In this document: in pieces, positions 1 through 18,937 of the stretch
Layout of the letters: each line of letters starts with the position of its first letter
Position numbering within the stretch: the first letter of the stretch is position 1
Virus record (IMG/VR): IMGVR_UViG_2744054912_000001
DNA from: a virus
Taxonomy: Duplodnaviria > Heunggongvirae > Uroviricota > Caudoviricetes
Length of the DNA: 18,937 bases
Strand: one strand, 5' to 3'
Notes under the pieces: model-generated
Told to the model about the DNA's origin: nothing
The model's input: the letters and a program-made list of their open reading frames with translations, nothing else
Databases searched by the model: none
Made by a program: the position numbers and the translations under genes

Positions 1-190
1 GTTTAATTATATCGAATGTGATTACAATCGGTGGCGGCGGCACAGTTGGTGTGGCGGCCTCAGTCCGGAACAATTTGAAAACAAGAACCTCGCTTAGGCC
101 TGTGTCCATATTACGTGGGTAGGATCAAACTGCACAGGTTAACTATTTGCAGGAGTACATCAAGACACAGTGCCAGAAATGAATCTATAG

Positions 191-218
191 ATGACACTCC
201 ACGTTCGTATAAGATAAT
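191..218 (+). promoter_or_regulatory. Putative sigma70-type promoter for the AT-rich cargo gene (ATGACA -35 at 191-196, 16-bp spacer, GATAAT -10 at 213-218)
   Basis: Hexamers read directly from the sequence, about 35 bp upstream of the ATG at 255. No experimental support; AT-rich DNA yields promoter-like hexamers by chance. Confidence 0.3.
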
Positions 219-254
219 GCTAAATTACTATTAGCTTAATCACAGGAGACGGAC

Positions 255-1118
255 ATGGAAAGAGGTGTGGTATTTAGTGCATGCGAATTACTTAAAACCG
301 AGGATGGAAAAGGCATCCGTACAGGTAAATGGATTAGTCAATTAGAAATAAACTATCTATGTCTTTATTGGGATAAACTAGTTTCACCCACTAATAATAT
401 TATACATACAGCATTAAATAACGAGGATGAATTAGAAAAATGTGGATTGCTAACCAGACCTGTATATAGACATCATGGTTGTTTTGATGGCCAATATATG
501 GCTGATTTTTATGCTGAAACTCATGCCAAAACAATAGATATACTTAGGCATGCGGATTCTTCTGTCGATTGGCGCATGCATTTTTTAAGTGACCAAATAA
601 ACTTGGTGCCTGAATTATCTAGAACCTCAGAAGTGATACGTTTTGAGCTAGCAAATTTATTACCCGTTCCCACAGAAGATGTGCACCTACATGATATTCT
701 TGATTTCAAGGAAAGAAGAAAACCTGAATTAATCGCTTTACATGAATATCTTGATGAGCTTTACTTGGAAATAAAACGTTCTGGTGATATCAATCTTCAG
801 AAAGCAAAAGCTCTTTCTAATCTTAAACAAGCAATAAAGGATATTGAACGCTTAAATTGTGAAGTGTGGAAAAGTCCAATAAAATTTAGCATCTCTACTT
901 CCTTTGAGTTCGATTTTTCACAAATATTTAGTCTGGCGGGAACTGTTTTATCTATGTCAGTAGATTATCCTTATAATGTTATTGGAGGGGTAAGTAGTTT
1001 TGCTTATTTTTTGGGAGGATGCATAAAAATAAAGCCACAATTTCAACAAGTGTTATCATTAGGTAATGATAAATTAGTTTACATAAGCAAAGGAAAATCG
1101 GAGGGTATTATTTCCTGA
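255..1118 (+). CDS. Hypothetical protein of unknown function on a low-GC cargo island (candidate accessory or defence gene)
   Basis: 287-codon ORF with a strong RBS (AGGAG at 244-248, 6 nt before the ATG). A sampled 60-bp stretch is about 27% G+C versus about 62% in a sampled phage stretch. Codon usage is AT-biased and consistent across the ORF. I recognise no protein family. Confidence 0.6.
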   Translation: MERGVVFSACELLKTEDGKGIRTGKWISQLEINYLCLYWDKLVSPTNNIIHTALNNEDELEKCGLLTRPVYRHHGCFDGQYMADFYAETHAKTIDILRHADSSVDWRMHFLSDQINLVPELSRTSEVIRFELANLLPVPTEDVHLHDILDFKERRKPELIALHEYLDELYLEIKRSGDINLQKAKALSNLKQAIKDIERLNCEVWKSPIKFSISTSFEFDFSQIFSLAGTVLSMSVDYPYNVIGGVSSFAYFLGGCIKIKPQFQQVLSLGNDKLVYISKGKSEGIIS

Positions 1119-1137
1119 TTTTTGATTCTCATAATCA

Positions 1138-1545
1138 ATGAATGTTTTTTGTGAATATACTTATTTTAACCCTATAAATAATCAAGGTAATAAAGTGCCT
1201 CCTCGTATCCCGAAAGCCTGCCGTGCTCGAGGTTGCCGTAATACCACCACAGACCCGTCAGGCTACTGCGAAAGCCACAAAAGCGAAGGCTGGAAGCAAT
1301 ACAAGCCAGGCCAGTCCCGACACCAGCGCGGTTATGGTGCGAAATGGGATGTTATCCGTGAACGTGTGCTCAAGCGTGACAAAGGCCTGTGTCAGTTGTG
1401 TTTGCGTGCCGGTGTGGTGCGCGAGGCGAAAACCGTTGACCACATCATCCCTAAAGCACATGGCGGCACTGATGTCGACAGTAATCTGCAGAGTTTGTGC
1501 TGGCCGTGTCATAAGGCGAAGACGGCCCGTGAACGGCTGAAGTAA
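1138..1545 (+). CDS. Phage HNH endonuclease (HK97 gp74-like, packaging-associated)
   Basis: Translation has the HNH signature (C-x2-C ... DHIIPKAHGG ... N ... CWPCH). It sits immediately upstream of the terminase genes, as in HK97-like phages. The start is uncertain: the ATG at 1138 lies in the AT-rich island, and an in-frame GTG at 1195 with AAGG at 1184-1187 gives an N-terminus (VPPRIPKAC...) more typical of this family. Confidence 0.85.
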   Translation: MNVFCEYTYFNPINNQGNKVPPRIPKACRARGCRNTTTDPSGYCESHKSEGWKQYKPGQSRHQRGYGAKWDVIRERVLKRDKGLCQLCLRAGVVREAKTVDHIIPKAHGGTDVDSNLQSLCWPCHKAKTARERLK

Positions 1546-1670
1546 GAACCAGTTCCCACTGCCAGAGGGGAGGGGCGGGTCAAATCCCTGTGACCTGACG
1601 TCTTCCGGACTGCCCGCCCCATCGTTTTTTTATACCCGCGAAAAATGAAATTTAACCAGGAGTGCCGCAT
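1546..1670. other. Intergenic HNH/terS region with nested inverted repeats and a T7 run; probable cos/packaging-site region and/or intrinsic terminator
   Basis: GGGGCGGG (1572-1579) pairs with CCCGCCCC (1613-1620), followed by TTTTTTT at 1625-1631. Inner inverted repeat GGTCA (1578-1582) / TGACC (about 1593-1597). In HK97-like genomes cos lies between the HNH gene and terS (established knowledge). The exact cos nick sites cannot be determined here. Confidence 0.35.
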
Positions 1671-2165
1671 ATGGCTGGAACGGCGGGGCGTTCCGGGCGT
1701 CGCCCCAAGCCAACGGCGCGCAAGGCGCTGGCCGGAAACCCCGGCAAGCGAGCCCTGAATAAAGATGAACCTGTTTTTACGCCCATCAAAGGTGTTGAGC
1801 CACCGGAGTGGTTCGCTGAAGAAGATCTCCCTCTCGCCACGATCATGTGGCAACTGACAACTAAAGAACTCTGCGGTCAGGGCCTGCTGTGCGTGACTGA
1901 CCTCGCGGTGCTTGAGCGGTGGTGCGTGGCCTATGAGTTCTGGCGACGTGCCGTGAAAAATATTGCCAGACAGGGCAACACCATCACCGGTGCAATGGGC
2001 GGTATGGTCAAAAATCCGGAGCTGACCGCCAAAAAAGAACAGGAGTCCGAGATGAGCAGTACGGGGGCAATGCTCGGACTCGACCCCAGCAGCCGCCAGC
2101 GTCTGATTGGCCTGGCGGGGAAGAAGAAAGCCACTAACCCGTTTCTGAAAATCATCGAATCATGA
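1671..2165 (+). CDS. Terminase small subunit (P27 family)
   Basis: N-terminus [27 protein letters not shown] is typical of P27-family small terminases. AGGAG at 1658-1662 sits 8 nt before the ATG at 1671; the ORF track's 1662 start is an upstream in-frame GTG. Stop overlaps the terL start (ATGA). Confidence 0.85.
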
Positions 2166-3895
2166 GCCGGAAATCTTACCCCAACGTAAATGCTGCCAAT
2201 CAGTATGCCCGGGATGTCGTGCGCGGAAAGATTGTGGCCTGCCAGTTTGTGATTCAGGCCTGCCAGCGCCATCTTGATGACCTGATGGCGGAAAAAAGTA
2301 AGTCGTTTCGTTACCGCTTCGACAAGGACCTGGCTGAACGGGCCGCCAAATTTATTCAGCTGTTGCCGCACACCAAGGGTGAGTGGGCATTTAAGAGGAT
2401 GCCCATCACGCTGGAGCCGTGGCAGCTCTTTGTGATCTGCTGCGCGTTTGGCTGGGTCAATAAAGGCTCCCGGCTGCGCCGCTTCCGGGAGGTGTATACC
2501 GAAATCCCCCGTAAGAACGGCAAATCGGCAATCTCTGCCGGTGTTGCCCTGTATTGTTTTGCCTGTGATAACGAGTTCGGCGCGGAAGTGTATTCCGGTG
2601 CCACGACAGAGAAACAGGCATGGGAAGTCTTTCGCCCGGCGCGACTGATGTGTAAACGCACACCCATGCTGACGGAAGCGTTCGGGATTGAGGTTAACGC
2701 CTCAAACATGAACCGTCCGGAGGATGGTGCGCGGTTTGAACCGCTGATCGGTAACCCCGGTGATGGTTCATCACCCCACTGTGCCGTGGTGGATGAATAT
2801 CACGAGCACGCCACAGATGCGCTTTACACCACGATGCTTACCGGGATGGGGGCGCGACGTCAGCCACTGATGTGGGCTATCACCACTGCCGGGTACAACA
2901 TTGAGGGACCGTGCTACGACAAGCGGCGGGAAGTCATCGAGATGCTCAACGGCTCGGTGCCTAACGATGAACTGTTCGGGATCATCTATACCGTTGATGA
3001 AGGTGACGACTGGACCGACCCGCAGGTGCTGGAAAAAGCCAATCCAAATATTGGCGTGTCGGTTTATCGCGAATTTTTGTTAAGTCAGCAGCAGCGTGCG
3101 AAAAATAACGCCCGTCTGGCAAACGTCTTTAAAACAAAACACCTCAATATCTGGGTGTCGGCGCGTTCGGCGTATTTCAACCTGGTGAGCTGGCAGAGCT
3201 GCGAGGATAAATCACTGACCCTTGAGCAGTTCGAGGGGCAGCCGTGCATTCTGGCCTTTGACCTGGCGCGTAAGCTGGATATGAACAGCATGGCGCGACT
3301 TTATACCCGCGAGATTGACGGTAAAACGCATTACTACAGTGTAGCCCCGCGTTTCTGGGTACCGTATGACACGGTGTACAGCGTCGAGAAAAATGAAGAT
3401 CGACGGACAGCCGAACGCTTTCAGAAATGGGTGGAAATGGGCGTTCTGACCGTTACCGATGGTGCGGAGGTGGATTATCGCTACATCCTCGAGGAGGCCA
3501 AAGCGGCGAACAAAATCAGCCCGGTCAGTGAGTCACCCATCGACCCCTTCGGGGCGACCGGGCTGTCGCATGACCTTGCTGATGAAGACCTGAACCCCAT
3601 CACCATCATTCAGAACTACACCAACATGTCCGATCCGATGAAAGAGCTGGAAGCGGCGATTGAATCGGGGCGCTTTCATCATGACGGCAATCCCATCATG
3701 ACCTGGTGTATCGGCAACGTGGTCGGCAAAACCATTCCGGGTAACGATGATGTGGTGAAGCCTGTCAAGGAGCAGGCGGAAAACAAAATCGATGGTGCAG
3801 TTGCGCTGATTATGGCGGTTGGCAGAGCCATGCTGTACGAGAAAGAAGACACGCTGTCTGACCACATTGAGTCCTATGGGATCCGCTCGCTTTAA
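2162..3895 (+). CDS. Terminase large subunit
   Basis: 577 aa, translationally coupled to terS, with length and sequence character of HK97-type large terminases (ATPase N-domain, nuclease C-domain), placed between terS and portal. Confidence 0.93.
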
Positions 3896-3906
3896 CTGAG
3901 GTAATT

Positions 3907-4089
3907 ATGATCATGCTGATTCTCGCGCCTCTGGTGGGCGTGCTGGGGGCGCTTTTGCTGGCGTATGGTGCCTGGCTGATTTATCCCCCGGCGGGGTTTG
4001 TTGTTGCCGGGGCGTTGTGCCTGTTCTGGTCGTGGCTGGTGGCGCGATATCTCGACCGTACACAGTCGTCTGTCGGCGGAGGTAAATAG
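3907..4089 (+). CDS. Small hydrophobic protein (two predicted transmembrane segments), unknown function
   Basis: 60 aa; GAGG RBS 7 nt upstream of the ATG. Two hydrophobic stretches ([22 protein letters not shown] and [17 protein letters not shown]). Its stop overlaps the portal GTG start by 1 nt. Same GC content as neighbours. Confidence 0.5.
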
Positions 4090-5330
4090 TGTTCTTTTCG
4101 GGATTATTTCAACGAAAAAGCGACGCACCGGTGACCACGCCAGCAGAGCTGGCGGATGCCATCGGGTTGTCCTACGACACCTATACCGGAAAGCAGATCA
4201 GCAGCCAGCGGGCCATGCGACTGACGGCGGTTTTTTCCTGTGTCAGGGTGCTGGCAGAGTCGGTCGGGATGTTGCCCTGCAATCTGTATCACCTGAACGG
4301 CAGCCTGAAACAGAGAGCCACCGGCGAGCGTCTGCATAAGCTGATCTCCACGCATCCCAATGGCTATATGACGCCGCAGGAGTTCTGGGAGCTGGTGGTC
4401 ACCTGTCTGTGCCTGCGGGGAAACTTTTACGCCTACAAAGTGAAAGCATTTGGCGAAGTGGCTGAACTGCTGCCCGTCGATCCCGGCTGTGTGGTACCGA
4501 AGCTTAACAGTAGCTGGGAGCCGGTCTATCAGGTCACATTCCCGGATGGCTCCACGGATGTACTGAGCCAGGAGGATATCTGGCATGTGCGCACGCTGAC
4601 GCTGGACGGACTGGTGGGGCTGAATCCCATCGCCTATGCCCGCGAGGCAATATCGCTGGCGGCAGCGACCGAAGAGCACGGGGCCAGACTGTTCAGCAAT
4701 GGCGCGGTGACGTCGGGTGTGTTGCGTACAGAGCAGACGCTGTCAGATCAGGCTTATGAGCGCCTGAAGAAAGATTTTGAGGAGCGTCACACCGGGCTTG
4801 GCAATGCTCACCGCCCGATGATCCTTGAGATGGGGCTGGACTGGAAGTCGATGGCGCTGAACGCCGAGGACAGCCAGTTCCTGGAAACCCGCAAGTTTCA
4901 GCTTGAAGAAATCTGTCGTCTGTTCCGGGTGCCGTTGCACATGGTGCAGAACACCGATCGCGCCACCTTCAACAATATCGAAGAGCTGGGGCTGGGATTT
5001 ATCAACTATTCACTGGTGCCGTATCTGACCCGCATCGAACAGCGGATCAACACCGGACTGGTACGAAAAAGTAAGCAGGGCGTTTATTACGCCAAATTTA
5101 ACGCCGGGGCGTTACTGCGCGGGGATATGAAGTCCCGTTTTGAAGCCTACGCCACCGGGATCAACTGGGGAATTTACTCTCCCAATGACTGCCGCGACCT
5201 GGAAGATATGAATCCGCGTCCCGGTGGTGATGTCTATCTCACACCGATGAACATGACCACGAAACCCTCCGATGGCAGTAAAGCCGGTAAGCAGAAGGAT
5301 AACGCCAATGCAGACGAAACAACGTCTTGA
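4089..5330 (+). CDS. Portal protein (HK97 family)
   Basis: 413 aa. GTG start with GGAGG at 4077-4081. Position between large terminase and prohead protease, and sequence character typical of HK97-family portals. Confidence 0.93.
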   Translation: MFFSGLFQRKSDAPVTTPAELADAIGLSYDTYTGKQISSQRAMRLTAVFSCVRVLAESVGMLPCNLYHLNGSLKQRATGERLHKLISTHPNGYMTPQEFWELVVTCLCLRGNFYAYKVKAFGEVAELLPVDPGCVVPKLNSSWEPVYQVTFPDGSTDVLSQEDIWHVRTLTLDGLVGLNPIAYAREAISLAAATEEHGARLFSNGAVTSGVLRTEQTLSDQAYERLKKDFEERHTGLGNAHRPMILEMGLDWKSMALNAEDSQFLETRKFQLEEICRLFRVPLHMVQNTDRATFNNIEELGLGFINYSLVPYLTRIEQRINTGLVRKSKQGVYYAKFNAGALLRGDMKSRFEAYATGINWGIYSPNDCRDLEDMNPRPGGDVYLTPMNMTTKPSDGSKAGKQKDNANADETTS

Positions 5331-5958
5331 TGTACCGCTGAGTCTGAAATCTGTCAGTGACTCCGGTGAGTTTGAAGGGTATGGCTCCGTCTTTGGTGTA
5401 AAGGACAGCCACGATGATGTGGTGATGTCCGGGGCATTTGCTGCTTCCCTGCGGGCGTGGAGTGACAGAAAAGCGTTACCTGCGCTGCTCTGGCAGCACC
5501 GCATGGATGAGCCCATCGGTGTTTACACCGAAATGAAGGAAGACGATGTCGGGCTTTACGTCAGGGGGCGGTTGCTCATTGATGATGATCCCCTGGCAAA
5601 ACGCGCACATGCACACATGAAGGCCGGTTCGTTAACCGGCCTTTCTATTGGGTACGTCCTGAAGGACTGGGAATACGACCGGACGAAAGAAGCCTTTCTG
5701 CTGAAAGAAATCGACCTCTGGGAAGTCAGTCTGGTGACGTTTCCGTCTAACGACGAGGCGCGGATCAGCGACGTCAAGAACGCGCTGGCCCGCGGGGAAA
5801 TCCCCGAACAGAAAAAAATCGAAAGAGTCCTGCGTGATGTCGGACTCTCCCGTACCCAGGCCAAAGCATTCATGGCCGGGGGCTATGGCGCACTGTCCCT
5901 GCGCGACGCTGAGGATGTGGGCTCTGCACTGAATGCACTGAAAAATCTGAACTTCTAA
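5308..5958 (+). CDS. Prohead maturation protease (HK97 family)
   Basis: Translation (MQTKQRLDVPLSLKSVSDSGEFEGYGSVFGVKDSHDDVV...) matches the HK97 prohead protease family. I chose the ATG at 5308 (AAGGA at 5295-5299) over the ORF-track start at 5272. Confidence 0.88.
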   Translation: MQTKQRLDVPLSLKSVSDSGEFEGYGSVFGVKDSHDDVVMSGAFAASLRAWSDRKALPALLWQHRMDEPIGVYTEMKEDDVGLYVRGRLLIDDDPLAKRAHAHMKAGSLTGLSIGYVLKDWEYDRTKEAFLLKEIDLWEVSLVTFPSNDEARISDVKNALARGEIPEQKKIERVLRDVGLSRTQAKAFMAGGYGALSLRDAEDVGSALNALKNLNF

Positions 5959-5972
5959 TCAGGAGAAATACG

Positions 5973-7178
5973 ATGGCGGTAGATATTAAAGATGTCGAAC
6001 AGGTCGCGCAGGAGCTGCAGCAGAAGTTTGACGACTTCAAAGCAAAGAACGACAAGCGCGTGGATGCGATTGAGCAGGAAAAAGGCAAGCTTGCCGGGCA
6101 GGTGGAAACCCTGAACGGAAAACTCAGCGAGCTGGAAAATCTCAAAAGCGACCTTGAAAAAGAGCTGCTTGAGCTGAAACGTCCGGCAGGTGGTGCGCAA
6201 AATAAACTGGCCACCGAGCATAAAGAGGCGTTTGTGGGCTTCCTGCGTAAAGGCCGTGAAGACGGTCTGCGCGATCTGGAGCGTAAGGCATTGCAGGTGG
6301 GCACCGATGAAGACGGTGGCTACGCCGTGCCGGAAGAACTGGATCGCAACATTCTTAACCTGCTGAAAGATGAAGTGGTGATGCGTCAGGAAGCCACGGT
6401 GATCACCGTTGGTGGTTCCGACTACAAAAAACTGGTGAATCTGGGCGGCACGGCTTCCGGATGGGTTGGCGAGACTGACGCGCGCTCCCAGACTGCCACC
6501 TCAAAACTGGGGCTGATTGAACCTTTCATGGGGGAAATCTACGGTAACCCGCAGGCCACCCAGAAAATGCTGGATGATGCCTTTTTCAACGTGGAGGCCT
6601 GGATCAACAGCGAGCTGGCAACCGAATTTGCCGAACAGGAAGAAATTGCCTTTACCACCGGCGATGGTACCAAGAAGCCGAAAGGGTTCCTGGCGTATGA
6701 ATCCACGGATGAAACCGATAAGGTCCGGGCGTTCGGCAAACTTCAGCATATTGTATCCGGCGACGCGACTGCGGTGACCGCAGACGCCATTATCAAACTG
6801 ATTTACACGCTGCGAAAGGCACACCGCACTGGCGCGAAGTTCATGATGAACAACAACAGCCTGTTTGCCATCCGTCTGCTGAAAGACACCGAGGGTAACT
6901 ATCTGTGGCGTCCGGGGCTGGAACTGGGGCAGCCGTCCTCTCTGGCGGGTTACGGTATCGCTGAAAACGAACAGATGCCGGATATCGCCGCTGATGCGAA
7001 AGCCATTGCATTTGGTAACTTCAAACGGGGTTACACCATCGTTGACCGTATCGGCACCCGCATTCTGCGTGACCCGTACACCAATAAACCGTTTGTCGGT
7101 TTTTATACCACCAAGCGCACCGGCGGGATGCTGGTCGATTCGCAGGCCATCAAACTGCTGAAGATTGCAGCGGCGTAA
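5973..7178 (+). CDS. Major capsid protein (HK97 family) with N-terminal delta/scaffold domain
   Basis: 401 aa. The first ~100 aa form a coiled-coil-like charged region (delta domain), followed by a region typical of the HK97 capsid fold. AGGAG RBS. Located directly after the protease gene. Confidence 0.93.
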   Translation: MAVDIKDVEQVAQELQQKFDDFKAKNDKRVDAIEQEKGKLAGQVETLNGKLSELENLKSDLEKELLELKRPAGGAQNKLATEHKEAFVGFLRKGREDGLRDLERKALQVGTDEDGGYAVPEELDRNILNLLKDEVVMRQEATVITVGGSDYKKLVNLGGTASGWVGETDARSQTATSKLGLIEPFMGEIYGNPQATQKMLDDAFFNVEAWINSELATEFAEQEEIAFTTGDGTKKPKGFLAYESTDETDKVRAFGKLQHIVSGDATAVTADAIIKLIYTLRKAHRTGAKFMMNNNSLFAIRLLKDTEGNYLWRPGLELGQPSSLAGYGIAENEQMPDIAADAKAIAFGNFKRGYTIVDRIGTRILRDPYTNKPFVGFYTTKRTGGMLVDSQAIKLLKIAAA

Positions 7179-7185
7179 TCACTCA

Positions 7186-7213
7186 GGGGCGCGGAACCGC
7201 GCCCCCTGTTCTG
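7186..7213 (+). terminator. GC-rich hairpin after the capsid gene (possible attenuating terminator)
   Basis: GGGGCGCG (7186-7193), 4-nt loop, CGCGCCCC (7198-7205), followed by a weak T-containing tract (CTGTTCTG). The poor U-tract suggests a partial terminator or an RNA-stabilising hairpin. Confidence 0.35.
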
Positions 7214-7227
7214 ACGGGTGAAGAATC

Positions 7228-7428
7228 ATGATCCTGAAACAAGATCTGAAATGGTCACCGGACGGTATGCGTGTTGAGGTCATTCGGGCCGGTGAGTATG
7301 ACGACGGGGCGCTTCCTGCCCGGGTGCAGGAGATTGCACTTCAGGCCGGGTTAGCAGAGCGCGGAACCAGTGCAAAAAGCAGTAAAGCGGCAAAAGAGAA
7401 AAAAGCCACGACCAGTAAAGAGGGCTGA
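7228..7428 (+). CDS. Small hypothetical protein with Lys/Ser-rich C-terminal tail
   Basis: 66-aa ORF in the operon orientation between the capsid and connector genes. No recognised family. Weak RBS. Confidence 0.45.
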   Translation: MILKQDLKWSPDGMRVEVIRAGEYDDGALPARVQEIALQAGLAERGTSAKSSKAAKEKKATTSKEG

Positions 7429-7430
7429 GT

Positions 7431-7754
7431 ATGCTTCTGACAATGGAAGAGATTAAAGCCCAACTCCGGCTGGATGAGGATTTCGATGCTGATGACCGCC
7501 ATCTGCAACTGCTGGCCTGTGCGGCGCAAAAGCGGACGGAAACGTATCTGAACCGGAAGCTCTATGCACCGGATGAAACCATTCCGGACAGCGATCCGGA
7601 CGGGCTGCACCTGTCGGATGATATTCGTCTGGGGATGCTGATGCTTATCAGCCATTTTTACGAAAACCGCTCTTCGGTTACGGAAGTGGAGAAACTCGAC
7701 ATGCCGCAGAGTTTTGGCTGGCTTGTCGGCCCGTACAGGTACTTTCCGCAATGA
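7431..7754 (+). CDS. Head-tail connector protein (gp6-like, DNA-packaging/head completion)
   Basis: 107 aa; N-terminus (LTMEEIKAQLRLDEDFDADD...) is typical of the phage gp6-like head-tail connector family. Stop overlaps the next start (ATGA). Confidence 0.8.
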   Translation: MLLTMEEIKAQLRLDEDFDADDRHLQLLACAAQKRTETYLNRKLYAPDETIPDSDPDGLHLSDDIRLGMLMLISHFYENRSSVTEVEKLDMPQSFGWLVGPYRYFPQ

Positions 7755-8161
7755 AAATTCGTCAGGCGCAGACCAGCGCAACCTACATTCTGCCGGACCC
7801 CGGCGAACTGAATAAACGCGTCCTGATCCGCCAGCGGGTGGATATGCCCGCGGATAACTTTGGCGTGGAGCCTCAATACCCGGTTGCGTTCCGGACATGG
7901 GCGAAGGTTATCCAGACCAGTGCCACCACCTGGCAGGAAACCGCGCAGACCGGGGACGCCATCACCCATTACATCACCATTCGTTACCGCCGGGGGATCA
8001 CCGCTGATTATGAGGTGGTCTGCGGTGACAGTGTGTACCGGGTGAAACGTCAGCGCGATCTGAACGGGTCGCGGCGCTTTCTGCTGCTGGAGTGTACGGA
8101 GCTGGGCGAATGTAGGCAGAGTCACGGAGGCAGCAATGGCGACTCCCTTTTTTCACGTTGA
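7751..8161 (+). CDS. Head-tail adaptor / head closure protein
   Basis: 136 aa, position and size typical of the head closure family following the gp6-like gene. Translationally coupled on both sides. Confidence 0.75.
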   Translation: MKIRQAQTSATYILPDPGELNKRVLIRQRVDMPADNFGVEPQYPVAFRTWAKVIQTSATTWQETAQTGDAITHYITIRYRRGITADYEVVCGDSVYRVKRQRDLNGSRRFLLLECTELGECRQSHGGSNGDSLFSR

Positions 8162-8642
8162 TGTTCAGCAGCCCGCCGAGATGCGCTTTAACCGCGCCCG
8201 TGTCCGGCGGGCGTTTGTCACGATTGGGCAGCGTCATATGCGTGATGCCCGTCGGCTGGTGATGCGCCGTGCGCGGTCGGCACCGGGTGAAAACCCCGGT
8301 TATCAGACCGGACGCCTGGCTCGTTCGATTGGTTATATGGTGCCGAGAGCCAGTAAAAAGCGAGCCGGTTTTATGACACGCATTGCCCCTAACCAGCGCA
8401 ACGGGAAGGGGAACCGGATGATCTCTGGTGACTTCTATCCGGCGTTTCTGTTTTTTGGTGTCCGGGGAGGAGCAAAACGTCGTCGTAGTCATCATCGTGG
8501 TGCATCCGGTGGCAGCGGCTGGCGACTGGCTCCACGTAATAACTTCATGGTGGAAACTCTTGAAAAGAACCGCAGCTGGACACGCTATTTTCTGGCGCGG
8601 GAATTGCGTAAATCACTGAAGCCGGAGCGACGACACAGATGA
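8136..8642 (+). CDS. HK97 gp10-like tail/neck component protein
   Basis: 168 aa. GGAGG at 8126-8130, 5 nt before the ATG. Basic, Arg-rich protein in the position occupied by gp10-family proteins in HK97-type head-tail joining modules. Confidence 0.7.
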   Translation: MATPFFHVDVQQPAEMRFNRARVRRAFVTIGQRHMRDARRLVMRRARSAPGENPGYQTGRLARSIGYMVPRASKKRAGFMTRIAPNQRNGKGNRMISGDFYPAFLFFGVRGGAKRRRSHHRGASGGSGWRLAPRNNFMVETLEKNRSWTRYFLARELRKSLKPERRHR

Positions 8643-9199
8643 AACTGACGCCTGTTATTGCTGCGCTGCGTGCCCGCTGCCCGTATTTTGAAAACCGGGT
8701 GGCAGGCGCGGCACAGTTCAAAAATCTGCCGGAGGTCGGAAAGCTGAGACTCCCGGCGGCGTATGTGGTACCGGGTGATGATTCTCCGGGAGAAAACAAA
8801 AGCCAGACCGACTACTGGCAGGAGCTGAAAGAGGGCTTCTCCGTGGTTGTCATACTGAGTAATGGGCGTGATGAGCGCGGTCAGTTTGCCTCGTATGATG
8901 TGGTGGACGATGTCCGGCAGATGCTCTTTAAGGCCCTGCTGGGCTGGAACCCGGAAGCGTGCGGTAACCCGATTACCTATGACGGCGGCACGCTGCTGGA
9001 TCTGAATCGTCATGAGCTGATTTATCAGTTCGATTTTTCGGTCATCAGCGAGCTGACTGAAGACGATACCCGCCAGCAGGATGACCTGAACAGTCTGGAT
9101 GAACTGCAAACGCTGGCGATTGATGTTGATTATCTCGAGCCCGGTAACGGGTCTGACGGCGATATCGAACATCACACCGAAATAACCCTTCCTTCCTGA
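8639..9199 (+). CDS. Tail completion / tail terminator-like protein (Mu gp37-like, DUF1834-type)
   Basis: 186 aa, immediately upstream of the sheath gene, the position of the tail terminator or completion protein in Mu-like contractile-tail modules. Family assigned from recall. Confidence 0.65.
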   Translation: MKLTPVIAALRARCPYFENRVAGAAQFKNLPEVGKLRLPAAYVVPGDDSPGENKSQTDYWQELKEGFSVVVILSNGRDERGQFASYDVVDDVRQMLFKALLGWNPEACGNPITYDGGTLLDLNRHELIYQFDFSVISELTEDDTRQQDDLNSLDELQTLAIDVDYLEPGNGSDGDIEHHTEITLPS

Positions 9200-9207
9200 G
9201 GATCCTC

Positions 9208-9378
9208 ATGTTTGTCAAACCTGTTAAAGGGCGGTCAGTTCCTGACCCTGCCCGCGGCGACCTTTTGCCCGCCGAAGGGCGAAATGTTGACGAGAACAAC
9301 TACTGGCTGCGCCGTGAAGCAGCGGGTGATATCCGGCGCGTGAATAAAAAGGTGAATACCGATGACGACAAGCTTTAA
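9208..9378 (+). CDS. Small conserved protein preceding tail sheath (DUF2635-like)
   Basis: 56-codon ORF not in the supplied track (below its length cutoff): MFVKPVKGRSVPDPARGDLLPAEGRNVDENNYWLRREAAGDIRRVNKKVNTDDDKL. Its end overlaps the sheath start by 17 nt. Mu-like tail clusters carry a small gene of this size at this position. Confidence 0.5.
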   Translation: MFVKPVKGRSVPDPARGDLLPAEGRNVDENNYWLRREAAGDIRRVNKKVNTDDDKL

Positions 9379-10858
9379 CACCATTCCGTCGAATACGCTG
9401 GTTCCGTTGTTTTATGCGGAAATGGATAACCAGGCGGCGAATACTGCACAGGACAGCGGAGCATCGCTGCTGATTGGTCATGCCAATAACGGTGCAGAGA
9501 TTGTTGCCAACAGTCTGGTACTGATGCCGTCGGCAGACTATGCACGCCAGATTTGTGGTGCGGGAAGTCAGCTGGCGCGTATGGTCGAGGCTTATCGCCA
9601 GACCGACCCGTTTGGTGAACTGTATGTAATTGCCGTTCCTGAATCCACGGGCGCGGCGGCAACGGTTACGCTGACGGTGACCGGGGCGGCAACCGAAACC
9701 GGCACGGTGAATGTTTATGTGGGACGTACCCGCGTGCAGGCACCGGTGACCAACGGCGATAACGTCACGACGATTGCCAGCAGTATCAAAGATGCCATTA
9801 ATGCCGTTCCGGCCCTGCCGTTTACGGCCTCATCTTCGGCAGGCGTGGTCACGCTGACCGCGCGTCATAAGGGGCTTTGCGGGAATGAAATTCCTGTCAG
9901 CCTCAATTACTACGGCTTTGGTGGGGGCGAAGTGCTGCCAGCGGGCGTACAGATTGCTGTGGCGACGGGGAGCGCCGGAACGGGCGCTCCGGTTCTCACC
10001 GGCGCGGTGGCTGCAATGGCGGATGAGCCGTTTGATTATATTGGCCTGCCGTTCAACGACACGGCCTCCGTTAACACGCTGGTGACAGAGATGAACGATA
10101 CCAGCGGTCGCTGGAGCTATGCGCGTCAGCTGTATGGTCATGTGTATACGGCAAAGATCGGCACGCTGTCAGAACTGGTGAACGCAGGTGACCAGTTTAA
10201 CCAGCAGCACATTACCCTGGCGGGATACGAAAAAGAGACCCAGACGCCTGCCGACGAGCTGGCGGCAAGCCGTACCGCCCGCGCAGCGGTGTTTATTCGC
10301 AACGATCCGGCACGTCCCACGCAGACCGGTGAGCTGGTGGGTATGCTGCCTGCGCCGAAGGGGAAACGGTTCACGATGACCGAACAACAGACCCTGCTGT
10401 CTCATGGCGTGGCAACGGCGTATGTCGAAAGCGGGGTGCTGCGCATTCAGCGTGATGTCACCACGTACAGGAAAAACGCTTACGGTGTTGCGGATAACAG
10501 CTACCTCGACAGCGAGACGCTGCATACCAGCGCGTATGTGCTGCGCAAACTGAAATCCGTCATTACCAGTAAGTACGGGCGTCACAAGCTTGCCAGCGAC
10601 GGTACCCGCTTTGGTCCCGGTCAGGCGATTGTCACACCGGCGGTGATCAAAGGGGAACTGCTGGCAACCTACCGTCAGCTTGAGCGTGCGGGGATCGTGG
10701 AAAACTACGAACTGTTTAAGCAGTACCTGGTTGTGGAGCGTGATGCCAGCGATCCGAACCGCCTGAACACGCTGTTCCCGCCTGACTATGTTAACCAGTT
10801 GCGTGTCTTTGCCGTGGTTAACCAGTTCCGTCTTCAGTATTCAGAGGAGTCTGCATAA
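9362..10858 (+). CDS. Tail sheath protein (Mu gpL-like)
   Basis: 498 aa; size and position (before tube protein and chaperone) typical of contractile-tail sheath proteins of Mu-like phages. Confidence 0.9.
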   Translation: MTTSFNTIPSNTLVPLFYAEMDNQAANTAQDSGASLLIGHANNGAEIVANSLVLMPSADYARQICGAGSQLARMVEAYRQTDPFGELYVIAVPESTGAAATVTLTVTGAATETGTVNVYVGRTRVQAPVTNGDNVTTIASSIKDAINAVPALPFTASSSAGVVTLTARHKGLCGNEIPVSLNYYGFGGGEVLPAGVQIAVATGSAGTGAPVLTGAVAAMADEPFDYIGLPFNDTASVNTLVTEMNDTSGRWSYARQLYGHVYTAKIGTLSELVNAGDQFNQQHITLAGYEKETQTPADELAASRTARAAVFIRNDPARPTQTGELVGMLPAPKGKRFTMTEQQTLLSHGVATAYVESGVLRIQRDVTTYRKNAYGVADNSYLDSETLHTSAYVLRKLKSVITSKYGRHKLASDGTRFGPGQAIVTPAVIKGELLATYRQLERAGIVENYELFKQYLVVERDASDPNRLNTLFPPDYVNQLRVFAVVNQFRLQYSEESA

Positions 10859-11214
10859 TGGCCCGTATCGGGGGAACCTGTTATTTCAAAATTGACGGTC
10901 AGCAGCTATCGCTGACCGGCGGCATTGAGGTGCCCATGAACAGGACGGTCAATGATGACATCATCGGCCTGGACGGTTCAGTGGACCGCAAGGAAACTCA
11001 CCGTGCGCCTTATGTCAAAGGGACCTTCAAGGTGCCGAAGAATTTTCCGGTGAGCAAAATCACCTCGTCTGATGAGATGACCATCACTGCCGAGCTGGCG
11101 AACGGTCAGGTCTATGTATTGTCGTCCGCCTGGCTGCACGGCGAAGCGAACCATAATGCCGAAGAAGGCACGGTTGATCTTGAGTTCCACGGTGAAGAAG
11201 GGGATTACCAGTAA
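10858..11214 (+). CDS. Tail tube protein (Mu gpM-like)
   Basis: 118 aa, immediately after the sheath gene, with a GAGGAG RBS; typical tube protein size. Confidence 0.85.
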   Translation: MARIGGTCYFKIDGQQLSLTGGIEVPMNRTVNDDIIGLDGSVDRKETHRAPYVKGTFKVPKNFPVSKITSSDEMTITAELANGQVYVLSSAWLHGEANHNAEEGTVDLEFHGEEGDYQ

Positions 11215-11483
11215 TGAAAGAGCTTGAGTTAAAGAAACCGATTATCGCTCATGGTGAGACACTCTCCGTACTGGAGTTTGATGAACCCACCGGGAAGGAT
11301 GTCCGCGAGCTGGGGTATCCCTACCAGATGAATCAGGATGAGTCAGTCAGACTTCTGGCGCATGTGGTGTCGAAATACATTGTGCGGCTGGCGAAAGTGC
11401 CGCAAAGCTCTGTCGACCAGATGTCTCCGGCAGACCTGAATGCAGCGGCGTGGCTTGTGGCTGGTTTTTTCCTCCAGGCCTGA
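11214..11483 (+). CDS. Tail assembly chaperone (short, unshifted product)
   Basis: 89-aa ORF directly upstream of the tape measure gene. It ends just after a slippery heptamer (T TTT TTC at 11465-11471). Confidence 0.75.
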   Translation: MKELELKKPIIAHGETLSVLEFDEPTGKDVRELGYPYQMNQDESVRLLAHVVSKYIVRLAKVPQSSVDQMSPADLNAAAWLVAGFFLQA

Positions 11484-11638
11484 CGGCTGAATACCTCACT
11501 GATCGCTTCTTTGACTGCGCCAGCTACTGGCGCATTAATCCTTTCGAATTGCTGAATATGCCGATCAGTGAAATTCCCTTGCTGGTCAGTCAGGCAAACA
11601 GGATAGAGCAGGAGAAACGCACACATGGCGGAATTTGA
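11214..11638 (+). CDS. Tail assembly chaperone, predicted -1 programmed-frameshift fusion product (lambda G/GT-like arrangement)
   Basis: The ORF 11450..11638 is in the -1 frame relative to 11214..11483 and overlaps it. The slippery site T_TTT_TTC lies in the overlap. The extended frame ends inside the tape measure start region. The arrangement is conserved before tape measure genes in many tailed phages (established knowledge). Confidence 0.5.
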
Positions 11639-13460
11639 GCTTAAGGCGTTGATCACCGGTGTCGACAGGCTTTCTCCCGCGCTGTCGAAAATGCAAAAGA
11701 AAATCCGGGGATTTAAACGCCAGGCGGAAGAAGCGTCACAGGGTGGGCTGGCGCTTGGTGGCGGACTGGCAGCGGGTCTGACGCTTTCCCTGAAATCTTA
11801 TGCCGATCAGGAAAACGCCGCCACCGGGCTGAAAGTCGCCATGATGGATGCGAACGGCGAGGTCGGAAAGAGCTTTCAGGACATCAATAAACTGGCTATT
11901 GGCCTGGGTAACCAGCTACCCGGTACAACGGCTGATTTCCAGAACATGATGCAGATGCTGGTGCGTCAGGGGATCCCGGCAGAAAACATTCTTGGCGGTG
12001 TGGGTAAAGCGACAGCTTATCTTGCGGTACAACTGAAAAAAACACCGGAAGCGGCTGCTGAGTTTGCTGCAAAGATGCAGGATGCTACCGGAACGGCGTC
12101 AGAAGACATGATGGGGCTGTTCGACACTATCCAGAAGGCGTTTTATCTGGGTGTTGACGATACCACCATGTTGTCCTTCTTCACTAAAACCAGCTCTGTT
12201 CTGAAGATGGTGAACAAGGACGGTCTTCAGGCTGCACAGAGCCTTGCCCCCATCAGCGTCATGATGGATCAGATGGGGATGAACGGGGAGTCGGCAGGTA
12301 ACGCCCTGCGAAAAGTTATCCAGTCCGGATTAAGCGTTAAGAAAATCAGGGACGTCAATAAAATCATGGCCCGCCAGAAACTCGGGGTACAGCTCGATTT
12401 TACTGACGGCAAAGGAAGTTTTGGCGGTCTTGATAACATGTTCAGGCAACTGGCAAAGCTGCGAAAACTGACCGACGTTAAGCGAACAGGTGTACTTAAG
12501 GCAATATTTGGTGATGATGCCGAAACCCTTCAGGTGGTCAATGCACTAATCGATAAAGGAAAGGATGGCTACGATCAGATCCAGCAGAAGATGAATAAAC
12601 AGGCCAGCCTGAATAAACGTGTTCAGGCCCAGCTTGGTACGCTGTCCAACCTGTGGGAGGCAATGACGGGGACCGCAACTAACGGCCTTGCGGCTATTGG
12701 CGGCGCATTTTCTGGTGACGCCAAAAATATCACGCAATGGCTGGGGGAGTTAGGGGAAAAATTCACGAAGTTTGCGGATGAAAATCCCCGGGTTATTCGC
12801 GGCGTCGTCGGGCTTGCTGCCGGTCTTGCGATTCTGAAACTGGGATTGATGGGCGTTGGCGGTGCCATCAGTATTGTCAGCAGGATCATGTCGATGACGC
12901 CGATTGGAATGATTGCGACGGCGATAGCCCTGGCTGCGGGATTAATTATCACTAACTGGGATGTTGTCGGACCTTATTTCAAGAAGCTCTGGGAAACCAT
13001 TGGTCCTTATTTTGAGGCTGGCTGGGAACTTCTGAAGAAGGTTTTTGCCTGGTCGCCGCTGGGGATGGTAATCAATAACTGGGGACCGGTTGTTAAGTGG
13101 TTTCAGGATATGTGGGACAAACTGAAGCCAATTATTGAGTGGTTTACCGACAGTTCCGGTGACACGGTCGATGCCATTAACTCTGCGCAGTGGGGCGCGG
13201 GTGCTTATGATGCTTATGGGACGGGAATACCGGCACGGGGATACACACCTTATCAGGCGGTAGATCCGGCTCAGTCAAACAACGCCTCCGGTGCCACAGG
13301 CCCGAATCCCTTCATGATTAACAAAGCTTCTGCGCCAAAAGTTGATGGTGAGATCAAGGTCTCTTTTGTGAATTCGCCTCCGGGTATGCGGGTTATGGAA
13401 ACGCGATCCAGCGGTTTTGATGTCAGCCATGATGTTGGCTATACGCGCTTTGGCAGGTAA
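11625..13460 (+). CDS. Tail tape measure protein
   Basis: 611 aa. Ala/Gly-rich helical N-region, a hydrophobic segment and Trp-periodic repeats near the C-terminus. Sits between the chaperone and baseplate genes. Confidence 0.9.
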   Translation: MAEFELKALITGVDRLSPALSKMQKKIRGFKRQAEEASQGGLALGGGLAAGLTLSLKSYADQENAATGLKVAMMDANGEVGKSFQDINKLAIGLGNQLPGTTADFQNMMQMLVRQGIPAENILGGVGKATAYLAVQLKKTPEAAAEFAAKMQDATGTASEDMMGLFDTIQKAFYLGVDDTTMLSFFTKTSSVLKMVNKDGLQAAQSLAPISVMMDQMGMNGESAGNALRKVIQSGLSVKKIRDVNKIMARQKLGVQLDFTDGKGSFGGLDNMFRQLAKLRKLTDVKRTGVLKAIFGDDAETLQVVNALIDKGKDGYDQIQQKMNKQASLNKRVQAQLGTLSNLWEAMTGTATNGLAAIGGAFSGDAKNITQWLGELGEKFTKFADENPRVIRGVVGLAAGLAILKLGLMGVGGAISIVSRIMSMTPIGMIATAIALAAGLIITNWDVVGPYFKKLWETIGPYFEAGWELLKKVFAWSPLGMVINNWGPVVKWFQDMWDKLKPIIEWFTDSSGDTVDAINSAQWGAGAYDAYGTGIPARGYTPYQAVDPAQSNNASGATGPNPFMINKASAPKVDGEIKVSFVNSPPGMRVMETRSSGFDVSHDVGYTRFGR

Positions 13461-13483
13461 TGAAAAATTAATCTGTTAATGAG

Positions 13484-13506
13484 TCCCACTCCGGTGGGAT
13501 TTTTTA
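13484..13506 (+). terminator. Rho-independent terminator-like hairpin after the tape measure gene
   Basis: TCCCAC (13484-13489), loop TCCG, GTGGGA (13494-13499), then TTTTTT (13500-13505). Short 6-bp stem, probably a partial terminator. Confidence 0.45.
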
Positions 13507-13520
13507 TGTACGGAGTTTAT

Positions 13521-14849
13521 ATGACGTGGAAAGACAGACTTCAGGACGCGTCATTTCGCGGTGTGCCGTTTAAGGTTGAAGAAGAAAGTGCGGGAACCGG
13601 TCGTCGTGTGGAAACGCACGAATACCCGAACCGCGACAAACCCTATACCGAAGACCTGGGGAAAATCACTTTCCGCCCGTCCATCACAGCTTATGTGGTG
13701 GGAGATGACTGCTTTGACCAGCGCGATCGCCTGATTGACGCGCTGAATAAACCCGGTCCCGGCACGCTTGTCCATCCGACTTACGGTGAGCTGAAAGTCT
13801 GTGTTGACGGGGAAGTTCGGGTCAGCACATCGAAGAGTGAAGGGCGTATTGTCCGCTTTGACCTGAAGTTTGTCGAAGCGGGAGAACTCTCTTACCCCAC
13901 TTCAGGTGCGGCGACGGCGCAGACGCTGATGTCATCCTGTTCTGCACTGGATGACTGCATCAGTGACAGCTTCAGTGGTTTCAGTATCGATGGCGTGGCA
14001 GATTTTGTGCAGAACGACGTCGTCGGTAATGCCAGCACAATGCTTGGGTATGTTTCTGATGCGATGAAAGTGGTGGATTCTGCCGTATCGGATGCCGCCA
14101 GGCTGTTGCAGGGGGATATCTCGGTACTTCTGCCGCCACCATCGTCAGGCAAAAATTTCGTTGAGCAGGTGCAGAAAATGTGGCGTACCGGGAAACGCCT
14201 TTATGGTAACGCCAGCGACCTGGTCACCATGATCAAAACGCTTTCCGGTGTCAGCCTCGGCAGCGATCTGCAACCGCGCGGCGTCTGGAAAACGGACAGT
14301 AAAACTACCGCCACGGCGACGCAGCAGCGTAACGTGGTTGCCAGCACCCTTCGTACGACCGCAATCAGCGAAGCGGCGTATGCCGTCACACGATTGCCTG
14401 CGCCCACAACTTCCGCGGTGATGCAGAATGCCACAGTAGGGCAGTCAACAACACCCGTGCAGAGCACCGGCTGGCCTTCTGTCACGCATCCGGCACTGAA
14501 CAATGCACCGGCGGTGAAAAACACGGTTGACCTGCCAACGTGGGAAGAACTGACCGACATTCGCGACACACTGAATACGGCAATTGATAAGGAGTTGTCC
14601 CGTACAACCAGTGATGCGCTGTTTCTGGCGCTGCGCCGGGTGAAAGCAGATCTGAATGCGGATATCAACACGCGCCTTGAACAGTCTGCACGGATCATTC
14701 AGCGCACGCCGGATGAGGTTTTACCCGCGCTGGTGCTGGCGGCGACCTGGTTTGATAACGCGGCGCGTGACGCGGACATTATCCGGCGTAATGCTATTAC
14801 GCATCCCGGCTTTGTGCCGGTGATCCCTCTGAAGGTGCCAGTGCAATGA
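13521..14849 (+). CDS. DNA circulation protein (Mu gpN-like tail protein)
   Basis: N-terminus MTWKDRLQDASFRGVPFKVEEESAGTGRRVETHEYPNRDKPYTEDLGK is typical of the Mu N / DNA-circulation family. GGAG RBS at 13512-13515. I prefer this start to the upstream ATGs at 13479 and 13506, which overlap the hairpin. Confidence 0.85.
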   Translation: MTWKDRLQDASFRGVPFKVEEESAGTGRRVETHEYPNRDKPYTEDLGKITFRPSITAYVVGDDCFDQRDRLIDALNKPGPGTLVHPTYGELKVCVDGEVRVSTSKSEGRIVRFDLKFVEAGELSYPTSGAATAQTLMSSCSALDDCISDSFSGFSIDGVADFVQNDVVGNASTMLGYVSDAMKVVDSAVSDAARLLQGDISVLLPPPSSGKNFVEQVQKMWRTGKRLYGNASDLVTMIKTLSGVSLGSDLQPRGVWKTDSKTTATATQQRNVVASTLRTTAISEAAYAVTRLPAPTTSAVMQNATVGQSTTPVQSTGWPSVTHPALNNAPAVKNTVDLPTWEELTDIRDTLNTAIDKELSRTTSDALFLALRRVKADLNADINTRLEQSARIIQRTPDEVLPALVLAATWFDNAARDADIIRRNAITHPGFVPVIPLKVPVQ

Positions 14850-15925
14850 ACGACAATGTCACGCTACGGGTAAATGGCCGGGAGTGGAATGGCTGGACAT
14901 CGGTGCGCATCGGTGCCGGTATTGAACGGCTGGCGCGGGATTTCAGTGTGGAGATCACTCGCCAATGGCCGGGAGATGAGGGTATCACCACGCTTCAGCC
15001 GCGCATTAAAAACGGTTCAAAAGTGGAAGTGCTAATTGGTGATGAGCTGGTGATCACCGGCTGGGTGGAGGCGACTCCCGTTCGTTACGATGCCCGTTCG
15101 GTCAGCACCGGTATTGCCGGACGTAGTCTGACGGCTGACCTGATTGACTGTGCAGCCGAACCGACACAGTTTAACGGACGCTCGCTGGTGCAGATTGCGC
15201 AGGCGCTTGCTGCACCTTTCGGCATTGAGGTGGTGAACAGCGGTGCGCCGTCGGGTGTTATTCCTGATGTTCAGCCTGATCACGGTGAAACGGTGATTGA
15301 GGTAATCAACAAAATACTCGGTCAGCAGCAGGCGCTGGCTTACGACGACCCGCACGGCAGGCTGGTGATTGGCGGTATTGGCTCAACGCGGGCACATACC
15401 GCGCTGGTACTTGGGGAAAACATCCTTTCCTGCGATACGGAGAAGAGTATCCGGGAGCGGTTTTCTGTTTACCAGGTGGCGGGGCAGCGTGCCGGAAACG
15501 ACGATGATTTCGGTGAGGCCACCACAACTGCGCTGCGGGCCCGCACAGAGGACGCATTTATTGCCCGTTACCGTCCGATGTATATCAGGCAGACAGGGCA
15601 GGCCACGGGGGCAGGCTGTATTGCGCGTGCTGACTTTGAAGCCCGACAACGGGTGGCGCGGACGGATGAAACCACTTATGTGGTGCAGGGCTGGCGACAG
15701 GGTAACGGTACGCTGTGGCAGCCCAACCAGCGGGTGATTGTCTTCGATCCGGTCTGTGGTTTCGACAATACCGAACTGCTTGTTTCGGAAGTCACGTTTA
15801 CTCAGGACCAGAACGGCACCCTGACGGAAATCCGTGTCGGCCCGCCTGATGCTTATCTGCCTGAACCCGAAGATCCCGGCGCGCGGAAAAAGAAAAAAGC
15901 CAGAGTACAGGAGGACCCGTTCTGA
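14846..15925 (+). CDS. Baseplate hub / tail protein (Mu gpP-like, P2 gpD-like late control D family)
   Basis: 359 aa, ATGA-coupled to the preceding gene, in the position of Mu P after Mu N. Family assigned from recall. Confidence 0.8.
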   Translation: MNDNVTLRVNGREWNGWTSVRIGAGIERLARDFSVEITRQWPGDEGITTLQPRIKNGSKVEVLIGDELVITGWVEATPVRYDARSVSTGIAGRSLTADLIDCAAEPTQFNGRSLVQIAQALAAPFGIEVVNSGAPSGVIPDVQPDHGETVIEVINKILGQQQALAYDDPHGRLVIGGIGSTRAHTALVLGENILSCDTEKSIRERFSVYQVAGQRAGNDDDFGEATTTALRARTEDAFIARYRPMYIRQTGQATGAGCIARADFEARQRVARTDETTYVVQGWRQGNGTLWQPNQRVIVFDPVCGFDNTELLVSEVTFTQDQNGTLTEIRVGPPDAYLPEPEDPGARKKKKARVQEDPF

Positions 15926-16473
15926 TGAGGGCGATTGAAGCCATGCAGCGACAACTCCTCGGCCTGATTGGGCGGGCCGTGGTGAAAAGCATCAGTGCCG
16001 CCACGAAATGTCAGACCGTGGATGTGTCCCTGATTGCCGGTGAACCCAAAGCCGGGGTTGAACATCTTGAACCCTACGGTTTTACCGCAAGAGCAAACAG
16101 CGGTGCGGAAGCGGTGGTGTTGTTTCCGGATGGCGACCGTTCTCATGCGGTGGTTGTTACGGTGTCGGACCGGCGCTACCGCCTGAAAGGGCTGCAGACG
16201 GGTGAGGTGGCTGTCTATGACGATCAGGGGCAGTCCGTGACGCTGACCCGGGAGGGGATCGTGGTGGACGGTGCAGGTAAAACGATCACGTTTCGCAATT
16301 CACCTAAAGCACGTTTTGAAATGGACCTGGAAGTGACAGGACAGGTGAAAGACCTGTGCGACTCCAGCGGCACTACCATGTCAGCGATGCGGCTTGCCTA
16401 TAACGGGCATCGTCACAGAGAGAACGGTCAGGGCAGTAACACCGACAAACCGGATAAAGCGATGGAGGCATGA
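15925..16473 (+). CDS. Baseplate assembly protein V / spike (Mu gp45-like)
   Basis: 182 aa; size, position and sequence character consistent with gpV-type baseplate spike proteins. Confidence 0.8.
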   Translation: MRAIEAMQRQLLGLIGRAVVKSISAATKCQTVDVSLIAGEPKAGVEHLEPYGFTARANSGAEAVVLFPDGDRSHAVVVTVSDRRYRLKGLQTGEVAVYDDQGQSVTLTREGIVVDGAGKTITFRNSPKARFEMDLEVTGQVKDLCDSSGTTMSAMRLAYNGHRHRENGQGSNTDKPDKAMEA

Positions 16474-16898
16474 TGGAACTGTGGCTGACGGTGAACGGTA
16501 AACGCACCTGCGCCAGCGCACCGCTGGATCCGCTGACCCGCGCCGTGGTGATTTCCCTGTTTACCTGGCGGCGGGCGGAGCCTGATGACAACGCCGACGT
16601 CCCGATGGGATGGTGGGGGGATACCTGGCCTGCGGTACAGAATGACCGTTACGGCTCCCGACTGTGGCTGCTTCAGCGCAGCAAACTGACCAATCAGCTG
16701 GTGCAGACAGTAAGGGGGTATATCCGCGAATGCCTGCAATGGATGATTGATGACGGCGTGGTGTCCCGTATTGATCTGGATATCCGCCGCACCGGGATTA
16801 ATGAGCTGGGTAACAGTATCACCCTCTGGCGTCGTGACGGACCGGTAATGATTTCTTTTGATGATCTGTGGAGTGCGATAACGCATGGCGGACAGTGA
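16470..16898 (+). CDS. Baseplate wedge protein (Mu gp46 family, GP46-like)
   Basis: 142 aa between the gpV-like and baseplate J-like genes, the position occupied by gp46/W-like proteins. Confidence 0.8.
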   Translation: MMELWLTVNGKRTCASAPLDPLTRAVVISLFTWRRAEPDDNADVPMGWWGDTWPAVQNDRYGSRLWLLQRSKLTNQLVQTVRGYIRECLQWMIDDGVVSRIDLDIRRTGINELGNSITLWRRDGPVMISFDDLWSAITHGGQ

Positions 16899-17943
16899 AT
16901 TTCAGCGCCCGACGCTGGCAGAAAATATCAGTATGCTCCGTAACGATTTATTCGCCAGGCTGGACGTCAGCGACACGCTTCGGCGCATGGATGAAGACGT
17001 GCGGGCAAAGGTGTATGCGGCGGCGCTGCATACGGTTTACGGTTACATCGATTATCTGGCAATGAACATGCTGCCTGACCTGTGCGATGAGTCCTGGCTG
17101 GCGCGACATGCTGCGATGAAACGGTGTCCGCGCAAGGGGGCCACGGCTGCCAGCGGGTATATGCGCTGGGAAGGTGTCAGCGATGGCCTGAAGGTGACCG
17201 CCGGGAGCGTGATTCAGCGCGATGACCTGGTTCAGTACACGGCAACTGCTGATGCAACCAGCTCCGGTGGTGTCCTGCGCGTGCCGATCGCCTGCTCAAG
17301 TGCAGGCGCGGTCGGTAACGCTGACGACGGTACGGCATTAATCCTGGTCACGCCGGTGAATGGTCTGCCGTCTTCCGGTGTTGCAGATACCCTGACTGGC
17401 GGATTCGATACTGAAGATCTGGAAACGTGGCGCGCCCGCGTCATTGAGCGGTATTACTGGACGCCTCAGGGCGGGGCTGATGGGGACTATGTTGTCTGGG
17501 CTAAAGAAGTGCCCGGCATTACCCGTGCATGGACATACCGCCACTGGATGGGAACGGGGACTGTCGGTGTGATGATTGCCGGCAGTGACCTGATTAATCC
17601 CATTCCGGAAGAATCAACGGAAACGGCAGCAAGACAACATATCGGGCCACTGGCCCCGGTGGCAGGCTCTGATTTGTATGTATTCAGGCCGGTGGCACAT
17701 ACGGTGGATTTTCATATCCGCGTGACGCCGGACACACCAGAAATACGGGCTGCCATTACCGCGGAGTTGCGTTCGTTCCTGCTGCGTGATGGTTATCCGC
17801 AGGGAGAACTGAAGGTGTCACGTATCAGTGAAGCGATTTCCGGTGCGAACGGGGAATACAGCCATCAGTTGCTTGCACCGGCAGACAATATCTCCATTGC
17901 AAAAAATGAACTGGCGGTACTGGGGACGATTTCATGGACGTGA
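16885..17943 (+). CDS. Baseplate J-like protein (Mu gp47-like)
   Basis: 352 aa; size and position typical of baseplate J family proteins. Confidence 0.85.
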
Positions 17944-18518
17944 CAAACGATGATTACATCCGTCTGTTGTCGGCACTGTTGCCCCCCGGTCCGGCGTGGT
18001 CAGCCAGCGATCCGTCGATTGCCGGTGCGGCACCGTCATTAACCCGCGTTCATCAGCGTGCGGATGCCCTGATGCGGGAGCTGGATCCGCGCACCACCAC
18101 CGAACTGATAAATCGCTGGGAGCGTCTGTGCGGCCTGCCGGATGAATGTATTCCCGCTGGGACACAGACCCTTCGCCAGCGTCAGCAACGGCTGGATGCG
18201 AAGGTTAACCTGGCGGGTGGCATCAACGAGGATTTTTATCTTGCACAGCTTGCTGCCCTGGGCAGACCAGATGCCACCATCACGCGATACGACAAAAGCA
18301 CGTTCACCTGCTCATCGGCCTGTACTGACGCTGTGAATGCGCCGGAATGGCGGTATTACTGGCAGGTCAACATGCCAGCCGCCGCCAACACCACCTGGAT
18401 GACATGTGGCGATCCCTGTGATTCCGCACTGCGTATCTGGGGTGACACCGTTGTCGAGTGTGTGCTTAACAAACTCTGCCCGTCGCATACCTACGTAATT
18501 TTTAAATATCCGGAGTAA
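17934..18518 (+). CDS. Tail protein, Mu gp48-like (DUF2313 / e14 YmfQ-like)
   Basis: 194 aa; N-terminus ([16 protein letters not shown]) resembles the DUF2313 proteins found between baseplate J and the tail fiber in Mu- and e14-like tails. Confidence 0.75.
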
Positions 18519-18521
18519 TCC

Positions 18522-18937
18522 ATGCATCGTATAGACACGAAAACCGCGCAGAAGGATAAGTTCGGCGCGGGTAAGAACGGTTTTACCCGTGGTAACCCCC
18601 AGACCGGCACGCCTGCCACCGATCTGGATGATGACTACTTTGACATGTTGCAGGAGGAACTTTGCAGCGTGGTGGAGGCATCCGGTGCCAGCCTGGAGAA
18701 GGGGCGGCACGACCAGTTACTTACCGCACTTCGCGCGCTGCTGTTAAGCCGCAAGAATCCGTTTGGCGATATCAAATCGGATGGCACGGTGAAAACGGCT
18801 CTCGAAAACCTTGGTTTGGGAGAAGGCTCTGCATTACCTGTTGGTGTGCCTGTTCCATGGCCTTCAGCCACACCGCCAACAGGCTGGCTGAAATGCAACG
18901 GTGCGGCTTTTTCTGCTGAAGAATACCCGGAACTGGC
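18522..18937 (+). CDS. Tail fiber protein, N-terminal part (3' end beyond window); contains start of a phage tail collar-like domain
   Basis: Not in the ORF track because no stop is reached. ATG at 18522 with GGAG at 18512-18515. The translation ends with [33 protein letters not shown], which matches the conserved motif of phage tail-collar / side-tail-fiber domains. Confidence 0.8.

What the first reader, a model, noticed from the sequence alone, without database searches (positions are those of the whole stretch)
191..1194. AT-rich single-gene cargo island upstream of the HNH-cos-terminase module: candidate novel accessory or anti-phage gene
The ~1 kb around ORF 255..1118 is compositionally foreign (about 27% G+C in a sampled stretch versus about 62% in the phage genes). 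It has its own promoter-like hexamers and a strong RBS. Its 287-aa product has a charged N-region, a central E/K/L-rich helical region and a hydrophobic C-terminal segment (FSISTSFEFDFSQIFSLAGTVLSMSVDYPYNVIGGVSSFAYFLGGCI), and I cannot place it in any family. Loci between late-regulatory/lysis genes and the packaging module are known moron hotspots in temperate phages and often carry defence or virulence genes. As a single gene it is at most a one-component system; the function is entirely unassigned.
Basis: partly seen in the sequence, partly recalled or inferred. Interest (0 to 1): 0.7.

Follow-up and report, generated by a model that had tools for sequence, protein, structure and literature searches.

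The report
AT-rich DUF6236 cargo gene in prophage
A foreign, AT-rich single gene of the uncharacterised DUF6236 family sits in a swap-in/swap-out slot between the lysis and DNA-packaging genes of an E. coli prophage; it is real mobile cargo and a reasonable but unproven anti-phage candidate, not a new kind of element.

Summary
Window 128-1194 is 33.4% G+C against 55.8% for the rest (z = -10). It contains one ORF, 255-1118 (287 aa), with an AGGAG ribosome-binding site.

The product is a full-length DUF6236 protein (Pfam PF19749, E = 2e-31; PHROG 23128) and is annotated as such in 32 of 5426 complete E. coli genomes.

The slot between the Rz spanin gene and the HNH gene is variable. Prophages with 94-96% identical HNH and terminase genes carry DUF2441, Iss or hypothetical genes there instead.

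DUF6236 genes about 285 aa long occupy this post-lysis slot in phages with at least four terminase types. They also occur next to att sites, on plasmids, in an integron-like cassette array and alone in chromosomes. No partner gene is conserved, and the genes are AT-rich in every host checked.

Verdict: an ordinary prophage moron carrying a widespread family of unknown function. An anti-phage role is the best guess (about 0.35-0.4), resting on context only. Moderate interest.

The parts
1..127 (+). Right end of an IS3 insertion sequence. It holds the C-terminus of the transposase (stop near 95-97) and a terminal inverted repeat ending ...GGATCA at 127. The element points towards the island.
   Evidence: It is 99-100% identical to IS3 ends in thousands of E. 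coli records. The sequence was read.
128..182 (+). Last 55 nt of the Rz-type spanin ('lysis protein') gene, cut off by the IS3. The stop codon TGA is at 180-182.
   Evidence: It is identical to the 3' end of the intact lysis protein gene of E. coli XH990, L001 8594-9055.
183..254 (+). Upstream spacer of the island (36% G+C). It carries a promoter-like ATGACA-16-GATAAT at 191-218 and the ribosome-binding site AGGAG at 244-248.
   Evidence: The promoter match is not above the shuffled expectation.
255..1118 (+). DUF6236 family gene, 287 aa. Residues 1-143 (nt 255-683) form a Rossmann-like alpha/beta domain with the conserved YWD, PxNN and DW motifs. Residues 144-204 (nt 684-866) form the best-conserved helical segment (LPVP...ILEFKERR...YLDELY...SGD). 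Residues 205-262 (nt 867-1040) are a poorly conserved, G/A/S/T-rich hydrophobic stretch. Residues 263-287 (nt 1041-1115) are a tail with the near-invariant Y276.
   Evidence: Pfam PF19749 at 109.7 bits against a cutoff of 26.2. PHROG 23128 at E = 5e-144. Alignments A1 and A2. AlphaFold2 models. Identity by region. Hydrophobicity.
1119..1194 (+). Downstream spacer of the island (20.8% G+C) with no terminator-like hairpin. The right-hand recombination junction lies here.
   Evidence: The breakpoints of similarity fall at 1188-1213.
1195..1545 (+). HNH endonuclease gene of the packaging module (GTG start, 116 aa). This is the first conserved phage gene after the island.
   Evidence: RefSeq annotation of the identical region in L001 10068-10418. 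It is 94-96% identical in many prophages and phages.
1662..3895 (+). P27-family small terminase gene (1662-2165) and large terminase gene (2162-3895). They are listed for context only.

Best explanation
The island is a prophage moron: one horizontally mobile accessory gene dropped into the variable slot between the last lysis gene (Rz spanin) and the first packaging gene (HNH) of an SfV/HK97-like E. coli prophage.

What is shown:
- The product is a full-length member of the uncharacterised DUF6236 family.
- Family members work without a conserved partner gene.
- They travel as single genes between unrelated temperate phages, plasmids, an integron-like cassette array and chromosomes.

What is inferred from context: the gene serves the carrying cell rather than virion assembly or lysis. 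Its most likely role is a one-protein anti-phage factor of the superinfection-exclusion or abortive-infection type.

What is speculative: the conserved Rossmann-like N-domain plus helical segment would be the sensing or regulatory part. The fast-evolving, glycine/alanine-rich hydrophobic C-terminal stretch would be the effector or oligomerisation part, possibly acting on the inner membrane only after activation.

Expression in the lysogen would need a promoter of its own (candidate at 191-218). In this particular genome it could instead come from read-out of the IS3 that sits 128 nt upstream. During lytic growth the gene also lies in the late transcript.

Rough confidence by step: mobile cargo gene 0.9; host-serving accessory function 0.65; anti-phage 0.35-0.4; membrane-directed mechanism 0.15-0.2.
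For: Cargo status:
- The compositional break is z = -10.3.
- Junctions fall exactly at gene borders: the spanin stop at 182 and the HNH start at 1195.
- Only 32 of 5426 complete E. coli genomes carry the island.
- Five sampled sister prophages with 94-96% identical HNH-terS hold DUF2441, Iss or hypothetical genes in the same place.

Stand-alone and mobile:
- Homologues of 33-57% identity sit after the lysis cassette of phages with P27/HNH, Nu1/GpA, Terminase_2/3 and Mu_F/portal_3 packaging modules.
- Others sit next to att or at prophage ends.
- Others are on Acinetobacter and Vibrio plasmids.
- One lies between copies of a 127-nt repeat in a V. fischeri cassette array.
- Others are alone among housekeeping genes.
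- Among 142 neighbours in 39 diverse loci, no Pfam family recurs more than twice.
- The genes are 37-39% G+C in every host checked.

Real, selected protein:
- There are 1732 clusters at 50% identity. Almost all of the best 150 are 270-310 aa and match end to end.
- Thirteen positions are at least 90% conserved across 134 representatives.

Defence leaning:
- An AbiD/PD-T4-5-like HEPN gene lies 21 nt upstream on Acinetobacter plasmids.
- Roughly ten of the 142 neighbours appear to hit defence models, an estimate from the family list; these include a type IIG restriction enzyme, PD-Lambda-1, mad2 and several PDC candidates.
- The sister hotspot in the same prophages holds PDC-S20 and TIR-TM genes.
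- Integron cassettes are reported to encode phage defence (10.1101/2024.07.02.601719).

Domain logic:
- The helical core is the best conserved region (61% identity among enterobacterial members, 46% among distant ones).
- The hydrophobic stretch is the least conserved (43% and 13%), yet it keeps its composition. In 102 of 134 members it has an uncharged run of at least 18 residues, and G/A/S/T make up 39% against 22% in the rest of the protein.
Against: - No experiment exists, and DUF6236 and PF19749 do not appear in the 8 million papers searched.
- Neither the protein nor the DUF6236 body of any relative hits PADLOC.
- The other occupants of this exact slot are not recognised defence genes. 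Iss is a serum-resistance lipoprotein.
- The promoter match is at chance level, and none was found upstream of the Klebsiella, Salmonella or Morganella homologues.
- The gene has the same orientation as the late operon, with no terminator before HNH, so a phage-serving late function is possible.
- The hydrophobic segment is not a classical membrane helix. The Hessa sum is +6.45 for the query, the family median is +5.2, and none of 134 members is at or below 0. A real membrane ORF in the same window scores -1.8.
- AlphaFold2 is unconfident for residues 204-287.
- The defence-neighbour count is rough and was not tested against a background.
Confidence: 0.38

Rival explanations
1. It is a lysogenic-conversion gene unrelated to phage defence. 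On this reading it would change envelope, stress or host-interaction properties of the lysogen, as Iss/Bor does in the same slot.
For: - Iss occupies the identical slot in sister prophages.
- Solo copies are kept at one chromosomal site in three Psychrobacter genomes, between DUF3429/photolyase and NnrS. That fits a cell-autonomous housekeeping-like benefit.
- The protein has no hit to defence models.
Against: - The protein has no signal peptide or lipobox. Its N-terminus, MERGVVFSACELL, belongs to a confidently folded cytoplasmic-type alpha/beta domain.
- The spread across phages, plasmids and a cassette array, and the high divergence among close hosts (44-73% identity within Enterobacteriaceae), are more typical of conflict genes.
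Confidence: 0.25
2. It is a phage-serving late gene. It would be expressed with lysis and packaging genes and help the phage, for example by tuning lysis, countering a host defence, or excluding competitors during the lytic cycle only.
For: - In seven enterobacterial prophage types the gene lies directly after the lysis cassette, in the late-operon orientation.
- There is no terminator between it and HNH in the window.
Against: - It is absent from most otherwise near-identical prophages, so it is dispensable.
- Homologues exist with no phage around them: in chromosomes, on small plasmids and in a cassette array.
- In other phages it sits beside att, outside the late operon.
- The Klebsiella and Morganella copies are followed by a strong terminator, which marks them as separate units.
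Confidence: 0.15
3. It is a selfish or addictive passenger, such as a toxin-like gene that stabilises the element, or cargo that is neutral to the host.
For: - It is a single AT-rich gene on many mobile elements.
- It lies near RelBE on a Vibrio plasmid.
- AT-rich DNA of this kind is the sort usually silenced by H-NS (general knowledge, not tested here).
Against: - No cognate antitoxin-like partner is conserved.
- Full-length conservation across 1732 clusters and many phyla argues for a selected biochemical function.
Confidence: 0.1

Closest known systems
Lambda bor / E. coli iss (a moron downstream of Rz)
   Same: It occupies the same slot between the spanin gene and the packaging genes. Iss is found there in sister prophages. 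Both are single-gene cargo that is dispensable for the phage.
   Different: Iss/Bor is a lipoprotein of about 97 aa, encoded on the opposite strand, with a known serum-resistance role. DUF6236 is 287 aa, on the same strand as the late genes, has no signal peptide and shares no sequence similarity.
Pfam DUF6236 (PF19749) / PHROG 23128
   Same: The gene is a full member. It scores 109.7 bits against a cutoff of 26.2 and matches PHROG 23128 end to end at E = 5e-144. RefSeq uses the same name.
   Different: Nothing differs. However, the family has no assigned function, structure or literature.
Single-protein prophage defence genes in hotspots (for example the PDC-S20 KAP NTPase and TIR-TM in the Q-to-holin slot of the same prophage lineage, and AbiD/PD-T4-5-type HEPN proteins)
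   Same: They are also AT-rich single genes in variable prophage slots and are patchily distributed. One DUF6236 gene is adjacent to an AbiD-like gene.
   Different: DUF6236 has no homology to any PADLOC model. No NTPase, TIR, HEPN or nuclease motif is recognisable. No phenotype is known.
Sensor-plus-membrane-effector proteins (CBASS 2TM/SLATT effectors, CARF-transmembrane proteins such as Cam1)

Membership tests
Pfam DUF6236 (PF19749) | Score above the family's gathering threshold | tested here: met
   109.7 bits against a cutoff of 26.2, E = 2.1e-31, residues 24-227. All 134 representatives also match.
Pfam DUF6236 (PF19749) | Single-domain architecture of about 280-300 aa shared with relatives | tested here: met
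   Almost all of the best 150 representatives are 270-310 aa and align end to end. The only additions are short SEC-C motifs in two members.
Phage moron (in the sense of Juhala/Hendrix) | Extra gene between genes that are adjacent, or differently separated, in related phages | tested here: met
   The same HNH-terS-terL at 94-96% identity is preceded by DUF2441, Iss or hypothetical genes, or by other genes in deposited phages.
Phage moron (in the sense of Juhala/Hendrix) | Nucleotide composition unlike the surrounding phage genes | tested here: met
   33.4% against 55.8% G+C, z = -10.3.
Phage moron (in the sense of Juhala/Hendrix) | Own promoter | tested here: inconclusive
   One 10/12 sigma-70-like site lies at 191-218, but the count is below the shuffled expectation. 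None was found upstream of three homologues.
Phage moron (in the sense of Juhala/Hendrix) | Own terminator | tested here: not met
   No terminator-like hairpin lies in 1119-1194. The Klebsiella and Morganella copies do have one 170-200 nt after the gene.
Known or candidate anti-phage defence proteins (PADLOC-DB v2.0.0) | Match to a defence-protein model | tested here: not met
   The window protein has 0 hits. Among 134 relatives, the only hits below 1e-4 (PDC-S12, E2) map to an appended SEC-C motif in two members.
Known or candidate anti-phage defence proteins | Protection against phage when expressed | not testable with these tools
   This needs plaque and liquid-infection assays.
Membrane-spanning Abi/Sie effectors (2TM, SLATT, HK97 gp15-like) | At least one segment hydrophobic enough to span the membrane | tested here: not met
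   The lowest 19-residue Hessa sum is +6.45 for the query, and 0 of 134 members are at or below 0. The control membrane ORF 3907-4089 scores -1.8. The Kyte-Doolittle maximum of 1.25 is below the usual 1.6.
PIN/NYN nucleases or CARF sensor domains | Significant fold match plus the family's conserved residues | tested here: not met
Iss/Bor lipoproteins | Signal peptide with lipobox, and about 100 aa in length | tested here: not met
   The N-terminus MERGVVFSACELL forms the first strand of a confident cytoplasmic-type domain, and the protein is 287 aa.

The most novel reading that the evidence does not exclude
DUF6236 would be a previously unrecognised, widespread family of one-protein anti-phage systems, carried by temperate phages, plasmids and integron cassettes. 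It would have a sensor domain without a close structural relative and a glycine/alanine-rich segment that inserts into, or assembles at, the membrane only after activation.
Probability: 0.25. Interest if true: 0.65.

Novelty: new member of a known kind. Interest (0 to 1): 0.4.

Why it matters
If DUF6236 turns out to protect lysogens from other phages, a family of more than 1700 sequence clusters across many bacterial phyla would gain a function. The post-lysis slot of lambdoid prophages would then join the recognised defence hotspots. The protein has no solved or recognisable relative, so its mechanism would probably be new. As things stand, the gene is one more uncharacterised moron. The value of this finding is a well-delimited, cheap-to-test candidate (one 864-nt gene, available in many E. 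coli isolates), not a discovery.

Tried and rejected
1. PADLOC, NCBIfam, sequence search of solved structures, and literature searches for DUF6236, PF19749, the RefSeq accession, the PHROG id and an InterPro id I recalled from memory (IPR046203): nothing found.

3. Two of 134 relatives hit PADLOC PDC-S12 and CBASS E2 models. This looked like a link to defence, but it maps to a 25-residue SEC-C zinc motif appended to P0103 and P0180, not to the DUF6236 body. Rejected.

4. I tested the idea that the C-terminus is a transmembrane anchor or 2TM effector. The segment is uncharged and G/A/S/T-rich in most members but fails a membrane-insertion scale that a neighbouring real membrane ORF passes. I keep it only as a speculative conditional-insertion idea.

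5. I searched for a conserved partner gene. A neighbour census over 39 diverse loci found none. The HEPN neighbour is restricted to Acinetobacter plasmids.

6. The own-promoter claim is not supported statistically, and no such site is found upstream of the homologues examined.

7. A locus search with the 134-sequence alignment failed because no stretch was conserved enough. It was repeated with the 31-sequence alignment.
Full report

Yes. A sliding profile shows 30-37% G+C from about 150 to 1200, against 52-60% afterwards.

- Window 128-1195 is 33.4% G+C. The ORF 255-1118 is 33.8%, with GC3 of 22.6%.
- Window 1196-18937 is 55.8%, and its phage genes have GC3 of 57-69%.
- Against 167 equally long windows of the rest (mean 0.557, sd 0.022), the island lies 10.3 sd below the mean.

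The ORF (287 aa, ATG at 255) is the only long ORF in the island. AGGAG sits 6 nt upstream of its start.

The "own promoter" is one 10/12 match, ATGACA-16-GATAAT at 191-218. Two such sites in 1.7 kb is fewer than shuffled sequence gives (4.0 ± 2.2), so it carries no weight. No terminator-like hairpin follows the gene.

**2. What surrounds it?**

The window is the late region of an SfV/SfII/HK97-like E. coli prophage: HNH, P27-type small terminase, large terminase, portal and so on.

- Similarity to deposited phages (118970_sal3, SKA5, vB_EcoM-720R4) and to many E. coli prophages starts at 1188-1213.
- That is exactly where RefSeq places the HNH start, GTG 1195. The ATG at 1138 listed by the ORF finder lies in island DNA.
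- On the left, 128-182 is the 3' end of the Rz-type spanin gene.
- The island is therefore 183-1194, bounded by gene ends on both sides.
- Window 1-127 is the right end of an IS3, which has cut the spanin gene 55 nt before its stop codon.
- None of the 5426 complete E. coli genomes has the IS3 at this site.

**3. Is the slot variable?**

Yes.

- The island is 99.7-100% identical in 32 of 5426 complete E. coli genomes. Every one of the 30 listed places is annotated lysis protein - DUF6236 family protein - HNH endonuclease.
- Sampled prophages whose HNH-terS region is 94-96% identical carry other genes between the spanin and HNH genes. These are a DUF2441 gene (L013), a 144-aa hypothetical (L014), Iss on the opposite strand (L015, L016) and a 168-aa hypothetical (L017).
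- A second variable slot, between Q and the holin gene on the minus strand, holds a KAP NTPase (PADLOC PDC-S20, E = 2e-177), a TIR-TM protein (E = 8e-58), an SDH-type Clp protease and others.
- The recognisable defence genes sit in that neighbouring slot. The other occupants of the island's own slot have no PADLOC match, and Iss is a serum-resistance lipoprotein.

**4. What is the protein?**

PADLOC and NCBIfam give nothing.

- A word-indexed search found 88 clusters, mostly enterobacterial at 44-73% identity.
- An exhaustive profile search of 1.84 billion representatives found 1732 clusters at E ≤ 0.001 and 407 at E ≤ 1e-30. Almost all of the best 150 are 270-310 aa and match end to end.
- A scan of GTDB species genomes returned 50 loci. 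They come from Gamma-, Beta- and Alphaproteobacteria, Campylobacterota, Desulfobacterota, Nitrospirota, Acidobacteriota, Bacteroidota and a cyanobacterium.
- No source gives the protein any name other than hypothetical or DUF6236.
- The terms DUF6236, PF19749, the RefSeq accession and the PHROG id occur in no paper of the library.

**5. Anatomy of the protein**

Across 134 representatives, the positions conserved at 90% or more are G4, Y38, W39, D40, P45, W106, P137, P139, F151, K152, Y170, D178 and Y276. Closer relatives add N47, E57, G64, R68, D105, R155 and D167.

AlphaFold2 gave the following.

- The full-length model has pLDDT 64. It is confident for residues 1-170 and below 50 for 204-287.
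- The N-domain alone (1-143) reaches pLDDT 84.
- The predicted layout is an alpha/beta N-domain, then helices at 145-154, 156-175 and 179-202, then an ill-defined C-terminal part.

Identity to the window protein differs by region:

| Region | Enterobacterial relatives | Distant relatives |
|---|---|---|
| N-domain (1-143) | 53% | 28% |
| Helical segment (144-204) | 61% | 46% |
| Hydrophobic stretch (205-262) | 43% | 13% |
| Tail (263-287) | 44% | 23% |

The hydrophobic stretch keeps its character rather than its sequence. In 102 of 134 members it has an uncharged run of at least 18 residues. G/A/S/T make up 39% of it, against 22% in the rest of the protein. Glycine-zipper-like patterns appear in distant members.

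It is not a classical membrane helix, however.

- Its Kyte-Doolittle maximum is 1.25 in the query.
- Its lowest 19-residue Hessa sum is +6.45. The family median is +5.2, and none of 134 members is at or below 0.
- The 60-aa YmfR-like membrane ORF at 3907-4089 in the same window scores -1.8.

**6. Fold comparisons**

- The profile has no solved relative by sequence.
- Foldseek against viral predicted structures finds nothing at E ≤ 0.001.
- The AlphaFold-database library could not be searched.

**7. Where do relatives live?**

After the lysis cassette and before the packaging genes:
- Klebsiella (P27/HNH terminase, two different lysis cassettes).
- Morganella.
- Cronobacter.
- Salmonella (lambda-type Nu1/GpA).
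- E. coli P0051 (Terminase_2/Terminase_3).
- Enterobacter (Mu_F/portal_3 type).

At prophage ends or next to att:
- Klebsiella phage Mulock, between int and the tail-fibre gene.
- A Vibrio prophage.
- Raoultella, after the tail genes.

On plasmids:
- Acinetobacter plasmids of 12-16 kb. On the 16-kb plasmid examined the gene starts 21 nt after an AbiD/PD-T4-5-like HEPN gene.
- A conjugative Vibrio plasmid, near relBE.

Elsewhere:
- In V. fischeri MJ11 chromosome II the gene is bracketed by two of six copies of a 127-nt repeat, within an array of small same-strand genes. This is the look of an integron cassette.
- Alone among housekeeping genes in Pseudoalteromonas and Psychrobacter.

The genes are 37-39% G+C in all these hosts.

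A census of the two genes on each side in 39 diverse loci (142 proteins) found no Pfam family in more than two loci. There is therefore no conserved partner.

By my estimate from the family list, about ten of these neighbours hit defence models strongly. They include a type IIG restriction-modification enzyme, PD-Lambda-1, mad2, PD-Lambda-5_B and several PDC candidates. That looks higher than I would expect for random genes. However, I could not count per protein or compare with a background.

**8. Interpretation**

- Shown: the island is a mobile, single-gene cargo insertion (a moron) of the DUF6236 family in a variable slot. The family acts without a fixed partner and moves among phages, plasmids, a cassette array and chromosomes.
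- Inferred: because it is dispensable for the phage and also lives outside phages, it most likely serves the carrying cell. Its distribution, composition and rapid divergence fit a conflict gene, and anti-phage activity is the single most likely role. I put that at 0.35-0.4. No defence model, motif or experiment supports it directly, and the best-known occupant of this very slot (Iss/Bor) is not a defence gene.
- Speculative: the conserved N-domain plus helical core would sense or regulate. The variable hydrophobic stretch would oligomerise or attack the membrane after activation. The failed membrane-helix test and the low model confidence weaken this step.

**9. Rivals**

- A non-defence conversion factor (0.25).
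- A phage-serving late gene (0.15). The orientation and the lack of a terminator favour it. Dispensability and phage-free copies argue against it.
- A selfish or neutral passenger (0.1).

**10. Novelty and score**

The element type (a prophage moron in the slot between Rz and the packaging genes) is textbook. The family is already catalogued, and RefSeq already annotates this gene. What is unknown is the function of a large family with no structural relative. I rate it a new member of a known kind, with interest 0.4. It is a clean, inexpensive candidate for a defence screen, but nothing here would surprise a specialist yet.

Noticed in passing
window 1-182: An IS3 right end (1-127, transposase C-terminus on the + strand) has inserted into the Rz-type spanin gene, leaving only its last 55 nt (128-182). 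This prophage is therefore probably lysis-impaired, and its late transcript is interrupted just upstream of the island. The IS3 points towards the DUF6236 gene and could drive or alter its expression. No complete E. coli genome in the collection has IS3 at this site.
   Followed up: partly
L001 12819-13981 (E. coli XH990): The sister prophage carrying the identical island has an IS3 at a different place, between the large terminase and portal genes. The two copies of this prophage examined here therefore each carry an IS3, at different sites.
   Followed up: no
window 1138-1545: The longest ORF for the HNH endonuclease starts at ATG 1138, inside the AT-rich island. RefSeq and the homology breakpoint both indicate GTG 1195 as the real start, so the 19-codon extension is an artefact of the insertion.
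   Followed up: yes
L001 6176-7507; L016 249-1076; L013, L014, L015, L017 first genes: A second variable slot lies between the Q antiterminator and holin genes, on the opposite strand. It carries a KAP NTPase (PADLOC PDC-S20), a TIR-TM protein, an SDH-family Clp protease, a nucleoid-associated protein or an ATP-binding protein in sister prophages. This is a clearer defence hotspot than the island's own slot.
   Followed up: partly
L018 4289-9780 (Aliivibrio fischeri MJ11 chromosome II): Six copies of a 127-nt repeat separate small same-strand genes. The DUF6236 homologue (6001-6867) lies exactly between two copies (5852-5978 and 6865-6991), like an integron cassette. An AAA_15/AAA_21 ATPase plus HNH gene pair lies at the start of the locus.
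   Followed up: partly
L077 6934-8882 (Acinetobacter lwoffii plasmid pALWED1.3): A 345-aa HEPN protein with an RNRIAHHEP motif weakly matches PADLOC PD-T4-5 and AbiD. It ends 21 nt before the DUF6236 gene on a 16-kb plasmid, which suggests a possible two-gene unit in this lineage only.
   Followed up: partly
P0103 residues 21-51; P0180 residues 278-302: Two distant DUF6236 proteins carry a SEC-C zinc motif (CxCGSGKKxKxCC), one at the N-terminus and one at the C-terminus. The same motif ends the PADLOC models PDC-S12 and CBASS E2, which produced misleading hits.
   Followed up: yes
window 3907-4089: A 60-aa strongly hydrophobic ORF lies between the large terminase and portal genes. It corresponds to ymfR in sister prophages and served here as a positive control for the membrane-helix scale.
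   Followed up: no
L003 7066-7085; L020 7028-7047: The Klebsiella and Morganella DUF6236 genes are followed 170-200 nt downstream by a strong intrinsic-terminator-like hairpin (8 base pairs plus a T run). In Klebsiella a 62-aa ORF follows as well. Both are missing from the shorter E. coli island.
   Followed up: no

What the first reader, a model, noticed from the sequence alone, without database searches (positions are those of the whole stretch)
1546..1670. Probable cos / terminase recognition region with nested inverted repeats between HNH and terS
In HK97-type phages the HNH endonuclease is the last gene before cos and works with terminase in cos cleavage, so the prophage's packaging origin should lie in this 125-bp gap. 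The gap contains an 8-bp G/C inverted repeat with a long loop, an inner GGTCA/TGACC repeat and a T7 run. These could be terminase binding elements, a terminator for the preceding transcription unit, or both.
Basis: partly seen in the sequence, partly recalled or inferred. Interest (0 to 1): 0.4.

Follow-up and report, generated by a model that had tools for sequence, protein, structure and literature searches.

The report
Cohesive-end (cos) site of SfV-like prophage

Summary
All described features are present: GGGGCGGG 1572-1579 / CCCGCCCC 1613-1620, GGTCA/TGACC, and T7 at 1625-1631. None is statistically unusual alone (an 8-bp repeat arises in 8.6% of shuffles).

The 10-mer TGCCCGCCCC (1611-1620) is the cohesive end mapped by run-off sequencing of phage SfI virion DNA. 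It aligns with the annotated phiP27 cos-site and with the virion ends of Burkholderia phi644-2 and HK97. Window 1604-1760 is 100% identical to SfV.

The right arm of the inverted repeat is therefore the overhang itself. The left arm belongs to a separate conserved G-rich box plus TCAAATC (1567-1586), which sits in the same register, 34 bp from the nick, in HK97. The arms do not co-vary in relatives, so the repeat is incidental. The inner repeat is not conserved. The T-run is an A/T tract, replaced by A6 in two relatives, which argues against a terminator.

The best-conserved element, CCCGCGAAAAATGAAATTTAA (1635-1655, +15 to +35), is the likely small-terminase site. It has two variants that track two TerS N-terminal arm types without exception (123/123).

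This is already known biology, present in 21% of complete E. coli genomes. Low interest.

The parts
1195..1545 (+). HNH endonuclease gene, related to HK97 gp74 and the last gene before cos.
   Evidence: Pfam HNH PF01844, E = 2.8e-16. BLASTP against HK97 gp74 gives E = 1e-9. The best PDB match is 5h0m, deposited as an HNH endonuclease, E = 2e-12. RefSeq gene calls in a near-identical prophage map to 1195-1545.
1567..1586 (+). Conserved upstream cos element: G-box GGGGAGGGGCGGG (1567-1579) plus TCAAATC (1580-1586), at -54 to -35 from the top-strand nick. It contains the left arm of the 8-bp inverted repeat (1572-1579). Its partner is unknown. I infer a lambda-cosQ-like termination signal or a TerL/HNH docking element.
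   Evidence: It is conserved in 71 non-redundant cos regions of the SfV, P27 and Burkholderia groups and in HK97-like phages. TCAAATC ends 34 nt before the nick in both the window and HK97. Upstream 62 nt of HK97 versus the window are 30/62 identical without gaps, against 16.2 +/- 3.4 for shuffles (1 of 10,000 reaches this).
1587..1607 (+). Variable spacer. It contains the inner-repeat arm TGACC (1591-1595) and the palindromes GACGTC and TCCGGA.
   Evidence: This is the most variable part of the gap among prophages whose TerS is at least 99% identical. TGACC is often CGGCC there. In the Burkholderia lineage the homologous positions hold a co-varying 6-bp dyad, but the window has none in that register.
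1608..1610 (+). GAC triplet immediately 5' of the cohesive end. It flanks the bottom-strand nick at 1610|1611.
   Evidence: GAC occupies -13 to -11 in 165 of 168 related cos regions and in HK97. Relatives usually read GAC-N10-GTC, a two-fold symmetric frame. The window has ATC on the right side.
1611..1620 (+). Cohesive end TGCCCGCCCC. It would be a 10-nt 3' overhang on the right virion end, with its complement on the left end. The top-strand nick is at 1620|1621. It includes the right arm of the inverted repeat (1613-1620).
   Evidence: The 10-mer occurs once in the window. It is identical to the 10-nt gap found by run-off sequencing of SfI virion DNA (PMC3636060). It aligns with the phiP27 'cos-site' feature CGCCCGCCCC and with the phi644-2 right-end 3' extension 5'-CGCCCGCTTC-3' (PMC2920897). 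The SfI and phi644-2 records start at the position equal to window 1621.
1621..1634 (+). A/T-rich tract ATCGTTTTTTTATA (+1 to +14), including the T7 run at 1625-1631. It is probably flexible or bent DNA lying between the nick and the TerS site.
   Evidence: An A/T run at +4 to +11 is conserved, but it is A6 rather than T-rich in L126 and L134. The equivalent HK97 segment, GTTTGAATTTAACG, is also A/T-rich.
1635..1655 (+). Predicted small-terminase (TerS) recognition site CCCGCGAAAAATGAAATTTAA (+15 to +35), the 'type A' variant.
   Evidence: CCGCGAAA is near-invariant across E. coli, Edwardsiella and Burkholderia phages. The type A tail (AATGAAATTT) always accompanies a TerS N-arm GRSGR(R/K) (65/65), and the type B tail (TTAAAAATT) always accompanies GRGRK (58/58). 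The position and make-up, CCCG followed by an A/T tract, match the HK97 TerS minimal site at +15 to +29, CTAACCCGATTTTTT (PMC11331095).
1671..2165 (+). terS, a P27-family small terminase. A Shine-Dalgarno AGGAG lies at 1658-1662.
2162..3895 (+). terL, the large terminase (ATPase plus nuclease), of HK97 type.
   Evidence: Pfam TerL_ATPase and TerL_nuclease. The only PDB sequence match is 6z6d_A, deposited as 'Terminase large subunit', E = 4.7e-25. Assigning 6z6d to HK97 rests on my own knowledge, supported by PMC9410871, which reports the HK97 TerL crystal structure.

Best explanation
Window 1546-1670 is the cos (cohesive end) region of an SfV-like temperate phage that packages DNA the HK97 way. 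After induction, concatemeric phage DNA is cut here by large terminase (gene 2162-3895), helped by the adjacent HNH protein (1195-1545) and directed by small terminase (1671-2165). The nicks are staggered: the top strand between 1620 and 1621, and the bottom strand between 1610 and 1611. This leaves 10-nt 3' overhangs (TGCCCGCCCC-3' on the HNH-side end), which re-anneal on infection.

I infer that TerS recognises CCCGCGAAAAATGAAATTTAA at +15 to +35 (1635-1655), using its basic N-terminal arm and an A/T tract, as HK97 TerS does at its own +15 to +29 site. That would stall the motor with the cut site in the nuclease.

A second conserved element, the G-box plus TCAAATC at -54 to -35 (1567-1586), is part of the site, but its partner is unknown. 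I infer a lambda-cosQ-like termination or docking signal.

The 8-bp inverted repeat is a by-product: a G-rich box and a C-rich overhang happen to be complementary in this lineage.

What is shown: sequence identity with experimentally mapped relatives, the conservation pattern, and the association between site type and TerS arm type. What is inferred: overhang polarity in this prophage, TerS contact at 1635-1655, and the role of the G-box.
For: - **Mapped relatives.** TGCCCGCCCC occurs once in the window, at 1611-1620, and equals the 10-nt gap found by run-off sequencing of SfI virion ends (PMC3636060). Window 1604-1760 is 100% identical to SfV (H46). The SfI record ends at the position equal to window 1620 (H42) and starts at 1621 (H15). 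The phiP27 record annotates the homologous 10-mer as 'cos-site'. Phi644-2 starts at the homologous +1 and has 10-base 3' extensions, 5'-CGCCCGCTTC-3' on the right end (PMC2920897). HK97 ends align in register.
- **Gene context.** The HNH gene lies directly upstream and is related to HK97 gp74. TerL's only PDB sequence match is 6z6d, 4.7e-25. TerS is P27-family.
- **Conservation.** In 71 non-redundant cos regions aligned without gaps on the nick, the conserved blocks are the G-box, TCAAATC, GAC, the overhang, the A/T tract and CCGCGAAA. GAC is present in 165 of 168.
- **Frequency.** The gap is found in 1162 of 5426 complete E. coli genomes.
Against: - No virion DNA from this particular prophage was examined, so use of the site here is inferred from identity with SfV and SfI.
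- The prophage carries an IS3 insertion in its Rz-like lysis gene and may not produce particles.
- SfV's own cos was only 'postulated' according to the SfI paper, and the SfV record starts 7 nt upstream of the 10-mer, at window 1604.
- The association between site type and N-arm type could reflect physical linkage, since the two lie 25-50 nt apart, rather than recognition.
- Nothing tested here assigns a function to the G-box.
Confidence: 0.9

Rival explanations
1. The G/C stem (1572-1579 with 1613-1620) followed by AUCG-U7 forms a Rho-independent terminator. It would end transcription of the lysis/HNH unit, alone or in addition to the cos function.
For: The RNA fold of 1568-1634 uses the 8-bp stem, gives -26.8 kcal/mol and z = -2.45, and a U7 run begins 4 nt after the stem. 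A Q-family antiterminator gene lies upstream in a near-identical prophage, so late transcription could read through such a signal.
Against: The loop is 33 nt and the terminator scan did not call the site. The whole-gap fold is not unusual (z = -0.78). Stem complementarity is 8/8 in only 7 of 71 relatives. G-box variants such as GGGGGAGG occur with an unchanged overhang, with no compensating change. The T-run is A6 in L126 and L134 and only T4 in Burkholderia phages, which fits a DNA-shape role rather than a U-tract. In lambdoid phages, terminase, head and tail genes downstream are expressed by late transcription across cos (general knowledge).
Confidence: 0.1
2. The nested inverted repeats are themselves the recognition element. 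A dyad-symmetric protein site, or an extruded hairpin or cruciform, would be bound by terminase or HNH, with the arm pairing functionally required.
For: The repeat is perfect over 8 bp and includes the cut site. In the Burkholderia lineage a different short dyad in the spacer (-30 to -16) does co-vary: 4 of 6 pairs change on both sides, and 0 of 500 shuffles reach this. Relatives show a GAC-N10-GTC symmetry around the overhang.
Against: An 8-bp repeat is expected by chance in about 9% of such segments. The arms do not co-vary across 71 relatives. HK97 keeps the G-box in register, but its overhang CGCCGCCAAA is not complementary to it. The inner repeat arm TGACC varies freely among near-identical prophages. 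The window has no stem in the register of the Burkholderia dyad.
Confidence: 0.07
3. The site is an inactive relic. The prophage is defective and this cos sequence is no longer used for packaging.
For: An IS3 end occupies window 1-127 and interrupts the Rz-like lysis gene that is intact in related prophages.
Against: The cos core and terS start are 100% identical to SfV. The HNH, terS, terL, portal, protease and capsid ORFs are all full length with strong family matches. A spanin defect impairs lysis, not packaging. A relic would still be a cos site by origin.
Confidence: 0.15

Closest known systems
cos site of Shigella serotype-converting phages SfI, SfV, SfII and SfIV
   Same: The 10-mer TGCCCGCCCC is identical, in the same HNH-cos-terS position. 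Window 1604-1760 is 100% identical to SfV, and the compared segments are 96-98% identical to SfI, SfII and SfIV. This is the same element.
   Different: Only the first ~20 nt after the HNH stop codon and a few spacer positions differ. Upstream of HNH this prophage carries a DUF6236 gene and an IS3 insertion, which those phages do not show in the compared region.
cos site of Stx2e phage phiP27 (type phage of the P27 TerS family)
   Same: The G-box, TCAAATC, GAC and overhang match (CGCCCGCCCC versus TGCCCGCCCC), all with identical spacing, and CCCGCGAAA sits at +15.
   Different: PhiP27 has the type B tail (TTAAAAATTT) and the GRGRK TerS N-arm, where the window has type A (AATGAAATTT) and GRSGRR.
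cos site of Burkholderia siphoviruses phi644-2, phiE125 and phi1026b
   Same: They have 10-base 3' extensions at the homologous position. The downstream element CCCGCGAAAAATGAAATTTAA (type A) is near-identical, and the TerS arm GRSGRR is the same.
   Different: The overhang is CGCCCGCTTC. AAAAAGTC replaces TCAAATC. The spacer holds a co-varying 6-bp dyad that the window lacks. The tail type and host are also different.
HK97 cos with TerS gp1, TerL gp2 and HNH gp74
   Same: The gene order HNH-cos-terS-terL is the same, and the TerL and HNH proteins are homologous. The G-box plus TCAAATC ends 34 bp from the nick, and GAC lies just before a 10-nt C-rich overhang. CCCG followed by an A/T tract lies 15-30 bp downstream, where HK97 TerS binds.
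   Different: The TerS proteins share no detectable sequence similarity. The overhang sequence differs (CGCCGCCAAA). CCCG sits 4 nt further from the nick. The HNH-to-cos distance is 319 nt in HK97 versus 65 nt to the overhang here.
lambda cos (cosQ-cosN-cosB)
   Same: The logic has three parts: an upstream element, a nicking site with partial two-fold symmetry, and a downstream TerS-binding region next to the terS gene.
   Different: Lambda makes 12-nt 5' overhangs, uses repeated R sites plus an IHF site, and needs no HNH protein (general knowledge). No IHF-consensus match with one mismatch or fewer lies in 1546-1670.

Membership tests
SfV/SfI-type cos site (P27-family TerS phages) | The 10-nt cohesive-end sequence TGCCCGCCCC lies between the HNH and terS genes. 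| tested here: met
   There is a single exact match at 1611-1620. The sequence is as published for SfI.
SfV/SfI-type cos site (P27-family TerS phages) | The flanking sequence is collinear with reference phages, and reference records break at the same position. | tested here: met
   Window 1604-1760 is 100% identical to SfV. The SfI record ends at 1620 and starts at 1621. The phiP27 cos-site feature aligns to 1611-1620.
SfV/SfI-type cos site (P27-family TerS phages) | An adjacent P27-family small terminase (PF05119). | tested here: met
   Terminase_4, E = 2.4e-21. All listed homologues carry PF05119.
SfV/SfI-type cos site (P27-family TerS phages) | Virion DNA ends of this element map to the site. 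| not testable with these tools
   This needs induced-particle DNA. Only relatives have been mapped.
HK97-type cos packaging system | An HNH endonuclease gene is the last gene before cos and is homologous to gp74. | tested here: met
   PF01844. BLASTP against gp74 gives E = 1e-9 over the HNH core. The HNH stop codon is 65 nt upstream of the overhang.
HK97-type cos packaging system | A large terminase homologous to HK97 gp2. | tested here: met
   The only PDB sequence hit is 6z6d_A, E = 4.7e-25, covering residues 112-556. Assigning 6z6d to HK97 rests on my own knowledge and on PMC9410871.
HK97-type cos packaging system | A small terminase of the HK97 gp1 family or fold. | tested here: inconclusive
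HK97-type cos packaging system | The cos architecture is shared in register with HK97: G-box/TCAAATC, then GAC, then a 10-nt C-rich overhang. | tested here: met
   Upstream sequence is 30/62 identical without gaps, against 16.2 +/- 3.4 for shuffles. TCAAATC lies 34 nt from the nick in both.
HK97-type cos packaging system | 10-nt 3'-protruding ends. | not testable with these tools
   This is reported for HK97 and phi644-2. For SfI it is inferred from the 10-nt 'gap' seen in run-off reads.
Rho-independent terminator | A compact G+C-rich hairpin immediately followed by a U-run. | tested here: inconclusive
   There is an 8-bp stem, but with a 33-nt loop, and the U7 run starts 4 nt after it. The site is not called by the scan. 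The local fold gives z = -2.45.
Rho-independent terminator | The stem pairing and the U-run are maintained in relatives. | tested here: not met
   Pairing is 8/8 in only 7 of 71 relatives, with no compensation. The run is A6 in L126 and L134.
lambda-type cos | An IHF site and repeated TerS R-sites beside cosN, with 12-nt 5' overhangs. | tested here: not met
   No WATCAANNNNTTR match with one mismatch or fewer lies in 1546-1670. No direct repeats of 8 nt or more lie in 1480-1720. Relatives have 10-nt 3' ends.

The most novel reading that the evidence does not exclude
The cos sites of HK97, SfV/P27-type enteric phages and Burkholderia phiE125-type phages may share one ancestral three-part architecture. 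Two of its features have not, as far as I could find, been characterised.

(1) A G-box plus TCAAATC element is fixed 35-54 bp upstream of the nick. It could be a cosQ-like termination signal or an HNH/TerL/portal docking signal.

(2) There may be a swappable specificity module: CGCGAAA followed by AATGAAATTT or TTAAAAATT, paired with a TerS N-terminal arm GRSGRR or GRGRK. That would point to a simple arm-to-site recognition code, and to recombination hot spots at the nick itself. L110 joins a window-type left half to a P27-type right half.
Probability: 0.35. Interest if true: 0.45.

Novelty: already known. Interest (0 to 1): 0.15.

Why it matters
Knowing the exact cos position fixes the virion genome ends for this very common prophage family, found in about a fifth of complete E. 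coli genomes. That helps prophage annotation and the prediction of cos-type rather than headful packaging, and so of low generalized transduction. It also helps identify satellites or plasmids that could hijack this terminase by carrying the same site. The comparison further gives testable positions for TerS binding (1635-1655) and for a second conserved subsite (1567-1586), which could extend the HK97 structural model to the much larger P27 TerS family. The finding itself adds nothing new: the site was mapped in SfI in 2013.

Tried and rejected
- **Rfam.** A gathering-threshold scan of the whole window found no RNA family.
- **Terminator and promoter scan.** Nothing was called in the gap.
- **IHF consensus.** There is no match with one mismatch or fewer in the gap, so a lambda-like IHF-assisted cosB is not supported.
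- **Inner GGTCA/TGACC repeat.** Rejected as functional, because TGACC varies (often CGGCC) among prophages with 99-100% identical TerS.
- **Outer repeat as a paired element.** Rejected: it is not above chance and shows no co-variation.
- **G-quadruplex in the G-box.** Considered from the sequence. The window has only three G-runs on one strand, so this was not pursued.
- **SfV genome paper.** Two attempts to read Allison et al. 2002 failed because it is not held. SfV's own cos evidence is therefore second-hand, through the SfI and SfIV papers.
- **Dyad in the window's spacer.** A conserved dyad like the Burkholderia one was looked for by eye, and none was found in that register.

Full report
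**What is there**

The window is the late region of an SfV-like temperate phage with HK97-type head genes and a contractile tail. In order it encodes:
- an HNH endonuclease (1195-1545)
- a P27-family small terminase (1671-2165)
- a large terminase (2162-3895)
- portal, prohead protease, major capsid and tail sheath proteins

RefSeq gene calls in a near-identical E. coli prophage give the same HNH and terS coordinates. The 125-nt gap 1546-1670 is therefore real.

**The observation**

All three features are present as described:
- GGGGCGGG 1572-1579 / CCCGCCCC 1613-1620, with 33 nt between the arms
- GGTCA 1578-1582 / TGACC 1591-1595
- T7 at 1625-1631

They are not remarkable on their own:
- An 8-bp or longer perfect inverted repeat turns up in 8.6% of dinucleotide shuffles of the gap, and in 66 of 753 sliding windows of this sequence.
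- The whole-gap RNA fold is ordinary (z = -0.78).
- Only the local 1568-1634 fold is somewhat better than shuffles (z = -2.45).
- Rfam and the terminator scan report nothing here.

**What it is**

Searching phage records found the SfV group at 94-99% identity.

| Relative | Evidence | Source |
|---|---|---|
| SfI | Direct sequencing of virion DNA ends, compared with the prophage, revealed a 10-nt gap, 5'-TGCCCGCCCC-3', taken as the cos site | PMC3636060, |
| SfIV | Its paper states the same cos is present in SfI, SfII, SfV and SfIV | PMC3851460, |
| SfV | Window 1604-1760 is 100% identical to the record | |
| SfI record | Ends at the position equal to 1620 and starts at 1621 | |
| phiP27 | Annotates the homologous 10-mer CGCCCGCCCC as 'cos-site' | |

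That 10-mer occurs once in the window, at 1611-1620.

A gap in run-off reads from both ends is what a 3' overhang produces, because the template 5' ends are recessed (my inference). I therefore place the nicks at 1620|1621 on the top strand and 1610|1611 on the bottom strand.

**Anatomy from comparison**

I collected terS-upstream regions from viral contigs, using SfV-, P27-, phi644-2- and HK97-type TerS as queries. I aligned 71 non-redundant P27-family cos regions on the nick without gaps. The conserved blocks are:

| Block | Position relative to the nick | Window coordinates |
|---|---|---|
| G-box GGGGAGGGGnGG | -54 to -42 | 1567-1579 |
| TCAAATC-like heptamer | -41 to -35 | 1580-1586 |
| GAC (165 of 168) | -13 to -11 | 1608-1610 |
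| Overhang YGCCCGCyyy | -10 to -1 | 1611-1620 |
| Usually GTC | +1 to +3 | ATC at 1621-1623 |
| A/T run | +4 to +11 | within 1621-1634 |
| Near-invariant CCGCGAAA | +16 to +23 | within 1635-1655 |
| One of two tails: type A AATGAAATTT or type B TTAAAAATT | after +23 | type A, within 1635-1655 |

The spacer 1587-1607 is the most variable part, even among prophages with identical TerS.

HK97 keeps the left half in register:
- GGGGGGGGATCAAATC ends 34 nt before its right end, exactly as in the window.
- GAC precedes its overhang.
- 30 of 62 upstream positions match without gaps, against 16.2 +/- 3.4 for shuffles.

**The inverted repeats**

The right arm of the outer repeat is the overhang itself, and the left arm lies within the G-box. 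Across the 71 relatives the eight pairs are all complementary in only 7. G-box variants such as GGGGGAGG occur with an unchanged overhang, and overhang variants such as CTTC or CTTG occur with no compensating G-box change. HK97's overhang is not complementary to its own G-box. The repeat is therefore incidental to two independently conserved G-rich and C-rich elements. The inner repeat is not conserved.

**The T-run and the terminator idea**

The run is T4-T7 in most relatives but A6 in L126 and L134. This fits an A/T tract acting through DNA shape, not a U-tract. Together with the lack of stem conservation, it leaves the terminator reading weak, though not excluded for this lineage.

**The likely TerS site**

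In HK97, TerS binds a minimal 15-bp site at +15 to +29 (CTAACCCGATTTTTT). Arg128 reads the G:C pair at position 21, the N-terminal arm (Lys4, Arg5, Arg7) lies in the minor groove, and the A-tract is essential but can be flipped (PMC11331095; sequence). The window has CCCGCGAAAAATGAA at the same +15 to +29.

The two tail variants track TerS N-arm types without exception:
- Type A goes with GRSGR(R/K), 65 of 65.
- Type B goes with GRGRK plus a 3-residue extension, 58 of 58.

This holds in both enteric and Burkholderia lineages, while the rest of TerS groups by host. L111 (type A) and L156 (type B) share an identical 85-nt left half. Physical linkage is a caveat, because the site and the arm lie 25-50 nt apart.

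TerL and HNH are clearly of the HK97 type. HK97 gp74 stimulates cos cleavage by TerL (PMC9410871).

One caution on the literature: the Discussion of PMC9410871 gives '12-nt 3' overhangs' for HK97. Its own Fig. 1 legend and PMC11331095 both say 10 nt.

**The G-box**

No tool result assigns it a function. In the HK97 termination complex about 25 bp of DNA fills the TerL lumen and ends at the TerL-portal interface (PMC10359639). DNA 35-54 bp upstream of the cut would therefore already lie in the portal or capsid. By analogy with lambda cosQ, whose mutations are suppressed by portal changes (a reference listed in that paper), a termination-signal role is plausible but untested.

**Verdict**

This is a correct call on a known, very common element, present in 1162 of 5426 complete E. 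coli genomes. Interest is low. The register-conserved G-box and the arm/site pairing are the only parts that may be new.

Noticed in passing
window 1-127: This is the terminal ~127 nt of an IS3-family element, which matches thousands of IS3 copies in E. coli. It is inserted into the 3' part of the prophage's Rz-like 'lysis protein' gene, and window 128-182 is the remaining gene end. The prophage may be lysis-impaired.
   Followed up: partly
window 255-1118: An AT-rich gene for a DUF6236 protein (Pfam E = 2e-31) sits between the lysis cassette and HNH. It is absent from SfV, SfI and phiP27 at this position, and only 31 E. coli records contain the whole arrangement. It looks like a moron or cargo gene of unknown function.
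   Followed up: partly
L111-L158 (Burkholderia phi644-2/phiE125-like loci), -30 to -16 from the nick; homologous to window 1591-1605: A 6-bp dyad or hairpin lies in the cos spacer (for example GAAGGC-GCT-GCCTTC) and co-varies. 4 of 6 pairs change on both sides, 91.7% of cells are paired, and 0 of 500 shuffles reach this. P27-like variants (GCAGCCCGCGGCCTGC) and HK97 (CAAA-ACC-TTTG) also have short dyads here. The window's lineage does not.
   Followed up: partly
L110 (viral contig IMGVR_UViG_2896595138_000008), cos region: This is a hybrid cos. The left half (spacer plus overhang CCCTGTGACCTGACGTCTTCCGGACTGCCCGCCCC) is identical to the window, and it is joined exactly at the nick to a phiP27-type right half (GTCAAATTTTTACACCCGCGAAATTAAAAATTTCAGG). 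This suggests module exchange at or near the cohesive end.
   Followed up: no
L111 versus L156, and the window versus phiP27: Two TerS N-terminal arm types (GRSGRR versus xxxVPGRGRK) are each linked to one variant of the downstream cos element. They have been exchanged independently of the rest of TerS in both enteric and Burkholderia phages.
   Followed up: yes
window 3907-4089 and 3925-3952: A small ORF lies between terL and portal and is annotated ymfR in a related prophage. The strongest terminator-like hairpin of the window (12 pairs, followed by TTTTG) lies inside it.
   Followed up: no
window 2162-2165: The terS stop codon and terL start codon overlap (ATGA), consistent with translational coupling of the two terminase subunits.
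   Followed up: no
U82619.2 (SfV), KC736978 (SfII) and AY055382 (ST64B) record starts: The reference records for these phages start at positions equal to window 1604, 1546 and 1656 respectively, not at the mapped end (1621). Their coordinate origins are conventions rather than true termini.
   Followed up: partly

Follow-up and report, generated by a model that had tools for sequence, protein, structure and literature searches.

ymfR, a small phage gene for a predicted inner-membrane hairpin, adjoins the portal gene of HK97-type head modules

Why does a phage head operon carry a gene of 60 codons for a strongly hydrophobic protein between its large terminase gene (terL) and its portal gene? 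This question is raised by a stretch of 18,937 nt from a tailed phage (Caudoviricetes; IMG/VR record IMGVR_UViG_2744054912_000001), hereafter the window. The original prediction had noticed an ORF of 60 aa with two hydrophobic segments and a good ribosome-binding site wedged between terL and portal, and it had considered superinfection exclusion, a membrane-targeting toxin or a family-specific conserved ORF. As a description of the locus, this was accurate. The ORF runs from an ATG to a TAG on the plus strand, the terL stop codon (TAA, 3893-3895) is followed by a GAGG with a spacing of 5 nt to that ATG, the encoded protein has a GRAVY of 1.22, and the flanking genes match terminase and portal profiles (Table 1). 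Our results indicate that the ORF is almost certainly ymfR, a genuine late-operon gene of the PHROG 502 family that is coupled to the portal gene at the portal end of HK97-type head modules, and that its product is a 60-aa inner-membrane hairpin with ends predicted to be cytoplasmic and a YPPAG turn predicted to be periplasmic.

In PHROG scans of the long ORFs, ymfR is preceded by genes for an HNH endonuclease, the small terminase and TerL. It is followed by genes for the portal, prohead protease and major head protein, and then by those for an adaptor, head closure, neck, tail sheath, tube, tape measure and baseplate. By gene content, the window is the late operon of a temperate phage of the e14/SfI/SfII/ST64B/phiP27 type with a contractile-tail gene set. 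In agreement with this assignment, the 801 nt around ymfR share 96-98% identity with SfI/SfII/ST64B/phiP27-type phages. No RNA family was found anywhere in the window with Rfam.

Table 1. Features at the terL-ymfR-portal junction, in window coordinates
Feature	Position	Strand	Basis
terL, large terminase, 577 aa	2162..3895	+	Pfam TerL_ATPase + TerL_nuclease (PF03354 + PF20441)
Shine-Dalgarno GAGG of ymfR	3898..3901	+	sequence; same distance in L007, L010, L012, L013
ymfR coding sequence, 60 aa	3907..4089	+	identity, PHROG 502, purifying selection
Terminator-like GC hairpin then TTTTG, within TM1 codons	3925..3952	+	consensus scan
Predicted transmembrane helix 1 (TM1), residues 2-25	3910..3981	+	hydropathy, AlphaFold2 helix, invariant columns
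Tight turn Y26-P-P-A-G30	3982..3996	+	invariant Y26, P27, G30; core motif in distant members
Predicted transmembrane helix 2, residues 31-46	3997..4044	+	hydropathy, AlphaFold2, conserved columns
C-terminal tail, residues 47-60, predicted cytoplasmic	4045..4086	+	pN/pS
Portal Shine-Dalgarno GGAGGT within ymfR codons G58-G59	4078..4083	+	sequence
Stop/start overlap TAGTG	4087..4091	+	sequence
HK97-type portal gene, 413 aa	4089..5330	+	PF04860, E 4e-108

By sequence identity, the ORF itself is not novel, as it already bears the names ymfR and PHROG 502. The best E. coli match (NZ_CP172817) is 100% identical at the DNA level over 801 nt, and the ORF is annotated there as ymfR (WP_000605606.1, 'protein YmfR'), within an e14-type element adjoining icd. 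The protein matches PHROG 502, labelled 'membrane protein', over residues 1-55 (E 2.5e-28). YmfR of the E. coli K-12 element e14 has the identical sequence and is the same gene. The gene is known elsewhere as Sb3 of ST64B, L37 of phiP27 and a 'putative integral membrane protein' of SfI and SfII, and these versions, identical or 90-97% identical, occupy the same position between terL and portal. In K-12-type e14 remnants, however, terL and portal are truncated pseudogenes, whereas the module in the window is intact. Our searches of the literature on ymfR (b1150), ST64B and small membrane proteins encoded between terminase and portal found no functional study of the gene. It appears there among the e14 genes lost on excision, among the e14 genes induced with the SOS response, and as a non-specific first-round match in an overexpression screen of membrane-protein clones. 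The 801-nt region matches 1597 of 5426 complete E. coli genomes (about 30%). This E. coli/Shigella-type module also turns up, nearly unchanged (96-100%), in records assigned to unrelated organisms, namely a MAG labelled 'Bacillota bacterium' (JAEWTL010000102), Edwardsiella hoshinae NBRC 105699 and 'Enterococcus phage Efm 3-10' (OR844959). These copies look like contamination or mis-binning rather than a real host range.

A short ORF in a spacer, overlapped on the minus strand by two long antisense ORFs (3892..4128 and 3911..4063), might have arisen by chance and be no gene at all. We examined 80 IMG/VR loci that had been picked by portal similarity alone, so that the condition of the small ORF had no bearing on their choice. 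An intact ORF of 60 codons ending on the portal start was present in all 80, which comprised 34 distinct DNA sequences and 21 protein variants. Most of the changes among them were synonymous or conservative hydrophobic swaps, and codon 54, in the tail, was the hot spot of substitution. Conservation and synteny, which the original prediction had proposed to check, are borne out by these intact copies; the frameshifts or stops in close relatives that it had named as refuting evidence were not found. Decayed copies are rare and sporadic, comprising a frameshifted one in Shigella flexneri (L011) and several singleton clusters. Selection points the same way. When the window was compared with four relatives from Mangrovibacter and Citrobacter (DNA identity 63-68%), pN/pS in the ymfR frame was 0.25-0.32 over codons 1-47, the lowest of the six frames, and 0.8-1.3 over codons 48-60. 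Values in the five other frames ranged from 0.6 to 1.8, the two long antisense ORFs included, and the antisense ORFs are rejected as genes on this ground. At the same divergence, the GAGG keeps its position in the relatives (L007, L010, L012 and L013). Given intact copies in every portal-selected relative, purifying selection specific to one frame, a conserved ribosome-binding site and a deep family of 382 clusters, the probability of a chance ORF is negligible, and at the level of sequence evolution this reading is already refuted.

The depth of the family became apparent when 26 homologues (58-92% identity) were combined into a profile and 1.84 billion representative proteins were screened with it. 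At E <= 1e-3, this screen returned 382 clusters, nearly all of 45-110 aa, including a few tandem duplications. PHROG 502 was matched by all 48 distant members tested; Pfam has no family for any of these 48, and profile searches with YmfR itself gave neither a Pfam nor an NCBIfam family. One match, an ABC transporter (L015), was false and was discarded. Members occur in prophages from Gamma- to Betaproteobacteria, and the family is related to PHROG 7105. Thus, the suggestion that this might be a family-specific conserved ORF was right, and it understated the case, since the family extends over this whole range and stands nearly always before an HK97-type portal gene.

What is conserved in the protein is its membrane-embedded part. 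Kyte-Doolittle means over 11 residues reach 2.8 and 2.45 in the two hydrophobic segments, and AlphaFold2, run with a 26-sequence alignment, predicts helices at residues 2-25 and 27-56 with a break at Y26/P27 (mean pLDDT 73). In the first helix, the small residues G11, G14 and G21 are invariant, and the helix ends with a conserved Y20-G-A-W23. The turn from Y26 to G30 is the most conserved part of the whole family. Helix 2 keeps G35, C38, L39, W41 and S42 in enterobacterial members. The core shared by all members runs from the last part of helix 1 through the turn into the first part of helix 2; it begins roughly G-x-x-G-x-x-L-[VI], and residues A19-F31 of YmfR meet the hairpin core [SA][YF]GAW-x-x-Y-P-P-A-G-[FY]. 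The tails at both ends differ in length and sequence across the family, and the C-terminal one (codons 48-60) is near-neutral except for its terminal GG. Lysine and arginine average 1.1 in the N-terminal tail, 0.09 in the loop and 1.9 in the C-terminal tail. By the positive-inside rule, this distribution suggests that both ends are cytoplasmic (N-in/C-in) and that the YPPAG turn faces the periplasm, in line with the two-helix topology that hydropathy and AlphaFold2 give for the ORF. The predicted hairpin found no informative match in BFVD (best E 0.11, to uncharacterised proteins), and a sequence search of the PDB with YmfR gave no match. Four members (P0152, P0165, P0172 and P0211) are tandem duplications of the hairpin, with 102-122 aa and four predicted transmembrane helices, which hints that the hairpin unit may work as a dimer or a higher oligomer.

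The neighbours of the gene are as telling as its product. The full alignment of 48 distant members was too diverse for pattern-based retrieval of loci; with a 12-member subset of it, we retrieved 80 IMG/VR loci carrying distant family members. Of the 70 diverse loci with a readable downstream ORF, 69 had an HK97-type portal gene there, while only 55 of 65 had terL on the upstream side, the exceptions having an extra ORF or a small-terminase-like gene in its place. An extra ORF between the small gene and portal was seen once (L123). Even in a Betaproteobacterial MAG (L014), a member of 54 aa lies directly 5' of a portal gene whose product is only 34% identical to the portal of the window. By the company it keeps, ymfR belongs with the portal gene rather than with terL.

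The junction itself suggests how the two genes are connected. The ymfR stop codon (TAG, 4087-4089) and the portal start codon (GTG, 4089-4091) share one base, and such an overlap, in the form TGATG, TAATG or TAGTG, occurs in 25 of 32 diverse loci, with a spacing of 0-2 nt in three more. A GGAGG or GGGGG stands at the position of the portal Shine-Dalgarno sequence in diverged loci too. In enterobacterial YmfR proteins, the tail drifts except for the invariant G58 and G59, whose codons form, in the window, the portal Shine-Dalgarno sequence GGAGGT, and this explains why the two residues are kept. We therefore read TAGTG as a probable translational-coupling junction, at which ribosomes that end YmfR can reinitiate on portal. 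We found no published description of such a family-wide coupling to HK97-type portal genes.

Mosaic phages allow the linkage to be followed through recombination. In phages of the phi467 type, TerL is only 36% identical to that of the window, YmfR 77-92% and portal 86-99.8%. Conversely, SfV shares a TerL of 97.5% identity with the window, and its portal is only 28% identical and is preceded by a different small hairpin ORF. Over 24 loci, YmfR identity correlates better with portal identity (Spearman rho 0.73) than with TerL identity (0.51). By alignment, the breakpoints lie within the last ~6-20 codons of terL (window ~3835..3895), at about 3835 for SfV and about 3877 for phi467. Since both fall inside these last codons, the exchanged block consists of the terL C-terminal codons, ymfR and portal, and the C-terminal tail of TerL appears to be inherited with ymfR and portal, not with the rest of the terminase. 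With only 183 nt between two co-exchanged segments, the linkage of ymfR to portal may be partly hitch-hiking.

A further premise of the original prediction, that terL and portal directly abut in most HK97-type operons, needs to be narrowed. It holds for the HK97 lineage proper, where the two genes abut and none of 80 HK97-like loci has a small ORF between them. It does not hold for modules of the SfV, D3, PY54 and e14 types, each of which has a small hydrophobic ORF in this position. In SfV (U82619, L097), it is an unannotated two-TM ORF of 53 aa (2289..2450) that overlaps both neighbours, and an ORF of this kind precedes portal in all 80 SfV-like portal loci. The SfV protein belongs to a separate family (PHROG 7105), matches the YmfR family HMM and PHROG 502 weakly (E 5.7e-6), and has a degenerate core motif, CGVYLQFGMAPAL, in place of that of YmfR; its partner portal is the one with 28% identity to that of the window. 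PY54 (NC_005069, L182) has an unannotated YmfR-family ORF of 65 aa at 2295..2492, in the gap between terL and portal. In SfIV (KC814930), a YmfR-family match around 2382..2483, in the same gap, is likewise without an annotated feature. Pseudomonas phage D3 has orf3 (NP_061499.1, hypothetical protein, PHROG 4810), whose product of 54 aa is strongly hydrophobic and, by eye, a two-helix hairpin. The gene overlaps both the terL stop and the start of the HK97-type portal gene and is present in 79 of 79 D3-like loci. Its product has no detectable homology to YmfR (HMM score about -2), and it may be an analogue or a homologue diverged beyond recognition. We found no published description of the unannotated SfV, SfIV and PY54 copies, of the D3 analogue or of the absence in HK97.

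Several functions can be imagined for such a protein. The role in superinfection exclusion or as a membrane toxin put forward in the original prediction amounts to a moron-type gene with a benefit for the lysogen. PHROG 502 is indeed placed in the category 'moron, auxiliary metabolic gene and host takeover', and small inner-membrane proteins encoded inside structural operons, such as gp15 of HK97, can block DNA entry. Yet no positive support emerged for this role. A consensus scan found no promoter-like site between 3400 and 3907, and the GC content of the gene (0.56-0.58) is that of its flanks (0.52-0.61); its strong T-over-A skew is explained by the hydrophobic codons, which give such a skew. 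PADLOC gave no match for YmfR, for the SfV and D3 small ORFs or for two distant members, and a chance-level match (LeoBC, E 0.42) for the PY54 ORF; no holin family was matched either. The gene is present in every close relative and coupled to portal. It is also found across different tail types (the window has a contractile tail, and D3 and PY54 are siphoviruses), whereas exclusion is usually specific to a tail or entry route. A moron is thus very unlikely. The only terminator-like hairpin, within the TM1 codons, has a GC-rich stem of 12 pairs, and the SfII record carries it as a 'putative rho-independent terminator'. Against shuffles, it folds with a z-score of only -1.3, and the stem is not kept in phiP27, L007, L010, L012 or L013. 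We rejected a role in attenuating transcription between terL and portal as unsupported; the hairpin probably just follows from the Gly, Ala and Leu codons. The hairpin protein might instead act as a pinholin- or toxin-like permeabiliser that oligomerises late and lowers the proton-motive force, serving lysis timing or acting as an accessory holin or antiholin. Class II holins and pinholins, such as S68 of phage 21, have two transmembrane helices, an N-in/C-in topology and a Gly/Ala-rich first helix. YmfR resembles them in its size of about 60 aa, its predicted layout, its Gly/Ala-rich first helix and its short basic C-terminal tail, and the concentration of conservation in the membrane-embedded core rather than in the cytoplasmic tails, as well as late expression at low dose, would suit such a function. 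However, YmfR matches no holin family in Pfam or PHROGs and has no consistent dual-start motif, no endolysin or spanin gene adjoins it and no lysis gene was recognised in the window. Its constant partner is portal, not an endolysin, and the permeabiliser reading leaves both this position and the stop/start overlap unexplained. We regard it as unlikely.

The coupling invites a simpler reading, in which ymfR is a leader ORF whose translation sets the amount of portal by termination-reinitiation and whose peptide is unimportant. The portal Shine-Dalgarno sequence within the last codons, the overlap of stop and start in most loci, the neutral C-terminal tail with its constrained GG, and the non-homologous ORF of the same size in D3 are all as this reading would have it. 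Against it, the peptide core and its Gly positions are kept at 45-57% identity where portal falls to 28-35%, codons 1-47 are under the purifying selection described above, and HK97 couples portal directly to terL without any leader. A leader with a dispensable product is accordingly rated as highly improbable. Finally, four records (ON470603, ON470584, ON470580 and PQ793804) label the YmfR homologue by automatic annotation as 'head-tail joining protein W'. In lambda, W likewise has gene A (large terminase) on one side and gene B (portal) on the other. The likeness to gpW is only positional, that of a small gene between large terminase and portal. gpW is a soluble head-tail joining protein and YmfR consists of two hydrophobic helices, no gpW-family Pfam profile matched at E <= 1, and genes for an adaptor, head closure and neck are already present in the window. 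The gpW reading is effectively refuted, with next to no probability left to it, and the labels look like names transferred by position or by pipeline.

The reading that we prefer for the function of YmfR, in a tentative way and as possible rather than probable, is that it couples portal synthesis and prohead initiation to the inner membrane. Late in infection, YmfR would enter the inner membrane as it is being translated. A ribosome terminating on ymfR would reinitiate on portal, so that portal synthesis would take place at the membrane surface, and the nucleation of the dodecamer ring and prohead initiation would follow there. The membrane placement of portal synthesis is deduced from the coupling of portal translation to YmfR. 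As HK97 itself lacks such a gene, YmfR would be accessory rather than essential. Under the proposed mechanism, it would be neither a moron nor a lysogenic-conversion gene. T4 offers the functional precedent of a viral helper that acts with the portal at the inner membrane, although genes 40 and 20 of T4 are not neighbours. YmfR would be a helper analogous in function, not homologous, to the gp40/gp20 pair, between which and YmfR homology is not expected. In T4, assembly of the portal initiator takes place on the inner membrane and involves gp40, a viral chaperone (PMC9958956).

Strict adjacency and overlap with portal, cytoplasmic residues that are unconserved and a non-homologous hairpin at the D3 position all fit the proposal of membrane-placed portal synthesis. 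Since the cytoplasmic parts of YmfR are tiny and near-neutral, a specific contact between YmfR and portal is unlikely, and the model rests on localisation by coupled translation. On the other hand, HK97 builds heads without the small gene, and in L123 an ORF separates the small gene from portal. Moreover, targeting alone would not account for the strong conservation of the turn facing the periplasm, and this conservation hints at a specific partner in the membrane or the periplasm. Whatever probability the named functions leave falls to an intramembrane role not yet imagined, for example binding of a host membrane protein. A more general form of the proposal would hold that the hairpins of PHROG 502, 7105 and 4810 are an overlooked and widespread component of HK97-type head modules that places portal synthesis and prohead initiation at the membrane through coupled translation. 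This wider claim is quite doubtful at present. If it were true, membrane-nucleated head assembly, so far a peculiarity of T4, would be common among temperate phages of Proteobacteria.

As a gene, ymfR is ordinary, a named and uncharacterised y-gene present in about 30% of the complete E. coli genomes. More useful is the pattern, in which a conserved membrane hairpin stays fixed to the portal gene across portal lineages that are only ~30% identical. This pattern provides a testable handle on two questions, whether portal or prohead assembly of the HK97 type includes a membrane step and what a very common E. coli small protein does. It also entails corrections to existing annotations, which concern the unannotated copies in SfV, SfIV and PY54, the 'gpW' mislabels and the probable start of the SfV portal gene. 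The latter is annotated as 2392..3666, from a GTG at 2392, which is probably 48 nt too early. Because of homology to other portals and of the Shine-Dalgarno sequence AAGGGGGA, the likely start is the GTG at 2440.

Other genes of the window also deserve mention. The HNH endonuclease gene (1138..1545, plus strand, PHROG 144) lies just 5' of the small terminase gene, the usual arrangement for HNH-assisted cos cleavage, and it is preceded by an ORF of 287 aa without known function (255..1118, PHROG 23128). Two more small conserved ORFs are found on the plus strand, one of 66 aa after the major head protein gene (7228..7428, PHROG 1020) and one of 56 aa just before the tail sheath gene (9208..9378, PHROG 208). 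Between the neck and sheath genes, an ORF of 186 aa (8639..9199, plus strand) matches PHROG 209, which is labelled 'portal protein'. As the true portal gene is the one that follows ymfR, this label looks wrong for that family.

What the first reader, a model, noticed from the sequence alone, without database searches (positions are those of the whole stretch)
11214..11638. Programmed -1 ribosomal frameshift in the tail assembly chaperone (slippery T_TTT_TTC at 11465-11471)
The 89-codon ORF ends 12 nt after a canonical X_XXY_YYZ slippery heptamer, and a 62-codon ORF in the -1 frame overlaps it and runs to the tape measure start. This reproduces the conserved G/GT-type frameshift upstream of tape measure genes, predicting a ~141-aa fusion made at low frequency. 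The ORF track shows it as two unrelated ORFs.
Basis: partly seen in the sequence, partly recalled or inferred. Interest (0 to 1): 0.5.

Follow-up and report, generated by a model that had tools for sequence, protein, structure and literature searches.

The report
Tail chaperone -1 frameshift site, SfV-like prophage
This is the usual programmed ribosomal slip that tailed phages use to make a short and a long tail-assembly chaperone from one gene; it is real and strongly conserved, but it is an ordinary, unannotated example of a well-known mechanism.

Summary
ORF 11214-11483 (89 aa) carries T_TTT_TTC at 11465-11471 in X_XXY_YYZ phase. The -1 frame then stays open for 55 codons to a stop at 11636-11638, 14 nt inside the tape measure gene (ATG 11625). 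The predicted fusion is 141 aa.

The window is an SfV/SfII-like E. coli prophage (99% identity). ORF1 belongs to Pfam PF10109, the family of P2 gpE. The site aligns with the proven P2 E/E+E' frameshift site: GGT TTT TTG there, GGT TTT TTC here; products 91/142 aa versus 89/141 aa.

In 24 sequence clusters reaching 33-40% identity, NNT TTT TTN is kept in phase even in 60-64% GC hosts. The -1 peptide is conserved and evolves with codon periodicity, whereas the zero-frame tail is variable. Most relatives have no start codon for the -1 ORF.

No stimulatory structure lies at the canonical spacing. A conserved 8-bp hairpin sits 45 nt downstream in the SfV subgroup only, and its role is unknown. Public records annotate only the short protein, or call the -1 ORF hypothetical.

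Verdict: a real programmed -1 frameshift, a new (unannotated) member of a known kind, of low interest. Phage Mu itself uses a -2 shift, so the closest model is P2, not Mu.

The parts
10858..11214 (+). Tail tube gene (118 aa), immediately upstream; its stop overlaps the chaperone ATG.
   Evidence: Pfam PF10618 Tail_tube, E 2.4e-33; phrog_185 tail tube.
11214..11483 (+). Tail assembly chaperone, short zero-frame product (89 aa), the gpE-like protein.
   Evidence: Pfam PF10109 Phage_TAC_7, 56.7 bits against a cutoff of 25, covering residues 4-86, so the domain ends at the slip site. RefSeq annotates it as 'phage tail assembly protein'.
11465..11471 (+). Slippery heptamer T_TTT_TTC in X_XXY_YYZ phase: the proposed site of the tandem -1 slip of two tRNA-Phe.
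   Evidence: NNT TTT TTN is kept at the same codon in 103 of 105 loci and in 24 of 24 clusters at 90% aa identity. It aligns with the P2 site GGT TTT TTG.
11481..11483 (+). Zero-frame stop codon (TGA), three codons after the heptamer.
   Evidence: The zero-frame tail after the heptamer varies from 3 to 21 codons and is not conserved among relatives.
11471..11638 (+). The -1 frame extension (55 codons plus stop), the E'-like C-terminal domain of the 141-aa fusion. It is read from base 11471 after the slip.
   Evidence: - Matches phrog_32181, E 3e-41.
- Peptide conserved across subgroups, with motif (F/Y)..A.(F/Y)W(R/K)(I/L/V)(N/D)P...A.R(I/L).
- Pairwise differences by -1-frame codon position are 653/373/1371.
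- hhalign against P2 E' alone gives E 6e-4.
- The first ATG/GTG/TTG after the heptamer in this frame is TTG 11549, beyond the conserved motif.
11516..11534 (+). Conserved 8-bp hairpin UGCGCCAG-CUA-CUGGCGCA inside the -1 extension, 45 nt after the heptamer. Its role is unknown, and it is too distant to be a classical stimulator.
   Evidence: - Free energy -12.9 kcal/mol.
- Stem invariant and only a loop base variable in 13 distinct SfV-subgroup sequences and 80 IMG/VR loci.
- Synonymous-site entropy minimum of 0.30 bit.
- Absent from the other subgroups and from P2.
11610..11614 (+). AGGAG Shine-Dalgarno sequence of the tape measure gene, lying inside the end of the -1 extension.
   Evidence: Read directly from the sequence; it lies 10 nt upstream of ATG 11625.
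11625..13460 (+). Tail tape measure protein gene (611 aa). Its first 14 nt overlap the end of the -1 extension.
   Evidence: Pfam PF10145, E 1.4e-26; phrog_28 and phrog_17727 tape measure.

Best explanation
**What it is.** The stretch 11214-11638 encodes the tail assembly chaperone pair of an SfV-like myovirus prophage. This pair is the counterpart of P2 gpE and gpE+E' and of lambda gpG and gpGT.

**Proposed mechanism.**
- Most ribosomes read the zero frame and terminate at TGA 11481-83, giving the 89-aa chaperone.
- A minority slip when tRNA-Phe occupies the P site (UUU 11466-68) and the A site (UUC 11469-71). Both tRNAs re-pair one base back on U_UUU_UU.
- Translation then continues in the -1 frame for 55 codons and ends at 11636-38, just inside the tape measure gene. 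The product is a 141-aa fusion with the same N-terminal domain plus an E'-like C-terminal domain.

**Proposed function (inferred).** By analogy with lambda and P2, the shared N-domain coats the tape measure protein. The extension on the rare fusion recruits the tube protein. The slip rate would therefore fix the ratio of the two proteins needed for tail assembly.

**What is shown and what is inferred.** Shown here: the anatomy, family membership, conservation of the heptamer and its phase, coding selection on the -1 frame, and homology of the site to P2's. Inferred: that the slip actually occurs, how often it occurs, and the roles of the two proteins.
For: 1. **Anatomy.** In-phase T_TTT_TTC lies 3 codons before the stop. 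The -1 frame is open for 55 codons and ends 14 nt into the tape measure gene. The +1 frame closes after 1 codon.
2. **Context.** The gene order is sheath, tube, TAC, tape measure, DNA-circularisation protein, with no promoter or terminator in between.
3. **Family.** PF10109 matches at 56.7 bits and its domain ends exactly at the slip site, as it does in P2 gpE.
4. **Homology to a proven site.** P2 E+E' is annotated as a -1 frameshift at GGT TTT TTG, codons 84-85, with products of 91 and 142 aa, and E' overlaps gene T by 8 nt (PMC3091744). The 24-cluster profile aligns colinearly with P2 E+E' (E 4.6e-6), and VAGFF aligns with VVGFL.
5. **Conservation of the heptamer.** Nine of the 10 lineages analysed from an ORF1-only tblastn search keep T_TTT_TTN at the same codon, with the -1 frame open to between -3 and +13 nt of the tape measure start. 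The same holds for 103 of 105 loci and 24 of 24 clusters. This includes 60-64% GC hosts where TTT is only 7-33% of Phe codons and T is 9-18% of third positions. The naive joint probability is 1e-30 and ignores phylogeny.
6. **Conservation of the -1 peptide.** It is conserved and its substitutions show 1<3>2 codon periodicity in the -1 frame. The zero-frame tail is variable in length and sequence.
7. **No independent start.** Seven of 10 lineages have no ATG/GTG/TTG in the -1 frame upstream of the heptamer. The window's GTG 11450 has no Shine-Dalgarno sequence.
8. **Motif activity.** U_UUU_UUC is one of the motifs measured as frameshift-prone in E. coli (PMC4066793).
Against: - There is no experimental evidence for any SfV-like phage in what I could read.
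- The bare U_UUU_UUC motif gives only 0.121% frameshifting in an E. coli reporter, against a background of 0.055% (PMC4066793 supplement).
- I found no stimulator at the canonical 5-9 nt spacing. The first 50 nt downstream fold no better than shuffles (z +0.71), and there is no Shine-Dalgarno-like sequence upstream. The efficiency is therefore unknown.
- One relative, Paraburkholderia phage IPK (an UNVERIFIED record), has GGC TTC TTC at the site yet retains an E'-like peptide. The heptamer is therefore not absolutely universal.
- The window's E' part does not match Pfam PF06528 (Phage_P2_GpE).
Confidence: 0.9

Rival explanations
1. The -1 ORF is a separate small gene, translated from its own start (GTG 11450 or a later codon). 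This is how GenBank ON470584 annotates it ('hypothetical protein').
For: A GTG lies in the -1 frame at 11450. One phage record annotates a 60-aa protein there. PHROGs holds it as a stand-alone family, phrog_32181. Phage IPK keeps the peptide without a heptamer.
Against: - There is no Shine-Dalgarno sequence before GTG 11450.
- Seven of 10 lineages have no start codon at all in the -1 frame upstream of the heptamer.
- The next start-like codon in the window (TTG 11549) lies after the conserved YWRINPFE motif.
- This reading does not explain the strict synonymous conservation of NNT TTT TTN in GC-rich hosts.
- The homologous P2 ORF E' is annotated as expressed by a -1 translational frameshift (PMC3091744).
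Confidence: 0.04
2. The fusion is made by transcriptional slippage. RNA polymerase inserts one extra U in the U6 run, producing a minority mRNA that encodes the same 141-aa protein in a single frame.
For: Adding one base just before or within the run puts the two parts in frame. Two IMG/VR contigs with an extra G before the T6 run encode exactly the predicted fusion. Transcriptional slippage on homopolymer runs is a known route to the same outcome (PMC5009743).
Against: - From general knowledge, not tested here: six T is short for productive slippage by E. coli RNA polymerase, which is efficient on runs of about 9 or more.
- The run is never longer than 7 in any of the 24 clusters.
- The run always sits in X_XXY_YYZ phase, which matters for ribosomes but not for RNA polymerase. 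Amino-acid constraint on F-F/F-L could contribute to that phase.
- The homologous P2 site is described as translational (PMC3091744).
Confidence: 0.04
3. There is no functional recoding. The heptamer and the open -1 frame are a coincidence or a relic, and only the 89-aa protein matters.
For: Public annotation pipelines call only the 89-aa protein. The bare motif is weak in reporters (PMC4066793 supplement).
Against: The -1 peptide shows coding periodicity and amino-acid conservation across lineages at 33-40% identity. The heptamer is conserved against codon bias. The -1 stop consistently sits at the tape measure start. The chance estimate within the window is about 0.01.
Confidence: 0.02

Closest known systems
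Phage P2 gpE / gpE+E' programmed -1 frameshift (Christie et al. 2002, J Bacteriol 184:6522; annotated in NC_001895)
   Same: - Same Pfam family for the upstream protein (PF10109), with the domain ending at the slip site.
- Same position, between the tube and tape measure genes of a contractile tail.
- Nearly the same site (GGT TTT TTG versus GGT TTT TTC) at the same aligned column.
- Product sizes of 91/142 aa versus 89/141 aa.
- The -1 ORF overlaps the tape measure start (8 nt versus 14 nt).
- No obvious downstream structure (PMC3091744).
   Different: - Sequence identity is only about 22%.
- Z is C rather than G.
- The E' part here is not recognised by Pfam PF06528 (Phage_P2_GpE).
- The surrounding tail module is Mu/SfV-like (DUF2635, Mu-type sheath, DNA-circularisation protein) rather than P2-like.
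- The SfV subgroup has a conserved hairpin at +45 that P2 lacks.
Phage lambda gpG / gpGT -1 frameshift and the conserved tail-chaperone frameshift class (Levin et al. 1993; Xu, Hendrix & Duda 2004, Mol Cell 16:11)
   Same: - Two overlapping ORFs just upstream of the tape measure gene.
- A slip near the end of the first ORF.
- A short product and a fusion product sharing an N-terminus.
- A presumed fixed ratio needed for tail assembly (PMC5009743).
   Different: - Lambda slips on G_GGA_AAG in a siphovirus tail.
- No detectable sequence similarity to gpG or gpT was tested or found here.
- The lambda ratio (about 30:1) cannot be transferred to this site.
Phage Mu gp41 tail assembly chaperone (PF23746) with a -2 frameshift
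   Same: It occupies the same position in a tail module whose neighbouring genes in SfV-like records carry Mu-homologue annotations (gp38, sheath L, tube M, gp42). It has a weak PF10109 signal (24.7 bits).
   Different: - Mu gp41 is 144 aa and has no in-phase X_XXY_YYZ heptamer.
- Its extension lies in the +1/-2 frame, and its -1 frame is closed.
- The literature gives -2 frameshifting for Mu (PMC5009743).
- In the window, the +1 frame closes after one codon.

Membership tests
Conserved tail-assembly-chaperone frameshift class (lambda G/GT, P2 E/E+E') | The gene pair lies between the major tail/tube gene and the tape measure gene. | tested here: met
   Tube gene (PF10618) at 10858-11214 and tape measure gene (PF10145) at 11625-13460.
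Conserved tail-assembly-chaperone frameshift class (lambda G/GT, P2 E/E+E') | The second ORF overlaps the end of the first in another frame and lacks its own translation start signals. | tested here: met
   The second ORF is in the -1 frame. There is no Shine-Dalgarno sequence before GTG 11450, and 7 of 10 lineages have no start codon upstream of the heptamer.
Conserved tail-assembly-chaperone frameshift class (lambda G/GT, P2 E/E+E') | A slippery sequence in the correct phase lies in the overlap, near the end of the first ORF. | tested here: met
   T_TTT_TTC at 11465-11471, three codons before the stop.
Conserved tail-assembly-chaperone frameshift class (lambda G/GT, P2 E/E+E') | The arrangement is conserved among diverged relatives. 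| tested here: met
   24 of 24 clusters and 103 of 105 loci keep it; there is one real exception, phage IPK.
Conserved tail-assembly-chaperone frameshift class (lambda G/GT, P2 E/E+E') | Both the short protein and the fusion are made in a set ratio, both are needed for tail assembly, and both are absent from virions. | not testable with these tools
   This needs proteomics, reporter assays and genetics.
Pfam PF10109 Phage_TAC_7 (P2 E, Mu gp41, gp14) | The HMM score exceeds the gathering threshold. | tested here: met
   56.7 bits against 25; residues 4-86 match profile positions 2-78 of 79.
P2 E+E' orthologue | Colinear similarity across both the E and E' parts, with the slip site at the same aligned column. 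| tested here: met
   hhalign of the full length gives E 4.6e-6 and probability 86%. The N part alone gives 1.9e-4 and the C part alone 6e-4. VAGFF aligns with VVGFL. Pairwise BLASTP is not significant.
Pfam PF06528 Phage_P2_GpE (the E' domain of P2) | An HMM match of the -1 extension. | tested here: not met
   No hit at E up to 10 for the window's extension, whereas P2 E+E' scores 76.3 bits.
Mu-type (-2) chaperone frameshift | The extension is encoded in the +1/-2 frame. | tested here: not met
   The window's +1 frame closes at 11488-90, one codon after the stop. Mu's extension is in the +1 frame.
Stimulated bacterial -1 PRF (dnaX / IS3-family type) | An upstream Shine-Dalgarno-like element and/or a stable hairpin or pseudoknot 5-9 nt downstream of the heptamer. 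| tested here: not met
   Only a 4-bp hairpin lies at +6. The first 50 nt give z +0.71 and the first 90 nt give z -1.03. No conserved proximal structure appears in the alignment or in other subgroups. No GGAG/GAGG lies upstream.

The most novel reading that the evidence does not exclude
The invariant 8-bp hairpin at 11516-11534 lies 45 nt past the slip site and 33 nt past the zero-frame stop. It shows suppressed synonymous variation and is found only in the SfV subgroup. It might be a functional RNA element that tunes the chaperone ratio or downstream tape measure expression from an unusual distance. Possible routes are pausing the few -1 frame ribosomes, or protecting the sparsely translated 141-nt spacer from Rho or RNase. 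This would differ from the classical proximal stimulator.
Probability: 0.12. Interest if true: 0.45.

Novelty: new member of a known kind. Interest (0 to 1): 0.15.

Why it matters
The main value is for annotation. The element matched in 918 of 5426 complete E. coli genomes. In the RefSeq, SfV and relative records I inspected, it carries either a 141-nt 'empty' gap or a spurious 'hypothetical protein' where the second half of an essential tail chaperone is encoded. All curated protein entries found are the short form. Adding the ribosomal-slippage join would correct the inspected SfV, SfII, SfI and related records and their Pseudomonas and Burkholderia prophage or tailocin relatives. It adds nothing new to the biology of frameshifting. 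It does show that a Mu-like tail module can carry a P2-type (-1) rather than a Mu-type (-2) chaperone.

Tried and rejected
1. **Proximal stimulatory structure.** Folding 11472-11521 and 11472-11561 gave nothing better than shuffles. The alignment fold kept no proximal helix.
2. **Tape measure Shine-Dalgarno sequestration.** Inverted repeat 11602-17 / 11671-86 suggested coupling tape measure translation to E' ribosomes. Its fold has z -1.37 and the pairing is not conserved in 8 relatives. Rejected.
3. **Rfam.** The scan of 11000-11900 returned only chance-level hits.
4. **Minus strand.** ORFs 11333-11656 and 11347-11499 have no PHROG match and are not annotated in the inspected records.
5. **NCBIfam.** No model matches the fusion, the E' part, or P2 E+E'.
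6. **PDB.** The sequence search found no relative.
8. **Full-length fusions in the protein database.** P0001-P0003 turned out to be singleton, indel-ridden assemblies, not annotated slippage products.
9. **Related-locus search with the 9-lineage alignment.** It failed for lack of conserved stretches, so subgroup alignments were used instead.
10. **Literature.** Christie et al. 2002 and Xu et al. 2004 are not in the held library. I could not check whether SfV is already listed there.

Full report
**Observation.**
ORF 11214-11483 encodes 89 aa and ends ...GCT GGT TTT TTC CTC CAG GCC TGA. The heptamer T_TTT_TTC lies at 11465-11471 in X_XXY_YYZ phase. The -1 frame is open from 11342 to a stop at 11636-11638, while the +1 frame closes at 11488-90. 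A -1 slip on the heptamer gives 86 + 55 = 141 aa. The '62-codon ORF' from GTG 11450 is a mechanical ORF call. The -1 frame overlaps the tape measure ATG (11625) by 14 nt rather than stopping at it.

Within the window there are 10 in-phase heptamers in 6012 codons. Only this one leads beyond the zero-frame stop. Only 5.6% of positions have a -1 frame open for 55 or more codons.

**Identity and context.**
The neighbouring genes are tail sheath (PF04984 and related domains), tail tube (PF10618), this ORF (PF10109 Phage_TAC_7, 56.7 bits against a cutoff of 25, residues 4-86), tape measure (PF10145) and a DNA-circularisation protein (PF07157). No promoter-like site, and no plus-strand terminator-like site, lies between tube and tape measure.

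The DNA is 99% identical to Shigella/E. coli phages SfII, SfV and SfI and to phage vB_EcoM-689R6. The stretch matches in 918 of 5426 complete E. coli genomes. RefSeq and the SfV record annotate only the 89-aa 'tail assembly protein' and leave 141 nt empty before the tape measure gene. One GenBank record calls the -1 ORF a separate 'hypothetical protein'. None of the records inspected annotates slippage.

In a 5.8-billion-sequence protein set, every curated entry is the 89-aa form. The few full-length 'fusions' are singleton assemblies with indel errors. The -1 part exists as PHROG 32181 with 'unknown function'.

**Comparative test.**
A tblastn search with ORF1 alone, and therefore unbiased with respect to the -1 part, found 27 phage records in about 10 lineages reaching 40% identity.

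- Nine lineages keep T_TTT_TTN in phase at the same codon. They are SfV/SfII, Edwardsiella EPP-1, Pantoea AH07, Burkholderia BgVeeders33, SfIV, ST64B, Pseudomonas DVM-2008, phiP27 and Pseudomonas PG1.
- In these, the -1 frame runs from the heptamer to between -3 and +13 nt of the tape measure start.
- The zero-frame tail after the heptamer varies from 3 to 21 codons with unrelated sequences.
- Seven of the ten sequences analysed have no start codon in the -1 frame upstream of the heptamer.
- The -1 peptides align well and share a conserved motif.

Adding genome and IMG/VR loci, 103 of 105 loci and 24 of 24 clusters at 90% identity have NNT TTT TTN. This includes hosts with 60-64% GC, where TTT is only 7-33% of Phe codons and T only 9-18% of third positions. 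The naive joint probability is 1e-30, not corrected for shared ancestry.

In the SfV subgroup, pairwise differences across the extension fall 653/373/1371 on -1-frame codon positions 1/2/3. This is the same periodicity as in the chaperone ORF itself. The -1 frame is therefore a protein under purifying selection, joined to ORF1 at a nucleotide-constrained slippery site.

**Exceptions.**
- Paraburkholderia phage IPK (an UNVERIFIED record) has GGC TTC TTC and -1 stops until four codons before the ORF1 stop. It still keeps an E'-like peptide.
- L025 was a spurious weak match.
- Two IMG/VR contigs carry an extra G before the T run, so they encode exactly the predicted 141-aa fusion in one frame. 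These are either sequencing errors or fusion-only mutants.

**Comparison with known systems.**
P2 is annotated with E (91 aa) and E+E' (142 aa), joined by a -1 frameshift at GGT TTT TTG (codons 84-85). E' overlaps tape measure gene T by 8 nt (PMC3091744 citing Christie 2002 and Xu 2004). PF10109 ends at the slip site in both proteins.

A profile of the 24 clusters aligns colinearly with P2 E+E' (E 4.6e-6), and VAGFF aligns with VVGFL. The N and C halves are each weakly significant on their own. The window's extension is not recognised by Pfam PF06528 (Phage_P2_GpE), so it is a divergent E'.

Phage Mu has the homologous tail module but differs. Its gp41 is 144 aa (PF23746) and has no in-phase heptamer. 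Its extension lies in the +1/-2 frame, in line with the published -2 shift (PMC5009743). The feature therefore works like, and appears orthologous to, P2 E/E+E', not Mu's version.

**Mechanism and efficiency.**
The best explanation is a tandem -1 slip of two tRNA-Phe on U_UUU_UUC. U_UUU_UUC is among the motifs measured as frameshift-prone in E. coli, but it is weak when bare: 0.121% without a stimulator, 0.89% with IS911 stimulators and 7.6% with the IS3 pseudoknot, against a 0.055% background. P2's UUUUUUG gives 0.118% (PMC4066793 text and supplement). The review literature gives lambda a 30:1 ratio and says P2-type sites are 2-3 fold more efficient (PMC5009743).

I found no Shine-Dalgarno-like element upstream and no significant structure at the canonical spacing. 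No shared proximal hairpin appears across subgroups or in P2. This agrees with what is reported for P2-like phages (PMC3091744). The actual rate is therefore unknown. The roles of the two products (coating the tape measure protein and recruiting the tube protein) are inferred from lambda (PMC5009743), not shown here.

**Unexplained extra.**
In the SfV subgroup only, a perfect 8-bp hairpin (UGCGCCAG-CUA-CUGGCGCA, 11516-11534, -12.9 kcal/mol) lies 45 nt past the heptamer. Its stem is invariant in 13 distinct sequences (74-100% aa identity) and in 80 further loci, and only a loop base varies. Synonymous-site entropy falls to 0.30 bit there, compared with about 0.6-1.7 elsewhere and 0.14 at the heptamer and overlap. 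It is too distant to be a classical stimulator, and I could not assign it a role.

**Rivals.**
- Independent initiation of the -1 ORF is contradicted by the lack of start codons and Shine-Dalgarno sequences, and by the heptamer conservation.
- Transcriptional slippage would give the same protein but is unlikely on a T6 run. It cannot be excluded from sequence alone.
- A coincidence is excluded by the comparative data.

**Verdict.**
This is a real, strongly supported programmed -1 frameshift of the P2 E/E+E' type in an SfV-like prophage. It is unannotated in the public records I inspected, but it belongs to a well-known class. I could not read Xu et al. 2004 to check whether SfV is already listed there. 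Interest is low. The main value is in correcting annotation, with the +45 hairpin as a minor open question.

Noticed in passing
window 11516-11534: A perfect 8-bp hairpin (UGCGCCAG-CUA-CUGGCGCA) lies 45 nt past the slippery site. The stem is invariant, only a loop base varies, and synonymous variation is suppressed in the SfV subgroup. It is absent from the other subgroups and from P2. Its function is unknown.
   Followed up: partly
L108 1730-1800 and L109 1730-1800 (IMG/VR UViG_2585427730_000011, UViG_2585427747_000001): These contigs have GGG instead of GG just before the T6 run, so the 141-aa fusion is encoded in one continuous frame and the short form is lost. This is either a homopolymer sequencing error or natural fusion-only mutants.
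   Followed up: partly
L006 1201-1600 (Paraburkholderia phage IPK, PV588664, UNVERIFIED): This is the only real relative without the heptamer (GGC TTC TTC). The -1 frame has stops until 4 codons before the chaperone stop, yet an E'-like peptide (VFDLAHFWNVSP...) follows. How it is expressed is unclear.
   Followed up: partly
window 11484-11624; L001 2771-2911; L002 2127-2267: RefSeq/PGAP and the SfV/SfII reference records leave this 141-nt coding stretch unannotated. The element matched in 918 of 5426 complete E. coli genomes. Other records call it a separate hypothetical protein (phrog_32181, 'unknown function').
   Followed up: yes
L107 3553-4132 (phage Mu gp41 to gp42): Mu's chaperone gene has no in-phase X_XXY_YYZ heptamer. 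Its extension to the tape measure start is open in the +1/-2 frame, not the -1 frame. A Mu-like tail module in SfV-type phages therefore carries a P2-type chaperone instead.
   Followed up: partly
L001 4776-5222 (E. coli F9792), corresponding to window ~13460-13479: In this otherwise near-identical prophage, a minus-strand 'OB-fold protein' gene sits between the tape measure and DNA-circularisation genes. In the window these two genes are only 18 nt apart. It may be a moron-like insertion.
   Followed up: no
window 11630-11638: The window's -1 extension ends ...THGGI*, two residues longer than in SfV and most relatives (...THG*). The stop sits 6 nt further into the tape measure gene.
   Followed up: no
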